A stretch of 64,000 nt of DNA, taken from contig OY769902.1 of assembly GCA_963669175.1 (NCBI GenBank), positions 544,001 to 608,000 on the forward strand, given 5' to 3'. This document shows positions 1 to 64,000 of the stretch, piece by piece. Both the position numbers and the translations under genes were made by a program. The notes under the pieces were generated by a model. It was not told the DNA's origin. It did not search any database and saw nothing but the letters and a program-made list of their open reading frames with translations. The stretch's first letter is position 1; every line of letters starts with the position of its first letter. The stretch is from a bacterium (GTDB lineage: Bacteria; Electryoneota; Electryoneia; Electryoneales; Electryoneaceae).

Positions 1-11
1 GGAGGGGTACC

Positions 12-1922
12 ATGCGAACATTCATTTCAGGTTTTCTGACCATTACTTTGCTGCTGGTCTTGGCGGGCTCCGGGCTTGCCGGGTTCAACCAGATCAGTGT
101 GACCGGGGCAGATGGAGAAGAAATTCCGCTCTACAACAAGAGTTACGCCCTGGTTATCGGCGTCAGCCAGTATACCAACGGCTGGCCGAAACTGCCCGGT
201 GTTGCTCAAGACGTAATCGACGTGCGTAAGGCGCTCGAAAAGCAGGGATTCGAGGTCGTGCAGGTGATGAATCCTACCAAAGAGCAGCTTTACGACGCGT
301 TCGAGAACTTCATCAATGACTACTGCCGTGACCCGGAAGCGCGTGTCCTGCTTTACTTCGCCGGGCATGGGCATACAGTCCAGCAGGCCTGGGGCGATGA
401 GATGGGCTATATCATCCCGGCCAACGCTCCCAATCCGAACATCGACCTGGACGGTTTCCTCGATACTGCCATGGACATGCAGCAGGTCGAGGTTTACGCC
501 AAAAAAATCCAGTCAAAACACGCCATGTTTGTCTTCGACGCCTGCTTTTCCGGCTCGATTTTCGCGCTGTCGCGTGCCATTCCGGACCATATCACCTACA
601 AGATCGCCCAACCGGTGCGCCAGTTCATCACTTCCGGCAGTGCCAATGAAGAAGTGCCTGATGAAAGCGTGTTCCGCAGCCAGTTTGTGGAAGGGATCAA
701 CGGTGAAGCGGACCGTAACGGCGACGGCTATGTGACCGGGGCGGAGCTGGGAGAATATTTGCAGGAAACAGTCGTCAATTACTCCCACAGTTCGCAGCAC
801 CCGCAGTATGGTAAAATCCGTCACCCGAAACTGGATAAGGGCGACTTTGTTTTTGTCGTGGAAGAGCACAAACCGGCAACACCAGCGCCGTCTGCCAACC
901 TGCCGCAGTCCGAAGGCGGTTTGGACCTGGGTGATTTGCTGGAAGCGGCTGACGCCAGCGAAGCGGAAGTAACCGCATGGAATCAGCAGCTTACTTCCAT
1001 GACCACCGCTTATGAAGACGTGGAAGCCCTGGAGCAGCGTGACATTGATCCCGGTCTGAAGGCAGAAGCCTGGAAACGGTTCACCGAAGCCTATACCGAA
1101 GACAATCCTTTTACGACCCGTGACAACGAGATGCTCTCTTATGCCGGGGAGCAGATGGCCTACTGGAGTAATCCGGACGCGACCATGCGTTCCATTGCCG
1201 GTGGGCTGAACGGTCCTCTGCCGGGCATGACATTTGTGAAGATCGATGCCGGAAATTTCATGATGGGCTCGGACGGACGTGAACCCTCAGAAAAGCCGAT
1301 CCACAATGTGGAGCTGCCCCCCTTCTACATGATGACCACCGAGGTCACGCAGGAGATGTGGGCCGAGGTGATGGAGCGGAATATTTATGAACAGCGCGAC
1401 ATTGCCAACCCCAACGGGCAGTTGCGTGGCGTCGGGGATGACTACCCGGTTTATTACGTATCCTTCGATGATGTGAAAGAGTTCATCAGCAAGTTGAACC
1501 AGATAGACCCGGGCAAGAATTATCGCTTACCGACTGAGGCGGAATGGGAATACGCCTGCCGTGCCGGAAGCGCCACCAAGTTCGCCAGCGGCAACACCAC
1601 GGAGGATGTGGCCAAGGTGGGCTGGTACAATACCAACTCGCAGCAGTCTACGCACCCGGTTGGCGAACTCGAGCCGAATGCGTGGGGATTGTATGACATG
1701 CACGGGAACGTGGAAGAGTGGTGCGAAGACCTGTTCAGCGAATCCTATGAAGGCGCGCCCGTAGATGGAAAACCCTGGCTGCCAGGCAACGGTATCTACC
1801 GTGTAACCCGTGGCGGTGGCTGGAACCACAACGATTATAATATCCGTTCCGCACGACGGTTCGGGAAAGATCCCTCCAACCGGTATCATAACCTCGGATT
1901 CAGGTTGGTGAGGGAGAAGTAG
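12..1922 (+). CDS. Secreted caspase-family (peptidase C14) protein fused to a C-terminal FGE-sulfatase/SUMF1 domain
   Basis: Signal peptide; ALVIGVSQY; His-Cys dyad motifs YFAGHG and FDACFSG; C-terminal F.MGS, RLPTEAEWEYACRAG, NAWGLYDMHGNVEEW, RGGGW, GFRLV; GGAGG RBS. Confidence 0.9.
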   Translation: MRTFISGFLTITLLLVLAGSGLAGFNQISVTGADGEEIPLYNKSYALVIGVSQYTNGWPKLPGVAQDVIDVRKALEKQGFEVVQVMNPTKEQLYDAFENFINDYCRDPEARVLLYFAGHGHTVQQAWGDEMGYIIPANAPNPNIDLDGFLDTAMDMQQVEVYAKKIQSKHAMFVFDACFSGSIFALSRAIPDHITYKIAQPVRQFITSGSANEEVPDESVFRSQFVEGINGEADRNGDGYVTGAELGEYLQETVVNYSHSSQHPQYGKIRHPKLDKGDFVFVVEEHKPATPAPSANLPQSEGGLDLGDLLEAADASEAEVTAWNQQLTSMTTAYEDVEALEQRDIDPGLKAEAWKRFTEAYTEDNPFTTRDNEMLSYAGEQMAYWSNPDATMRSIAGGLNGPLPGMTFVKIDAGNFMMGSDGREPSEKPIHNVELPPFYMMTTEVTQEMWAEVMERNIYEQRDIANPNGQLRGVGDDYPVYYVSFDDVKEFISKLNQIDPGKNYRLPTEAEWEYACRAGSATKFASGNTTEDVAKVGWYNTNSQQSTHPVGELEPNAWGLYDMHGNVEEWCEDLFSESYEGAPVDGKPWLPGNGIYRVTRGGGWNHNDYNIRSARRFGKDPSNRYHNLGFRLVREK

Positions 1923-2124
1923 AAGCGCACATAAGAGATTTGCACTTTATTGGCCTCGCCCGGCTTGTCCGGCGGGGTCTATATTAATTTATTTCAAGAG
2001 GTTAGTCCACTTGTTTTATTGGTATCCCGACAGCAAGCAGTCGGGCCATGCACTTCTGTGTAGAACTGGTAGAAACGTGCAGGATTATTTCGTCAAGAGC
2101 GTTATTCCACTCCCATTCGGGTGG

Positions 2125-2216
2125 CCCGATTCGCAAGTGGTTGATTTTCAACATCTGATGCAGCCAGAATACTCCCATACATACAAATTTTATCGCTTCA
2201 CTTTGAGCGCATCGGG
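2125..2216 (+). repeat. 92-bp hairpin element with ~72-nt loop (copy 1, opposite orientation to the other copies)
   Basis: GTGG-CCCGATTCGC...GCGCATCGGG; same length as copies at 5932, 29334 and 29830. Confidence 0.65.
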
Positions 2217-2234
2217 ACTGAGCAGAAGACACAG

Positions 2235-2320
2235 GCAAAAGGGGACAGTCACCTTTTCGACTATTTTCATCACTCAATAGCACACTTTTACGCGACGAAA
2301 AGGAAACAGTCCCCTTTTGC
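2235..2320. repeat. Inverted-repeat doublet (GGGGACAGTC family)
   Basis: GCAAAAGGGGACAGTCACCTTTTCG - ~36 nt - CGAAAAGGAAACAGTCCCCTTTTGC; related doublets at 5609, 5783, 6057 and 6230. Confidence 0.85.
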
Positions 2321-2460
2321 TGCATATAGAATGTTCAACTCCCCTAACGCCTCTATCCTGTCGCATCGTTTTGTGGACAACTTCATCCAAAAGGTGTTCC
2401 AGGGAAAGGCGTGGGGCACTTTTCCCATCTTGTACACTTTTTTCACATGCATGTGAGGAT

Positions 2461-4353
2461 ATGATGGACACCACCACCAAGATCCTGGCGATACTCGCCG
2501 TGATCATCCTGGCCGCGATTCTGATTGCCGCCAACTGGTCCGGGATTATTAACAGCATGATGCCCGCCGACAGTCGTCCGGGTAAAATCGAATTCAAGGC
2601 CGAGCCGGTTACTGACGCCGAATTCGAGAAGATCGCCTCCCAGCTCCTGGCAGCCGATCCCGGCGGGTATGACCATATCGACCGTTTCCGAAAGGCCGGA
2701 ATCCGTGCCTACGAAGGCCCGCAGACCTGCTTACAGTGCCACGCCGAGATTCAGATCGAGGACGCCCGTACCGGCGCAGTGAAAACGGTCGACCTGATTG
2801 AAAACGTCACCACATCGGTCCATTACCGTTTCTACAGCATGGGCCATCCCGATATTTATGGTTTCAACGGTGAAAATGCAGACAATTTCCCCATGGGCAA
2901 GATCGACCGTCCCTGCCCCAAACCGGGTTCCTTCGCGTTTACAGCATGGGCGGAACTGGTGGAGCTGGAAGACGGCACCGTGTTGTCTGAAGGCTGCGGT
3001 CAGTGCCACATGGGCGGCCAGTACCAGGCGCCGCTGGGCGAGATCATGCCCGCCTACCATACCCAGCAAAAGGAATGGGAAGCGATTGACTGCCTGATCT
3101 GCCACGCGATTGATTATGACATGAATCAAAAGCAGGTCGTGGTTGATGATAATGGCCGTGCGCGCTGGGATCAGGACCGCAGCATGCTGGCCATGATGTC
3201 CATCGATTCTCCGACCTCGGAGAACTGCCTGCGTTGCCACCAGCACAATTTCGGTGGTGATATCTACGTGGACAGCACCGGCCATGAATATTTCCAGTCG
3301 ATGCTGAACAAGGGCCATGAACGTCCCCGCATCGCCCATCCGGGCAGCAAACGTGGCACACCGTTCTCCCCTGCATGGGACGTCCACGCCGCAGCGGGCA
3401 TGGAGTGCATCGAATGCCATACCACCGAAGGCCATTATATCGCCAAGGGTACCCACACCACGACTCAGCTCGCCAATGACCTGGTCGGCGTTGAAGTAAG
3501 CTGTGAAAAGTGCCACGGCAGCGAGCCACATTCCGCCAATGAGGATCTGGCGGATTTCTACAACATGCACACGGAAAAGATCGCCTGCCAGACCTGCCAT
3601 ATTCCGAACCTGCAACCGGATAACGCGACCATCCGTGATTTCGCCACACCGGAATTCGAAGAGCACCCGGGTATTTACGTGTACACCGACCATGAGAAAC
3701 TGGTGGACGGCCATGATGGCGGCATCATGTATCGCTGGTGGAACGGTGACGGCTCTTTCCTGGGTAACGCCATCGGGGACAACCCCAACGGGGAAAACCT
3801 GTACCGTTTTTATAAGCCGGAACATGTATGGCCGGAATTTGCCGACTTCGATTATGAAGGCTGGTATGAAAAGGTGATGCGTCCCATTGCCAAGCAGAAG
3901 CCGTCAAAATTGTACGCGATGAAACGCTTTAACGGGCGGCAGCATATCGACCTGGAGAACATCACCCCGTTCGGCGGTATGTATGTCCCCTACAACCTGC
4001 CGACTTATTACACCACCGGTGATCCGAAGGAAGCGGGCAAGAAAGAGCTGCACAAGAGCATGATGGGAATGATGTACGGCTTCATGTTCAAGACCTACCT
4101 GATGGATACGTTCATGTCCTTCATGGATGCGGACGGCTGGCACGACAGCCACTTCGCCGAGTTGCAGCAGGGCCAGCACATGGAAGCGCGGTATATCCCG
4201 CAGGATGCGTCCATGGAAATCAGCCACGCTATCCGTAGAGATGGCGCCCTGAGCTGCGACCAATGCCACAGCCCGGATGGTGTGCTCGACTGGGCCGAAC
4301 TGGGCTACCCGGAAGACGAAGTCGAGATGTACCAGATGAACCCGCTGGAGTAA
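2461..4353 (+). CDS. Membrane-anchored octaheme cytochrome c (tetrathionate reductase/OTR-like)
   Basis: Eight CxxCH motifs (CLQCH, CGQCH, CLICH, CLRCH, CIECH, CEKCH, CQTCH, CDQCH); DVH before heme 5; last heme near the C-terminus; N-terminal TM helix; GAGG RBS before ATG 2461. Confidence 0.85.
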   Translation: MMDTTTKILAILAVIILAAILIAANWSGIINSMMPADSRPGKIEFKAEPVTDAEFEKIASQLLAADPGGYDHIDRFRKAGIRAYEGPQTCLQCHAEIQIEDARTGAVKTVDLIENVTTSVHYRFYSMGHPDIYGFNGENADNFPMGKIDRPCPKPGSFAFTAWAELVELEDGTVLSEGCGQCHMGGQYQAPLGEIMPAYHTQQKEWEAIDCLICHAIDYDMNQKQVVVDDNGRARWDQDRSMLAMMSIDSPTSENCLRCHQHNFGGDIYVDSTGHEYFQSMLNKGHERPRIAHPGSKRGTPFSPAWDVHAAAGMECIECHTTEGHYIAKGTHTTTQLANDLVGVEVSCEKCHGSEPHSANEDLADFYNMHTEKIACQTCHIPNLQPDNATIRDFATPEFEEHPGIYVYTDHEKLVDGHDGGIMYRWWNGDGSFLGNAIGDNPNGENLYRFYKPEHVWPEFADFDYEGWYEKVMRPIAKQKPSKLYAMKRFNGRQHIDLENITPFGGMYVPYNLPTYYTTGDPKEAGKKELHKSMMGMMYGFMFKTYLMDTFMSFMDADGWHDSHFAELQQGQHMEARYIPQDASMEISHAIRRDGALSCDQCHSPDGVLDWAELGYPEDEVEMYQMNPLE

Positions 4354-4355
4354 TC

Positions 4356-4812
4356 TGGATTCACAAGATGTACAGGATGGTGAAGGATTGACAGGATTGA
4401 TTGTTCATGGACTTACAGGATGATAGGACAAGAATGGTAAGGATGAGGTTAGTTGAATGTACAGGATATGAAGGATGGTAAGGATATAAAGGATAAAAAC
4501 GCTTTTTATGACAAGGGGCATGATAACGACACATTTTCTGTTATCAAACAATGCTGACTAAAGCAACACGTTCTTTACCGTTTATACATATTTGCGTCTT
4601 AGCGTCTTTGCGTGAGACATGCTTTTAAGAATTGTTATTGAAATAGTTTTAGGGACACTGGCATAGTCCCCCTCCTGATAATCGCCCTTCTGTTCGTCAC
4701 AGAAGGGCGGTTCTCGTTATTTGTCCCACAGGATAATAGGCTACAAGGATGTCAAGGATGAGTTTTGTTGAATGTACAGGATGATCAGGATAGCAAGGAT
4801 TTTAAGGATAAG
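4356..4812 (+). repeat. AGGAT 8-9-nt periodic repeat tracts (two blocks) plus a TTTGCGTC-type tract
   Basis: ACAGGATG/AAGGATA units at 4356-4500 and 4726-4812; TTGCGTCTTAGCGTCTTTGCGTGAGA at ~4592-4617. Confidence 0.85.
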
Positions 4813-5107
4813 CTGTTCTAACTACTATTTTATAATAACCTTGCAACTTCCAAACTTATTCAAGGTTGTGTGGCCCGGTGTGCTTGCACCCGGGGTTCTG
4901 TTGATTGTACAGAATGGAAAGGACAATAAGCTTGCTAATCCCCCACCAGGCATGGTCAGGCTACCTTCCACCTTCTTTACGTTTTTTACCTTCTTTGCTT
5001 TTTTCACCTTTTTCACCTTTTCCACTGCCCACTTTTTTCACTTTGCGAGCCACTTTACTTCCCCGTTTTTCCCTGCTATGTTCTGCCCAACAAAAGGAGA
5101 ACGATTC

Positions 5108-5554
5108 ATGGCCTCAGCATTAGGCGAGTCACGCATAGAAGATGGCGCAGTCTTGACAAGAATCCGGGTTCCCTACGCCGATACCGACCAGATGGAGCAT
5201 GTTTATTACGCCAATTACCTGATCTATTTCGAGATCGGACGCAACGAGTGGATGCGCGCCCTCGGTATGGCCTACAGCCAACTGGAGGAAATGGGTTGGG
5301 GGGTGCCTGTGGCGGAAGCGCATGCACGCTACAAGGGACGTGTGTTCTACGATGATATCATCGAGGTGAAAGCTACTGTTACACTGCCCACGCCCACGCG
5401 CATTCGTTTTGATTATGAAATCCGGCGCCCTGGCGAAGAACGTGTGCTGGTGGAAGGGTACACCATCCATGCGGTGGTGGACATGAAAACCGCCAAGGTC
5501 TGCCGTGTGCCGGAGGTTTTAACCGACCTGATCACCAAGATGGAAGGAGAATAA
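5108..5554 (+). CDS. Acyl-CoA thioesterase, YbgC/4HBT family
   Basis: RVPYADTDQMEHVYYANYLIYFEIGR motif; AAGGAGA RBS before ATG 5108. Confidence 0.9.
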   Translation: MASALGESRIEDGAVLTRIRVPYADTDQMEHVYYANYLIYFEIGRNEWMRALGMAYSQLEEMGWGVPVAEAHARYKGRVFYDDIIEVKATVTLPTPTRIRFDYEIRRPGEERVLVEGYTIHAVVDMKTAKVCRVPEVLTDLITKMEGE

Positions 5555-5608
5555 GGATGGTGAAGTGTCAGCACAGAATATTGGATAGAGTGTAAAGCTA
5601 CTTCTCCT

Positions 5609-6314
5609 GCAAATGGGTACAGTCACCTTTTCGATCACATGCATCTCTCAATAACACACCTCTGCGCCACGAAAAGGAAACAGTCCCCATTTGCTGCATG
5701 TTTTTACTTGGCCCCGTCCGGCTTGTCCGGCGGGGTTTATTTTAATTTATTCAAGAGGTTAATCCATCTATTGTTGTCCACACGAAAAGGGGACGGAATC
5801 CTTTTCCTATGAGCACACCCGGACACTTTTGCTATGCTTGCGGAAAAGGAAGCTGTACCCTTTTCGCAGTGATGAACCCTGATTGTTCGCGCATCTTTTC
5901 GCAGTAGTCAAGCTTGGGAGTGTATTCATCACCCGACCTGCTCCTCCAGCGCATCACAGGTTCAATATCCGCTAACGTAGCCATCACTGAAGGAATATCA
6001 ATCTTAACGAGCGGCAAGTCGGGCCATACGGGCGAGTGGATGCAGCGAGCTCACTGGCAAATGGGTACAGTCACCTTTTCGATCACATGCATCTCTCAAT
6101 AACACACCTCTGCGCGACGAAAAGAAACAGTCCCCATTTGCTGCATGTTTTTACTTGGCCCCGTCCGGCTTGTCCGGCGGGGTTTATTTTAATTTATTCA
6201 AGAGGTTAATCCATCTATTGTTGTCCACACGAAAAGGGGACGGAATCCTTTTCCTATCAGCACACCCGGACACTTGTGCTATGCTTGCGGAAAAGGAAGC
6301 TGTACCCTTTTCGC
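5609..6314 (+). repeat. ~258-bp near-perfect direct duplication (5609-5867 and 6057-6314) of a composite palindromic block
   Basis: Copies align with only a few differences; each has two IR doublets and a CCCCGTCCGGCTTGTCCGGCGGGG hairpin; a partial relative lies at ~1950-2010. Confidence 0.95.
5932..6023 (-). repeat. 92-bp hairpin element with 72-nt loop (copy 2)
   Basis: CCCGACCTGC-72 nt-GCAAGTCGGG-CCAT. Confidence 0.85.
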
Positions 6315-6465
6315 GCTGTCGGTACCAGACAATGTGACACATTTTTTTTCATCAGTCACCCGCCTCATCCGCTCAAGGATTCTGCATAACACGATTCTCC
6401 ATGCTGGCAATTGTATACCCGGCACTGTATTTTGATTCTTTCGGCCAGGTAACCAGGAGTAGACT

Positions 6466-7368
6466 ATGCAGCGGCGTGACTTTATCCGTACGACCGGAGC
6501 GGCGGGTGTAGGCGGATTCGTGTTGGGTTTTCCCGTAGTGAAGACTTTTGCCCAGGAGAACCGTGCGGACCTGGTGCTGGTCAAGAATGGCGGTCCGAAG
6601 GAGCTGGTACGCAAGGCGCTGGAGCTGATGGGCGGCATCGGACGTTTTGTCAAGCCGGGCCAGACAGTTGTCCTGAAGCCGAACATGAGCTGGGATCGCA
6701 CCCCGGAATACGCCGCCAATACGAACCCGGAAGTCGCCGCCGAGATGGTGAAGCTCTGCCTCGAAGCCGGGGCGAAGAAAGTGCTGGCTTTTGACCGTAC
6801 CTGCCAGGAAGCGCGACGCTGCTACACTAATTCCGGGGTGGAGAAGGCCATGGATGACGCAGGCGCGAGTGTGCGTTTTATCCGCGATTCCCTGTTCGAA
6901 CCAGTAAAAATCGAGAACGGCCTGGCGCTTACCGAATGGGATTTCTATCGTGACGCTCTCGAAGCGGATGTGTACATCAACCTGCCGGTGCTGAAACATC
7001 ATTCCCTGTCACGCCTGTCGCTCGGCCTGAAAAATACTATGGGCCTGATCGGCAAGAACCGTGGCAAGATCCACACTTCGTTTGACAAGAAGATCGTTGA
7101 TTTGAACCGTGTGCTGGTGCCTCAATTGACCGTGTTGGATGCGACACGAATCCTGCGATCAAACGGCCCCTCTGGTGGAGATATCGCGGATGTGGAAGAG
7201 TGGAAGACGGTCATCGCCGGAACCGATCCGGTGATCGTGGATGCATGGGGCGTTAAGCTCTTCGGCCTCGAACCGGCCTCGCTCGGCTGGCTTCGTTACG
7301 CGGAACAAGCCGGATTGGGCAGCATGGATACGGCCACGCATGTTCCGTTGGAGTATTCATTTATTTGA
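6466..7368 (+). CDS. Tat-exported DUF362 domain protein
   Basis: MQRRDFI twin-arginine signal; VVLKPN, ANTNPEV, INLPVLKHH, LGLKN motifs; AGGAG RBS. Confidence 0.88.
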   Translation: MQRRDFIRTTGAAGVGGFVLGFPVVKTFAQENRADLVLVKNGGPKELVRKALELMGGIGRFVKPGQTVVLKPNMSWDRTPEYAANTNPEVAAEMVKLCLEAGAKKVLAFDRTCQEARRCYTNSGVEKAMDDAGASVRFIRDSLFEPVKIENGLALTEWDFYRDALEADVYINLPVLKHHSLSRLSLGLKNTMGLIGKNRGKIHTSFDKKIVDLNRVLVPQLTVLDATRILRSNGPSGGDIADVEEWKTVIAGTDPVIVDAWGVKLFGLEPASLGWLRYAEQAGLGSMDTATHVPLEYSFI

Positions 7369-7672
7369 AGTGATAAAGCAGGCAGTGAAAAAGGTGAAAA
7401 AAGTAAAGAAGACAGATACCCGGGTGCAAGCACGCCGGGCCACGCGCCTTTATCATAAAAAACAGTCTTTTATCATTGATATCTTTACCATCCTGTAAAT
7501 TCAATAAGAAATCTCACCTTTGACATCCTTCTATCCTATCATCCTGTGAGACTATTCGTTTTCTTCATCCTGTTCATCTTTTCCTATCCTGTAAATCCTG
7601 TGAATCCCTGCTGCGTTGACGAGTATCAGGTTGTATCTTGCACCTGACCATTCGACAACAACGAGCCCCTTC

Positions 7673-8590
7673 ATGTCCACGCCCACACCTGACCCGAATC
7701 CCCTGCACCGCTGGCGGGCGTTTCTGCTTTCCCTGGTGGAGATGACGTTGCTGGCTGTCGGGTTTGGCGCGTTGGCGTTGACACGCTCTCTCGATATCGT
7801 ATCCGCATTTTCCTATAGCATCAACCTGGCGTTGGGCTTGTTGTTTGTCGCGATACTGAAGATCTGGTTGACGCTCCTGGCCGGACGTGTGCTGTTTCGT
7901 TCCGATGTCGCTGCTTTGCTCGGCGCAGCCCTGATTGGGGCTTATGCCGCGGCCGGGAATGAACTGGTCACGCTTGGCGAGCTTCATGTCGGGGTGCCGA
8001 TCCTGGTGCTGGTGTTGGGAACCGGAATCGCCTTTTTTCAATGGAGCCGCCAGCAGCCGGAACTAAACCGTGTACGAGTCTGGACACTCACCGTTGGGTT
8101 GTTTTTCTTCTGGCTGATCATGGGCGTATGGATTACCCGGGAATTATTGTCCACGCCGATCAATCTTCCGGTCACCTTGCACACGCCGGGTTTGTTACTG
8201 GAATGGTTTGCGCTGCTTCTGGCCGGGCGCAGTCTCGCGGCCTGGTTGGCGGAAGGTGGTGTGTACAGCCGTTGGAGCAGTTTCCTGCTGCTATTGGGCG
8301 CAGGACCGTCACTCCCGGTCATGTACCTGCTGGCGCACCTGTTGTTTGCCCTGAAAGAACGGTTGAGATCCATTGGAAACGGCTGGTTGTTGCGCGGGTT
8401 GTACATCCTTTCCACTCTGACCGGAATGTGGTTGTTTTATGTGCATCAGCATATCTGGGGATATGTATATGCGTTCCTGTTCCTGTTGTGCGCGGTGGTA
8501 GTGCTGGTTATCAGGAAACGGCTGCTGCGAGTGGTTGCGGGGTCGCTGCTGGCGCTCGGCTTCGCGGTACTGATGGAAATCATCCGCTGA
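7673..8590 (+). CDS. Polytopic membrane protein, unknown function
   Basis: Many hydrophobic segments; start uncertain. Confidence 0.7.
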   Translation: MSTPTPDPNPLHRWRAFLLSLVEMTLLAVGFGALALTRSLDIVSAFSYSINLALGLLFVAILKIWLTLLAGRVLFRSDVAALLGAALIGAYAAAGNELVTLGELHVGVPILVLVLGTGIAFFQWSRQQPELNRVRVWTLTVGLFFFWLIMGVWITRELLSTPINLPVTLHTPGLLLEWFALLLAGRSLAAWLAEGGVYSRWSSFLLLLGAGPSLPVMYLLAHLLFALKERLRSIGNGWLLRGLYILSTLTGMWLFYVHQHIWGYVYAFLFLLCAVVVLVIRKRLLRVVAGSLLALGFAVLMEIIR

Positions 8591-8964
8591 TTTGTCTTGA
8601 CTCACAGGATATTAGGATAGAAGGATAGAAGGATAGCAAGGATGAACTGATTTATTTACAAGATTTAAATGATAGATAAGGATGATCAGGATAAGATTGA
8701 CTGAATTTACAGGATGGAAAGGATTGTATGGATAAAATATTGATAATTTTAATGATAAAATCATGACCGGGACATAATTTTCAATATTCAAACAATGCCA
8801 ACTATTTCAGAACTTTGTTTACCTTCTTTCCGTTTTTTCTTTCTTTGCGCCTTTGCGTCTTTGCGTGAGATATCATCTATTCAGTGCTGGCAATTCTTCC
8901 TCAGGTTTGATGCTTATCTTCAGACCCGTATATTGGCTCAATCGTTCACCAGACGGGGCATCTC

Positions 8965-10389
8965 ATGCAATCCACGGGCATTAAAGCACCGAACACATAC
9001 CTGGTTATTGGCGCACTGATTATTGTCATGGCGGCGTTGACCTGGATTGTGCCGGGCGGTGAATTCGAAAAGCAGGAAGTGGACGGCAAGCAGCGTGTCA
9101 TTCCCAACACTTTCGAGTTTAAGGACCGCAACCCGCAAGGCATCGGGGCGATTCTCGGCGCGCCGTTTGAGGGCTTTGTCGAGGCGGCGGATATCATTGT
9201 CTTTGTGCTGATTGTCGGGGGCGCTTTTTATGTCCTGCAGGGCACAAAAGCGATTGACGCCGGGATTCTCGCTGTGGCGCGCGCCCATGAACGCTCCCGC
9301 ACCGTTCGCCTGTTGCTGATCCCGATCTTCATGGTGATCTTTTCGCTGGGCGGGTCGGTGTATGGCATGGCGGAGGAGACGATCCCGTTTGTGCTGATCT
9401 TCATCCCGCTGGCGTTGGCGTTGGGCTATGACAGCATCGTTGGGATCGCGATTCCCTTTGTCGGTGCAGGCGCCGGATTCGCCGGAGCGTTTATTAATCC
9501 GTTTACCCTCGGCATCGCGCAGGGGATTTCAGGATTACCACCGCTTTCCGGGCTGGGCTATCGTGTCCTGGTCTGGATTATTACAACTTCTGTCGCGACG
9601 ATATTCATCATGCGTTATGCCGCACGGGTGAAAAAAAATCCCCGGCTCAGCCCCTGCTACGAGACTGACCAGGCGAAACGCAGCAATCTCGACATGAGTG
9701 AACTGGAATCCTTCTCCGGCATCAGCAATCGTCACAAGCTGGTCCTTGTCGGCTTCGGGCTGGCGATGGGTTTGCTGGTCTTCGGCGTGTTACAATACGG
9801 CTGGTACATCAAGGAAATCGCCGCGCTATTCCTCGCATCGGGGATAATAATCGGTGTTGTTGGCGGCTTGAAAGCTTCGCAAATCGTGGACAATTTCTCC
9901 CGTGGCGCGAAGGACTTGCTGGATACGGCGCTGTTGATCGGATTGGCGCGTGGGATTCTTGTAATCGCGCGTGATGGCCATATCATTGATACGTTGCTGA
10001 ACTTTTTCGCATCGCTGATCGATGGCCTGCCTGCGGTGGCGGCGGCGTGGATCATGTTCTTCACCCAGACTGCCATCAACTTTTTCGTACCCTCCGGCAG
10101 CGGACAGGCTGCGTTGACCATGCCAATCATGGCTCCCCTTGCGGATCTTGTCGGCGTGTCGCGTCAGACTGCTGTATTGGCTTATCAGTTCGGAGATGGA
10201 TTCTCCAACCTGATCATTCCCACCTCGGGGATTCTTGTTGGTATATTGGCGTTGGCGGGGATATCCTGGACAAAGTGGGCACGCTGGATGTTACCTTTGC
10301 AACTTATCCTGCTGGGTGTGGGCATGATGCTGCTGATCCCGCCATTCGTGTTTGACTGGGCGGACTGGGCGCGGTTATGGACGCCCTGA
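8965..10389 (+). CDS. YfcC family transporter (DcuC-like/basic amino acid antiporter)
   Basis: LTWIVPGGEF, GMAEETIPF, FINPFTLGIAQ, PSGSGQA, YQFGDGFSN motifs. Confidence 0.9.
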   Translation: MQSTGIKAPNTYLVIGALIIVMAALTWIVPGGEFEKQEVDGKQRVIPNTFEFKDRNPQGIGAILGAPFEGFVEAADIIVFVLIVGGAFYVLQGTKAIDAGILAVARAHERSRTVRLLLIPIFMVIFSLGGSVYGMAEETIPFVLIFIPLALALGYDSIVGIAIPFVGAGAGFAGAFINPFTLGIAQGISGLPPLSGLGYRVLVWIITTSVATIFIMRYAARVKKNPRLSPCYETDQAKRSNLDMSELESFSGISNRHKLVLVGFGLAMGLLVFGVLQYGWYIKEIAALFLASGIIIGVVGGLKASQIVDNFSRGAKDLLDTALLIGLARGILVIARDGHIIDTLLNFFASLIDGLPAVAAAWIMFFTQTAINFFVPSGSGQAALTMPIMAPLADLVGVSRQTAVLAYQFGDGFSNLIIPTSGILVGILALAGISWTKWARWMLPLQLILLGVGMMLLIPPFVFDWADWARLWTP

Positions 10390-10425
10390 TGATGTAAGTC
10401 TGGACCAAGACGAAAGAAGCTTACG

Positions 10426-11628
10426 ATGACTGATACAACAAAACGACGCATTCTCTACATCTGCCGGAAGTGGCCGTACCCACCGCACGGTGGCGCGTTG
10501 ATGCGTAATTACAGCATGATCGAAACCCTGGGCAAGCTGTTCGATGTGGATGTGGTCTGCGCCGGGAATCGTGGCGACGAACAGCCTCCAGTCCAAGCAA
10601 TGACGATTATCCCTGACTATTCCCCCAAGATGAAATCAGCGTTGCGGAAGACGAACTATATCTATCGTCGCGTTCCCTATTTCCTGGCGGATGTTTACCC
10701 GAAACGAGTGTACAGGACCATCGCGGAACATCTTGCAACCGGCGTATATGACGCGGTCCATGTGTCCGAACTTGGCGCAGCAACCCTTTTGCCACACGAC
10801 AACACCACTCCTGTGGTATACGATTCCCACAATTATGAAGCGGGTTTATTGGCACGACGGGCGGAGAAAGAGAAATTCCCGCTGAATAAGCTGGTCAAGC
10901 GTGATGCGAAGCTGGTGCGACGCTTCGAGCGTGGATTGATCAAACGCTCTGCATTAACCCTCGCTGTCAGTGAGATGGATCTGGAAGACCTGGAAGACCT
11001 TGTGCCTGCCCGGAAAGACCGGATCTTTGTCGCAGATAACGCCATCGATACTCGATTGTATAAACCTTCCCAGGACGCAGAACCTGATCCGAATACCATC
11101 CTGATCACCGGGACACTGACCTGGCGCCCGAATATACAGGGGCTGGACTGGTTCATCGAGGATGTGCTGCCACGTTTGACGGAACTGGTGCCCGAGGCGA
11201 TGTTGCGTGTCGCGGGACGTATGGACGACGAAATGGAAGCACGATTGGCGGCGATTGATCATGTCCAACCGGTTCCCAACCCGCCGGATATGATTGTCGA
11301 GTTCGCAAAGGCATCGGTGGTGGCGATCCCGGTACTGGCGAGCAGTGGCACACGCTTCCGTATGCTGGAAGCCTGGGCGGCTGGACGTCCCCTGGTCACC
11401 ACCAAAGCGGGCGCCTTCGGCCTACCCGGCGATGAAGGGGTTCATTATCACGTGCAAGACTCAGGCAAAGGTTTCGCGGATGCGGTCGCGGGACTGCTGC
11501 GCGATCGTGACCACTGGAACGCAGTGCAGAAAGGTGGCTATGACATGATCAAGCTGTACGACTTCGATGCGCTGCAAGAGAAACTGGTTACGGCTTACCG
11601 TGTTTTATTTCCTGAACTGGAGCCTTAA
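10426..11628 (+). CDS. Glycosyltransferase family 4
   Basis: WPYPPHGG, YDSHNYE, SGTRFRMLEAWAAGRPLVTT motifs. Confidence 0.88.
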   Translation: MTDTTKRRILYICRKWPYPPHGGALMRNYSMIETLGKLFDVDVVCAGNRGDEQPPVQAMTIIPDYSPKMKSALRKTNYIYRRVPYFLADVYPKRVYRTIAEHLATGVYDAVHVSELGAATLLPHDNTTPVVYDSHNYEAGLLARRAEKEKFPLNKLVKRDAKLVRRFERGLIKRSALTLAVSEMDLEDLEDLVPARKDRIFVADNAIDTRLYKPSQDAEPDPNTILITGTLTWRPNIQGLDWFIEDVLPRLTELVPEAMLRVAGRMDDEMEARLAAIDHVQPVPNPPDMIVEFAKASVVAIPVLASSGTRFRMLEAWAAGRPLVTTKAGAFGLPGDEGVHYHVQDSGKGFADAVAGLLRDRDHWNAVQKGGYDMIKLYDFDALQEKLVTAYRVLFPELEP

Positions 11629-11944
11629 TGAAGTGCTTTGCCTAAAAAACATAACTACTTGTTTCACGCAAAGACGCAAAGGCGCTAAGAAGTAAAAAAA
11701 GCAAAGAAGGTAAAAAAGGTAAAGAAAGTAACTGGTGCGCCAACCGGTGTATGATTGACCAGGCTTTCTCTACTATCCTACATATACGCCATTTCACCGG
11801 AAAAACAAAAAACTTGTTTCACGCAAAGCCCCCCGACTACAGCATTCGGGAGCAGGCTACAAGACGCAAAGAAAGAAAAAGAAAAGAAGGTAAAAATTGA
11901 AGAAAGTAAAATAGTGGTCATAAATAGAGTTATCGTAAAGAGAA

Positions 11945-11984
11945 ACAAAGGGACTGACCTCCGAAGGCCAGTCCCTTTGTATTT
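11945..11984. terminator. Intrinsic terminator hairpin between convergent GT4 and deaD
   Basis: ACAAAGGGACTG-ACCTCCGAAGGC-CAGTCCCTTTGT with T-rich flanks on both strands. Confidence 0.7.
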
Positions 11985-11986
11985 AC

Positions 11987-12319
11987 GGTTGCTCACAAGA
12001 ATTTGTGCATATTATCGACGAGCACGTTTCGTCAGGTCTTGACGTGATGCCTTTTTCTTGTTTTTCTCAGTAATTTCAGACATCTGTCCGACTTCACACC
12101 TGCTATTTCGCATGATAGATCGTCATCAGGCATCACGTTGTGACCTGACGACAGCGAGAGTGCTGATACAGGTGGCAGGTCACAACGCGACAAGTACAGT
12201 ACGAGAGGTGGTTTCAGTATCATCTTGTATTCGGGAAAACATCGCGAAAGCCGAAAACGGAATGTCGCGTCAAGACCTGCCACAACTTTGCCCGGATGCA
12301 CAAATTCTTGTGAGAAACC
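11987..12319 (+). mobile_element. 333-bp MITE, copy A (possibly ISL3-like)
   Basis: ~23-bp TIR GGTT(G/T)CTCACAAGAATTTGTGCA; flanks GTATTTAC/ATATTTAC (7/8 match, putative TSD); no transposase ORF. Confidence 0.85.
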
Positions 12320-12450
12320 ATATTTACAAATATAAAAATGTCGTTATCCTTTACATCCTTACCATCCTTTTCATCCTGTAAATTCAATAATTCCTTATCC
12401 TTGATATCCTTCTATCCTATTATCCTGTGAGTCAGATCCTGCGAGTCCCA

Positions 12451-14253
12451 TCAGGCAGCTTTGAATTTACGTCCGCGTTGGCTTCCGGCAGCTTTATCCT
12501 TGCGTTTGCCGGCATCACGTTTTGGTTTGCCGCGGTCCTTGTTACCGCGTCTGTTTTCCTCGGTGATCAGCAACGGCCGTCCGGCAACCATGACCCGTTT
12601 CAGGTCGTGCAGGATTTCCGGCGGCATGCCTTCCGGGAGATCTACCAGGCTGAAGTCATCACGGATTGCGATCTTGCCGATATACTGCCCATCCAACCCG
12701 GACTCGTTTGCGATAGCGCCCAGGATGTTCCCGGCTTTCACCCCATGCGAGCTGCCAACTTCTACACGGTAAGACTGCATCGGGAAATCATAGCTGCGAT
12801 CCTGCTTGCCCTTGGAACGGGAGCGTCCGGATTCATTCCGGTCCCGTTTTTCCTTGTTGTAAGGCCGGTCGGAGTCGAACTCGTCACGCTCGCGTTTGGC
12901 TCTGGATTCGCGAACAGGTTTGCTTTCCGGCTTCAACAAGGGTTGTATATCATGGAAAACACGAATCGCTGCTGCCGCAATCTGCATCGGGTCCAGGTAG
13001 GTCTCGTGCTGCAATTCATACGCGATCTTGGCAAAATCGCCGAGGTCAGCCGCTTCTGCAGCCGCGACAACCTTCTCCTTGAAATCGGCAATCCGTCGGC
13101 GATTGATCTCTGCCGGTCCCGGCATGATATAAGGCTCAATTTCCTGGCGTGTCGCACGTTCGATCACATGGATCATATTACGTTCGCGCCGTGAAATAAA
13201 GAGAATCGCCTCGCCGTTACGTCCCGCGCGACCAGTTCTTCCGACACGATGGATATAGGCTTCCGCATCGTGAGGAACATCATAGTTGATGACATGGCTG
13301 ATACGGTCTACATCCAGCCCACGCGCTGCGACATCGGTCGCCACGAGAATATGAATACGTCCGGCTTTCAGGCTCTCGATGGTGCGTTCACGCAAGTGCT
13401 GCGGGATGTCCCCGTTCAGGGGTGCGGCGTTGAACCCACGATTGGCCAACTCCTCCGCAATTTCGACTGTAGCCGCACGGGTCCGTGCAAATACGATCAC
13501 ACCGTCATACGGTTCCGATTCCAGGATTCGGGTCAAGGCGTCCATTTTATGGATACCGTTGATCATCCAGAAACGCTGGTGAATGGTCGCGGCGGTTGTG
13601 GTTTCAGTCTTGACCGTGATTTCCTGCGGATCATTCATGAACTTGGTTGCAATGGCACGAATTGCCGGGGAAATGGTCGCGGAAAACAGGGTGGTATGCC
13701 GTTCCGCCGGGGTACGTTCCAGGATCCATTCCACATCTTCCTGGAAGCCCATGTTCAACATTTCATCAGCTTCATCCAGAACGATGCTGGTAAGATCATC
13801 CAGGTTCAGGGTGTGCCGACGCATATGATCCATGATACGGCCAGGTGTACCGACGACAATCTGTACACCCTTTTTCAGCTCACGTGTCTGAGTACGAATA
13901 TCCGCGCCGCCATAAACCGGCAGCACACGTACGCCTTTCATGAATTCAGCGAATTGTTCAAAGGCTTCCGCCAATTGAATCGCCAGTTCACGAGTTGGAG
14001 TAAGGACAAAAACTTGCGGGGTCCGCTTGCTGACGTCAAGGTAATTCAACAACGGCAACGCAAAGGCAGCGGTTTTCCCGGTTCCGGTCTGGGCCTGCCC
14101 GAAGATATCCTGCCCGGCAAGCATGGGCAGTATGGTTTGAGCCTGAATGCTGGTAGGGGTTTCATAACCCAACTTTTCGATTGCACGCAGCAATTCCGGT
14201 CTCAGTCCCAGGTGGCTAAACCCGGACTGAACGGAAGTCGATCCGTCCGACAT
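12451..14253 (-). CDS. deaD: Cold-shock DEAD-box RNA helicase DeaD/CsdA
   Basis: AQTGTGKT, PTRELA, LDEADEML, FSAT, ARGLD, HRVGRTGRAGR; C-terminal DbpA RNA-binding domain (GNILGAIANE); GGAG RBS before ATG 14253. Confidence 0.95.
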   Translation of the reverse strand: MSDGSTSVQSGFSHLGLRPELLRAIEKLGYETPTSIQAQTILPMLAGQDIFGQAQTGTGKTAAFALPLLNYLDVSKRTPQVFVLTPTRELAIQLAEAFEQFAEFMKGVRVLPVYGGADIRTQTRELKKGVQIVVGTPGRIMDHMRRHTLNLDDLTSIVLDEADEMLNMGFQEDVEWILERTPAERHTTLFSATISPAIRAIATKFMNDPQEITVKTETTTAATIHQRFWMINGIHKMDALTRILESEPYDGVIVFARTRAATVEIAEELANRGFNAAPLNGDIPQHLRERTIESLKAGRIHILVATDVAARGLDVDRISHVINYDVPHDAEAYIHRVGRTGRAGRNGEAILFISRRERNMIHVIERATRQEIEPYIMPGPAEINRRRIADFKEKVVAAAEAADLGDFAKIAYELQHETYLDPMQIAAAAIRVFHDIQPLLKPESKPVRESRAKRERDEFDSDRPYNKEKRDRNESGRSRSKGKQDRSYDFPMQSYRVEVGSSHGVKAGNILGAIANESGLDGQYIGKIAIRDDFSLVDLPEGMPPEILHDLKRVMVAGRPLLITEENRRGNKDRGKPKRDAGKRKDKAAGSQRGRKFKAA

Positions 14254-14545
14254 GGTACTTCTCCAGTTATGGGACAGCGCTATCAGCGCTGATGAAGGTA
14301 TCTTCTTACCGATACCTGTTATTCCATGCTTCCCATAACGTGCTTCACATGCCACATGTCGTGGATCAGGCAATGCTTTCAGTTGAGGATGTGAACCAGG
14401 TGCTCGAGGACGGCTGCTGCCGTAGAGCGGGTGAACAACTCAACACAAAATTACTATGGGGTCGATGGAACTTGTTCCGCGTTTACTTGACACGGAAGTT
14501 CAGCGACAAGTGTACGGCATTTCTTCGCTGGAACCTACAGCTATG
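14254..14545 (-). promoter_or_regulatory. Candidate long structured 5' leader of deaD
   Basis: Minus-strand stems: GTTATGGGA/TCCCATAAC enclosing AGGTATC/GATACCT and CAGCGCT/AGCGCTG next to the RBS; TTCCG(T/C)G/CGCGGAA; CAGCGA/TCGCTG. Confidence 0.5.
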
Positions 14546-14635
14546 TTTCGGAAAGAGAGCCCGTTTATGCTCTTTAGTTTGAACGGCCTACGGAGTAGAT
14601 CCCCGCCTGCCAGACTGTATCAGAATAGAAAACAC

Positions 14636-14787
14636 TCTCATCCCAGCGAAGGCTAGGATCCAGGCAAATATCGACAAAATAACAACTTGGACACTTGAAC
14701 GGCTCTCAATGTACCGTGTATCTTGACAACACTTAACCTCTTGTAATATCGCAACCTGACTGGATCCCAGCCTTCGCTGGGATGAGA
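14636..14787 (+). repeat. 152-bp REP-doublet/MITE-like element, copy 1
   Basis: TCTCATCCCAGCGAAGGCTAGGATCCA...TGGATCCCAGCCTTCGCTGGGATGAGA; homologous to 17601 and 59389. Confidence 0.9.
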
Positions 14788-14924
14788 GCATCAGTGATTC
14801 TGAGACACCTTGCTGCGCTGGGGATGACATGCTAGGACACTTTCCAGAAATCAGTCCAGATCTTTTAGCATTGAAAGCCTTTTCATCCTTGATATCCTTA
14901 TCATCCTGTATTTCTAATAAAAAT

Positions 14925-15256
14925 GGTTCCTCACAAGAATTTGTGCATCCGGGCAAAGTTGTGGCAGGTCTTGACGCGACTTTCCGTTTTCGGCTTTCGC
15001 GATGTTTTCCCGAATACACGATGATACTTAAACCACCTCTCGTCCTGTTATTGTCGCGTTGTGACCTGCCACCGGTATCAGCTCTCTCGCTGTCGTCAGG
15101 TCACAATGTGATGCCTGAGACGATCTATCATGCGAAATAGCAGCTGTGAAGTCGGACAGGTGTCTGAAATTGCGGAGAAGAACAAGAAAAAGGCATCACG
15201 TCAAGACCTGACGAAACGTGCTCGTCGATAATATGCACAAATTCTTGTGAGCAGCC
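14925..15256 (-). mobile_element. 332-bp MITE, copy B (inverted relative to copy A)
   Basis: Reverse complement of 11987-12319 with scattered substitutions; flanks ATAAAAAT/ATAAAAAA. Confidence 0.85.
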
Positions 15257-15309
15257 ATAAAAAATTCATCTTTGATATCCTTCTATCCTATTATCCTGTT
15301 AGGTAAAAT

Positions 15310-15399
15310 CCCGACTTGCTTTCGAGAGTAGCGTAACGTGCAAGATTTCATTCATAGCATTCTTTGTTTGGCGTGGCAGATCATCACAGGCAAATCGGG
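15310..15399 (-). repeat. 90-bp hairpin element with 70-nt loop (copy 3 of the 92-bp family)
   Basis: CCCGACTTGC-70 nt-GCAAATCGGG-CCAT. Confidence 0.8.
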
Positions 15400-15589
15400 C
15401 CATACCTCGCGTCCAGTTATCAAGTTGCAAAGTTGCAAAGTTAATTAAATGAAAATCGTAATCACATCCGTCATTTTCCTTGATTCACATCCTGTACATC
15501 TGTAATTATCTTGTCAATCCTGTAAATAAATCAGTTCATCCTTGATATCCTTTTATCCTATCATCCTGTGAGGCAATATTCTGTGGGGG

Positions 15590-16777
15590 TTAAGCTTCAT
15601 CCCTGTACTTTTCTGCAATGCCTTTTTTCTGCACATACTCCCGAATTTCCGCCCAACTGACTGGCACCGCTCGTCCCGCACGAAACTGTTCGTTTAACTT
15701 TTCGTAGAGCACTTCCACATCCGGATCTTCTGTGTCGATATGCACATCCGCGTTGTTCCGGTGGATCAGGTGCAGCAATCCAGCCTTCCCGGAAAGCGAA
15801 GTCAAGAGCGGTTCAATCGGATAGCCACTCACTTTCCCGGGATGGAAGGGCAGCAGGTGTTCCTTCATATCCATGTCATCCGGGGAGGTCTCGGCGGGAA
15901 GCTCCCAGGCACGCGCGCCGAGTCCGGGACGGTATTCATCACGACGCTTCCCCGGGGTTATCAGCGCCTCTTTCAGCTTGATCAGTTGCCGCAAGTCCAG
16001 TGGCTTGTCGACCATATGCATCAGCGCCAGTTCGGTCGGAGCCCACCCGGTCCCCTGCCCCAACCCGAACAGGCTGCAAACCGGCTCAGCGTGGGCACGT
16101 ACCCCGGAAAGCGTATTGGGGAGCGCCATGCCCAACAGGTCCGATCCCTGCACCGAGATTCGATCCGCCGCGATCCCGAATTCTTTCTCGAACCAGCGAA
16201 TCCATGCTGCGAGTGAATGTGGCAAACGTCCACCCGACAACGGATCGCCAAGCCCGGTGGAATCCACCAGCCGCCAGCGTGGAGTACGGTTGCGAACTTC
16301 CAGCACATGCAGCACACGATCCACTATCGCCGCCACATCACCAGGCTCCGCACGGCAGATATCGGTGAGAGCGATCTCCATATCGAGCCCGTGTAACGCA
16401 GCCGTATCCGCCTGACGTGCGGCGAATTCGGGAGTACGGTCAATGCCATGTGAGGCAAATCGCTGTTGCGCGTATGTCCGGCTCGCAGGAATCTCGAACA
16501 CGACTTCCCGCACTCCCAATTCCGCACATCTCTGGAAACGGTCGCTACGGGGTTCCAATCGAACCAACTGTTTAACCTGTCCCCCAGCCGCCACTTCCTG
16601 TATCGCTTGCAGGATTATCAGGTCGTCAGGATGGTCCACGTAGCACTCAACTCGTACGTCGCTTTTGTGAACCTTGGCCCAACGCGCCAGGGTTCGCACC
16701 ACCCGTTTTTGCCCCTCAACCACTACCGGGGCTCCGCCCCAGCGTCCCAGAGTCAAACTTATCTCGGTCCATCTCAT
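15590..16777 (-). CDS. Re-citrate synthase/HMGL-like (DRE-TIM) homolog, catalytically degenerate
   Basis: RLVDSTGLGDP..LPHS, SLFGLGQGTGWAPTE, SGKAG and RAGRAVPVS segments follow the family layout; DRE and HxH motifs absent; start uncertain. Confidence 0.65.
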   Translation of the reverse strand: MRWTEISLTLGRWGGAPVVVEGQKRVVRTLARWAKVHKSDVRVECYVDHPDDLIILQAIQEVAAGGQVKQLVRLEPRSDRFQRCAELGVREVVFEIPASRTYAQQRFASHGIDRTPEFAARQADTAALHGLDMEIALTDICRAEPGDVAAIVDRVLHVLEVRNRTPRWRLVDSTGLGDPLSGGRLPHSLAAWIRWFEKEFGIAADRISVQGSDLLGMALPNTLSGVRAHAEPVCSLFGLGQGTGWAPTELALMHMVDKPLDLRQLIKLKEALITPGKRRDEYRPGLGARAWELPAETSPDDMDMKEHLLPFHPGKVSGYPIEPLLTSLSGKAGLLHLIHRNNADVHIDTEDPDVEVLYEKLNEQFRAGRAVPVSWAEIREYVQKKGIAEKYRDEA

Positions 16778-16864
16778 GGAAATTGTCCTGTCGCTTGCAT
16801 GTTCGAGTGAATCTACAGCATTTTTGCTGCGAAACCGAACACAACCTGATAAGGGAGACCGGTC

Positions 16865-17446
16865 ATGGATCTGACGGCAGCCATTACAACTCGTTTGGAA
16901 GAACATATTGCAACGGCGCAACGGATGCACGACATCCTGCCCGATGTAGAGCAGGCTGTGGAGCTGGTGGCGGAAACCTTCCGTAATGGCGGCAAAATCC
17001 TGCTGGCCGGTAATGGAGGCAGCGCGGCCGACGCCCAGCACTGGGCCGCGGAATGGGTCATCCGTTTGACGCATCACCTTGACCGTCCCTCCATGCCCGC
17101 CATCGCCCTGTCCACGGATACCTCCATTCTTACCGCAGGCGCCAACGATATCGGCTATGAAAACGTATTCGCACGCCAAGTGGAAGGATTGGGACGCGAA
17201 GGCGACCTGCTGATTGCGATAACCACGTCCGGCAACTCCGGCAACCTCGTCCTTGCAGCTCAAATGGCGAAAAAGAAGGGCACAAAGGTACTGGGCATCC
17301 TCGGTTGTGGTGGCGGGAAGATGAAACCTCTTTGCGATCATGCCGTGATTATTCCTTCTTCCAATACCCAGATTATACAGGAACTGCAGGAATTTGTCGG
17401 GCATATGATGTGCGAATTGAGCGAGCTGGAATTGTATGACAAGTGA
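16865..17446 (+). CDS. gmhA: Phosphoheptose isomerase
   Basis: GNGGSAADAQH, TDTSILTA..ND, FARQVEGLG, TSGNS, IQE motifs. Confidence 0.95.
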   Translation: MDLTAAITTRLEEHIATAQRMHDILPDVEQAVELVAETFRNGGKILLAGNGGSAADAQHWAAEWVIRLTHHLDRPSMPAIALSTDTSILTAGANDIGYENVFARQVEGLGREGDLLIAITTSGNSGNLVLAAQMAKKKGTKVLGILGCGGGKMKPLCDHAVIIPSSNTQIIQELQEFVGHMMCELSELELYDK

Positions 17447-17600
17447 TCGGAAGAACTCTGTTGGATGAGATTCAATTGATGATCCCTGACTGTTATTCTA
17501 TATCAAAACAGGCGACACTCTCGTCCCAGTGTTTGCTGGCTCTATCGGAATCACCGAGCTCTCATCTCAGTAAAGCATACTGTCTCAGAATCACTGATGC

Positions 17601-17800
17601 TCTCATCCCGGCGAACCGAAGCGAAGCGTAGCATGCGGTGTGCGAAGCAATGCCGTGAACAAAGGCTGGGATCCAGTCATATTGCGATATTACAAGAAGT
17701 TAAGAATTCTCAAGAGACGCTGTGCATTGAGAGCTGTTTGTGCGCGCAACTTTTTGTATTGTCGATACTTGCCTGGATCCCCACCTGCGTGGGGATGAAA
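17601..17800 (-). repeat. 152-bp REP-doublet element, copy 2, with a ~48-bp insert in one arm
   Basis: Reverse-complement homolog of 14636 and 59389; extra CCGAAGCGAAGCGTAG...GCAATGCCGTGAAC segment in the hairpin. Confidence 0.85.
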
Positions 17801-18039
17801 GTGTAGCCGATTCTGATATAGCCCGGAAGGTTTGGATGAAAAAGTAGCAATCCCATTTTTCGCCGCCATTCTCTCATCCTTACACAATCTGCTGCGCAGG
17901 GACGCGGGCCATAAGAATGGCTACTTCCTGTAGCACGTTGCCTTATTGACAACCTGTCTCAATACGACCTTCTGCCTGTTGCCCCACGTGCAGGATTGCG
18001 TATCTTTCAGGATTCAGGCAAGGATACAACAGGTGTGTC

Positions 18040-19068
18040 ATGCAGATTCAGAAAATATCCTATGTAATACCCTGTTACAACGAAGAGGAAACGATTGGCG
18101 AAATGCACCGCAGGTTGGTTGCTATCGCTGACCGGATGACCGAGTATGAGTTCGAATGGGTATTTATCAATGACGGCAGCCGTGACAAGACACCACAGCT
18201 CCTCGATGCCCTGGCCGCAGAGGACACCCGTGTAAAAGCCCTTCACCTTGCCGCAAACCGTGGACACCAGATCGCCTTGTCCGCCGGCCTGGATTACGCC
18301 AGCGGTGACATGGTTATTACGATTGATGCCGACCTGCAGGATCCTCCCGAGCTGGTTGACCAGTTTATCGAGAAAATCCGGGAAGGGTACGACCTGGTTC
18401 ACGCCAGACGTAAAAAACGCGCGGGTGAAACCGGGTTCAAACTGATCACCGCCAAGATGTTTTACGTCTTCATCAAGAAGATGTCGAACACGCCCATATA
18501 TGAAGATGTCGGCGATTTTCGAGCGTTTACCCGTGAAGTGCTGAATGCAGTCCGGGCATTCCGTGAACCGCACCGTTTCCTGCGCGGCATGTTTGCCTAC
18601 CTGGGGTTCTGTCAGACTACACTGGATTATGCCCGTGACGCTCGCTTCGCCGGAGAAACCAAGTACCCCTTGCGAAAGATGGTGAAGTTCGCACTTGACG
18701 CTGTGGTCAGTTTCTCCACCGTTCCCTTGAAATCCCTGATCTGGTTGTCGATCGGACTGTGGTTATTCAGCCTGGTGTATCTTGCCATATCGCTCTATGC
18801 CCATTTCGTCCTGCACATGACGGTTCCCGGGTGGACATCGGTTATTATCCTGCTAACGTTCTTCTCGTCACTGAACCTGTTTTCGCTGGCGATTATCGGC
18901 ACCTATGTTGGACGAATCTACGAACAAGGCCAGAACCGACCCCTGTACTGGCTTTCTGCAGCACGAAACATCAGCCTGAAAGAGGGAAATGACAACCCGC
19001 TTCCCTCACGTGAAATGACCTTGTCTACTCATACTGCTCACGGAACGAAAAACGGTACAGACCACTAA
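18040..19068 (+). CDS. Glycosyltransferase family 2 (GtrB/polyprenol-phosphate sugar transferase-like)
   Basis: VIPCYNEE, INDGSRD, IDADLQDPPE, GDFR, two C-terminal TM helices. Confidence 0.93.
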   Translation: MQIQKISYVIPCYNEEETIGEMHRRLVAIADRMTEYEFEWVFINDGSRDKTPQLLDALAAEDTRVKALHLAANRGHQIALSAGLDYASGDMVITIDADLQDPPELVDQFIEKIREGYDLVHARRKKRAGETGFKLITAKMFYVFIKKMSNTPIYEDVGDFRAFTREVLNAVRAFREPHRFLRGMFAYLGFCQTTLDYARDARFAGETKYPLRKMVKFALDAVVSFSTVPLKSLIWLSIGLWLFSLVYLAISLYAHFVLHMTVPGWTSVIILLTFFSSLNLFSLAIIGTYVGRIYEQGQNRPLYWLSAARNISLKEGNDNPLPSREMTLSTHTAHGTKNGTDH

Positions 19069-19143
19069 GGGCCAGTCCCTGTTTTTCGTCGATAATAAAC
19101 TCGTGGATAATCTGTTCGGAAATAGTTTACAGGAAAGGCAACG

Positions 19144-20028
19144 ATGGCAACCCCGGAACTGACGTGTAACGCCTGCCATGACGGATCAATCGACTGGAAC
19201 ACTCTCACCTGTTCATCCTGCGGGCATACGCTTGCGGTTGAAGATGGTGTCATCATGTACAGCGATATTCGCAATGAGGACGACTATCCTGAGGAGATGA
19301 CCGACGCCTTGGTAGGAGTCCAGGATAAACACTTCTGGCATACGTCGCGCAACCTGTGGTTGCGTGCCTGTATGATAGATATCATGCGGTACAATCCTCA
19401 TCCTACGTTCCTGGAAATGGGTTGCGGCACTGGGTTTGTCACGCATGCCATTGAAAAACTGGGTGTGGATGCTGTCGGCTCGGATATGTATGCCTATGGC
19501 CTGAAACTGGGCGCAACCTATACCGACAGCCCCCTGGTCAGTGCGACGATTGACCAGTTGGCGTTCCGGGACAACTTTGATGTGGTGGGGCTGTTTGATG
19601 TCATCGAGCACCTTGATGATGATCTTGCTGCGCTTCGCCATGCTACGACCTACCTGAAACCGGGAGGCCACCTGCTTATCACTGTTCCCGCCATGCAGGG
19701 ATTGTGGTCACGTTTTGATGAGGACCAGGGGCATAAACGCAGATATAACAGGGACAAGCTACTTACTGTATTGCAGCAGGCGGGATTTGAACCGGAACAT
19801 ACGACCTACCTGTACAGCTTTGCTTTGCCCATGGTCGCCCTGCAACGACTGGTTGTACAACGAACGCCGAAAAAGAAATTACATGACTACCTTCGTCCCC
19901 CGGCAGCACCGATAAATTCTATCCTGAAACAACTGGCAGTCCTGGAATTGCGGCTGCATTATGCACTGGGGAAACGTGCTTATCCTTTCGGAACATCGCT
20001 GCTTTGTGTGGCGAAGATGAAAGGGTGA
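19144..20028 (+). CDS. Class I SAM-dependent methyltransferase
   Basis: HFW, LEMGCGTG, FDVIEH, LKPGG.LLITVPA, HKRRY; N-terminal CxxC...CxxC. Confidence 0.9.
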   Translation: MATPELTCNACHDGSIDWNTLTCSSCGHTLAVEDGVIMYSDIRNEDDYPEEMTDALVGVQDKHFWHTSRNLWLRACMIDIMRYNPHPTFLEMGCGTGFVTHAIEKLGVDAVGSDMYAYGLKLGATYTDSPLVSATIDQLAFRDNFDVVGLFDVIEHLDDDLAALRHATTYLKPGGHLLITVPAMQGLWSRFDEDQGHKRRYNRDKLLTVLQQAGFEPEHTTYLYSFALPMVALQRLVVQRTPKKKLHDYLRPPAAPINSILKQLAVLELRLHYALGKRAYPFGTSLLCVAKMKG

Positions 20029-20048
20029 GGAAAAAGGACGGAGCAGCA

Positions 20049-21920
20049 ATGCCCGGTTTTATATTCAGGTTGAAATCGTTGGAGGTCGTATTCGCAGCCC
20101 TCATTTTCGGCTGCCTTGCCACCTTCAGCGAGCTCTACATGTATGGCGATGCCGGGGCAAACTTTATTGAATATCTCCCGGTCATCCAGCGTTTGAATGA
20201 CTCTTCCCTGTATCCCGTTGACTTCTACGTCAAAGAAGCGGTCGGGTTTTCCGTGCGCACTTATACCCTGCAAACCCTTGCATGGTTGTCTCAGGCATTG
20301 CCGTTGTACCTGGTCGTGTTAATTGCAGTCCTATTGGGAAACAGCCTGATCATGGGCGTGGTGTTCCTGATCGGGCGTGACCTGTTCCGTGATGACCGTT
20401 ATATCCTGACCGGGATGGCCTTTCTTGGGGCACTCAAGGGCATCAGCTTGGGCTGGGCTACATTTGCCATCTGGCACGAGTTCAACCAGGCAACCTATTC
20501 TGAAGTTTTCGCCCTTCTGGCACTCTGGCAAGGCTTGCGTAACCGTTCGCTTCCCGCCATCCTGTTTTCCATGGCAGCCGTAGCGATTCACCCAGTCATG
20601 GGTTTCTTGTCCGGAGGTGCGATTCTGTCCATGATGACCCTCAACCGCCTGTGGCTGGCCTGGGTACATCGTTCAGATGGCGCGTTGGTCAACTCCGCAG
20701 GAAGAGTGCTCGCGCCAGTTGGCGGGATGGCGTTGTTGATGGCGGTCTTATATGGCCTGTACATGGGCAGGTTTGCTTCTGAACCGACCAACGACCTTTT
20801 CTTCTATATCACCTTCTACTTGCGTGCTTCCCATCATTATGTGCCTTCGCATTTTATGATGCGAGATTGGGTGTTATTGCCCTTCTTCCTGCTGGGCTTT
20901 GGGCTGGCCTTTCTTGATTGGCGCAGACGTGAGGGCAATCATCACCCGATGCTGCTTCCCCTGTTTTTACTGATGCTGGTCGTGTTTGCGGGATTGGTGG
21001 TTGGGTATGCCGGAGTGGAGATTTTGCCGATCCAATCTATCGCTTCCGCCCAGTTGTATCGTCTGCTTTACCTGGTGAACCTGCTAGGGCTGATTTTCGC
21101 GGGACGTTCCGCTGCGGCCTGGCTGTTCACTGCCGAAAGCAAACCGCAACGCATCAGCGCCGGGTTGCTGTTCCTGGGCAATTACAATATTCAACCCATA
21201 GCCTACAGTTTTTCCCACCTTGGCGAGTATGCCGGACGGTGGCTTGGACGGAAATACGGGAAACCGGGTGAATGGGGACCACGGATCGCGGCGGGACTGG
21301 TTATCGTAGCGGGATGGGTGGTCATCTCGGTGCGTATCCGTGAAACGATCTTCCTGGCTATCCTTTTCGGCCTCGTCCTGCTGATCAATGCACTGGCCGC
21401 CAAATCCTGGCGAATGGTCGTGCCCACCCTGCTGGCTGCAATGATTTTTACAAGTCTTGTTGCCTTCCGTACATCGCTTCCCTTTGATCAACATATCGCC
21501 AACATTCGTATCGAGGATGGCGACTACCCGTTGGATGATGTCGCTCTGTGGGCACGTGAAAATACACCAGTTGACGCCTTGTTTATTACCCCCAGTAAAA
21601 GCGCCAGATTTCGCCTGGTGGCCCAACGCTCCATCGTGGTCGATTTTAAATGTTTCCCCTTCCAGGCTTCCGCCGCGCTGGACTGGTATCAACGCCTGGT
21701 GGACATCCACGGTGAACCGGACGGCCTCGGCTTTACCGCCATGAACAACTGGGATGAACGCTACCACGATATCACAGACGATAAGTTGCGTGAGCTTGGG
21801 TCTCAGTTCAATGCGGGATACGCGGTCCTCTTCAAGGATACCGATACGGCCTTGCCGGTGCTGGTAGAAGGGAATGAGTTTAAGATTGTACGGATTGAAG
21901 AGCCTTCGCAGGAACCGTGA
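20049..21920 (+). CDS. Polytopic membrane protein, possibly a GT-C-type transferase (DUF6798-like)
   Basis: Many TM segments; RASHHYVP; C-terminal WARENTPVDALFITP...FRL...RSIVVDFK; operonic with GT2. Confidence 0.65.
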   Translation: MPGFIFRLKSLEVVFAALIFGCLATFSELYMYGDAGANFIEYLPVIQRLNDSSLYPVDFYVKEAVGFSVRTYTLQTLAWLSQALPLYLVVLIAVLLGNSLIMGVVFLIGRDLFRDDRYILTGMAFLGALKGISLGWATFAIWHEFNQATYSEVFALLALWQGLRNRSLPAILFSMAAVAIHPVMGFLSGGAILSMMTLNRLWLAWVHRSDGALVNSAGRVLAPVGGMALLMAVLYGLYMGRFASEPTNDLFFYITFYLRASHHYVPSHFMMRDWVLLPFFLLGFGLAFLDWRRREGNHHPMLLPLFLLMLVVFAGLVVGYAGVEILPIQSIASAQLYRLLYLVNLLGLIFAGRSAAAWLFTAESKPQRISAGLLFLGNYNIQPIAYSFSHLGEYAGRWLGRKYGKPGEWGPRIAAGLVIVAGWVVISVRIRETIFLAILFGLVLLINALAAKSWRMVVPTLLAAMIFTSLVAFRTSLPFDQHIANIRIEDGDYPLDDVALWARENTPVDALFITPSKSARFRLVAQRSIVVDFKCFPFQASAALDWYQRLVDIHGEPDGLGFTAMNNWDERYHDITDDKLRELGSQFNAGYAVLFKDTDTALPVLVEGNEFKIVRIEEPSQEP

Positions 21921-22112
21921 TTCGGTTGTTACAAAGTTATCACGTTTGAAAGTTGAAAAGTATTCTGGGTCTCGACAGAAATGTCCCGTTCTGTCATCCC
22001 TAAGGCAGAGCCTGTCCCCGAAAAATTGAAACCCTACAGTGATCCCTGCCTGAACGGGGAGTCGGGCCACTCGCCCATCCACTTCTGTCTTCCACTTAAA
22101 AGCGATTTCCAC

Positions 22113-22731
22113 CCACCCCGATGGGGTGGAACACGAATAGCGCGGGGTGTAAACCCTGTCTCTTACCCACATCTTCTGAAAGCTGTATCAGTAAAAGAGT
22201 TGTGGACATAGCATTTTTAGAATCCCGGCGGGATTCCCTATTTTAGCATAGTGTACAGGCCGTCTGTTTGGCCTGTACACTATGTCAGGTATTCTAACGA
22301 ATAATCAACCCTGGAAGGGTTGCATAATACGCGATTCATATTAGTACGTTCAATAAATACAGGAAATAACGCATTTTATATTCTATACAAACCAATTGGG
22401 TGTAAATTATACGTTATGCAACCCTTCCAGGGTTGAGATAAGGTTTGATCTTTTTCGTAGGGTAGACGCTAAACAGACAGCGTCAACCCTACGCTAAAAT
22501 ATACCACCCCCTCTGGGGTGGCAGAAACACGAAGATGTGAGCAAGAGACAGGGTGTAAACCCCGGGAGAACAGTCACCGTCCCCCTCCCACGATCCCGAA
22601 GGGATCGCACAACATTTTGGGAATAGGTGGTTTATTCATGTGAGTCCCCTTCGGGGACAGGTCATGGGTGAAACATCCTATTCCCCGGCACTTACGTACC
22701 GCGCTATTCAAGTGGTTCACCTTCGGTGAAC
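22113..22731. repeat. Outer REP-like doublet interrupted by a MITE
   Basis: GAATAGCGCGG...CCGCGCTATTC inverted arms with hairpins CCCCGATGGGG, TCCCGAAGGGA, GTCCCCTTCGGGGAC, TTCACCTTCGGTGAA. Confidence 0.75.
22156..22551. mobile_element. 396-bp non-autonomous element with IS50/Tn5-like 19-bp ends
   Basis: Ends CTGTCTCTTACCCACATCT and (revcomp) CTGTCTCTTGCTCACATCT; perfect 10-bp direct repeat GGTGTAAACC at 22146-22155 and 22552-22561. Confidence 0.9.
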
Positions 22732-22877
22732 TGGATTTGTCCGTAGTTCTGGATTACAATCCGATACAGCTTGTGCGATGAGAGAACAAAGTGCGGTTGG
22801 GTGGATCAAAATAGTGGACGAATCACATGAATCGATGGATACTGATCTGCGCATCATCGTTCAGGACAAAGCGCATC

Positions 22878-22942
22878 CCTAATTCCTAATTCCTAATTGG
22901 CAACCTGTCAATTCCTAATTCCTCATTCTTAATTTCTAATTG
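22878..22942. repeat. 7-nt periodic tract (AATTCCT)n
   Basis: CTAATTCCTAATTCCTAATT...AATTCCTAATTCCTCATTCTTAATTTCTAATT; similar tract at ~37289-37318. Confidence 0.85.
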
Positions 22943-22946
22943 ACAC

Positions 22947-24068
22947 TCACCGCGGTTGTTTCATCTGTTCATCATACAGGTGCAGCGCGGCGGTGGCGAC
23001 TTCCATGGGATCGATGGCGTTCAGGTCTCCGATAGCGGATTGGGAACCGCCACGGAAAACAATCGCCGGTTCATCGGATACCGGCCACCAGCGCCAGGGA
23101 ACAGTCGGGCCCATAGTGGAAACAGTCGGTACGCCCAAGGCAGCGGCGAGATGTAACGGTCCCGTATTGTTGCAGACCACGACACTCGACGCGGCGAGCA
23201 TATCCATAAACGTAGTCATGGGAGGCGCGATCACCAACGGCGCGGCTTCCAGCTCGATCAGACGTTCGCCCATGTCACGTTCGCCCGGACCGACAATCAC
23301 TGCCACATCCACACCTTTGCGTTGCAGGACACGCATGACCATCGCGAAGGACTGCAACGCCCACCGCTGGGACGGGAAATGAGCGCCCGGCATGATGACC
23401 ACCGGGTCTTGCAGGTGTAGCTCGGACCATTTCTCGTGCCCTCGGGCCAACCGGTCTTCTCCGCTGGGCAGACGTGGAATCGCATCTTCCGACATGGCCC
23501 CGATAGAAGCCGTGAGTTTCAAGTAAACTTCACGAGTCGGTAACGTGATCGGAGGAGGAGCTACCGCATGCGTATAATAGACGCCACGTCCCCCGCGATC
23601 CATGCCGACCCGGTTGGGGATACGTGATTTTTTCAACATCCGGGCGATCTTCAATTCCACCCGTCCGGTCAGGTCCACCACCAGGTCAAAGCCGCCATAC
23701 TTCTGCTGTAATCCCACCAGCGCCTCAGGGGGCGCAACATCTCCCCACCCGGCCCCGGCGAAAAGGTCTTTGGCGAAGGGTGGCGCTACCAGGGTACGTT
23801 TTGCCTGGGGGAATTGACGTCGCAGCGCGCTCAACGCCGGTTCGGCCAAAATCAGATCACCCAGCCTTTCCAACTGTATCACCAGCAGGGACGAAACGTG
23901 GTCCCGCGACAGGATCGGTCCCGGCCCCGGTTTGCCGTGAATGGTACGCAGCCATTTTTTACGGAGGCCGTACGCGAATCGTCCACGCCAGTGGGTTGAA
24001 TCAAGGGTGCGTGTATCTTCCGGCGGGGGCGGCATGCTGTCGCCGAAATCCTTCCAGCGGTCACTCAT
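22947..24068 (-). CDS. Glycosyltransferase family 9 (ADP-heptose:LPS heptosyltransferase-like)
   Basis: RLGDLIL, PGA....RW, NNTGPLHLAAALGVPTV..GPT. Confidence 0.92.
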   Translation of the reverse strand: MSDRWKDFGDSMPPPPEDTRTLDSTHWRGRFAYGLRKKWLRTIHGKPGPGPILSRDHVSSLLVIQLERLGDLILAEPALSALRRQFPQAKRTLVAPPFAKDLFAGAGWGDVAPPEALVGLQQKYGGFDLVVDLTGRVELKIARMLKKSRIPNRVGMDRGGRGVYYTHAVAPPPITLPTREVYLKLTASIGAMSEDAIPRLPSGEDRLARGHEKWSELHLQDPVVIMPGAHFPSQRWALQSFAMVMRVLQRKGVDVAVIVGPGERDMGERLIELEAAPLVIAPPMTTFMDMLAASSVVVCNNTGPLHLAAALGVPTVSTMGPTVPWRWWPVSDEPAIVFRGGSQSAIGDLNAIDPMEVATAALHLYDEQMKQPR

Positions 24069-25192
24069 CGGCGTTCCTGCAACAGCTTGTCATACATGGC
24101 CATAATCTGCGTCGCCTGGTTCTCGAGGGTAAAATGATTTAACACATATTTCAGCGCTGCATTGCCCATACGTTCCCGTCGGTCGCTGTCGTTCGCCATT
24201 TCAGAAAGTGCGACCACCCAGGCTTTCCTGTCTTCCAGGGGCACCAGCACCCCGGTATGTTCACGGTAGACCGCTTCATTCACACCGGGAATATCGGACG
24301 CTACAGCAGGCAATCCGCAGGCCGCGCCTTCGATCAGCACACGTCCGAAGCCTTCTTCGGTCGAGGGCAGCACTACAAAATCCAGTCCGGGCAAAAGTTT
24401 TTCCGGGTCATCTACAAACCCGATCATCTTCACCCAGCGCGACAGGCCTTCATCTTCGATACGTCTTGCCAGACGCTCACGTTCCTCAACAGGCTGATCA
24501 CCAGCAAGCACGAGGCAGATATCCGGCGCACGTTCCAATACATCTTTCCACAGGTCCAGCAGGAAATCATGACGCTTCAACGGTACAAAGCCAGCCAGGA
24601 AACCGACCAGCACCTTCTTTCGTGGCAGGTCGAACGTCTTGCGAATTTCCAACTTCTCCGCTTTGGTGGCAGCAGGTTTGAACAGCTTGGTATCAACAGC
24701 ATTGTAAATGATGCGCAGCTTGGGCAGGGCGACAGGGAGATGAGTGAAGCGTCCGGACACAGCTTGTGTCACCGCGATCAGACGGTCCGCTTCCTGGGCC
24801 AGCAATTTGTCGGAGAAACCATCGGGCGTGTTTACCCGCAGGTGCATGACCAGTTTGGCCTGACCACGAACCCATGCGGCAAGGTGACAGTTCCGTGGCG
24901 CATCGGCATGAATCACGGCGGGACGGACATCCCGGATAATCTGACGCAACGCCAGCGCTCCGCGAAACAGACGCAACGGGTGACGTGGGCTGAACGGCGG
25001 CCAGTCAAGGGAATAAACGGCGACTTCACGATGGAACAGTTCTCGCGATAACGGGCCCGGTTCCGGTACGACCACATGCGGGCTAAACCGGTCCCGGTCG
25101 AGATGCTGAATCAAGTGCAGCAAACTGCGCTGCCCCCCTCGACTCAGGTCGGGCTTGGTGCTGAGGTACAGGATGGGGACCGGTCTGTTCAT
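24065..25192 (-). CDS. Glycosyltransferase family 4
   Basis: GGQRS, IYNAVD, EGFGRVLIEGAACGLP; stop overlaps the GT9 start. Confidence 0.9.
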   Translation of the reverse strand: MNRPVPILYLSTKPDLSRGGQRSLLHLIQHLDRDRFSPHVVVPEPGPLSRELFHREVAVYSLDWPPFSPRHPLRLFRGALALRQIIRDVRPAVIHADAPRNCHLAAWVRGQAKLVMHLRVNTPDGFSDKLLAQEADRLIAVTQAVSGRFTHLPVALPKLRIIYNAVDTKLFKPAATKAEKLEIRKTFDLPRKKVLVGFLAGFVPLKRHDFLLDLWKDVLERAPDICLVLAGDQPVEERERLARRIEDEGLSRWVKMIGFVDDPEKLLPGLDFVVLPSTEEGFGRVLIEGAACGLPAVASDIPGVNEAVYREHTGVLVPLEDRKAWVVALSEMANDSDRRERMGNAALKYVLNHFTLENQATQIMAMYDKLLQERR

Positions 25193-25600
25193 GCGGATAA
25201 GATACGAAACAAGGGGCCGCCTTTCCGATAGGACGAGACTCTTTTTACCGCTCACTTCGCTCGCAGATTCCCACATGGATTCACAAGGATGAACAGGATA
25301 TGAAGGATGGAAAGGATAAAAATTTTCAGGGGTGATTATGTCGACTATTATACAACAGTCCAACCGAAACCCGACAGCAAGCAGTCGGGCCACGCGTCAA
25401 ATGGATACTCACATTGAATTATAGGATCCCCGGTCAATACACCTCAGCATACAAGGCCGGGGATGACATGGGAACTGGGGTGAGGATGACATGGGATATG
25501 GCGCTAACGATGATAGAATGGGACATTACACTATATCACTGCTTATATCACTACCAACTTTCTTTTTTTCACTTTTTTCACTGTCAACTTTTTTCACTTA

Positions 25601-25641
25601 ACAAACAAAAACCCCTGATGCCATATTTCAGGACCAGGGGC
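25601..25641 (-). terminator. Intrinsic terminator of secDF
   Basis: Minus strand CCCCTGG...TCAGGGG followed by TTTTTGTTTG. Confidence 0.6.
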
Positions 25642-25665
25642 TGAAAGTTCTATCAATCAGGGCGT

Positions 25666-26577
25666 TTACTTCTTGGCGCGTTTTTCCGGTTTCCAGTCAT
25701 TCCATTCGATCAGGATCGGGCTTGCGACGAAGATCGAGGAATAGGTACCGACGACCACACCGGCCAGCAGTGCGAACGCGAAGTCATGGATAACCATACC
25801 GCCGAAGATGTAGAGGACCAGCACTACGATCAAGGTCGTGCCTGAAGTCAGGATGGTACGGCTCAGGGTTTCGTTGATCGAGATGTTGATCTGGTCAAAG
25901 AGCGGCTTGGCGCGCAGCTTCTTGACATTTTCACGGATACGGTCGAACACCACGATGGTATCGTTCAGACTGTAACCGACGATCGTCAGGAAGGCGGCAA
26001 TGATCGACAGGCTGATTTCCAACCGTAGCAGGTTGAACAGGCCGAGTACGATCAAGACGTCATGCGCCAGGGCGATAATCGCAGCGATAGCGAAGCGGAA
26101 TTTAAACCGCCAGCTAAGATAGACCACGATGAACAGCAGCGCCCAGATAATCGCCATGAAAGCGGCTGTACGCAGTTCGTGACCGATTTTCGGACCGACC
26201 TGCTCAACGCTTAACTCTTCCGTGATGGGGTTTTCCGGGAACTTGGCGTTCAACTTGTCGCGTAATTCTTCCACGACCAGTTCGCCCTCTGCGGTCTGCT
26301 TGATGCGGACCAGCAGGTCTTCATAGCGTCCCTGCACCACTTTTTTCACTTCCGCATCGGGATAACCGATGTCGGCCAATGCTTCACGCATGTCGCCAAC
26401 AGGAAGCGGATTGTCGAAGCGGTAAATAATCTGCACGCCGCCTTCGAAATCAATGGAATAATTGGGGCCGATGAACAGGCTGACGATGCCCCACAGTACC
26501 AGTACGCCACTGATCACAAACATGATCCGGCGTTTGCCCTGGAAGTCGTAGTTCGTGTTGTTAAAGATCTGCAGCAT
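25666..26577 (-). CDS. secF: Protein translocase subunit SecF
   Basis: IDFEGG, VGPKIG.EL, HDV, GYSLNDTIVVFDRIRE, GTYSSIF. Confidence 0.97.
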   Translation of the reverse strand: MLQIFNNTNYDFQGKRRIMFVISGVLVLWGIVSLFIGPNYSIDFEGGVQIIYRFDNPLPVGDMREALADIGYPDAEVKKVVQGRYEDLLVRIKQTAEGELVVEELRDKLNAKFPENPITEELSVEQVGPKIGHELRTAAFMAIIWALLFIVVYLSWRFKFRFAIAAIIALAHDVLIVLGLFNLLRLEISLSIIAAFLTIVGYSLNDTIVVFDRIRENVKKLRAKPLFDQINISINETLSRTILTSGTTLIVVLVLYIFGGMVIHDFAFALLAGVVVGTYSSIFVASPILIEWNDWKPEKRAKK

Positions 26578-26580
26578 GGC

Positions 26581-28701
26581 TCAGATACTCAAGTTCTTGA
26601 CCGTACGAGTGGTCGTGTACCAGTCGAATATCGCCCGTGTTACCACCAGTGCGGTGAACATGGAAGCGACAATCCCTATCATCAATGTCAGCGCGAATCC
26701 CTTGATCGGGCCGGTACCAAACTGGTACAGCACCACTGCCGCAATCAGGGTCGTCACGTTGGCGTCCATAATCGTAACAAACGCCCGGCCGTAGCCCATC
26801 TGAATCGAATTCCACACCGTCTTGCCGGAACGCAGTTCTTCACGAATACGCTCGAAAATCAGCACGTTCGCGTCAACCGCCATACCGACTGTCAGGATGA
26901 TACCCGCAATACCCGGCAACGTCAGCGTAAAGCTGAAGCCGGCAAGCACTGCCATCATGAACAGCAGGTTCAGCAGCAGTGCGATGTCGGCTACGAGTCC
27001 GCTGAAACGGTAGTAGATCGCCATGAAGACGATTACCAACGCCAATCCGATCAGTGCGCTGTACGCGCCCTTCTTGATCGAGTCAGCGCCCAGGCTCGGC
27101 CCGACGGTTCGTTCTTCGTCAATCTGTACCGGAGCGGGCAACGAACCGGAATTCAGCACAATCATCAGGTCTTCAGCTTCTTCCATGCTTTCCATACCTT
27201 CGATGATCGCCTGACCGTTCGGAATCCGTGTGTTGATACGCGGGGCCATGTGGACTTTGTCATCCAGCACGATGGACAGGTGCTCGCCTACGTTCGCCTC
27301 GGTGATCCGTGCGAACTCACGTGCGCCTTCACGTTTCATGCTGAGGTTGACAATCGCCTCACCGGCGCGCCCGGGATCGTTGGAGCCGGAATTGTAGTTG
27401 ACCGAAGCCTCTTCCAACGCGTCACCGGTAAGGGAGGCTCGGGAAGCAACCAGGTACAGCCAGTGGAAGGTCTGACCTTCACGCTCGACTGCCTTGTTGC
27501 CCCACAGGAATTCCCATTCGGAAGGAATCGCGTTCTGGACTTCTTCACGGCTCAGGAAACGCTTCACCATGTTCACGTTGCGCTCGGATACGATGATCTG
27601 ACGATCAACGCTGGTCAGCAACGAGGTGAAGGGGTGTTCCTTGTCTAACGTGATCGCTGTATCAGCAGCAGCTTCTTCGTCTTCCGCTGCGAACATGTCG
27701 TCGATCAGGTCGGCGTTGCCAGTGTCCGCAGTAGCATCCTGCATGGTTTCCGGCGCGCCGAAAATTTCATCTTCAACGGCAGACAACTGCGCATCTTCCG
27801 GTGTGGCTTCCGCGTCGGCTGTTTCCGGTGCGTCCATGACAGCTTCATCGCCAAACGCTTCCACATCTTCCGAATTCGCCAGCAGCTTGTCCAGGTCTTC
27901 CAGCACCTTTACGGTGACTTCAACCGGGGCAACCAGCTTGAACTCGAGCAGCGCGGTACGGCCGATCAGGGAATGTGCACGGGCGGGATCCTGAATACCC
28001 GGCAGCTCCATGAGGATACGACGTTCGCCCTGGATCGTGATGGAAGGTTCGCTGACACCGAACTGGTCAACACGGTTGGCCAGGATAGTACGTGCGCGAA
28101 CAACCGCCTTCTCCGCCTCGTCCATCAACTGACTGAAGATGAACTCGTCAGACTGGTTGGGATCGCCGAAGTACTTGGCAAGGGGGACACCCTTCGCTTC
28201 GAACGTGCCCATGACCACCGTCTTGAAGTCAGCAGTAGGATCTTCGAGCTGTTCCTTGATAGTAGCGGTCAGTTCCTTGTATTCCTTGCTCTGGTTGTCA
28301 CGCGCCAGATGATCCATCAGCTCGACAACATCTACTTCAAGAACGAGGTACATCCCGCCCTGGAGGTCCAGACCCAGCTTGATCGCCCCGTTCTGAGCAT
28401 CAGCGAATCCCTTGTAGAAATCGCCACGCATGGACTGGACTTCCGAAGCCAGCTCGTTACGGACCTGCGGATCGACTTCCTCACGGTGACGTATGTCAGA
28501 CGCGAGGTCATAATCCATCTGGAATATCTTATCCTTCAGGAGGGTCGAGGAAATACCGCTCTTGTCACTCATTGCCGTAATTCGCTCGTTCAGCTCTTTG
28601 TTGAGCACGAGCGTTTGCGCGGTTGGGATCAAATAATAGACCGCCAGAACCACTAGCGCGAGGATGATCAGCGCCCGGAATAGTTGGTTTCTTCGTTGCA
28701 T
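26581..28701 (-). CDS. secD: Protein translocase subunit SecD
   Basis: LGLDLQGG, RVDQFGVSEP, VGPSLG, GMAVDANVLIFERIREE. Confidence 0.97.
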   Translation of the reverse strand: MQRRNQLFRALIILALVVLAVYYLIPTAQTLVLNKELNERITAMSDKSGISSTLLKDKIFQMDYDLASDIRHREEVDPQVRNELASEVQSMRGDFYKGFADAQNGAIKLGLDLQGGMYLVLEVDVVELMDHLARDNQSKEYKELTATIKEQLEDPTADFKTVVMGTFEAKGVPLAKYFGDPNQSDEFIFSQLMDEAEKAVVRARTILANRVDQFGVSEPSITIQGERRILMELPGIQDPARAHSLIGRTALLEFKLVAPVEVTVKVLEDLDKLLANSEDVEAFGDEAVMDAPETADAEATPEDAQLSAVEDEIFGAPETMQDATADTGNADLIDDMFAAEDEEAAADTAITLDKEHPFTSLLTSVDRQIIVSERNVNMVKRFLSREEVQNAIPSEWEFLWGNKAVEREGQTFHWLYLVASRASLTGDALEEASVNYNSGSNDPGRAGEAIVNLSMKREGAREFARITEANVGEHLSIVLDDKVHMAPRINTRIPNGQAIIEGMESMEEAEDLMIVLNSGSLPAPVQIDEERTVGPSLGADSIKKGAYSALIGLALVIVFMAIYYRFSGLVADIALLLNLLFMMAVLAGFSFTLTLPGIAGIILTVGMAVDANVLIFERIREELRSGKTVWNSIQMGYGRAFVTIMDANVTTLIAAVVLYQFGTGPIKGFALTLMIGIVASMFTALVVTRAIFDWYTTTRTVKNLSI

Positions 28702-29191
28702 CGCTGCAGCGCCTTGCTTCAGTTCTCGCCGCTCCAGGAGCGACCGCCATTTATCTTACCAGCTAACCTTACGTAAAACAAAAACCTGTCCGAGCAATAT
28801 CCGGGACAGGCCCTGTTATTACGGAACTTCGAAATATAGGGGCGGAACCTATTGGAGTCAATAAAAATAACCCAATGGCTCTGCTTGAGCGCCGTTTATG
28901 AATAATCTGCTTGGCTACATGGCTACTCTACGTGAGCGCAACGGTATCCTACCTACACTTGTCTTGAGTGCAGTTGCATCCCCGGCTACCATTTTTCACG
29001 GACAGCTTTTTACATTATGGAAGAACAATAACTTTGGAACTTTCCAACTTTTCAACTTTCAAACTTATTTACAGGATGAACAGGATGGGAAAGGATAATC
29101 AGGATAATAATACGGATAGTAAAAACTATTGTGCTGTCTGATGTGTTGTTTCTTTTTTCACTTTTTTCATTGCCTACTTTTTTCACTTTTT

Positions 29192-29292
29192 CATGTCCTC
29201 CCCAACCTACATGTCATCCCCAACCTACATGTCATCCCCGGCCTACATGTCATCCCCGGCCTACATGTCATCCCCGGCTTGAACGGGGATCT
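29192..29292 (+). repeat. 18-bp tandem repeat (about 5 units) ending in a REP hairpin
   Basis: CATGTCATCCCC(AA/GG)CCTA repeated, then CATGTCATCCCCGGCTTGAACGGGGATC. Confidence 0.92.
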
Positions 29293-29333
29293 CGAGGTTC
29301 AACGCACCAATCTTCCCCGCTTCGCCATCCGCT

Positions 29334-29480
29334 CCCGACTTGCTCAGCGAATGCAGCGCAGTGGAAAGTGTGCCATACAGCACCGTTACTGCAAGAGCGT
29401 TCACCTGCACACCCGGCAAATCGGGCCATGCGTTTTCTGTTGCTTTTTTCACCTTTTTCACTGCCTACTTTTTTCACTTC
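29334..29480. repeat. 92-bp hairpin element (copy 4) plus TTTTTCAC tract
   Basis: CCCGACTTGC-72 nt-GCAAATCGGG-CCATGCGTTTT; diverged direct repeat of 29830-29979. Confidence 0.9.
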
Positions 29481-29829
29481 TTCAAATCATTCCCGGCCAG
29501 GCATGGCCGGGCTGCCTTTCTTTACCTTTTTTACTTTTTCTACCTTCTTTACTTCTTCCTTCTAAGTCTTTTTTTTCGAGGGATGCGAACAATTTGCATT
29601 CAACAGATTGAATGACTAATTTGAAAAGCCGAGCATATGGAGAGACTATGAAACAAATGAACCGCAGGTATTTTTGTAAGCAGTATGTCGTTCAAGCGCT
29701 TAGGAACACCCACACACAGTTCAGATGGCATTGCTTTCCCCGCCTTTTCTATCTGATGCCAGCCCTCGTGTTGTCAGTTTGTACCCAACTCCGGGAGGCT
29801 CTCGTGAGTATGCTGGAAAGTTCAAGATT

Positions 29830-29979
29830 CCCGACTTGCTCATCAAATGCAGCGCAGATAGAAGTGCAGGGAACATCGCTGCTATCGCGAGAGCGTCCAC
29901 CTTCACAACCGGCAAATCGGGCCATGCGTTTTTCTGTTTCTTTTTTCACCTTTTTCACTTTGCTTACTTTTTTCACTTC
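29830..29979. repeat. 92-bp hairpin element (copy 5) plus TTTTTCAC tract overlapping a CDS start
   Basis: Same termini; 50 of 72 loop positions identical to copy 4 with no gaps. Confidence 0.9.
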
Positions 29980-32900
29980 GAGTTTAGCGGAGACATTTGT
30001 TTCCGGCGAAGTTTCCGGCGTGTGGAACGTGGAGGGCTCGCCTTACCTCGTCACCGACACGTTGACTGTCCCCGAAGGGGATACCCTTCGGGTTGAACCC
30101 GGTGTCACTATCACCTTTCTGGATCAGACCGACAGCACACGCACTCCTTTCATCGTGGAGGGGACATTACTAGCGTTGGGCACGGAGGGCGACTCCATTC
30201 GTTTTACCTCACCGGAATGTGGCTTTTTCGGCATCTATGTTCCCTTTGAGCAGTATAACGCCACTATCCACATGGAATATTGTGTGATTGATTCGGCCTA
30301 TAATGGTATTTGGTCCAACAACTGTCATACTGTAGTTAAACATTGCTGTTTTACTGTGGGCTATTGGCCTGTCACCGTGACGAATGGCAATGTTCGGGTG
30401 GAATACTGCACCTTTTTCAAGAGTGCCGGTGGAAACACGAATCTCACGCATGCGGTTTTTTCTTCGGGCGATTCTGTATCCATTCATGATGTGTATGCGC
30501 CTACGACACGAATTCAAATCGGTTCCTGCGGGTTTGTGGATACGGTCTTCAATATCATTGCAGATCAGCTCAATATGAATTTCAGTGCGGCAGAAATCAA
30601 ACAAACTGAGGTGAAGTACATTCATTTATCGAGTGGCAGCTACCATATGTATGATCTGGGCGAGGAAAGTTACCCGGCAGTGCGTTTTTATCGGGCTGAC
30701 ATTCTTGCAGAAGATTGCCACTTGTCCAACGTGATTTTGTCCGAAAGCAGCGGTGTTATTCGTAACAATGAAATCAACGGTGCATCCGTAAGTTTTCGCG
30801 GAGTGCTTGACTTGAACACCTCTTCAGATGTGGACATCTACAACAACATTTTCAATGGAACTGTAACAGCCATATCGATTGGGACGACGGACAATGTAGC
30901 CATTTGGAACAATACTCTTCTATTCGGCTCCAACGGCATTTACCAGACCAGCAGCACGAATATCTCTGTCTGGAACAACATCTTTCAGGGTGATGGGGTA
31001 AGCTGTACCGGCATCAATTGTCTGACTGAAGCGCCGCCAGAAGAGATTCATTACAATACTTTTCATAACCTTTCTCAAGTCACCAACGGTTTTGAGCTGG
31101 ACGAAACCAATCTGGTTACCGATCCCTTCCTTGCTGGCGGTGATCCTTTCGACTACCACTTGCAGGCCAACAGCCCGTGCATTGACGCCGGTGATCCGGA
31201 AAGTCCGGACGATCCCGACGGCACCCGTGCCGATATCGGCTGCTTCTATTACGACCAATCCTTAGACAACCCTCCAGTCCAAACCATCCCCGAAGAAGTC
31301 TTCGCGCAGACCGGACAACTGCTCCGTATTCAGATTATCGCAATCGACGACAACGGCCCCTTCAGCTTCACGTTACCGGACCTTCCGGACTGGCTGACCG
31401 AAGAGGACGAACTGGATTGGGTCAGTGATACGACCGTGGTATCGGGAACCGTGCCCGAAGATGCGGAGGACTTCAGCTTCACGGTGATTGTGGAGGATGG
31501 TGAAGGGCAGACGGATACCTCCCTTGTCACGGTGGATGTTGACCAGCGTAACCTGTTATATGGTGAGATCAGCGGTGTTTTGCATGTTGAGGACAGCCCG
31601 TTCTACGTAGTCGAGGATATTGTCGTCCCCGAAGGTGACAGCCTGGTCATCGAACCGGGATGTGAATTGCAGTTCAGATATGTGGAGGATGAAGAGCAGA
31701 GGATCCGGGTTTACTGTAATGGTTCTCTTATCTGTGAGGGTGTGGAAGGAGACAGTGTTTTTCTGAGAGGAAGCATACAAGATTTGGAATCGGAACAATG
31801 GAGTGGGATAGAACTGACAACGACTTCCAATGCGAACATTGCATACACTAGATTTGAAAATGCCGCAATTGCTATACAAACTAGTGAGGAATGTGATATA
31901 CATGTAGCAAATACATTGTTTTCCAGAAACAATCATTCTATAGTAGCAATAAATGACAGTACTATAACAATTAACTTATGTAGTTTTAGAGCAACAAACA
32001 TGAGTAATACACAAATTATCTTGAATAATTCAAAAACCATTATCACTAATACTATATTCTATGCACAAAATCACATAGCAAATATTAGAGCAGATAATGA
32101 ATCAGTGCTATCAATATCAGATTGTAAATCGTACAATAATGGCTATGTGTCGATAAATATGGGAAGCTATGGCGAAATAAGGAGGTGCAGTTTTTATCAA
32201 ACTCGTCTTGGAGTTACATTTGCCAACCATGCTACAGGTATCGTTTCCAACTGCTTATTTAATGGTTTAGGGACAGACACATTTGGCGCCGGTGTCAGTG
32301 TTCCAAGAAAAGCCATCCATGTTGAAAACAATGTTTTTGTGAACAGCTATTCGGGGGTTCGATTTTTAGCTGTTTCATCCGGTGATACGCTTCCTATTGT
32401 TGTAAATAATTTATTTTTAGGTAACCATTATGCTATACAAGCAGTGGATGGATCAGAAGATTTGACTTCTATTGAATATAATAATTTCTTTGAAAATGAT
32501 TCGCTTGTATATCAATGTACATTAGGTGAAAATAACATGTTTCTAGATCCTTGTATCGTAGATGTAGATTCATTCTATTTGTATAATAATTCTCCACTCA
32601 TTGATGCAGGATATCCCGGTTTATTGCATAATGATAAAGATAGTACCCGCAACGATATTGGCCTATGGGGAGGACCGCATGGCAAGTCCTATGTATATCC
32701 ATTATCAGTCTATGAAAATGAGGTGTTTTTGCCGTCAGAATTCGCAATACTGTCAACCTACCCCAATCCATTCAATTCAAGCCAAGTTGTGACTTTCACT
32801 ACGCCAGAACTAAGTGCTGTAGAGTTCACGCTTTTCAATCTTCTTGGACAATCGGTATTGACAATAGACTGGCCTTCACTGCAACCCGGTTTTCATCACA

Positions 32901-32998
32901 AATCTTACAACGCTTCCGGTTTCGCTTCGGGCGTGTACTTCGTTCAACTATCTACAGGAAAGGAGAGCCAAATACGACGTGTATTTTTGATAAAGTAA
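29924..32998 (+). CDS. Large secreted right-handed beta-helix protein with C-terminal sorting-type domain
   Basis: Two SG....SP(Y/F)...VPEGD.L..EPG modules; YHLQANSPCIDAGDP/DIG motifs; YPNPFNS...ASGVYF tail; alternative in-frame starts at 29612 and 29648. Confidence 0.85.
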   Translation: MRFSVSFFTFFTLLTFFTSSLAETFVSGEVSGVWNVEGSPYLVTDTLTVPEGDTLRVEPGVTITFLDQTDSTRTPFIVEGTLLALGTEGDSIRFTSPECGFFGIYVPFEQYNATIHMEYCVIDSAYNGIWSNNCHTVVKHCCFTVGYWPVTVTNGNVRVEYCTFFKSAGGNTNLTHAVFSSGDSVSIHDVYAPTTRIQIGSCGFVDTVFNIIADQLNMNFSAAEIKQTEVKYIHLSSGSYHMYDLGEESYPAVRFYRADILAEDCHLSNVILSESSGVIRNNEINGASVSFRGVLDLNTSSDVDIYNNIFNGTVTAISIGTTDNVAIWNNTLLFGSNGIYQTSSTNISVWNNIFQGDGVSCTGINCLTEAPPEEIHYNTFHNLSQVTNGFELDETNLVTDPFLAGGDPFDYHLQANSPCIDAGDPESPDDPDGTRADIGCFYYDQSLDNPPVQTIPEEVFAQTGQLLRIQIIAIDDNGPFSFTLPDLPDWLTEEDELDWVSDTTVVSGTVPEDAEDFSFTVIVEDGEGQTDTSLVTVDVDQRNLLYGEISGVLHVEDSPFYVVEDIVVPEGDSLVIEPGCELQFRYVEDEEQRIRVYCNGSLICEGVEGDSVFLRGSIQDLESEQWSGIELTTTSNANIAYTRFENAAIAIQTSEECDIHVANTLFSRNNHSIVAINDSTITINLCSFRATNMSNTQIILNNSKTIITNTIFYAQNHIANIRADNESVLSISDCKSYNNGYVSINMGSYGEIRRCSFYQTRLGVTFANHATGIVSNCLFNGLGTDTFGAGVSVPRKAIHVENNVFVNSYSGVRFLAVSSGDTLPIVVNNLFLGNHYAIQAVDGSEDLTSIEYNNFFENDSLVYQCTLGENNMFLDPCIVDVDSFYLYNNSPLIDAGYPGLLHNDKDSTRNDIGLWGGPHGKSYVYPLSVYENEVFLPSEFAILSTYPNPFNSSQVVTFTTPELSAVEFTLFNLLGQSVLTIDWPSLQPGFHHKSYNASGFASGVYFVQLSTGKESQIRRVFLIK

Positions 32999-33096
32999 AA
33001 AACACCGCACGGAGTAGTCGGCAAACTTCAGCCGTGCGGTGTAACCACAATGATCAACACAAGGGTGTTGATCCTCAAGAAGATAAGGAGTGAAGT

Positions 33097-36000
33097 ATGT
33101 TTAAAAAAGTGCTCTATATCGCTGTATCGGTGCTGCTGGTGACTTCGTTAACTTCAGCGCAGAACTACCTTGATGAAGATATAGATGAAGATCTGACACT
33201 AAATCCAGTCGCATACATTGTACGTGCACAGACTGAAGGCGATGGAATTATTGAAATAATTGATAATGCTACACTGACTATTTCCCCTGGATGTACCCTT
33301 CAGTTCATGCCTGAACGCAGTATTTTTATCGATGGCGGATCCGCGCTAACAGCATCAGGTACAGCCGTTAGCCCAATTATTTTTACCAGTAATTCTGATC
33401 CGCAAGCTGCAGGTGATTGGGGTCAGATCATCTTTGCCGGTGATAATGCCGTTGATGTTGCTACAGGTACTTTCTCCAACTGTATATTTGAGTACGGTGG
33501 CAACGAAGATGACGATACCGGCGGGTTTCCAGATGGCGCTGCTGTCATGGTGGCCGGATTTGCAGATCTGACCGTGGAGTATTCTACCGTACGGTATTGC
33601 GAAGGGACTGCGCTAGGTGTCAATTATGGAAACACACTTGATCCCGTCACCGTGTGTTTTCAGTATAATGATATCTATCATTGTAATTCCGGGATAAAGA
33701 TTTGCGATCATGACGCCAGTTCCATTACCGTTGAAGGCAATAACATTATAAAGCCGTACAGGGAGAGCGGTGACGCAGACGGTGATTACAGCGGCATAGG
33801 TATTTTAATTAACAGTGGCACGATATATACTGATTTATATGTGAAGAACAACAGTGTGGCCTATGCCAGTTCACATGGTGTGATTACCAATGATATAAAT
33901 GAATTCTACAACAATACAATTATTCATTCCATGTTGTGCGGTTTTGTATACAACGGCGTCGTGACTGTAACAGACCATTTCAAGAACAATATCGTCTATG
34001 GTTTCTCGGAACAAGCAGGTATTGATTCTGTTGGAGTCTATGCTCGAACAGCAATGGGCGCTGAGAACTGTTGTGTATATGATCCTGCTGCAGTTGGGTT
34101 TTACAATGTGACCCCTACCGATACGATTCGAACACTTCCAGGTCTGATTGACACTAACGGATTTGTACCGGAAGATCTGGATCTGCACTTGATGTTTTCT
34201 TCCCTGTGTCTCCATTCAGGCGATTCTACGGCAGCCGCGGACACCAACCTGAACGGAACCCACATTGATATGGGAGCCTATGGTGGTATAAAGGCTCGGG
34301 ATTATTATATGGGGGTAACCGGTACTCTTCCCGATGGTGGAAGCATTACAGGTGAAAAGGGATCGCCCTTTTATGTTACCGGTGAAGTGATACTGCCTGC
34401 AGGGGACGAATTCGAGATAGCTTCTGCCGCTGAAGACCTGGTTTTTGAACATGGGCCATCGGCAAAATGGACAATCCTGGGTGACCTGAACATTCGTGGT
34501 ATTTCAAACAGTGTTAACGACAGCCGGGTAAACGTGCAGATCCTGATATAGGATGGACTGGGATACAGTTTTACGGCTCATCAATCGATACACTGATATA
34601 TGTAGAAATATCGGGATCTGATTGTGGTCTGAAGATTGGAGGCAATGCGCAGGTGAAGTATAGTAATCATCTTGTCATTCGTGACATTATTGATGATGGT
34701 ATCCAATCCACGTCGAGCAATCCTTCTGTTTTTAATGATGTTGATATCTCATGTGCAGGCGATTATGGTCTTCGTTGCACAGGAGGTGCTGTCAGCTTCT
34801 CGCTTGGAAGAATAGATTCGTGTGGTACAGGCATCTCCATAACCAATAGTACAGGTTCTGTAATTGATAGTAGCGTTATTGCTTATAGCACTCACTACGG
34901 AGTCTATATCAATAACAGTAATCCTGTAATAAAGCGAAATACAATTTCCCGAAACGGGAAAACAGGGTTGTATTTATATAATACGTCAATAAATGTAGGT
35001 GTAACACGACAAGATATGGGCAATCGTATGGAGTCAAATGGTATGACAGGATCTACTGCATGGGATAGAAGCGAAGTTATGATAAACTTCGGCTCACCTG
35101 GATTCAAGTATTGTCATAACGATTTTGTCAATCAGAATGCATCAACAAATAAGCTGGTGTATATCATGAATGGTACAATTCCTGTCGGTTGTGGCAACTA
35201 TTGGCGTGGTTATGGGCCTGATCCGGAATTCTGGTTTCTCCCGGATGGCGCTATTGATGACGTGTCTTCCTGGGATGTAACCAACAACCGTCCGGCCTTT
35301 ACCAGTACTGTAGACTTGATTACCCTGGCTTCTTCCTTTGAACTGCAAGGTGACTACGAAGATGCGGCGGATACCTATATGCAAGCTTTGGAAGCAGATA
35401 ACGATGTTCTGGGGCTCAGTGGTTGGATCAGGTGCCAGACAATGCTTGGCACATCGCCATCAACCATCCTCGCAGAAGTGGAAACCTGGATTGATGATGA
35501 AACAACAGTTGGTGAGTCCGCTTTCTGGTTCTCTATTGCACTACAGAATGGGATGGCGGATTTTGAAACTTCCATTGACGAGCTTGACGCTTACATTGAC
35601 GACGCTGACACGCCTGAGGATTCTTTACGTGGTGTGTTTGGTCAATTGGTGACCTACTACCAGATGGCACATGCAGAAGAAGGCGGCCTGGGCGTAATGA
35701 ATTACACGGGTGATGATACTGAATCCCAGCCCTTCGGTCTGCCGCAGTTGGGACGTTTGAACTTCCCGGTTCCACGTAACGAAGCGGATTACATGCGAAA
35801 GAGTGATGAGTTGCTGTCCATGTTCGGCCAGATTCACAACCAAGAGTTCGGTGACAATTCAGGTCTCCCAACATCTTACGCCCTTCGTCAGAACTACCCG
35901 AATCCCTTCAACCCGACCACGACGTTGAGCTTTGACCTGATGCGTCCAGAGACGGTCAAGCTATCGGTTTACAACATCATGGGCAAGGAAGTGGCGCGAT

Positions 36001-36134
36001 TGGTGGATCGTCCGATGCAGGCGGGTACGCATAACGTGACTTTCGACGCGAGCCCACTGGCCAGCGGAATGTACTTCTACCGGATCGAGGCGGGATCATT
36101 CACCGATATGAAGCGGATGGTTTTGGTGAAGTAG
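33097..36134 (+). pseudogene. Secreted beta-helix protein with sorting domain, split by a frameshift at ~34518-34551
   Basis: 33097-34551 has the signal peptide; the second frame opens at 34518 and reads KRADPDIGWTGIQF into 34653-36134, ending NYPNPFNPTT...LASGMYFY. Confidence 0.75.
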
Positions 36135-36164
36135 TGTCCGTTGATAATAACAGTGTTCCTTCCG

Positions 36165-36196
36165 CCATAGCCCGAAATGCGAGTTTCGGGCTATGG
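36165..36196 (+). terminator. Terminator-like hairpin
   Basis: CCATAGCCCGAAA-TGCGAG-TTTCGGGCTATGG after the stop; no clear T run. Confidence 0.6.
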
Positions 36197-36523
36197 TCAT
36201 TCAAGTCATCGTCCCACGGCAGTAACACCATGAAAACCTGCGTACCACAACCATGTGAGCCCCGTCACAGCTTGGATAGCAGCATTTTCAACGGTTTCGT
36301 ACTTTTCGGATTCATCTTCTAACCTGGTCTCCGGGTACCCCTTTCGCAGATAAAGAAGCACTGGATTTTTCGTTCAAGCATTGGTAGAGATTCTCAGGAT
36401 GATTATATTGTTTTTACGATCGGGAACCGACGGGGAGAATTTCCTGTTTCCACGTACTCCCCAATGGTGTTACTCCCACCTGTATACCTATCAGCAGCGT
36501 CAACCAGCATCAGTCGGGAATCG

Positions 36524-37132
36524 ATGACAGCTCTATCCGTACAGCGTTCTCCCTCATGGTCCGAGGGTTCGGGCCTGTTGGGCGCATTGGCGATCTTCTT
36601 CGCAGCGTATGCACCGATGTATTCGCTGTTCGGGAAGAGTGTGTCGCTTCTGTGCCTGATTCCGGTGGTGGTCGCTGCGATGGATTTCGGCAGTCGTGGC
36701 GCCCTCCTTGCAACCGCTGCCAGCTTCCCCCTGAACTTGTTCCTGTTGTTCGCGCTTGGCGAAGATTCGGCATTCCCCTGGTTTTCCGTGCTGGATGGAG
36801 TGATCTGGTTCGCTGTGCTGGTTGTGGGACTGGCAACCGGGTACCATTGCGATCTGAGCCGGAAGAAGCGGGAGGATCTGGAACACAGCCGACAGGTGGA
36901 AGAAGACCTGGAGGATACGCTGCTGAAACTGGAGCGATTGAAGCAGCAGGTTCACCCCCGTGGGGGTGTGGTGGCGATCTGTGTCCATTGCATGCGAGTA
37001 AAGGACCATACACAGGAGTGGCAACCGTTTTCCACCCACCTCACTTTCGATGCCAATACGCATTTTGTTCGCAGTGTCTGCCCGGAATGCGAAGAGGAAC
37101 TTACCCACAGGTTTTCGGTGAGGTCGAGGTGA
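36524..37132 (+). CDS. Membrane protein with coiled coil and C-terminal CxxC...CPEC motif
   Basis: About four TM segments, then ICVHC..V....W...VCPEC, as seen at the end of some signalling proteins; start uncertain. Confidence 0.65.
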   Translation: MTALSVQRSPSWSEGSGLLGALAIFFAAYAPMYSLFGKSVSLLCLIPVVVAAMDFGSRGALLATAASFPLNLFLLFALGEDSAFPWFSVLDGVIWFAVLVVGLATGYHCDLSRKKREDLEHSRQVEEDLEDTLLKLERLKQQVHPRGGVVAICVHCMRVKDHTQEWQPFSTHLTFDANTHFVRSVCPECEEELTHRFSVRSR

Positions 37133-37481
37133 ATTTGTTGAAGTGGAAAAAGTGAAAAAGGTAAAGAAAGTACATGTGACGCAGTATGTATTTAAAAAGA
37201 GGTGTATTTCCTTACATCCCCATCATTGACGTCCTTCCTTATCCTGCGCATCCTGTGAATTCTTGATCCAATTCTTGCCAGCCAACCCATTTCTAATTCC
37301 TCATTTCAAATTCCTAACCCGAATATTTCATGAACGAAACATGGATAATCATCTTAACACAGTTCATATCAGCACAATACAACTGATTCATACAGCATTT
37401 TCAGGGTACAGTTTGCTCCGGTAGTCCTTTGCGTGTTTATTCCCTGTTTCGCTGGCAAAATGAGGCTGAGTATCGGCAACC

Positions 37482-37730
37482 GCCCCGGCAGGGGCAACCT
37501 GTATTAGCCCAGGGCTGCCGCCGTCAGTTTGGCGGCTACCCTGGGAGATAAGGCGCACCATATATTTACTCCGGAAGGAGTAACCTGATAATAATCACAA
37601 GTATACGGCGATAATATCTAGGCAACCCGCTGCCGGGGTTGGCAAGTAGCGTACATCCTATTCCCACCGTGAGCGCCAAACAGACGGCGCTGGACGGTGG
37701 GCTAATACAGAGAACCACTGCCGTGGTTCT
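37482..37730. repeat. REP-like doublet related to the cargo of the Tn5-ended MITE
   Basis: CTGTATTAGCCCA/TGGGCTAATACAG inverted arms; loop motif CCGTC(A/T)GTTTGG / CCAAACAGACGG shared with ~22260 and ~22470. Confidence 0.8.
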
Positions 37731-37787
37731 TGTACTGGCCATTTCATCACATACCACATTTGAAATTGCATTGGTGAAATATTCGGG

Positions 37788-38495
37788 CTAATTGATCTCT
37801 CCCGCCAGCAGTAGCACTTCTCCCCGATATTTGGTGTCCGTAGCGACCACTTCATACCGTTCGCAGGTCGCGCCGGGGATGTTCACCACTTTCAGCAGCG
37901 AATCCTGATCCGGGAAATAGTGGATGTGATAATCTTCCGTGTAAAGCAGGTATTCCTGGCAGGGCACCAGTATGACCAGTCGTTTTCGAGTGACACGTTT
38001 CAGTTCTGCGACAGTAGCGTCCAGCGATTTCACATGTTCCAGGGTATGCGCACAAACCGTAACCTCAAAAGCGTTGTCCGCAAAAGGCATCGCTTCCAGG
38101 AATCCCTGTACCATCATAGCGTCCGGGCCAAGACGGTCAGCGGCACGTTTCAATGCAATATGTGACAGGTCGATTCCGCCAACCCGCCTGGACTGACTCT
38201 GCAGCGCCTGTAGCAGGTAACCATCACCACAACCCGCATCCAGGACAGACTCGCATGGTCCCGCAGCTCTGGCAATACGTTGCAGGTCATCCGGGGTCAG
38301 ATCCTGATCATCCCAATGTTGCCAGGATTTCTCGTACACATCCACCCAGTCACGATCCGATGATTGGGACGCTTTTCTGTTCCATTCCACATCAAACCAG
38401 TCCCCGCGCTGTTTGCGGATAATCCGTTTCGAGACAATCCGGTTGTAAGCGTGGTGGATAAATCGTGGCGCTATCTTTTTCAGGAATTGCTTCAT
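37788..38495 (-). CDS. Class I SAM-dependent methyltransferase
   Basis: VLDAGCGDG, GIDLS, MPFADNAF, HTLEHV. Confidence 0.9.
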   Translation of the reverse strand: MKQFLKKIAPRFIHHAYNRIVSKRIIRKQRGDWFDVEWNRKASQSSDRDWVDVYEKSWQHWDDQDLTPDDLQRIARAAGPCESVLDAGCGDGYLLQALQSQSRRVGGIDLSHIALKRAADRLGPDAMMVQGFLEAMPFADNAFEVTVCAHTLEHVKSLDATVAELKRVTRKRLVILVPCQEYLLYTEDYHIHYFPDQDSLLKVVNIPGATCERYEVVATDTKYRGEVLLLAGEIN

Positions 38496-38710
38496 GTTTT
38501 CCGTTTCTGTTACCGCCTGCGGACCGAATCAATGTACGGAATCAGGCAGGCGAGAACACGAACCACGGGGTAGGCCAAAAGGGAAAGCCCGGGATTACAC
38601 TGGTGGACCGTTTCACTTTGACGCCCTCACACATGACGCTTCGCAATGCCCGGGTGCAAGCACGCCGGGCCACACAAAGCCGGGCCACGCATGATATCCA
38701 GGGAATGCTT

Positions 38711-40114
38711 TCAATTCTTCAGGGGGAGCCGGACAGTGAAAGTAGTGCCGGGCGTTGTGGTATCTTCCAGTTCGACATTGCCACCACACCCCTGCAGCGC
38801 CTCACGGCACATCCAGAGCCCAAGACCGGTGCCAACTGGCTTTCTGGTGTCCGGATTTTCATTCGGTGATAGTTTTTTCGTGGTGAAGAAAGGCTCGAAA
38901 ATTCGGTTCCTGATCTCGTCCGGAACACCCGGCCCATTGTCGCGCACTGTTAAAGTCGCCCAACCATTTTCGGCAACCGTGCGCACGTACAGCTCCGGTC
39001 CACTCAGATCATACATGGCTTCCAGGGAATTTCGGACAAGATTGCCTATCACCTGGGCGACGTCGCCGGGAACAACCTGTACGGGCAGTTCTTCTTCGCT
39101 GAGGTTGATGTGTTTGATAACCTCTTTTTTGAAGAAGGGGTCGGCATTCATGAACTGTAGTTCCGAACGAACCAGGTCGTTAAAGTCGATGATGCGATTA
39201 TCGGTGGAAATGTCCATCCTGCCACGTTCCATCAGCGACAGAACCATGTCGTTCAGGTTGGTAACAGCCTGTTCCATATTCAGCACATATTTGTCAATTT
39301 CGCCAGTGTATTCCCAGCAGGAGTGTTGCAACTCATCCTTGCAGTTCTCCATACCTTCTTTGAGGCGTTCGATAGCCATACGAACCAGACGTGCATTTCC
39401 GGAAGCAATTGTGAGGGGATTTTTCAGGTTATGTACAATGCCCTGTACCAGTTGTCCGAATAAAGCCTGCCGTTCCGTTTTCACCAGTTGACGGGTTTGC
39501 TCTTCCAGAACTTCCTCGAGATGTTCCGAGTATTCCTGGATCGTCTGGTTGGCTTTCTGGAGTTCCTGTGTGTTCTGGGTGGCAATGCGTTGCAGGTCAG
39601 CGAGTGTTTCCGCCGTTTCCTCGTTCAAAGCCCATTTTTCCGTCAAAGCCAGCGCCAGTTGACGGACCATATCCGCTTCCAATGGCTTGCGCATCAGGAA
39701 TAATTGATCTGTGTTCCCGAAATGATTGTAAATCGTTTCCCAGGAAAAATCCGAATGAGCTGAAGCCAGAACAATTTGAACGCCGGGATCCTGTTCCCAG
39801 ATTGCTTTAATTGTTTCGATGCCATCCAGCCCCGGATACAGACGAAAATCGATAAATGCCAGCGCGAATGCCTGCCCGGCCTCAACAGCAATAGTGACTT
39901 TTTCTATTGCTTCTTCGCCTGAAGTAGCGTATTCCAACTCATAATAGGGGCGTGATGGTTCCGCTGGAGACGATCCCAGGAATGTATCCTGTGACGCAAT
40001 CAACTCTGTCGGTTCGTCTTCTGGCTGAAGAATGGCAGAGAAAACCTCGTGGATCGATTCATCACTATCGACCACCAGGATCAACCTGTTGGGGGGTAAA
40101 ACAGGGGTCATCAC
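38711..40114 (-). CDS. Hybrid receiver-histidine kinase
   Basis: ILVVD, FID.RL.PGLDG, KP receiver; HNLKNPL H-box; DNGPG, IFEPFFTTK, GTGLGL. Confidence 0.92.
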   Translation of the reverse strand: MMTPVLPPNRLILVVDSDESIHEVFSAILQPEDEPTELIASQDTFLGSSPAEPSRPYYELEYATSGEEAIEKVTIAVEAGQAFALAFIDFRLYPGLDGIETIKAIWEQDPGVQIVLASAHSDFSWETIYNHFGNTDQLFLMRKPLEADMVRQLALALTEKWALNEETAETLADLQRIATQNTQELQKANQTIQEYSEHLEEVLEEQTRQLVKTERQALFGQLVQGIVHNLKNPLTIASGNARLVRMAIERLKEGMENCKDELQHSCWEYTGEIDKYVLNMEQAVTNLNDMVLSLMERGRMDISTDNRIIDFNDLVRSELQFMNADPFFKKEVIKHINLSEEELPVQVVPGDVAQVIGNLVRNSLEAMYDLSGPELYVRTVAENGWATLTVRDNGPGVPDEIRNRIFEPFFTTKKLSPNENPDTRKPVGTGLGLWMCREALQGCGGNVELEDTTTPGTTFTVRLPLKN

Positions 40115-40408
40115 AAGACCTTTTCCGCGATCGCAACGGCCCGGAATCCTTACAGCCGGTTTACCAGGATTCCCTCAAGAACACCTTTTTTCCCTACGCT
40201 GTAAGTATATACCAAAAAATCGTAAAAACAAACATATCCGAATGTGCGCTGGGTCAAGTTTTCTGCATTCAAGACGACGTTTCCAGGTAAGCCCGGTATG
40301 CCATTGGATTGGCGAGACTGCCTTGTAACCTGTTATCCTGACAATAAATATCTTTCAATAAAGCCCGGAAAACAATCATAAAGGTTTGAATCTTTTGTCA
40401 CGGGAGTA

Positions 40409-42859
40409 TTATTGGTCAGCATGGGGAGTGTTCTGCCTTTTGTTCCCTTTTGTCTGTTCAAGCTGACTCAACAAGTGATCATATTCGGGAATGAGTTCGA
40501 TAAATTTTTCCAGTATCATGTTGTCCATGTAATAGAGCGCCTGATCCGCCAACCTTGAAAATCCTTCCAATCCATATTTCCTGCTGATCTCCTGGATTTT
40601 GTTGATAACCGATCGCGCTTCTGCCTGGGAATATGCTGTCCCCAGTTCTTTCCATCTTTCATGGATATCCGCTGTCAATTCCCGTATCGCGTTATCGATA
40701 TCTTTCCGGTTCAGCGATAGTGTGCCGTGAACCACGTGAACAGCGGAAAGTTCACTTTTCATGAAGGCTGGATTCTTGCTGGTGTGGTCAAGATATTGTG
40801 TCAGGGTGGCAATCAGCTTTTCACGTGTTACCGGTTTACGCAGGAACACAGCCGCTCCGGCAGCTTTGGCCTTTTCTTCCTGTTCGTGCATAACCGTCGC
40901 GCTCAAAGCAATAATGGGGATGTCAGAAAGTTCGGAATCTGCTTTAAAATGCGTAATTGTCTCCTGTCCATCCATTTCCGGCATGAACAGGTCGGTTACT
41001 ACCAGGTCTGGTTTGTGTGCTCGCGCAAGATCCAATCCTTCTTTACCGTGGTTTGCCACAACCAGCGATAAGTTCGTTGGCGCAAGAAAGGCTCGCATCA
41101 ATTTCTGGTTCAAATGGTTGTCTTCGATCAGCAGTATGGTTGCCGGTTCAAAAGTAATGTTCCGCCATGCTTTTTCAACCTGGCGCGAATCATCCTCAAT
41201 CGCAGCAACATCAATGTTCGGCAAGTGAACAATGAAGGTTGATCCTATCCCCTCTTCGCTTTCAAGCGAAACAGTACCGTTCATCAACGCTACCAGTTTT
41301 CGTGTAATTGTAAGACCGAGCCCCGTCCCGCCAAAGCGTCGCTGATCCTGACCATCGGCCTGGACAAACTCGTTAAATATTGCATCGTGTTGCTCTTTCG
41401 GGATGCCAACACCGGTATCCTGGATTTCAATTGACAGGTCTACAAGGCTGCTACTCTGTTCTGATCTGGAATACCGAACCCGCAAGGTGACAGAACCTTT
41501 CAGGGTGAACTTGATGGCGTTGCCAAGCAGGTTCAGGACAACCTGTTTGATACGCAAGTCATCGAGCAATAGTCCATCCGGGAGCCCTTCCTGCACATCC
41601 AGGGTGAATTTCAGTCCCTTGCCAACTGCTCGTTGTTCCATCAGGAGGTAGATTTCACGGAAAATCTGTGTTATTGAAACAGGTTGAGGATCGATCACCA
41701 ATTTGCCTGCTTCAATTTTTGACAGATCCAGCACGTCGTTAATCAGGTCCAGCAGTGTTTTGCCGCTGCTGGAAATAGCGTTAAGAAATTCCCGGTCCTG
41801 AGGATCTTCGATGCGTGATTCCAGAATCTCGGAAAAGCCCAGGATCGCATTCATGGGAGTACGGATTTCATGGCTCATATTTGCCAGGAACTGGCTCTTC
41901 GCATGGTTTGCAGCATCAGCTTCGATAGCCAGCAGATTGGCGGTGTCTATTGAAGCTTCAAGCTGGCGATTCAATTCCTGGATGGTGATCCGTTCAAGGT
42001 CAGCCTCGCGCGCCAGGGCATTTGCACGGTCCACGGCCATTGCAAGATCCTGGTTGGCTTCTGCTGCATCTTTGTTGGCTGTTCGCAGGTCTTTCAGCAC
42101 GTGGCTCAATTCAAGTTGCCGTTTCCGCTGCATTCGAAACCCTATGCCCACCCCGGTCATTCCCATTAACCATACCACCAGGTGGGTCACTGCGATGACA
42201 GTTGCGTGCCTTTCTTCCGAGCTATACAGTTCACTCAGGGGTGCAGTCACACTTATTCCGCCACGCACATCGCCGAGCTCATATCCCTGTTCAGCATGAC
42301 AGGGCAGGCAGGTTTCATCGGTTTCTAATGGCCACATCAGGCGAATATGGGGTTGTCCGCTGATTTCGATGACTTCCGAGACTTCATCGCTCCCTGATTC
42401 AAACTGTTCCAGGGCTTCAGTTTCCCAGGGATCTGCCTTGTTTGCCGGCCGGATCGGGTTCAGGCTGGTAATATGTCCTTTCACTCCAGAGAATTTTTTT
42501 GCCAGTTCATGAACCTGGCGAGTCATGTATGCCGGGTTGATTTTTGTCAGACGCTTTCCGGTAACCGTCGTAAGGTCGCGGTCTGTGTCATCGAGGAAAG
42601 GGTTGGGCTGGGTTGTTTCATCCACTTTCACATAAACACCACCATGCATGGCGTTCCAGTGACGGTAGAGAATATCCTTTTCGAGGGCTACACGCGCTTG
42701 CGTACGTGCAATGGCCAACGCCTGGGAATGGCTGGAATGTCTGCTCCAGATAAGCGAGCTGGCCAGGGTTAATGTCCAGATAAGGGCAACAAGATAATAC
42801 CCACCGGGCCTCAGGAAGGCTGCAGGTTGAGACATTTTTCTGGTCGACGGCTCTGTCAA
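40409..42859 (-). CDS. Hybrid histidine kinase with periplasmic DUF3365 (c-type heme) sensor
   Basis: HGGVYV, NPAYMTR, HITSL, CLPCH; SHEIRTPMN; GGTGLGL; C-terminal receiver. Confidence 0.92.
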   Translation of the reverse strand: MTEPSTRKMSQPAAFLRPGGYYLVALIWTLTLASSLIWSRHSSHSQALAIARTQARVALEKDILYRHWNAMHGGVYVKVDETTQPNPFLDDTDRDLTTVTGKRLTKINPAYMTRQVHELAKKFSGVKGHITSLNPIRPANKADPWETEALEQFESGSDEVSEVIEISGQPHIRLMWPLETDETCLPCHAEQGYELGDVRGGISVTAPLSELYSSEERHATVIAVTHLVVWLMGMTGVGIGFRMQRKRQLELSHVLKDLRTANKDAAEANQDLAMAVDRANALAREADLERITIQELNRQLEASIDTANLLAIEADAANHAKSQFLANMSHEIRTPMNAILGFSEILESRIEDPQDREFLNAISSSGKTLLDLINDVLDLSKIEAGKLVIDPQPVSITQIFREIYLLMEQRAVGKGLKFTLDVQEGLPDGLLLDDLRIKQVVLNLLGNAIKFTLKGSVTLRVRYSRSEQSSSLVDLSIEIQDTGVGIPKEQHDAIFNEFVQADGQDQRRFGGTGLGLTITRKLVALMNGTVSLESEEGIGSTFIVHLPNIDVAAIEDDSRQVEKAWRNITFEPATILLIEDNHLNQKLMRAFLAPTNLSLVVANHGKEGLDLARAHKPDLVVTDLFMPEMDGQETITHFKADSELSDIPIIALSATVMHEQEEKAKAAGAAVFLRKPVTREKLIATLTQYLDHTSKNPAFMKSELSAVHVVHGTLSLNRKDIDNAIRELTADIHERWKELGTAYSQAEARSVINKIQEISRKYGLEGFSRLADQALYYMDNMILEKFIELIPEYDHLLSQLEQTKGNKRQNTPHADQ

Positions 42860-42965
42860 AAGGCTGATACCCCCCAGATTCTCTCAAAAAGAAGTCATCC
42901 AGGTGAAAGATATACTATTGAAGCCCCCGGTGAATAGTATTCAGCAACGATTTGAGGACTTTTTT

Positions 42966-45158
42966 CTATTTAATCAGCACAGCCCGTTGAACCGCGCTGC
43001 TCCCGTTTGCCATGCTCGCTTTCAAGTAGTAGATCCCACTCGGTAAGCCTTCAGCGTTTACCTGTAGTGTATGTCTTCCGGATGCAAGCCAGCCTTTATA
43101 CAGTTCCATCACCTGCTGGCCAAGACAATTATACAACGCAATGTGCGCCTGTCCTGCTTCCGGTACCTCTACCGTGGAAAGCGCTACTGGATTGAACGGA
43201 TTGGGATACAAAGGATGCAGCGTAAACTGCTGCGGTGTCAACGTGTTCGTTATTTCTTCCACGTCAACTTCACTCATGGCGTCCGAGATGTCCAGTACAA
43301 GAATATCTTCTTCACGAATCACATACAGGCTGTTTTCCTTCATTCCTGTTGTAACAATCCCGCACCTGGCGCGGAATTGACCGACACTTGAAATCCAGCT
43401 TGGGTTGGTACAGTTGTAGATCATGATAGTGTTGTTGCGTGTAGTCAAAATGCAGCGTCCAGCTTTAAACAGAACTGATGTTGCAGTGTTTGAAAGCGCC
43501 TTGTGGGCCAGTTCTCTGGGCATATTCGAGTTGGAGATATCCACAATGCCTAACTCGGCCGGATAGGCTGTCTGATCAGCATAGTACACCAGTGTTTCTC
43601 TGTACAGGCTGATCCTGTCCATGCGCATCTGCGCCATCGTTGATCGCAGTTCGGGCGCAAGGTCTTCAGAAACATCGTAGATTCGCAGTTCATTATCCGC
43701 TCTTGCCTGTCCACGCTGGGCGACATATAACCTTGCCCCACATAAAAGCGCATCGGCAAACTCGCAACCAGGATCAGGGGAAATGGACTGGAGAATTGCA
43801 GGAGTGTCCTGAGCATTCGTTTCAAAAACAGTCACTTGATCCGATGTACAGACACACAGCGCAGAGCCATCAAAATGGAATGATCTGTGTTGACCGGGTA
43901 AGGTGAATTCATAAACCATACTGGGGTGGTTATCATTTATCACGTCAATCAGACCATAGGACTGGAAGCCAGATTCAATATTCCCTGTTACACAAGCGTA
44001 ATTGTTCCCCACTGTCACGTCGTTTCCAGCCCCCGGATCAACACACATGGCAAGCGGTTCAAACGTATCCGGACTTGAAGCATCAACGGTATAAAACATG
44101 CCTGGTTGACCTTTTACATAGGCGACATCCTCTTCAAAGCACAAGCCATTGATCTGCAATCCTCGTGTGACATTCGAGGCAATTTCCGGAGTGGAAGGAT
44201 TGGAGTAGTTCCAGCATTGCAACATCCCGTCCGAGCCAATATAAATGTACGGGTCAATGATTTTGATGGAAAATACGGGCGCGGTAATGGTTGTGGTAAT
44301 CACTTCCGGATTCTCCGCATCCTCCATGTCCAGCAGGTATATCTCGTCTTCATTGACAGCGTATACTTTGCCGCCATGAGCAATAACATCGCTTGCTCCG
44401 CTATTGGGCGGGAACGGATCATACCGGCATAATTCAACAGGCACATCCGGATTGGATATATCCAGCAACTTTATCCCGATAAACCGATGCAGCAGATACA
44501 ACCTGTTCTCGAAATGAGCCAGGTCTACCGCAATCCCCTCAATAACAAACGGCTCAGGTGATTCCGGGAATGGCAGCCCATCCAGATTCATAATGGCTAA
44601 TCCGGCTTCGCCATCGGCGATAAAAGCATAATCACCTACAATCTCAATCGCACGAGGGGTGCCAAAGGTATCTATGGTGTTCACAAGAGTCGGATGGAAT
44701 GCATCCGGAATATAAAACACAGCGAGACAGTTGTTGCCCGCTGTTATAAGAAACTGGTTCACTCGAACAAGATCAAAAGAGATATCTATGGGACAATGCA
44801 AAACAGAACAAGTAGTTGGGTGGGCATGATCTGCAATGTTGATAATGTAGAGATCGCGATCAGCCGATGTCGCATACAATACGGTATCACGGATCAGGAT
44901 ATTCGTAAGAATGGTGTTTGCAATCGTCAACCCGCCGATCCTGGTTGGGTTTGCAGGATCGGAGAAATCATAAACTGACAAGGTCTCTGTCCCATTGGTC
45001 GCAGCAAAAACATGCGGTCCTGATGTTTCCAGAGCGTGTATTTCGCCCCAGAATTCCATCGGAATAACGGCTTGGGTGGAGACGTTCAGACTGTCCTGAC
45101 CCAAGACGGGAAGGCAAATCGTGGCAAAAACAAACGCAATCAGTACAAGATGTTTCAT
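42966..45158 (-). CDS. Secreted LVIVD-repeat (beta-propeller) protein with sorting domain
   Basis: QDSLNV after the signal peptide; repeated YAF.AD...GL, LDISNP..P; YPNPFNP...LPSGIYY. Confidence 0.85.
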   Translation of the reverse strand: MKHLVLIAFVFATICLPVLGQDSLNVSTQAVIPMEFWGEIHALETSGPHVFAATNGTETLSVYDFSDPANPTRIGGLTIANTILTNILIRDTVLYATSADRDLYIINIADHAHPTTCSVLHCPIDISFDLVRVNQFLITAGNNCLAVFYIPDAFHPTLVNTIDTFGTPRAIEIVGDYAFIADGEAGLAIMNLDGLPFPESPEPFVIEGIAVDLAHFENRLYLLHRFIGIKLLDISNPDVPVELCRYDPFPPNSGASDVIAHGGKVYAVNEDEIYLLDMEDAENPEVITTTITAPVFSIKIIDPYIYIGSDGMLQCWNYSNPSTPEIASNVTRGLQINGLCFEEDVAYVKGQPGMFYTVDASSPDTFEPLAMCVDPGAGNDVTVGNNYACVTGNIESGFQSYGLIDVINDNHPSMVYEFTLPGQHRSFHFDGSALCVCTSDQVTVFETNAQDTPAILQSISPDPGCEFADALLCGARLYVAQRGQARADNELRIYDVSEDLAPELRSTMAQMRMDRISLYRETLVYYADQTAYPAELGIVDISNSNMPRELAHKALSNTATSVLFKAGRCILTTRNNTIMIYNCTNPSWISSVGQFRARCGIVTTGMKENSLYVIREEDILVLDISDAMSEVDVEEITNTLTPQQFTLHPLYPNPFNPVALSTVEVPEAGQAHIALYNCLGQQVMELYKGWLASGRHTLQVNAEGLPSGIYYLKASMANGSSAVQRAVLIK

Positions 45159-45368
45159 GATACGCTCCCCCTGGCAGTTCGGGTTTGAAAGTTGATGGGG
45201 TGCGGGGTAACTATGCTCTTGAAAAAAATACCATCATCAACCCTGTTTGCCAAGCAAGGTTCAACAGAAATAATAAAAAGTTGACCTATCTCCAGAGCTG
45301 ATCAGAGAAAGAAAGATCAGCTTCTTTCTTTGCTTCAATCCCCCTTCGTCAAGCTGTGATCAGACATG

Positions 45369-47387
45369 CTATTTCTGGTATAGAACCTTTAATAGGCGAG
45401 TTTGCTCAGCTTCAAGCCTGATGAAATAGACGCCGCTCGCCAGTTCCGTGCCGGGTCTCCAGGATAGCTGCCGTGTACCTTGCGCCACCCCCCTGAACAG
45501 GGACGTCACCTTGCGGCCATGCAGGTCATATACATTTACTGTGACCGGTTGCGCATCCGGCAACGCGAAAGATATCCGCAGCTCCGAGTTGAACGGATTC
45601 GGCCAGCCAGATACCAGGAAAAAATCTGAGGGTACAAATTGATCCTGGTCTTCCGATACATCGGTTACATCAAACCAGCTTGTAATATTCGCCAGTAATT
45701 CACGCATCTGCGGAGAAGGTTCAGCATTACCGGCCGGGGTTGCTTCCAGCGCATCAAACGACAGATACACCGTCTTGCAGCCAAACTCGTTGGAGATATG
45801 CCGTATCCCGGTACAATTGTTTGCAGATGTATAAAAGATCGGGACTGCCCCATTACGTGCGTACAGATAATCGGACCATTCACTCCTGTCATCATCAGCC
45901 AATATGTATTCCTGGATATAAAAAGTACCTGACACAGGATCATCCAGAACCCCGGTCATTACAGTACCGACACCGAGCGGATCGTTCCGTCCCTGGCTGA
46001 TTCCAAAGAAGTCGTAAGCGTAATCACCGACTTCAAACTCCGGTTCTTCACCTTCATTGTTACAATAGAAATAATCCACATCCACATATAACAGGTTGCC
46101 ACCTTTTACCAGGTAATCGACATAAGCATCATCTACCGAGTATTCCCTGGTAACCATCGCGTCATAACCCTGCCCAAAAACAAACACCGCCTCCCAATGA
46201 TTATCGGAAAGCAGAAAACGATCCAGACCATGATGAAATTCCGTACTCCATCGCACCGTGGAGAACCCGGCATCGGAAAGACTGGTCATCACAGGGTTAA
46301 CAACATCCTGCTGAGGAAATGCATCAATGACAAGAATGGAAGCAGCATCCAGTTCGACAACACTGAATTCATACTTTCCGGAAAATCCCCGGTAGACATC
46401 GTAGTAATATTCAACCCAATAGGTAATATTGTCCCCTGCTTCCGCAGGAAACGCATCGAGGTGAATGTAGCCGGTCCAGTTGAAGCTGTCTCCCACCTGG
46501 AACATTTGAATATGTAACGTGTCCGAGTCTTCACAATAACAATGTAATGATACTCCTTCTGGAGGATTCATCGGGAAAAACTGGGCTTTGACTTCGCAAA
46601 ACTTGTGAGGATTCGTAGTATTGGGTAGTTGTGTGACCTGGTATAACTGCGGGGGATTATACCCGGCATAAACTACGCTGGCTTGCAGCATGTATTCAAC
46701 AAGAGTGCCACCATCAAAATTGCTGGAATAGGCGCCCCAGGGCTCTTCGTAATCCTCCAGCCAGGGCCCGCTGAACCAGGAACGGGTTTCGCCGCGATCC
46801 GTAACATTGGATGCCAGAAGATAAGGATACCCTTCCTCTTCCAATTTTACAAACCCGACAACAAAACAGGGGGATTCTTCCAACGTACAAAAGATGGCCT
46901 CGCCGGGAGCAAATTCAACAAGAGTTTCCCAATACTGTGTACCATCCACCGATACTATTTCCGGACCATACAGACATTGCCCCAACGGTGAGATGTCTGT
47001 CGTTCCACGCTCCGGAGCAACCCCGGAAGGAAACAACGACTGACAAGCCGGATTGTATTCCCAGATATAAACTTCTATCTCTCCGTCAGTATAAAACTGC
47101 CCCCGAACAACATAGATACTACACGCCGTAAGCGGCTCTATTACAATACCAAACGTGTCACCAAGGGCGCCTGCACCAAGGTAATACTCCGCGCTGGTAA
47201 GGTAGGTGGGTATTGTAAATAACTCATCAAGTTCATCCAGATTCCCGGATAATACTGGACCACGTAACGCCTGTTGTTCCGGTGACAATAAGGTCAGTTC
47301 ATTTTCACCACAGTACGCCCTCCCGGAAAAAAACACAGAAAAGAGCATAATCAGGCATAGCAGTAAAATCAGATGGCTCCGGCACAT
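45369..47387 (-). CDS. Secreted acidic protein with sorting domain
   Basis: Signal peptide; WPNPFNS...LASGVYFIRL tail. Confidence 0.8.
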   Translation of the reverse strand: MCRSHLILLLCLIMLFSVFFSGRAYCGENELTLLSPEQQALRGPVLSGNLDELDELFTIPTYLTSAEYYLGAGALGDTFGIVIEPLTACSIYVVRGQFYTDGEIEVYIWEYNPACQSLFPSGVAPERGTTDISPLGQCLYGPEIVSVDGTQYWETLVEFAPGEAIFCTLEESPCFVVGFVKLEEEGYPYLLASNVTDRGETRSWFSGPWLEDYEEPWGAYSSNFDGGTLVEYMLQASVVYAGYNPPQLYQVTQLPNTTNPHKFCEVKAQFFPMNPPEGVSLHCYCEDSDTLHIQMFQVGDSFNWTGYIHLDAFPAEAGDNITYWVEYYYDVYRGFSGKYEFSVVELDAASILVIDAFPQQDVVNPVMTSLSDAGFSTVRWSTEFHHGLDRFLLSDNHWEAVFVFGQGYDAMVTREYSVDDAYVDYLVKGGNLLYVDVDYFYCNNEGEEPEFEVGDYAYDFFGISQGRNDPLGVGTVMTGVLDDPVSGTFYIQEYILADDDRSEWSDYLYARNGAVPIFYTSANNCTGIRHISNEFGCKTVYLSFDALEATPAGNAEPSPQMRELLANITSWFDVTDVSEDQDQFVPSDFFLVSGWPNPFNSELRISFALPDAQPVTVNVYDLHGRKVTSLFRGVAQGTRQLSWRPGTELASGVYFIRLEAEQTRLLKVLYQK

Positions 47388-47694
47388 ACAACCCCCTGGT
47401 GGATCGAATCACATGAACCGATGGGTACTGAGCGCTACATCATCTTTTCAGGACAAGGCGTATTCCTGAAAACATAGCGGGGTATTTCTAGCGAATACCC
47501 AGCTTGACTTGAACCCCCACCAAACAGATAACAATTCTAAACTAGAGAAATGACAGCAGGATAGCAATTCTTACAGGTCGAAAAAATATTTTTCAACCAC
47601 CGTTTCACGACGTGTATCACTTATTTTTCACGGACAACCTTCCTGTCTCACAATCCCTTAAAAACTATCTCACTATTGTTTACATTGTATTCAA

Positions 47695-48174
47695 GTGGAT
47701 TATCTCACGAAAGGCTTGGACATGACCCCATTCTTACAGCGTGTTTTTCAACCGGCAGACGGCAGTGATGAGTCAACCATCCATCGCCTGGGCCTTGGTT
47801 ATAGCATTCTGCTTCTTGAATCAGCAGATGCGGATGGAGAATTCGACCAGCCTTTGAAGAAAAACCTCTTGCAGACCATGATCAAACGGTACGGTCTTAA
47901 CACCAAAGAATCGTCAGAATTGAACGCACTTTTCCTCGCCAAAAATCATTCTCCCCTGAACGTCTGGGTGCTTTCACAGGACATCCGTCAGGGGATTGAT
48001 CACATGGTAAAATGGAAAATTCTGGATGAAGTCTGGCACGTTTTCAAGCGTGCTCACACCCCGGATTCTCTCGAAGATTACATCACCCAGAAGCTCGGAT
48101 TGTTGCTCGGCGTAAGCATGTCAGAAGCCGCCGAATCTCGTGTCCGAGTGGAAACCGGACTGGACGCTCTCTGA
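47695..48174 (+). CDS. TerB-like protein
   Basis: LLLESADADGEF, LDEVW.V, E......L..LLGVS pattern; divergent; ATG 47722 is an alternative start. Confidence 0.55.
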   Translation: MDYLTKGLDMTPFLQRVFQPADGSDESTIHRLGLGYSILLLESADADGEFDQPLKKNLLQTMIKRYGLNTKESSELNALFLAKNHSPLNVWVLSQDIRQGIDHMVKWKILDEVWHVFKRAHTPDSLEDYITQKLGLLLGVSMSEAAESRVRVETGLDAL

Positions 48175-48349
48175 CCTGAAAGTTTACACTCTGTCAACCT
48201 GCTCACCCAACAACTCACAACACTTTCTCATTTACATAGCATGCTTTAAATTATACAATACAAATATTTATCCTCATTTCCCCAAACTGGCCCGCCTCTT
48301 GTAATAGGTGTTCACAACAGGAAACACCTTATCGCAACAGGAGGCAAAC

Positions 48350-50299
48350 ATGCATCAACACTCCCTTTCATCGAGGTCTACACGACCCAACAAAACGGCC
48401 TTCTCGGGATACGTAAACCGTACCTGGATCGTCACCATTCTGGCAATCAGTTTCATCCTGCTGGCCAGCCTTTCCATACACATGCTTTTACACTCGAACT
48501 TCCACAAGCCCACCACCTCAAATGCGGACAAACTGCCTGTCCGCAGCAGAGATGTTCTACCGGCTTCTGACCCTCTTCATACATCACCCGGAGAGAGATT
48601 GTCCGTCTCGACTCCACCATCATCTGTTGCCGGGTCCGACACCGATGCCATTGCAGAATCACCTGCTCCACTCACGTCAGTTGTGATCAACTCTGCAGAA
48701 CCTTTAAGAGAGCAAAGACAACAACTGCTTGTTGAGGCCGCCAGCAGGGCTCAACAGACAGTGTTTGCCGCAAAAGCAAGGGGATACGGCGCTGGAGGTT
48801 ATGATGATTCTCAAGGCATGACCCCTTCTCGTTCAAGGTATACACTAGACAACACGGGATATTCCCCTCCTGTGAACTGGAATACGGAAGAGTATGAATA
48901 CACGGAGGAAAACGCTGTTAAGGCCGTATCTCTGCACCCTACCTCCACTTTCTCCATTGATGCGGATGCGGCATCCTATGCGAATGTCCGTCGGTTTATC
49001 ACAAATGGGAGTCTTCCACCGGCAAGTGCTGTGCGGCTTGAAGAGATGATCAATTATTTTAACTATAATTATCCGCAACCTGAAGGAAATCTTCCCTTTG
49101 AAGTTGTCACAGAACTGTCTGCCTGCCCCTGGAATGACCAGCGTTTGTTGCTGCATGTGGGATTACAGGGCAAGCATGTTGATGTACAGACCGCCCCGGC
49201 AAGCAATCTTGTTTTCTTGATTGATGTTTCCGGGTCCATGAGTTCACCAGACAAACTGGAACTGGTGAAAACCGGGTTCACGATGCTGGTGAATCAATTG
49301 CGCCCAAAGGATCGTGTCGCTATCGTCGTATACGCCGGGAGTAGCGGCCTGGTACTGGAATCGACACCTGGCAAGCACAAGGAAACGATTCTTGAATCCA
49401 TCGGCAGGTTGCAGTCAGGCGGCTCTACGGCTGGTGGGGAAGGTATTCAACTGGCGTACAAGGTTGCCGAAGAGAACTTTATTCGTAGTGGAAACAACCG
49501 CGTCATCCTTGCGACTGACGGTGACTTTAATGTGGGCGTATCCAATACGGGCGATCTGACCCGGATGATCGAAGAGAAGCGTGAGGGTGGCGTTTTCCTG
49601 AGCGTACTTGGTGTGGGGCGTGGGAACCTGAATGACCACTTGATGGAATCGCTCGCAGATCACGGGAACGGCAACTACAACTATCTTGACAATGCTATGG
49701 AGGCCGAACGTGTGCTGGTTGGGCAGATGGCCGGTACCCTGTACACCATTGCCAAGGATGTGAAAATCCAGGTCGAATTCAACCCGGCCAAGGTGAAAGG
49801 TTATCGTCTGGTCGGCTATGAAAACCGGATGCTCGCACACGAGGATTTCACCGACGATAAAAAGGATGCGGGCGAACTGGGAAGCGGACACACCGTAACG
49901 GCCTTGTATGAAATTATACCCGTAGATTCACCGGAAATGGTGCCAACCGGTGAGAATTATCGTTACCAGACCACTTCACCCATCTCTCATACGCAACCGG
50001 ATTTCTCGGAGGAATGGCTTACGGTGAAGCTTCGTTACAAGCAGCCCGACGGTGATGTCAGCGCCTTGATCGAGCATCCGTTATCCGGTACACCGAAGCA
50101 GTTGACAGCGACATCCGATGCCTTCCGTTTCAGTGCGGCCGTGGCAGAGTTCGGGATGCTCCTGAAAGAAAGCGATCAGAAGCAAGATGCGTCTTTTGAA
50201 CAGGCGCTTTCCCTGGCGCGTGGCGCACGTGGCGCTGACGAGGACGGGTTCCGTGCCGAATTCATCCGCTTGGTGGAAACGGCGGCAGCGCTGAAGTGA
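48350..50299 (+). CDS. VWA domain protein, YfbK-like
   Basis: STFSID.D.ASY, VRLEEMINYF, FLIDVSGSM, ATDGDFNVG, IAKDVKIQVEFNP; CAGGAGG RBS. Confidence 0.93.
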   Translation: MHQHSLSSRSTRPNKTAFSGYVNRTWIVTILAISFILLASLSIHMLLHSNFHKPTTSNADKLPVRSRDVLPASDPLHTSPGERLSVSTPPSSVAGSDTDAIAESPAPLTSVVINSAEPLREQRQQLLVEAASRAQQTVFAAKARGYGAGGYDDSQGMTPSRSRYTLDNTGYSPPVNWNTEEYEYTEENAVKAVSLHPTSTFSIDADAASYANVRRFITNGSLPPASAVRLEEMINYFNYNYPQPEGNLPFEVVTELSACPWNDQRLLLHVGLQGKHVDVQTAPASNLVFLIDVSGSMSSPDKLELVKTGFTMLVNQLRPKDRVAIVVYAGSSGLVLESTPGKHKETILESIGRLQSGGSTAGGEGIQLAYKVAEENFIRSGNNRVILATDGDFNVGVSNTGDLTRMIEEKREGGVFLSVLGVGRGNLNDHLMESLADHGNGNYNYLDNAMEAERVLVGQMAGTLYTIAKDVKIQVEFNPAKVKGYRLVGYENRMLAHEDFTDDKKDAGELGSGHTVTALYEIIPVDSPEMVPTGENYRYQTTSPISHTQPDFSEEWLTVKLRYKQPDGDVSALIEHPLSGTPKQLTATSDAFRFSAAVAEFGMLLKESDQKQDASFEQALSLARGARGADEDGFRAEFIRLVETAAALK

Positions 50300-50325
50300 T
50301 ATGATTCATACAGGCGAATCTCTTT

Positions 50326-50359
50326 ATCCCCGGCAGGAAGTTTGTGGCCGGGGATTTTT
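50326..50359 (+). terminator. Intrinsic terminator
   Basis: ATCCCCGGC...GCCGGGGAT followed by a T run. Confidence 0.7.
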
Positions 50360-50606
50360 GGTTGGTTTCAGGGAGCCGTTTTTCCTGATCTGATTGATGC
50401 TAATCTGCGAACGGTTTTCCTTGCAACAGAATTATTTTTACTTGGCATACATGTCACTCCTCTCGTAGCAGCATGCTGGATTAATCCTCGATTTCGTTGC
50501 GGCGTCTATTGAGCAGATATAGAACCTCTGTCTAACAAAATCTGGATATATGACCCGGCTGTTGGGAACAAAATCTTGTATCGTTCACCTTGACCAGGGA
50601 GTCCGC

Positions 50607-51848
50607 ATGAACACTCGACCACGTTTGCCACTATTGCTGGCAGCAGTACTCCTCCTGTTTTCAATTCAGGCGTATTCTCAGAACTCACGCCCCGGCACTA
50701 TATCAGGCTATGTATTCAGTAATGATTCTGAGACGCCCTTGTATGATGTACATGTTTCAATCCCGGAACTGGGACGAGAGATTTCAACAGATTCCACGGG
50801 TTTTTACACGTTGATTGCTGTCCAGTCCGGACGACATGACATCGTGTTTTATCGTTCGGGTTATGAAACCTGCACCCTTGAAGGCACCATGGTTATTCCC
50901 GGAAATGAAACCGATGCGGATTGCTATATGCGGCAGAAATCTGTTGCGGGAGAGAATCGCTTCCAATATCGGGAGGAAAAAGGTGTGTTCGAGGGACGTG
51001 TTGTTGATACTCGCGATCAACGCCCGGTTCCGGCTGTCCGGGTCATGATTGAGGAAACAAACCAATTTCAGGTGACAGACCGTGATGGTTATTTCCGATT
51101 CCATGATGTGGATTCCGGGATCTATACGGTAGTATTGCAGCATCGTGATTTTATGGAGAAGCGTTTTGACCGGGTGTATTTTGACGCAGATCGTGCCACC
51201 CCTGAAATCTTTGAGCTGGACACACGTCCGAATCAGCAACTCGCCGAACGTGACAACGAGGATCGTCAAGCTCCCCCTCCACCACAATCGTCCAGCCAAT
51301 ACGCTTTCAGGACAGCCCAGCCGGAATACTCGGCCCAGTCTGATTCTTACCAGCAGGACTACTCTGGTATGCCCATGGGTGATGGTGGTATGGGTAATGG
51401 TCCGGGTATGGGCGGCGGCCCCATCACTGGCGGCATGAATCAGGGTGGAGGCATGGGTGGCAGTCCGGGTATGGCTGGTGGTATGGGTGGCGGACCCGGT
51501 ATGGGCAGCGGTGGTGGCATGGGCGGCCCTCCCGGAAATAACAACCAGTATCGCAACGGAAATGCAGAAAAATCCTATCCCGGTTTGACCATCTATGGGC
51601 AGGTATACTACGCCGATGACACAAGCAAGCCGGTGAATCATTGCCGTGTCAGCCTGAGGAAATCCGGCCAAACTGTATTAACCGATCGTTATGGCAGATT
51701 TCAACTGGTGGCCCCACATCCGGGCGAATATGAGGTGATTGTATCTTGTACGGGTCGTGTGTCAGAGACCTATACGGTTCAACTTAGCTCACGAAGTGAC
51801 CGTAGAGAGCTGCAGATTTTTTTGAAAAGCCAACGCAGTAAATGGTAA
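50607..51848 (+). CDS. Secreted protein with three carboxypeptidase-regulatory-like domains and a Gly/Met-rich linker
   Basis: GTISGYV...TDSTG.Y; G.VVD...TDRDG.F; GGM repeats. Confidence 0.8.
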   Translation: MNTRPRLPLLLAAVLLLFSIQAYSQNSRPGTISGYVFSNDSETPLYDVHVSIPELGREISTDSTGFYTLIAVQSGRHDIVFYRSGYETCTLEGTMVIPGNETDADCYMRQKSVAGENRFQYREEKGVFEGRVVDTRDQRPVPAVRVMIEETNQFQVTDRDGYFRFHDVDSGIYTVVLQHRDFMEKRFDRVYFDADRATPEIFELDTRPNQQLAERDNEDRQAPPPPQSSSQYAFRTAQPEYSAQSDSYQQDYSGMPMGDGGMGNGPGMGGGPITGGMNQGGGMGGSPGMAGGMGGGPGMGSGGGMGGPPGNNNQYRNGNAEKSYPGLTIYGQVYYADDTSKPVNHCRVSLRKSGQTVLTDRYGRFQLVAPHPGEYEVIVSCTGRVSETYTVQLSSRSDRRELQIFLKSQRSKW

Positions 51849-51880
51849 TAGTAGGTGACCGATTCTTATGTAAGAAATAG

Positions 51881-51909
51881 ACGGGACTGATTACGTCAGT
51901 CCTGTTTTT
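51881..51909 (+). terminator. Intrinsic terminator
   Basis: ACGGGACTGA-TTACG-TCAGTCCTGT followed by a T run. Confidence 0.7.
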
Positions 51910-52021
51910 ATGTACTCTGAAGAAATTAACATGAATAAGAGATATTCATTGTTATTACTCCCTGCTTCAAGTACTTTATAAAGCATGACAATTCTTTTTC
52001 AACCATGATCTGGAATAACCC

Positions 52022-53431
52022 ATGCTGACACGCCCTTCATTTTCGCTACGGATCATTTTACTTCTTCTTGTGCTGATTGTACCTCAGGCATACTCCCAGA
52101 ACTCACGCCCCGGCACTTTATCCGGTTATGTTTACAATGAATATTCCGGTGTCCCGTTGGAGAATGTTCGCGTGGTCATTCCGGAGTTGCAGCAGGAAAC
52201 CCTGACAGATGAGGGTGGCTATTACAGCCTCTCCGGCGTTGAACACGGTCGGTACAATGTCATCTTCTTCTACCCGGGATTCGTTACAAAGACCTTGACG
52301 GGGATGATGATTATCCCGGGCAATGAGTCCGAGGTAAACTGTTACCTGGATACACGGGATGCCTACCATGATGTCAGCGCCATGTCCGCTGAAGAATCCA
52401 AGTGGCAACAGGCAAAAAACAAGAGACGGCCTTCACGTCCAGCGCCGTCTTCGATCCTTGGACAGGTAGTAGCGGCTGACAATGGAGAACCGGTTTACCT
52501 GTGCAAGGTATACGTACCCGGTCAGAAAACTTATGCCCTGTCGAAACCGGGCGGGCGTTTCTGGATGGAAAAGCTATATCCCGGAAGTTACACTGTGATC
52601 GCGGAACACCCCGGCTTTGAAACTAGCAGGATCAGTGCTGTTGCTGTGGATGCAGACAAAGAGACAGAACTGACGATCCGTCTGCGACGGAAAACTCCGG
52701 TCGGATTTTTCAAGGGACAGGTGCTCGACGCCTCCACCGGACAGCCTGTTCCTGAAGTATATGTGGAGCTGGAAGAATACCATGAAGCCTGTATCACCGA
52801 TCTGAATGGGTATTTCTATTTCAACAACATTGCCTTCGGGGAATATGGTCTGGTATTTCGTCATCCTGACTTCACATACAAGCGCGTCGAAAATAGTAGA
52901 TTTGACCCGGCGCATGATGATATCGGTGGTTTTCTCCTGGAACCACGTCCCACTCAGTTTATCAGTAACCGTAACGGACGCAACAGCAGAACCTCTGTCC
53001 CGATAACCTTCCGTTCAGGTTCAAAGATGCCTTCCTTGTATGTGGATCATGGTGAGTTCACTAATGAGGGACGCCCCCCGATTCCTTTCGTAACATCGCC
53101 CCCCGGCGATGGAAATCGCAGCAATGGTTCCGGACATCGTAATAGAGGCCAAACGAATCCGGATTCCCAGTTTTCCATCACAGGCCTTGTGTTTGACGCC
53201 AACTTCACGGATAAGGTTGTACGGAATTGCAGGGTCCACCTGGTGGGAACAAAACGGACCGTGGCGACGGACCACTATGGCGCTTTTGCCATGCTTGTAC
53301 CGGAACCGGGCAAGTATGATCTGGAATTCACCTGCTTCGGTTATTATGCGGAAATTGTATCTGTAGACTTCACCAACCCGGACGCCTTTGTACGGCTGGA
53401 GATCTTCCTCAAACCAGTTATCAGCCAGTAG
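52022..53431 (+). CDS. Paralogous secreted protein with four carboxypeptidase-regulatory-like domains
   Basis: Shares QAYSQNSRPGT.SGYV, IPGNE and L.IFLK with 50607-51848. Confidence 0.8.
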   Translation: MLTRPSFSLRIILLLLVLIVPQAYSQNSRPGTLSGYVYNEYSGVPLENVRVVIPELQQETLTDEGGYYSLSGVEHGRYNVIFFYPGFVTKTLTGMMIIPGNESEVNCYLDTRDAYHDVSAMSAEESKWQQAKNKRRPSRPAPSSILGQVVAADNGEPVYLCKVYVPGQKTYALSKPGGRFWMEKLYPGSYTVIAEHPGFETSRISAVAVDADKETELTIRLRRKTPVGFFKGQVLDASTGQPVPEVYVELEEYHEACITDLNGYFYFNNIAFGEYGLVFRHPDFTYKRVENSRFDPAHDDIGGFLLEPRPTQFISNRNGRNSRTSVPITFRSGSKMPSLYVDHGEFTNEGRPPIPFVTSPPGDGNRSNGSGHRNRGQTNPDSQFSITGLVFDANFTDKVVRNCRVHLVGTKRTVATDHYGAFAMLVPEPGKYDLEFTCFGYYAEIVSVDFTNPDAFVRLEIFLKPVISQ

Positions 53432-53465
53432 ATTTCTCGTGGACCGAATCACATGACTCGATCCA

Positions 53466-54710
53466 CTACCCTTCTGCGAGCACCTGATCAATCAACAGTT
53501 TAAACGCGGCGGTAATGGAACGCTGACGGTTGGTTTTTCGGTTTCCATCAAACTGCTGCTTGATGAAGGTTGTTTTTTCCTGATCTGCATAGCCGATATA
53601 GACCAGTCCGACCGGCTTGACATCGGTTCCGCCGGTTGGCCCGGCGATACCGGTAATGGCGAGCGCAACCTGGGCGCGTGATTTTTTCAATGCCCCTTCA
53701 GCCATGGCCTGCACAACCTCTGCCGATACCGCGCCGTGCTTCTCCAGCAATTCCCAGGGCACACCCAGCATCTCGTGTTTTGCTTCATTGGTATAGGTCA
53801 CAAAGCCACGTTCAAACCAGTCCGATGAGCCCGGCACATCCACGCATAGCTTGGCCAGCCAACCCCCGGTACAGGATTCCGCCGCGGTCAGCATCAGGTG
53901 ACGGCTTTTAAGCAGTTTCCCGACACCTTCCGCCAGGGTAAAATCATCTCCTTTGCCGACAATCCAGCGGTTCACCTTCTCCTGAATCAAGCGTTCCGCC
54001 TTATCCAGTTCCATTCCTGCCTCTTCGAAACTGGCAGCCTCCACCGTCAGGCGAAGACGAACCGATCCAACACCGGGAAGAAAAGCAAGCTTGGCGTGTT
54101 GCAGGATATCATCACGATTGTCGAGCTTTTCATAGAGTTCCGCTTCCAGCAAACCAAGCAGGTGGAGGGTGCGTGTCAACACAACCTTACCGCTACGCAG
54201 TTTGCGGACACGTGGGATCACGCCCTGCTGCATGATGCCCTGCATCTCGATAGGCACTCCCGGCATGGCGACAAATACCCGGCCTTCACGTTCCACCCAG
54301 ATCCCCGGCGCGGTGCCGTGGACATTACGAAGCGGTGTGGCGCCCTCGGGAAAATCAGCCTGTTCACGGCTGGTCTCGACAAAACTCAACTGCTGCCGTT
54401 TGTACGCTTCACGCACCTGTTCAAGCAAATCGGTGCGAAATACCAGCGGCAGGTTGAAGAATTTTGCGAGGAGCGCCTTGGTAAGATCGTCGTGTGTAGG
54501 CCCAAGCCCGCCCGTGATCAATGTGATATCACTGCGATGATACGCCTTCTGGAATGCGCCCAGGATGGCTTCACGGTCATCCGGAATAACGCTCATGTGT
54601 TGCACGTTGAAACCTTCACGTGTCATCGCACGCGCCATCCAGCCGGCATTGGAATTATCCACCTGGCCCAGCAGGATCTCGTCACCAATCGCAATGATTT
54701 CCACCTTCAT
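53466..54710 (-). CDS. cinA: Competence/damage-inducible protein A (MocF plus NMN deamidase)
   Basis: IGDEILLG, GGLGPTHDDLT, MPGVP.EM, AESCTGG, TGIAGPTGG. Confidence 0.95.
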   Translation of the reverse strand: MKVEIIAIGDEILLGQVDNSNAGWMARAMTREGFNVQHMSVIPDDREAILGAFQKAYHRSDITLITGGLGPTHDDLTKALLAKFFNLPLVFRTDLLEQVREAYKRQQLSFVETSREQADFPEGATPLRNVHGTAPGIWVEREGRVFVAMPGVPIEMQGIMQQGVIPRVRKLRSGKVVLTRTLHLLGLLEAELYEKLDNRDDILQHAKLAFLPGVGSVRLRLTVEAASFEEAGMELDKAERLIQEKVNRWIVGKGDDFTLAEGVGKLLKSRHLMLTAAESCTGGWLAKLCVDVPGSSDWFERGFVTYTNEAKHEMLGVPWELLEKHGAVSAEVVQAMAEGALKKSRAQVALAITGIAGPTGGTDVKPVGLVYIGYADQEKTTFIKQQFDGNRKTNRQRSITAAFKLLIDQVLAEG

Positions 54711-54896
54711 ATTCGCCTCCATTTTTGCCTCGAAAGGAACAGGACAACTCAAGATGGCGCCCCATTCTTCAGGTAAACCACTAAATAAGACCCTATTGTT
54801 CCCGAAAAGCAAGGCAAAAAGGAATATTGTGCGCCCCTACCGTTTCCATTAGAGAATCGAGAAACAATGACAACAAACGCTACGTGATCCTTTCGC

Positions 54897-56440
54897 TTAA
54901 ATAAATATCTTCAGTATCGGCCATATCGCTTTTAAAGGCTCTCTCAGGTTTCGACAGACATAGATGTGCACATTTTGTTCATACGGCATGGACAGGGGAT
55001 GGTTGGTACGTCCTTTCTCTTCTGTTTCTTCAAAGAATTCCCCCAGTCTTTCCTGGCCTTGGTTATCCACAACGATCATAACCTTTCCGTTATAATCTCC
55101 CGGCCCCCAGTGCCAGTAGCTGTTGTGACCACAAATTACAGGTGGCAAATCATACTCTTCCGTGTAGTATTCGAGCGAAGCAGCACGACCATAGTTCGTA
55201 GTAAAAATAACACAATCCGTCTTGTCACTATCCGGTAAAGCCTGATATACAGCAGCGGTTTTTTGGGCGAGTTTTTCCCAACCGAAACGATCAGCGAAGA
55301 ATTGAGGAAGTACGCCCTGTTCATTCTGTTCTCCAGTTTCCAGATTCATACCCGTTTTTCTGGCAAAGGAGATATAATCCTGCACCGGAAGCACAGGAAC
55401 AGCAAAAGGCATGGCAATCAGGAGAGCAATAACAGTGTAAACAACCGTGACCGGCGGCACCCAACGCCATTTCTTTCCCCTGTCAACCAGTCTTTCAATC
55501 GCCAACGCTCCGGTAGCGATAAGAACAGGAAAGCTGGGATTTGCATAGTAAGATTTGGCGCTGCCGGTGAAGACCAGGATGCCCATGACTACAAGCCAGA
55601 ATATTCCCGCCCAACGGTGTAACTTTGTTTCTTTGCTTACGAACAGATAAACCAATCCCGTCACCCAGATCGGGAACAAGAGAGGATTTATCTCAAATGC
55701 AACTGCCACTATAAATTCCAACGGATTCATGGGCTGAAGCTTGTACGTCGTAGCGTTACGTATAAATTCCAGTGTAGGCCATTGGTAAACAATCTGCCAT
55801 ATCAGGTACGGGGAAAATAGCAGTAATGCGATAATCGCGCCCGTCCAGGGGAAGGTGCCTTGAACATAGAACGGTGCCGGGTCGTGATCAAACCGATGAA
55901 GATACCTGCACTCAACCACAATACACTGATTTTATTCATCAGCCCGAGCCCAAGTACAAGGCCGAGGATATACCAGTAGTAGGCCGCACCTCCATTGGCC
56001 AGCATTGCAACGATATAGAGCGCTATGCTCCACACCAGCACATCGAAGCTGTTCATGGAATAGAAGCTATTGATTCCGAGAAAACCGGGGATGGCAATAA
56101 TCATCAGAGCGGTAAGAACCTGGGCAAAAGTACATCCGCCAAATTCCCGTGCAATCAAACCACCAAACACAACCGTCACAGCTCCGGCAAATGCCGGCAG
56201 AATTCTGATCGCAAACAAACTGTCACCGAGAAGACCACGTTCTATCCACAAGAGGAATATGGACAATGCGGGATGATCAACATATCCGAACGCCAAGTGA
56301 TCGGCACAGGCGAGGTAGTAGTATTCATCACGGAAAAATCCGTAACTGTCAACCGCATTAAGGACCAAGTGAAACAGAAGTTTTATCCCGGCGATGATCA
56401 GGATCCAACGTAGCCCGGAGTCAATCTTCGAAAAGCGCAC
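54897..56440 (-). pseudogene. ArnT-like/GT39 glycosyltransferase split by a 1-nt frameshift near 55850
   Basis: FRDEYYY...LAFGYVDHP in 55802-56440 continues as FPWTG..LLFSPYLIWQ...WP in 54897-55919; C-terminal NYGRA, GHNSYW.WG. Confidence 0.8.
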
Positions 56441-56479
56441 AGCATCCTCCCCGACTGGTCCACTAGACCAGCCTCCTGC

Positions 56480-59278
56480 TTAACGCGCCCACGTAGTCAA
56501 CAATATACGTTGCCATTGAGGGTATGTTCCCCGCGTCTCATATTGCCAACGTTCAGGGTTAAACACCCAGCGTGGTGAATGTTCCAGAACCGGCGGTTCG
56601 ATATCCATCCCCTTTGAGCTTCGATATTGGCTGATCAAGGCCAGTACGATTAATAAATCCGGTGATGCTGGCGTCTGGGCTACGTCAACAGTAAATCCAG
56701 TTGGATTGATCAACAACGTGTGCAATAGCCTCATGGCAACAAGATTTTCATTCTCCGGTTCCAGGTTTTCCACTTCTCCCAGTTGTTCTTCGGCCGCATC
56801 GTATTCACCATGCATCAGGAGCACACGTGCGAAATCCAAACGTAGATCTGCGATTCCGGTACGTGTTTCCAGGGCTTTCTCGAAATGTACACGCGAGCTG
56901 TCCAGCAACCCGGATGGTTTCTTGTTCACGAAGGTCTGGCTGCTGTCCCCGAAGGCCAGTCCCAGCCCCCAGTGAGCTTCCGGGAGATCGCTCTGAGCTT
57001 CCAATACCAGGGTGAAAGCGTGTATAGACCGACTGTATTCGCCATTGATCCACGCATAGTGCCCGGTGTCCAACCACAACTCGTGGGGTTCATCCATGCC
57101 GGACAGCAACATACCCTGCCCCAGCGCATCCATGACACTTTCCATCGGCTGATTGGCATGGAAACGCACTGAAGCCAGGTTGATATGGGATTTTGCGTTG
57201 TTGGGATACAGTTCAACGGCGCGTTCAGCCAGTTGGAGCGCATCTGTATCACGATCCAGTATGGACAGCAACCAGGCCTTTATCTCCAGAACCTGCTTGT
57301 CGTTGCTGTTTTCTTCCGGAAGATCTTCGATAAGAATTAGCGCAGAGTCCGCTTTGCCACGTTCAACCAGTTCATAAGCGGCATTCAGCTTTCCGACCAT
57401 GTAATAGGGAGCCATATCTTCAACCGCCAGAAAGCGTTCGACCAATGTCAGAAGCGCCGGGTCCAATTCCTCCAGTCTTTCACGGACAATTTCCGCCGAA
57501 TCATACTGGTGGCGCGGTTTGGAATGATAAGCGTTCACCCCTTCAGCGAAATACTCCCAGAAGGTCAGCCCCTGGTAACGGCTCATGAACCGTTTGCTGC
57601 CGTTAGCCTCATCCGCCTTGGCCTGCCGGTACAGCGCTTCGATGTCCTGCTTTTCTTTCTCGGTCAGGATGCCGTGAACCTGGTGAGTAAGCTCATGAAT
57701 AACAGTGTTGTATCCGCCATAAATCATCCGCTCGACATCTTCCACCCCGGTTACGGTATGATATCCGCCGCAACCACGCACATCATCCCACAAGCGTGAA
57801 TCCAGGTTGATTCGTGCATCCCGCATGGATTCCAACTGCGGGCACTCGGACAGGATTTCATGCAACGGCTTGATGTAATGGGTGGAACCAGTCGCAACCA
57901 GCACTGGCACAAATCGTCGCCATGGATAAACCGACATGGCAACTCGTTTCTGGTGGCGGGGATGCAACGATTGCCAGTTCGGAACATACTCTTCTATCCC
58001 GGGCACTTCCGGGAAGGATTCCGCTTCAAAGTCCTGGTCTTCTTTCTGGTGATAGACTGAAACCCGCATGCGTCGAACTTCCTGAACACGGGCGTAGATG
58101 GCGTGCACGCGACCATACTCAGGCACATCAGCCAACACACTGAAACAGAGCTGTTCCGCGGTAGCCATGTCGCCATCTTCCCAGGCCAACGACGCCAGGA
58201 TTATACGCGGTTCGACAAGTTCCGTGTGTTGTTCCGTAAGGCTTTGTAAGCGTTCACTCGCTTCTTCACGATGCCCGGCCCTCAACAGCTCTTTGACAGC
58301 TCCAATTTCAACAGCTTTCGCTTCACCTGCAAAATGGTCGGGATAGCGTTCGTAAAGCTGGGTGTAATTGTAGTGTCCCATGCCATTGCCGAGATAATAA
58401 TGCGCCATCTCATGGTAGGGATTCAGTTCCAGAACAAGTTCGAAAAGCTGCGTTGCTTCACGCACCCTGCCTAATCGTACCAGGTTCAACCCCAACAGAA
58501 ACAGCGCATCATCTCCGAAGCCACCATTATGGATTGTCCAGACAAGAGTGTCAACTGCCGCCTGGTTCTCCCCTTTCTTTTCCAACGCCTGCGCTGTCAG
58601 GATGGTAGCCTGGGACATCAGCAGTGGATCTTGAAAAGCAACATTTAATACACCTTCCGCATACAGCGTGACTTGCGGGGGGTGAACTTCCACTTTAAGG
58701 CCACGTGCCGCCAACAAGCGCTGACAACAAGCAAGGGCCGAATCAGGATCATGCTGTTTCAGGGCCAGTGTAGCGCCCAGCAGCATACGGTGCGGGAAAT
58801 ACGTGGTATCGTCGGCAAATTCCACGAAGTATTGATTATACAGTTCATCAAGTTGTTCACGGTCTGTCATCAGGCGAAGCGAGTGTGCCAGCTCCGAACC
58901 GAAATCCGGCATCCAATTAATGTGTAGGTTGCTTTTCGCCTGCGGGGGAAGAAATACTCCGAAATACCGCCCCCGCTTGATTTGGGATAGGTTGTACAAT
59001 GAGGTTGAACGTGGCGACCATATCTGTGGCGCAAGGGTCGTATCATGTGTCCAGATACCGAGCTGATAGATAGCTGTAACCTGGTTGTCATTTAGAGCAG
59101 GATGTTTTTTATTCAGCGGGCCGGCCACCTGCAGCAGCGAATCACGTACGGCCAGCACTTCCTGGATCAGAGGGAATTCATCCGCTTCAACATCGCTGCT
59201 AAGTACTGGTTGAATCCCGGTAAATAACGCAATAAAACCAAGTGCAAGTACGACGTAAAATTCTAACTTCTTCATCAT
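56480..59278 (-). CDS. Secreted TPR protein with a central anthrax-lethal-factor/Pro-Pro-endopeptidase-like zinc peptidase domain
   Basis: LWDDVRGCGG, HELTH, EYFAE flanked by TPR-like helices; GGAGG RBS. Confidence 0.75.
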   Translation of the reverse strand: MMKKLEFYVVLALGFIALFTGIQPVLSSDVEADEFPLIQEVLAVRDSLLQVAGPLNKKHPALNDNQVTAIYQLGIWTHDTTLAPQIWSPRSTSLYNLSQIKRGRYFGVFLPPQAKSNLHINWMPDFGSELAHSLRLMTDREQLDELYNQYFVEFADDTTYFPHRMLLGATLALKQHDPDSALACCQRLLAARGLKVEVHPPQVTLYAEGVLNVAFQDPLLMSQATILTAQALEKKGENQAAVDTLVWTIHNGGFGDDALFLLGLNLVRLGRVREATQLFELVLELNPYHEMAHYYLGNGMGHYNYTQLYERYPDHFAGEAKAVEIGAVKELLRAGHREEASERLQSLTEQHTELVEPRIILASLAWEDGDMATAEQLCFSVLADVPEYGRVHAIYARVQEVRRMRVSVYHQKEDQDFEAESFPEVPGIEEYVPNWQSLHPRHQKRVAMSVYPWRRFVPVLVATGSTHYIKPLHEILSECPQLESMRDARINLDSRLWDDVRGCGGYHTVTGVEDVERMIYGGYNTVIHELTHQVHGILTEKEKQDIEALYRQAKADEANGSKRFMSRYQGLTFWEYFAEGVNAYHSKPRHQYDSAEIVRERLEELDPALLTLVERFLAVEDMAPYYMVGKLNAAYELVERGKADSALILIEDLPEENSNDKQVLEIKAWLLSILDRDTDALQLAERAVELYPNNAKSHINLASVRFHANQPMESVMDALGQGMLLSGMDEPHELWLDTGHYAWINGEYSRSIHAFTLVLEAQSDLPEAHWGLGLAFGDSSQTFVNKKPSGLLDSSRVHFEKALETRTGIADLRLDFARVLLMHGEYDAAEEQLGEVENLEPENENLVAMRLLHTLLINPTGFTVDVAQTPASPDLLIVLALISQYRSSKGMDIEPPVLEHSPRWVFNPERWQYETRGTYPQWQRILLTTWAR

Positions 59279-59388
59279 ACCTCCACGGTTTTCCAAAATA
59301 TCGCAATGCCCGAATACACACTTTCTATTATACCATCTCCAGCCATATGTCATCCCAGCGAAGCAGGCTGCATCAGAATCGGCTACAC

Positions 59389-59540
59389 TCTCATCCCAGC
59401 GAAGGCTGGGATCCAGGCAAGTATCGACAATACAACAAGTTGCTCGCACAAACAGCTCTCAATGTACCGCGCCTCTTGAGAATACTTAATCTCTTGTAAT
59501 ATCGCAACATGACTGGATCCCAGCCTTCGCTGGGATGAGA
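59389..59540 (+). repeat. 152-bp REP-doublet element, copy 3
   Basis: 27-bp perfect inverted arms; same length as 14636-14787. Confidence 0.9.
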
Positions 59541-59679
59541 ATATCATTGATTCTGAGACACCCTGGAAAGCTGGGATGAGAGCCTCAAAAATTCCGATAC
59601 AACCTGGCAAACGGGGATCTACTCCATAGGCCGTACTTACCAATGGCTGTGTAAGGAACAATCGTCCCGACTCGAATTA

Positions 59680-60729
59680 CTACCTTTCAAACAGGCACGC
59701 GCAATCTTCCTTATGCGGGCCGTTATCGTCGCAGATTGCAAAATCGCTCGGTCCCCACATGGACACCCCGGCATGGTCGCCATTCGGACCGATCAGGTAA
59801 AACTTCAACCCGAAATTGGGACGCCCATCTTCCTGGAGCAGGTGCTTTTCACGGGTGGTATGCGCCACACGCCGTAACACTTCCAGCCCGGCATCGACTG
59901 GTGACATACCCTGACGCATCAATTCAACCCCGGCAAAGGAACACAGGTTCTGCAGGTTGGCCTCGCCACGCCCTGTACTGCCGCAGGTTCCTACTTCGTT
60001 ATCGCAATACAGCCCGGCGCCGATGATGGGTGAATCGCCAACACGGCCCGGCATTTTGAAAAACAGGCCACTGGTGGTCGTCACGCAGGAGACATTTCCT
60101 TTCGCATCAATCCCGCCGCAGTGAATCGTCCCGGTGGGGCGTCCGAAGAAATCACGCACGTACGGCTCCAGCTCCTCGTCTGGCGGGGTCAGCCAGTCAT
60201 CGTCATCGGAGAGGGATTGTTTCCAGTAGAGCCAGATATTGCGAGCCTTTTCGGTCAACAGGTTTTCCTCGGGGAATCCATTGGCGCGTGCGAACTGGAG
60301 CGCCCCTTCACCTACGAGCAGCACATGGTCTGTCTGTTCCATGACCAGCTTGGCGACTTTGGACGGATTCTTGATATTGCGTAGTGATGCTACCGCTCCG
60401 GCACGATGTGACGGGCCATGCATGACCGCCGAGTCCAATTCCACGATCCCGTTTTCGTTGGGAAGGCCACCGTACCCGACAGTGATGTCTTCCGGGTCAT
60501 CTTCTACCACGTTCACCCCGGCGATCACCGCATCCAGCACATCCTCCCCGGAAGTGATCTTTTCGTAGGCAATCCGCACAGCTTCCATACCATTGCCGGA
60601 CGCTACCACTTTCGGGGTGAACTTCCCCTTTTTCTTCACAATCGGAGCGCTATGAGCGCTGGCCCCGGTCAATAAAGTCGCCCCTGCCGCCGCAACACCG
60701 GTTGTCTTCAGAAATTCACGCCTTTGCAT
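59680..60729 (-). CDS. Tat-exported N(4)-(beta-N-acetylglucosaminyl)-L-asparaginase (Ntn hydrolase)
   Basis: MQRREFLK; VGYGGLP; GTI cleavage Thr; TTSG; GRVGDSPIIGAG; TGRGE. Confidence 0.92.
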   Translation of the reverse strand: MQRREFLKTTGVAAAGATLLTGASAHSAPIVKKKGKFTPKVVASGNGMEAVRIAYEKITSGEDVLDAVIAGVNVVEDDPEDITVGYGGLPNENGIVELDSAVMHGPSHRAGAVASLRNIKNPSKVAKLVMEQTDHVLLVGEGALQFARANGFPEENLLTEKARNIWLYWKQSLSDDDDWLTPPDEELEPYVRDFFGRPTGTIHCGGIDAKGNVSCVTTTSGLFFKMPGRVGDSPIIGAGLYCDNEVGTCGSTGRGEANLQNLCSFAGVELMRQGMSPVDAGLEVLRRVAHTTREKHLLQEDGRPNFGLKFYLIGPNGDHAGVSMWGPSDFAICDDNGPHKEDCACLFER

Positions 60730-61058
60730 CCCTGTTCTCTCCCCGTAAATAGTCCCTGCCGCTTGAAACCTGTATGCCGTTTCACCACATGATAGAAGGT
60801 GAGAATAATACATGGCAACGCTTCTGCAAAGTAGTGCCCTGTTACCCGATGAACAAGCCTGAACTTCAGGCGAAAAATCGTGATTACCCTGAATTACAGG
60901 GAAGGAATTCATAGGTATTGAATCTCACCTGTCTTACAATATGTTGAGTGAAAACAGACACTTGGTATCGCTCGAGTTCAATGGAGAAATAGCTCTCCTG
61001 ATTCGCTCCTGCCTCTTGCCTTCGGGGGGGTTAGCCTCTAACTTACGACGCTTGAAAC

Positions 61059-61135
61059 GCGCCTGTAGCTCAACTGGATAGAGCATCTGACTACGGATCA
61101 GAAGGTTTGGGGTTCGAATCCCTACAGGCGTACCA
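61059..61135 (+). tRNA. tRNA-Arg (ACG)
   Basis: Acceptor GCGCCTG/CAGGCGT; anticodon arm TCTGA-CTACGGA-TCAGA; GGTTCGAATCC; encoded CCA. Confidence 0.97.
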
Positions 61136-61139
61136 TAAA

Positions 61140-61180
61140 GAACAAGGGGTTAGGCGAGATGCCTGACCCCTTTGTTTTTT
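61140..61180 (+). terminator. Terminator hairpin between tRNA and integrase
   Basis: AAGGGGTTAGGC-GAGAT-GCCTGACCCCTT followed by a T run. Confidence 0.75.
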
Positions 61181-61218
61181 GCGCGTACATCATATGTACA
61201 TCAAACTCTGCTTTCAGA

Positions 61219-62301
61219 TCAATCTGGCAAGGATTCCGTGTCGTCTGTAAGAACCGCATAAGACAGCTTGGAAATGGCCTGTTCGGCAACGGATGGCGCA
61301 AGGTGGGCGTAATACTTTTCTGTTACTGTCACTGAACTGTGACCAAGCAGTTGGGACACTGTCCAAATCGGAACCCCCTGCTGTACAAGGTTCGATGCGA
61401 ATGTGTGTCGCAATGTGTGTGTACTCGCCCAGGGCATACCGATGCTGGTCAGTACCTTGGAAATATGCTGTCCTACATAGTCTTGATCCCACGGTTTGTC
61501 TGGATACTTGGCAGAACAGAAGACAGGTTTACCTCGCCTTGGTTCCAGTGAACGGATAAGTTTGTCCAGAGCGGGGAATTGCTTGAAGCGTATCATCCGG
61601 TTCTTTTTCGACTTGGTTTTGCTTCCACGGAAGTGAATGACACCGTTCCGGAGATCAATGTCATCACCCATCAGGCTGACCGTTTCGCCACGACGAGCAC
61701 CGGTAAACAGCAAGAAGTCAACCATGGGCGCTAGTGGATCGCCACGAAAAGCTTCACGAAGCTTCTGAACCTGGTGAGATTCCAGAAAGCGCGGTGTTTC
61801 CTTTTCCGGTACTTTGAACTGCTGCATCTTGCGCATAGGACTTTCCACAAGGTAATCCAATTCAATGGCCTTGTTGAAGAAAGCACGAAGATGACGGAAT
61901 TCGATGTTCATGGATACTGGGGATAATGTTTTCAAACGTTCCTGCTGATAGGTCTCGACGCATGCGCGCGTTACGTCCGCAAGCTTTATATCACCTGTAA
62001 ATTCAACGAATCCGCTAATAATGTCACTGTCCATGTTTGCTGTCTTCACTGCTTTATAGTTTTGGCTGTATTCTATGTATTGCGTGAAGTACTCTGACAG
62101 TGAGATAGTGTTGTTATCCGGATCCTGGGACGGGTCGATAGCTTTGATTCCTTCTGCTTCAAACGCGTGAAGTTTTATCGCAGCTTGTCGTTTGTTGATC
62201 TTTCCAAGTGAACGTGTGCGGTTATGGCCAGTTTCGTCCCAGAATTGCAGGTACCAGATTTTCCGGCCATCCTTTCCAATACGGGTATAGATGCGTGCCA
62301 T
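61219..62301 (-). CDS. Tyrosine recombinase/integrase
   Basis: TGARRGE, KTK, HTLRHT, LLGHS, YYAH catalytic motifs. Confidence 0.95.
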   Translation of the reverse strand: MARIYTRIGKDGRKIWYLQFWDETGHNRTRSLGKINKRQAAIKLHAFEAEGIKAIDPSQDPDNNTISLSEYFTQYIEYSQNYKAVKTANMDSDIISGFVEFTGDIKLADVTRACVETYQQERLKTLSPVSMNIEFRHLRAFFNKAIELDYLVESPMRKMQQFKVPEKETPRFLESHQVQKLREAFRGDPLAPMVDFLLFTGARRGETVSLMGDDIDLRNGVIHFRGSKTKSKKNRMIRFKQFPALDKLIRSLEPRRGKPVFCSAKYPDKPWDQDYVGQHISKVLTSIGMPWASTHTLRHTFASNLVQQGVPIWTVSQLLGHSSVTVTEKYYAHLAPSVAEQAISKLSYAVLTDDTESLPD

Positions 62302-62310
62302 GTGACCTCC

Positions 62311-62568
62311 TTACGCTGCACGCATGTGTGTTTGGAACACAGTGGAACGTTCACGATGACCATTGATGAAATCCTGAATCTGGTCATAGGTGAACATGAT
62401 CTTGTTCCCTGGAGTCCTTATACATTCAATTTTGCCATCTGCCACCCAATTATAGATGGTGTTGATATGCTTGTCGCCAAGCAACAACGCTACAGCTTTG
62501 ATGTCTTTCAGAAGTGTTCCATCTGGCCAGGTCGGTGTGGTTTTACTACGCGGAGTTTTTTCCTGCAT
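62311..62568 (-). CDS. Excisionase-like HTH protein
   Basis: VALLLG...NTIYNW...GKI...RTPG; immediately upstream of the integrase. Confidence 0.75.
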   Translation of the reverse strand: MQEKTPRSKTTPTWPDGTLLKDIKAVALLLGDKHINTIYNWVADGKIECIRTPGNKIMFTYDQIQDFINGHRERSTVFQTHMRAA

Positions 62569-62681
62569 TTGTTGCCTCTACTAAATGGTTGTTGGGGTGA
62601 ATTACTGCGGTTTAGGAAGGAGTCACTGGACAGTGATGATTTTCCCCTACCAATACATATCTCCACTTTTTTTTTCATTTT

Positions 62682-63515
62682 TCACGAGCTCCTGGAGCAA
62701 TAGGAAACAAAACACTTCAAATGCTCATGGTTACTAACATCATTTAGCACGCAAGCACGATTGACAGGGCATGTTTGGCACTGCCATCCAGGATTAGGCG
62801 GGTATACTTCAGCCTGAATTGCATGCAGGATACCGGCTGCAACCTGGAAGAACTGGCTGTCTGATTCAGGGGTACGAATGGAGAACCGCTGGTCAAAATC
62901 CACTGTCTTTGTTTTTACCAGCGCGTCAATGCGGAGCAAGGCGTTTTCGTCGGCTGGGATGTCACCGCGTAACCGTGCGGCATAGGCATACGCCCATAAC
63001 TGAATGTTGTTGACCATATCAGTATCCGCGGGACGCTTCGACAGTACCTTGTGGTCAACAATACTGATGCGTCCCTGATCATCGGCTTCCAGCAGGTCAA
63101 ACCGCCCGACCAGGTCAACAGGCAGGATTAAACCTGTGTCCGGGTCAACCAGTGGAATCCTGAATTCATCTTCGACAGCCACAACGTTGCCTGGGTGGAT
63201 GGAGTCGTAGAAAACTGTCAGCAGTTCACATCCCTGGTGGATGATTTCATCGTGATCTTGAATGTCCAGAACACGGCCATCGGTTTCCTGCCGCCAGTCC
63301 TCCACAAACACCTCATGAAGGTCACCAAGCTGGATCAGGCGTCCCTCCTGCCATTCACGGTAGAAACATTCCAGGGCTGTATGAATTGCAGATCCAAGCA
63401 ACATTGCCGATGGATATACCTCCCAGGGAATGCGGTCGATATACTGCAGCTTGTACTTCTGCGGGCATTGCAGCCACGTCTTGATCTGCGATGCGGAAAG
63501 GTGGTCAAGTTCCAT
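62682..63515 (-). CDS. PD-(D/E)XK nuclease, RecB/Cas4-like with a probable Fe-S cluster
   Basis: LSASQI...CP, GSAIH..LE, GRFDL, IVDHK, QLWAY, CQTCP....C. Confidence 0.88.
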   Translation of the reverse strand: MELDHLSASQIKTWLQCPQKYKLQYIDRIPWEVYPSAMLLGSAIHTALECFYREWQEGRLIQLGDLHEVFVEDWRQETDGRVLDIQDHDEIIHQGCELLTVFYDSIHPGNVVAVEDEFRIPLVDPDTGLILPVDLVGRFDLLEADDQGRISIVDHKVLSKRPADTDMVNNIQLWAYAYAARLRGDIPADENALLRIDALVKTKTVDFDQRFSIRTPESDSQFFQVAAGILHAIQAEVYPPNPGWQCQTCPVNRACVLNDVSNHEHLKCFVSYCSRSS

Positions 63516-63526
63516 GTTCGCCCCTT

Positions 63527-63667
63527 TCAGCAACTGATAAAAAGCAGGACAATGATCACAAACAGCAGAACCGCGCCTAAAATGGAATTCCCCGCCGAGC
63601 GTTCACCTTCTTGTCCGGAAAGCCCAAGCAGAATAACGATCAGAGCAGCTATAATGAGCCAAATCAT
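63527..63667 (-). CDS. 46-aa two-TM membrane peptide
   Basis: GGGAGG RBS; MIWLIIAALIVILLGLSG...ILGAVLLFVIIVLLFISC; below the ORF-track cutoff. Confidence 0.65.
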   Translation of the reverse strand: MIWLIIAALIVILLGLSGQEGERSAGNSILGAVLLFVIIVLLFISC

Positions 63668-63751
63668 GTTTCCTCCCTTACAATGCAAACGGGCCAGCAG
63701 CCCCGAATGAGGCTACCAGCCCGCCCAGATGAATGATGTTGTGAATGTTGT

Positions 63752-64000
63752 TTATGCTGCCAGCAAGTGACGCGTGACCTGGCGGTTGACGTTGTCTGCG
63801 TGGTGGGTTTCCTGACGGGTCAGAACGTCGGTCAGGCCATTGTACAGACCCCAGACGTTGTCTTCCTCGATAGACATGAAAGCTTCCGCCTGAAGTGATT
63901 TCGGCAAGTTCAATGTGGTAAACGTGTTCTGGATGAAGGCACGGTCAACCGGGGTCTCGGTCATGCGCTTCATCGTGCGGGTGAGTGGTCCCAGGTTCTC
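63752..64000 (-). CDS. C-terminal fragment, DUF932-like protein
   Basis: NVWGLYNGLTD..T motif; truncated by the window edge. Confidence 0.55.
   Translation of the reverse strand, partial: ENLGPLTRTMKRMTETPVDRAFIQNTFTTLNLPKSLQAEAFMSIEEDNVWGLYNGLTDVLTRQETHHADNVNRQVTRHLLAA

Follow-up and report, generated by a model that had tools for sequence, protein, structure and literature searches.

Tn5 is the standard tool of tagmentation, with a choice of target that is usually treated as near random. For the IS50 subgroup of the IS4 family, Table 1 of De Palmenaer et al. (2008; PMC2266710) gives a length of 1350-1550 bp, ends of the type CW------Y---CA-A--W- and direct repeats of 8-9 bp. Targeting of REPs is described by Tobes and Pareja (2006; PMC1525189), in the parts of that paper used here, for the IS3, IS110, IS4 (ISRm22), IS256 and IS5 families, and the targets of Tn5 are there said to tend towards palindromes. 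Our literature search, with ISfinder outside its scope, found neither a MITE of the IS50 subgroup nor targeting of REPs, or of REP apices, by that subgroup; in a review of MITEs (PMC10969869) the term 'IS4' is absent, and IS50 and Tn5 are named solely as textbook examples.

The element described here was found in a window of 64,000 nucleotides (positions 544,001 to 608,000 of contig OY769902.1, assembly GCA_963669175.1) from a bacterium of the Electryoneaceae, the genome of which is assembled as one contig of 5.45 Mb. Window positions 22156-22551 are very probably a MITE of the IS50 (Tn5-like) subgroup of the IS4 family, here called MITE1, that was moved in trans and inserted with a 10-bp stagger at a REP dyad. 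Like MITEs in general it is small and non-coding, has terminal inverted repeats and target duplications, and is present in high copy number; since it contains no transposase gene, it is a non-autonomous derivative and not an IS.

Compared by eye with the subgroup consensus CW------Y---CA-A--W- as given in PMC2266710, the 19-bp ends of MITE1 fit, both carrying C1, T2, T9, C13, A14, A16 and T19, and the full-length relatives of MITE1 are 1476 bp long with a transposase homologous along the whole Tn5 transposase. MITE1 differs from IS50 and Tn5 in its 10-bp duplication (8-9 bp in the 2008 table, PMC2266710), in the insertion of its lineage at the apex of REP-type hairpins, and in being a non-coding element of 396 bp, against 1350-1550 bp, without a DDE transposase gene of this kind in element or genome. 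Among the REP-targeting elements, ISRm22 of Sinorhizobium meliloti is similar in that all copies described in PMC1525189 lie in REPs, with palindromic targets and GC pairs at the ends of the duplications; in contrast to MITE1, it is an autonomous IS and is listed in PMC2266710 under IS4Sa, not IS50. IS1397 and ISKpn1 (IS3 family), and IS621, ISPpu9 and ISPpu10 (IS110 family), share REP-palindrome-specific insertion as described in PMC1525189, but their transposases belong to unrelated families with a different chemistry, and the IS110 elements, in the accounts consulted, use a guide RNA and make no 10-bp duplication. REPINs and BIMEs with their RAYT resemble both the targets of MITE1, which are short GC-rich palindromes in inverted doublets with one family flanking Y1 genes, and the interior of MITE1, which is also a doublet of inverted hairpins; on the other hand, MITE1 has DDE-type terminal repeats and duplications. 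Finally, Tn5-like IS of Legionella (loci L019, L027, L030 and L035, among the matches listed) are ~1.5 kb long, with ends CTGTCTCTTGATCACATCT and CTGAATCTTCTACACATCT and a transposase 40% identical to that of the full-length IS in a genome of the same family as our source (G009, see below), but they make a 9-bp duplication and belong to a different branch of the transposase tree.

MITE1 is located in a hairpin-rich region of ~1 kb between two convergent ORFs, 20004-21920 (+) and 22947-24068 (-). The features of the locus are as follows.

22113..22145, + strand: left unit of a REP-like inverted doublet: hairpin CCACCCC-GAT-GGGGTGG at 22113-22129, then, up to 22145, the conserved linker ..GAATAGCGCGG
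22143..22155, + strand: left half of the interrupted hairpin CGGGGT-GTAA-ACCCCG
22146-22155: left copy of the target duplication GGTGTAAACC, the last 10 bases of the left half of the target hairpin
22156..22551, + strand: MITE1, non-autonomous, 396 bp, no ORF of at least 60 aa, 12 further identical copies in the genome
22156..22174, + strand: left terminal inverted repeat CTGTCTCTTACCCACATCT, 19 bp, by pattern match
22220..22236, + strand: internal hairpin GAATCCC-GGC-GGGATTC
22247..22284, + strand: H2 hairpin module; arms perfect, 15 bp; conserved loop GTCTGTTT at 22262-22269
22305..22327, + strand: central inverted repeat (23 nt, perfect), left arm, itself the hairpin CAACCC-TGGA-AGGGTTG
22414..22436, + strand: central inverted repeat (23 nt, perfect), right arm
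22451..22498, - strand: second H2 module, inverted and with a different stem, its loop AAACAGAC (22471-22478) being the reverse complement of GTCTGTTT
22504..22521, + strand: internal hairpin CCACCCC-CTCT-GGGGTGG
22533..22551, - strand: right terminal inverted repeat CTGTCTCTTGCTCACATCT, 19 bp, by pattern match
22552..22564, + strand: right copy of the duplication GGTGTAAACC (22552-22561), followed by the remaining right arm of the hairpin
22683..22731, - strand: right unit of the doublet, inverted; on the + strand GGCAC-TTAC-GTACC, linker GCGCTATTCAAGT, then GGTTCACC-TTCG-GGTGAAC

The first-pass annotation of this DNA had read positions 22113-22731 as a three-level nesting, with Tn5-type ends, a 10-bp duplication and the centre of a palindrome as target, and each of these points was borne out. 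The two ends of MITE1 are the only matches to the end pattern in the window (0.04 expected from 100 shuffles), and by eye they show 2 and 3 differences from the mosaic-end string, i.e. agreement at 17/19 and 16/19 positions. When MITE1 and one repeat copy are taken out, the hairpin CGGGGT-GTAA-ACCCCG is restored. From the window copy alone the duplication could be 8-12 bp long (the repeat search reports 12 nt), since the terminal C/G of the ends recurs in the bases that adjoin the repeat, and it is the other copies in the genome that fix the length at 10 bp. The two units of the doublet are spaced 570 bp apart, which becomes 164 bp after subtraction of MITE1 and one duplicate, and two uninterrupted doublets have spacings of 166 and 169 bp; MITE1 sits in the GTAA hairpin of the left unit. 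A direct repeat consisting of TATTCA.GTG and a TTCG-loop hairpin occurs at 22633-22657 and again at 22705-22729, the two being 80% alike with different stems, and it appears to belong to the two-hairpin REP-like unit.

The interior of MITE1 is a long imperfect palindrome, in which the central arms (22305-22327/22414-22436) are 100% complementary and a further arm pair (22239-22282/22458-22501) is 77% complementary, in line with the palindromic cargo that had been proposed. The arms of the H2 modules are found at 22247-22261/22270-22284 and, for the second module, at 22451-22470/22479-22498. Folded as single-stranded DNA, the interior reaches -105 kcal/mol (z = -13.3, 100 shuffles), and an Rfam search of window positions 20000-40000 with E up to 1 gave no match. 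The proposal that the cargo is a REP doublet holds for the inverted hairpin doublet, whereas the word REP is here just descriptive, the modules not being linked to a RAYT gene. Similarly, the proposed kinship with 37482-37730, the interior of another MITE, is real but limited to one common 39-nt hairpin module (local score 38; mean 17 and maximum 26 in 200 shuffles).

37318..37787, + strand: MITE2, 470 bp, with ends CCCGAATATTTCA... and the duplication CTAA at 37314-37317 and 37788-37791

MITE2 carries paired H2 hairpin modules like those of MITE1 (at approximately 37505-37550 and 37665-37705) and is otherwise unrelated to it and of IS5 type. The genome holds 46 near-full copies with 86-100% identity, one of them inside a MITE1 copy (genome 847595-848464). 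Duplications of the YTAR type, 4 bp long, are made by IS5-group elements, and those of MITE2 are 4 bp and of this type (CTAA 11, CTAG 11, TTAG 6). The H2 module itself consists of a ~16-bp stem and, as its conserved loop, the 8 nt GTCWGTTT. Copies with stems of at least 8 bp number 153 in the genome (0-2 for three control loops), distributed over MITE1 (86), MITE2 (36) and other locations (31), mostly as inverted pairs, and their 5' arms are of 34 different kinds with compensatory changes. When the positions of H2 modules and Y1 genes in the genome were compared by eye, no adjoining pair was found. Compared by eye with the Ssn-related motif, as that motif is given in PMC11893778, the H2 loop reads GTCWG vs HGTCWY at the start of the motif, and we claim no match.

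In the whole genome, 43 inverted end pairs were found, 41 of them 395-398 bp long and the other two 870 and 1717 bp; a 44th copy has degenerate ends, and there are 7 solo ends of MITE1 type. Thirteen copies are identical, the window copy included, and 29 simple copies are at least 98.7% identical to it, whereas one copy shows 93% and a subfamily of 11 shows 89-90% identity. The 870-bp copy is a MITE1 with a second MITE of 469 bp inserted. The 1717-bp copy was considered as an autonomous element and rejected, its interior being a foreign 1312-bp IS of the IS4_1 type with a 9-bp duplication. Short-read contigs of the organism show a 24-28 fold higher depth in the element (919 and 720) than in its flank (38.6 and 26.1), and the left MITE1 junction is spanned by one short-read contig of 4401 bp. 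Copies alike to MITE1 are also present in a marine metagenome run, and a DNA search in 40 relatives gave just a 53-nt hairpin-module match, in the sole congener genome. No precise empty site was seen in the public runs searched, and transposition was not observed directly; a joint of 22070 to 22552 in metagenome run X1 was rejected as an empty site since it skips 481 bases and is not precise. Solo or diverged ends at genome positions 518119 (-), 2154927 (-) and 4882417 (+), e.g. CTGACTCTTACACACATCT and CTGTTTCTTGCTCACATCT, represent additional MITE families of greater age that have Tn5-like ends; the interiors behind them differ from MITE1 and again hold H2-type hairpins.

Tabulation of duplications and targets, a check that had been proposed together with the first reading, gave perfect 10-bp duplications with different flanks in 36/43 copies, and copies such as GCCGTTAGTT settle the length at 10 bp. 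The commonest duplication is GGCT-WW-AGCC, at 24/43 sites. In the remaining 7/43 copies the two repeats differ at 1-3 bases or are shifted by 1 base. In five of these seven, one repeat has a central dinucleotide that is typical of other occupied sites, with the outer REP arms unchanged. At five copies with imperfect duplications (genome 271929, 1183775, 1750582, 2144036 and 3926219) one repeat copy carries a different central dinucleotide, which in 3 of the 5 is the reverse complement of its partner's, and the same odd-dinucleotide pattern is seen in the duplications of two metagenome IS loci, L124 and L149. Our guess is that gene conversion between near-identical copies, reaching the shared GGCT..AGCC, may have made the imperfect duplications.

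The search for an IS50-group transposase, which had been suggested along with that for the ends, gave no matching gene in the source genome: profile searches with PF02281 and PF14706 yielded no match at E up to 1, and the best result of a tblastn search of the genome with three Tn5-like transposases had an E value of 0.75. Apart from the MITE1 carrying the foreign IS, there are no MITE1-type end pairs 1-3 kb apart in the genome, and a PF14706 search of one other genome of the genus found no Tn5-like transposase. Because the enzyme is absent from the chromosome, the 13 identical copies would point to a recent burst by a transposase since lost, to an enzyme on an unassembled replicon, or to a transient enzyme.

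A resident transposase could instead have mobilised MITE1 in place of a Tn5-like enzyme, which would account for recent activity without a Tn5-like gene. The genome has 12 DDE_Tnp_1 matches in four IS types, two of which are IS4-family types with CTGTCC in their ends. However, these enzymes are classed as IS701, IS5 and IS4_1, and no resident transposase falls in the NF033590 model, into which the G009 enzyme described below scores with 425 bits. Furthermore, the ends of the resident IS (ACTCGGTTTTG.., GTCGTCTCTGA.., CACTGCTGTCCGG.. and CAGAACTGTCCGG..) are unlike those of MITE1, and the IS4_1-type copy that inserted into MITE1 made a duplication of 9 bp. We regard such cross-mobilisation as improbable.

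With no Tn5-like gene in the source contig, the enzyme that moved MITE1 had to be deduced from relatives. MITE1-type ends were found in 6/15 other genomes of the family and in 1/9 genomes of another family (0 with a reversed-pattern control). They form 8 end pairs, all of MITE size (232-389 bp); inspection by eye showed direct duplications of 10 bp at hairpin tips for four of the pairs, perfect in two and with a single mismatch in two, and no 10-bp duplication for the other four. Tn5-like genes were detected with PF14706 in 3/15 genomes of the family. In one of these, G009, there are two 1476-bp IS copies with ends CTGTCTTTTAGTCACATCT and CTGTCTCTTAGTCACATTT, both (2/2) with the 10-bp duplication GGTTCCATCC at a hairpin apex, the target hairpins being CCCGGGGG..CCCCCGGG and CCCGGTGG..CCACCGGG. 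The ORF of this IS has the domains Tnp_DNA_bind and DDE_Tnp_1, and a weak Dimer_Tnp_Tn5 just under the cut-off. Its product aligns with the Tn5 transposase structure 1mus_A over residues 43-492 (E 1e-88), including the stretches DTT, CDREAD and RWRIEE.HKAWK, which we take to hold the DDE and YREK residues. Another IS, in the genome G003, is 3'-truncated with its right end and last ~40 residues missing, so that its duplication length is unavailable, and its end adjoins ..GCACCCGGCTTCAGCC, the same REP as is targeted in the source genome.

MITE1 has ~20 terminal bp in common with the full IS, the interior being unrelated, and the ends of the full IS (G009, and the metagenome locus L120) agree with those of MITE1 by eye at 16-18/19 positions, the length of the duplication and the kind of target being shared as well. 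The G009-type enzyme is a candidate mover of MITE1 ends. The existence of a natural Tn5-like transposase with a 10-bp stagger, as the first-pass annotation had supposed, is thus upheld by full-length family members that encode a homologue of the Tn5 transposase and by the 10-bp duplications shared between MITE1 and the G009 IS.

Homologues of the G009 enzyme are numerous (640 proteins at E 1e-20 or better), and the named sources call them 'IS4 family transposase'. To place the duplication lengths, 53 loci were examined, comprising 50 metagenome loci, the two G009 copies and one Legionella IS. As the script used often missed or mis-called ends, only CTGTCTC-type ends with a clean repeat were used, and lengths of 8-10 bp that rest on one copy are soft. 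Perfect repeats of 10 bp were found at L115, L118, L129 and L169, and a 10-bp repeat with one mismatch at L120, the transposase of which is 76% identical to the G009 enzyme. Repeats of 9 bp were found at L126, L140, L141, L142/L170, L145, L156 and the Legionella IS, and repeats of 8 bp at L122 and L166/L167; for the other loci the script gave no repeat or wrong ends. Most of these insertions are, on inspection by eye, bordered by CCCC and GGGG arms, and hairpin-tip insertion looks widespread in the Tn5-like group. In a tree of 16 transposases, G009, L120 and G003 group together with 100/100 support, and the other 10-bp cases sit next to 9-bp ones. A wide contig scan for the ends gave at least 84 loci which, among the matches listed, are mostly exact mosaic ends with adapter at contig ends; also among the matches listed is a named MAG with MITE1-type ends and target. 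Pairs of MITE size (~360 bp) with ends CTGTCTCTTGGTCACATCT were seen, among the matches listed, at L041, L061, L066 and L083 in a gammaproteobacterial MAG, of an unrelated phylum.

The target family in the window has the layout stem-GAAG-stem, ..TGAATAGCGCGG, stem-GTAA-stem, CCGGGA, with ~30 units in which the loops are GAAG (or similar) and GTAA, and the units often form inverted doublets ~165 bp apart. The string ATAGCGCGG has 45 matches in the genome, ~30 of which show by eye the two-hairpin layout with covarying stems, and in 6/45 a MITE end follows. The target hairpins are repeated short GC-rich palindromes, as REPs are, and the intergenic position is known for the window copy. The CCCGGCTNNAGCCGGG hairpin and two other hairpins form inverted arrays on both sides of an IS200/IS605-type Y1 transposase gene of 155 aa (L204, genome 5360800-5362000), and a second such gene of 143 aa (L205, genome 1502400-1503800) has an equal arrangement, in which one flanking hairpin is interrupted by the MITE1 copy 1502572-1502967. 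The CCCGGCTNNAGCCGGG family, the principal target of MITE1, thus flanks RAYT-like genes at two Y1 loci, out of ~10 Y1 transposase matches in the genome. The layout of both, inverted arrays of three different hairpins, is REPtron-like.

Insertion points are symmetric about the dyad of short palindromes with GC arms and an AT centre, i.e. the tips of REP-type hairpins, as had been anticipated with the suggestion of REP targeting. In reconstructed empty sites the mean dyad-symmetry score is 5.72 of 9 at the centre of the duplication; 1-4 bp away from it the mean is no more than 2.56, and for random positions it is 2.25. A score of at least 5 was obtained for 35/43 sites vs 5.2% of random positions, and also for 11 of the 19 sites at which the duplication is other than GGCTNNAGCC. 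The hairpins on which the insertions are centred differ in apex sequence and belong to at least three families, and by eye MITE1 is found in both orientations relative to the asymmetric REP. The sequence GGCTNNAGCC occurs at 223 sites in the genome, of which 45 adjoin MITE ends and 178 are free, the free ones dividing into 118 with at least 3 further stem base pairs and 60 without. Occupancy is 24/142 in hairpin context vs 0/60 outside it (Fisher p 1.8e-4, a value that overstates independence, REP copies being kin).

It could be argued that the enzyme has no preference for hairpins and that insertions outside REPs were removed by selection, REPs being intergenic and probably neutral landing sites and just the surviving insertions being visible. 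Selection of this kind cannot, however, give the base-exact centring on the dyad (5.72 at offset 0 vs at most 2.56 at offsets of 1 or more), nor does it agree with the 0/60 occupancy of non-hairpin GGCTNNAGCC sites or with the finding, by eye, that diverse Tn5-like IS in metagenome contigs likewise lie between CCCC and GGGG arms. This explanation appears unlikely to us. Two further explanations carry almost no weight. That the element is a tagmentation (Nextera) adapter or mosaic-end chimera of the assembly might be suspected from the 17/19 and 16/19 resemblance to the mosaic end and from the exact mosaic ends with adapter that are common, among the matches listed, at contig ends of public assemblies, but neither end is an exact mosaic end or leads into adapter sequence, the one-contig genome contains 43 internal copies with individual duplications (10 bp, perfect in 36/43), a subfamily has diverged to ~90% identity, related ends occur in 6/15 other genomes of the family with alike copies in the marine metagenome run, and full-length IS copies with such ends are known in G009; the first reading of the ends as natural and not as adapter chimeras thus stands. 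Equally negligible is a spread of the copies together with REPs by RAYT action or recombination, for which the ~10 Y1 matches and the imperfect duplications, suggestive of exchange between copies, might speak, as sharp boundaries at 19-bp ends, together with 10-bp duplications in several hairpin families unrelated to one another, are characteristic of a DDE enzyme that makes staggered cuts, and we know of no such target duplications made by Y1 enzymes.

For transposition of MITE1 by a Tn5-like enzyme, the mechanism would, by analogy with Tn5, comprise binding of both 19-bp ends by a dimer of a Tn5-type DDE transposase supplied in trans and excision of the element, after which two strand transfers staggered by 10 bp would join it to the target and gap repair would create the 10-bp duplication. 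A tentative extension, which we consider possible but doubtful, is that this Tn5-like clade reads DNA shape, such as an extruded or easily melted hairpin or a cruciform tip, rather than sequence; the hairpin would then be captured and the two strand transfers placed 10 bp apart, symmetrically about the dyad. Shape reading is compatible with the observations since at least three families with different apexes are targeted and non-hairpin sites of the same sequence are empty. From insertion sites, recognition of a hairpin and recognition of an extended palindromic sequence cannot be told apart.

The results describe a natural branch of the Tn5 family with ends 2-3 bases off the engineered mosaic end, a 10-bp stagger and hairpin-centred insertions, and they provide a concrete enzyme and end pair for testing altered stagger and directed insertion. 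Permissive adapter trimmers could clip genomic sequences this near the mosaic end. If the reading of shape is true, the clade would contain a natural structure-directed relative of Tn5 with ends near the laboratory mosaic end. With insertion at the tips of REP-type hairpins, MITE1 accumulates in intergenic repeats, and the IS50 subgroup joins the elements that use REPs as safe landing sites, here in the form of a high-copy MITE that persists without its enzyme.
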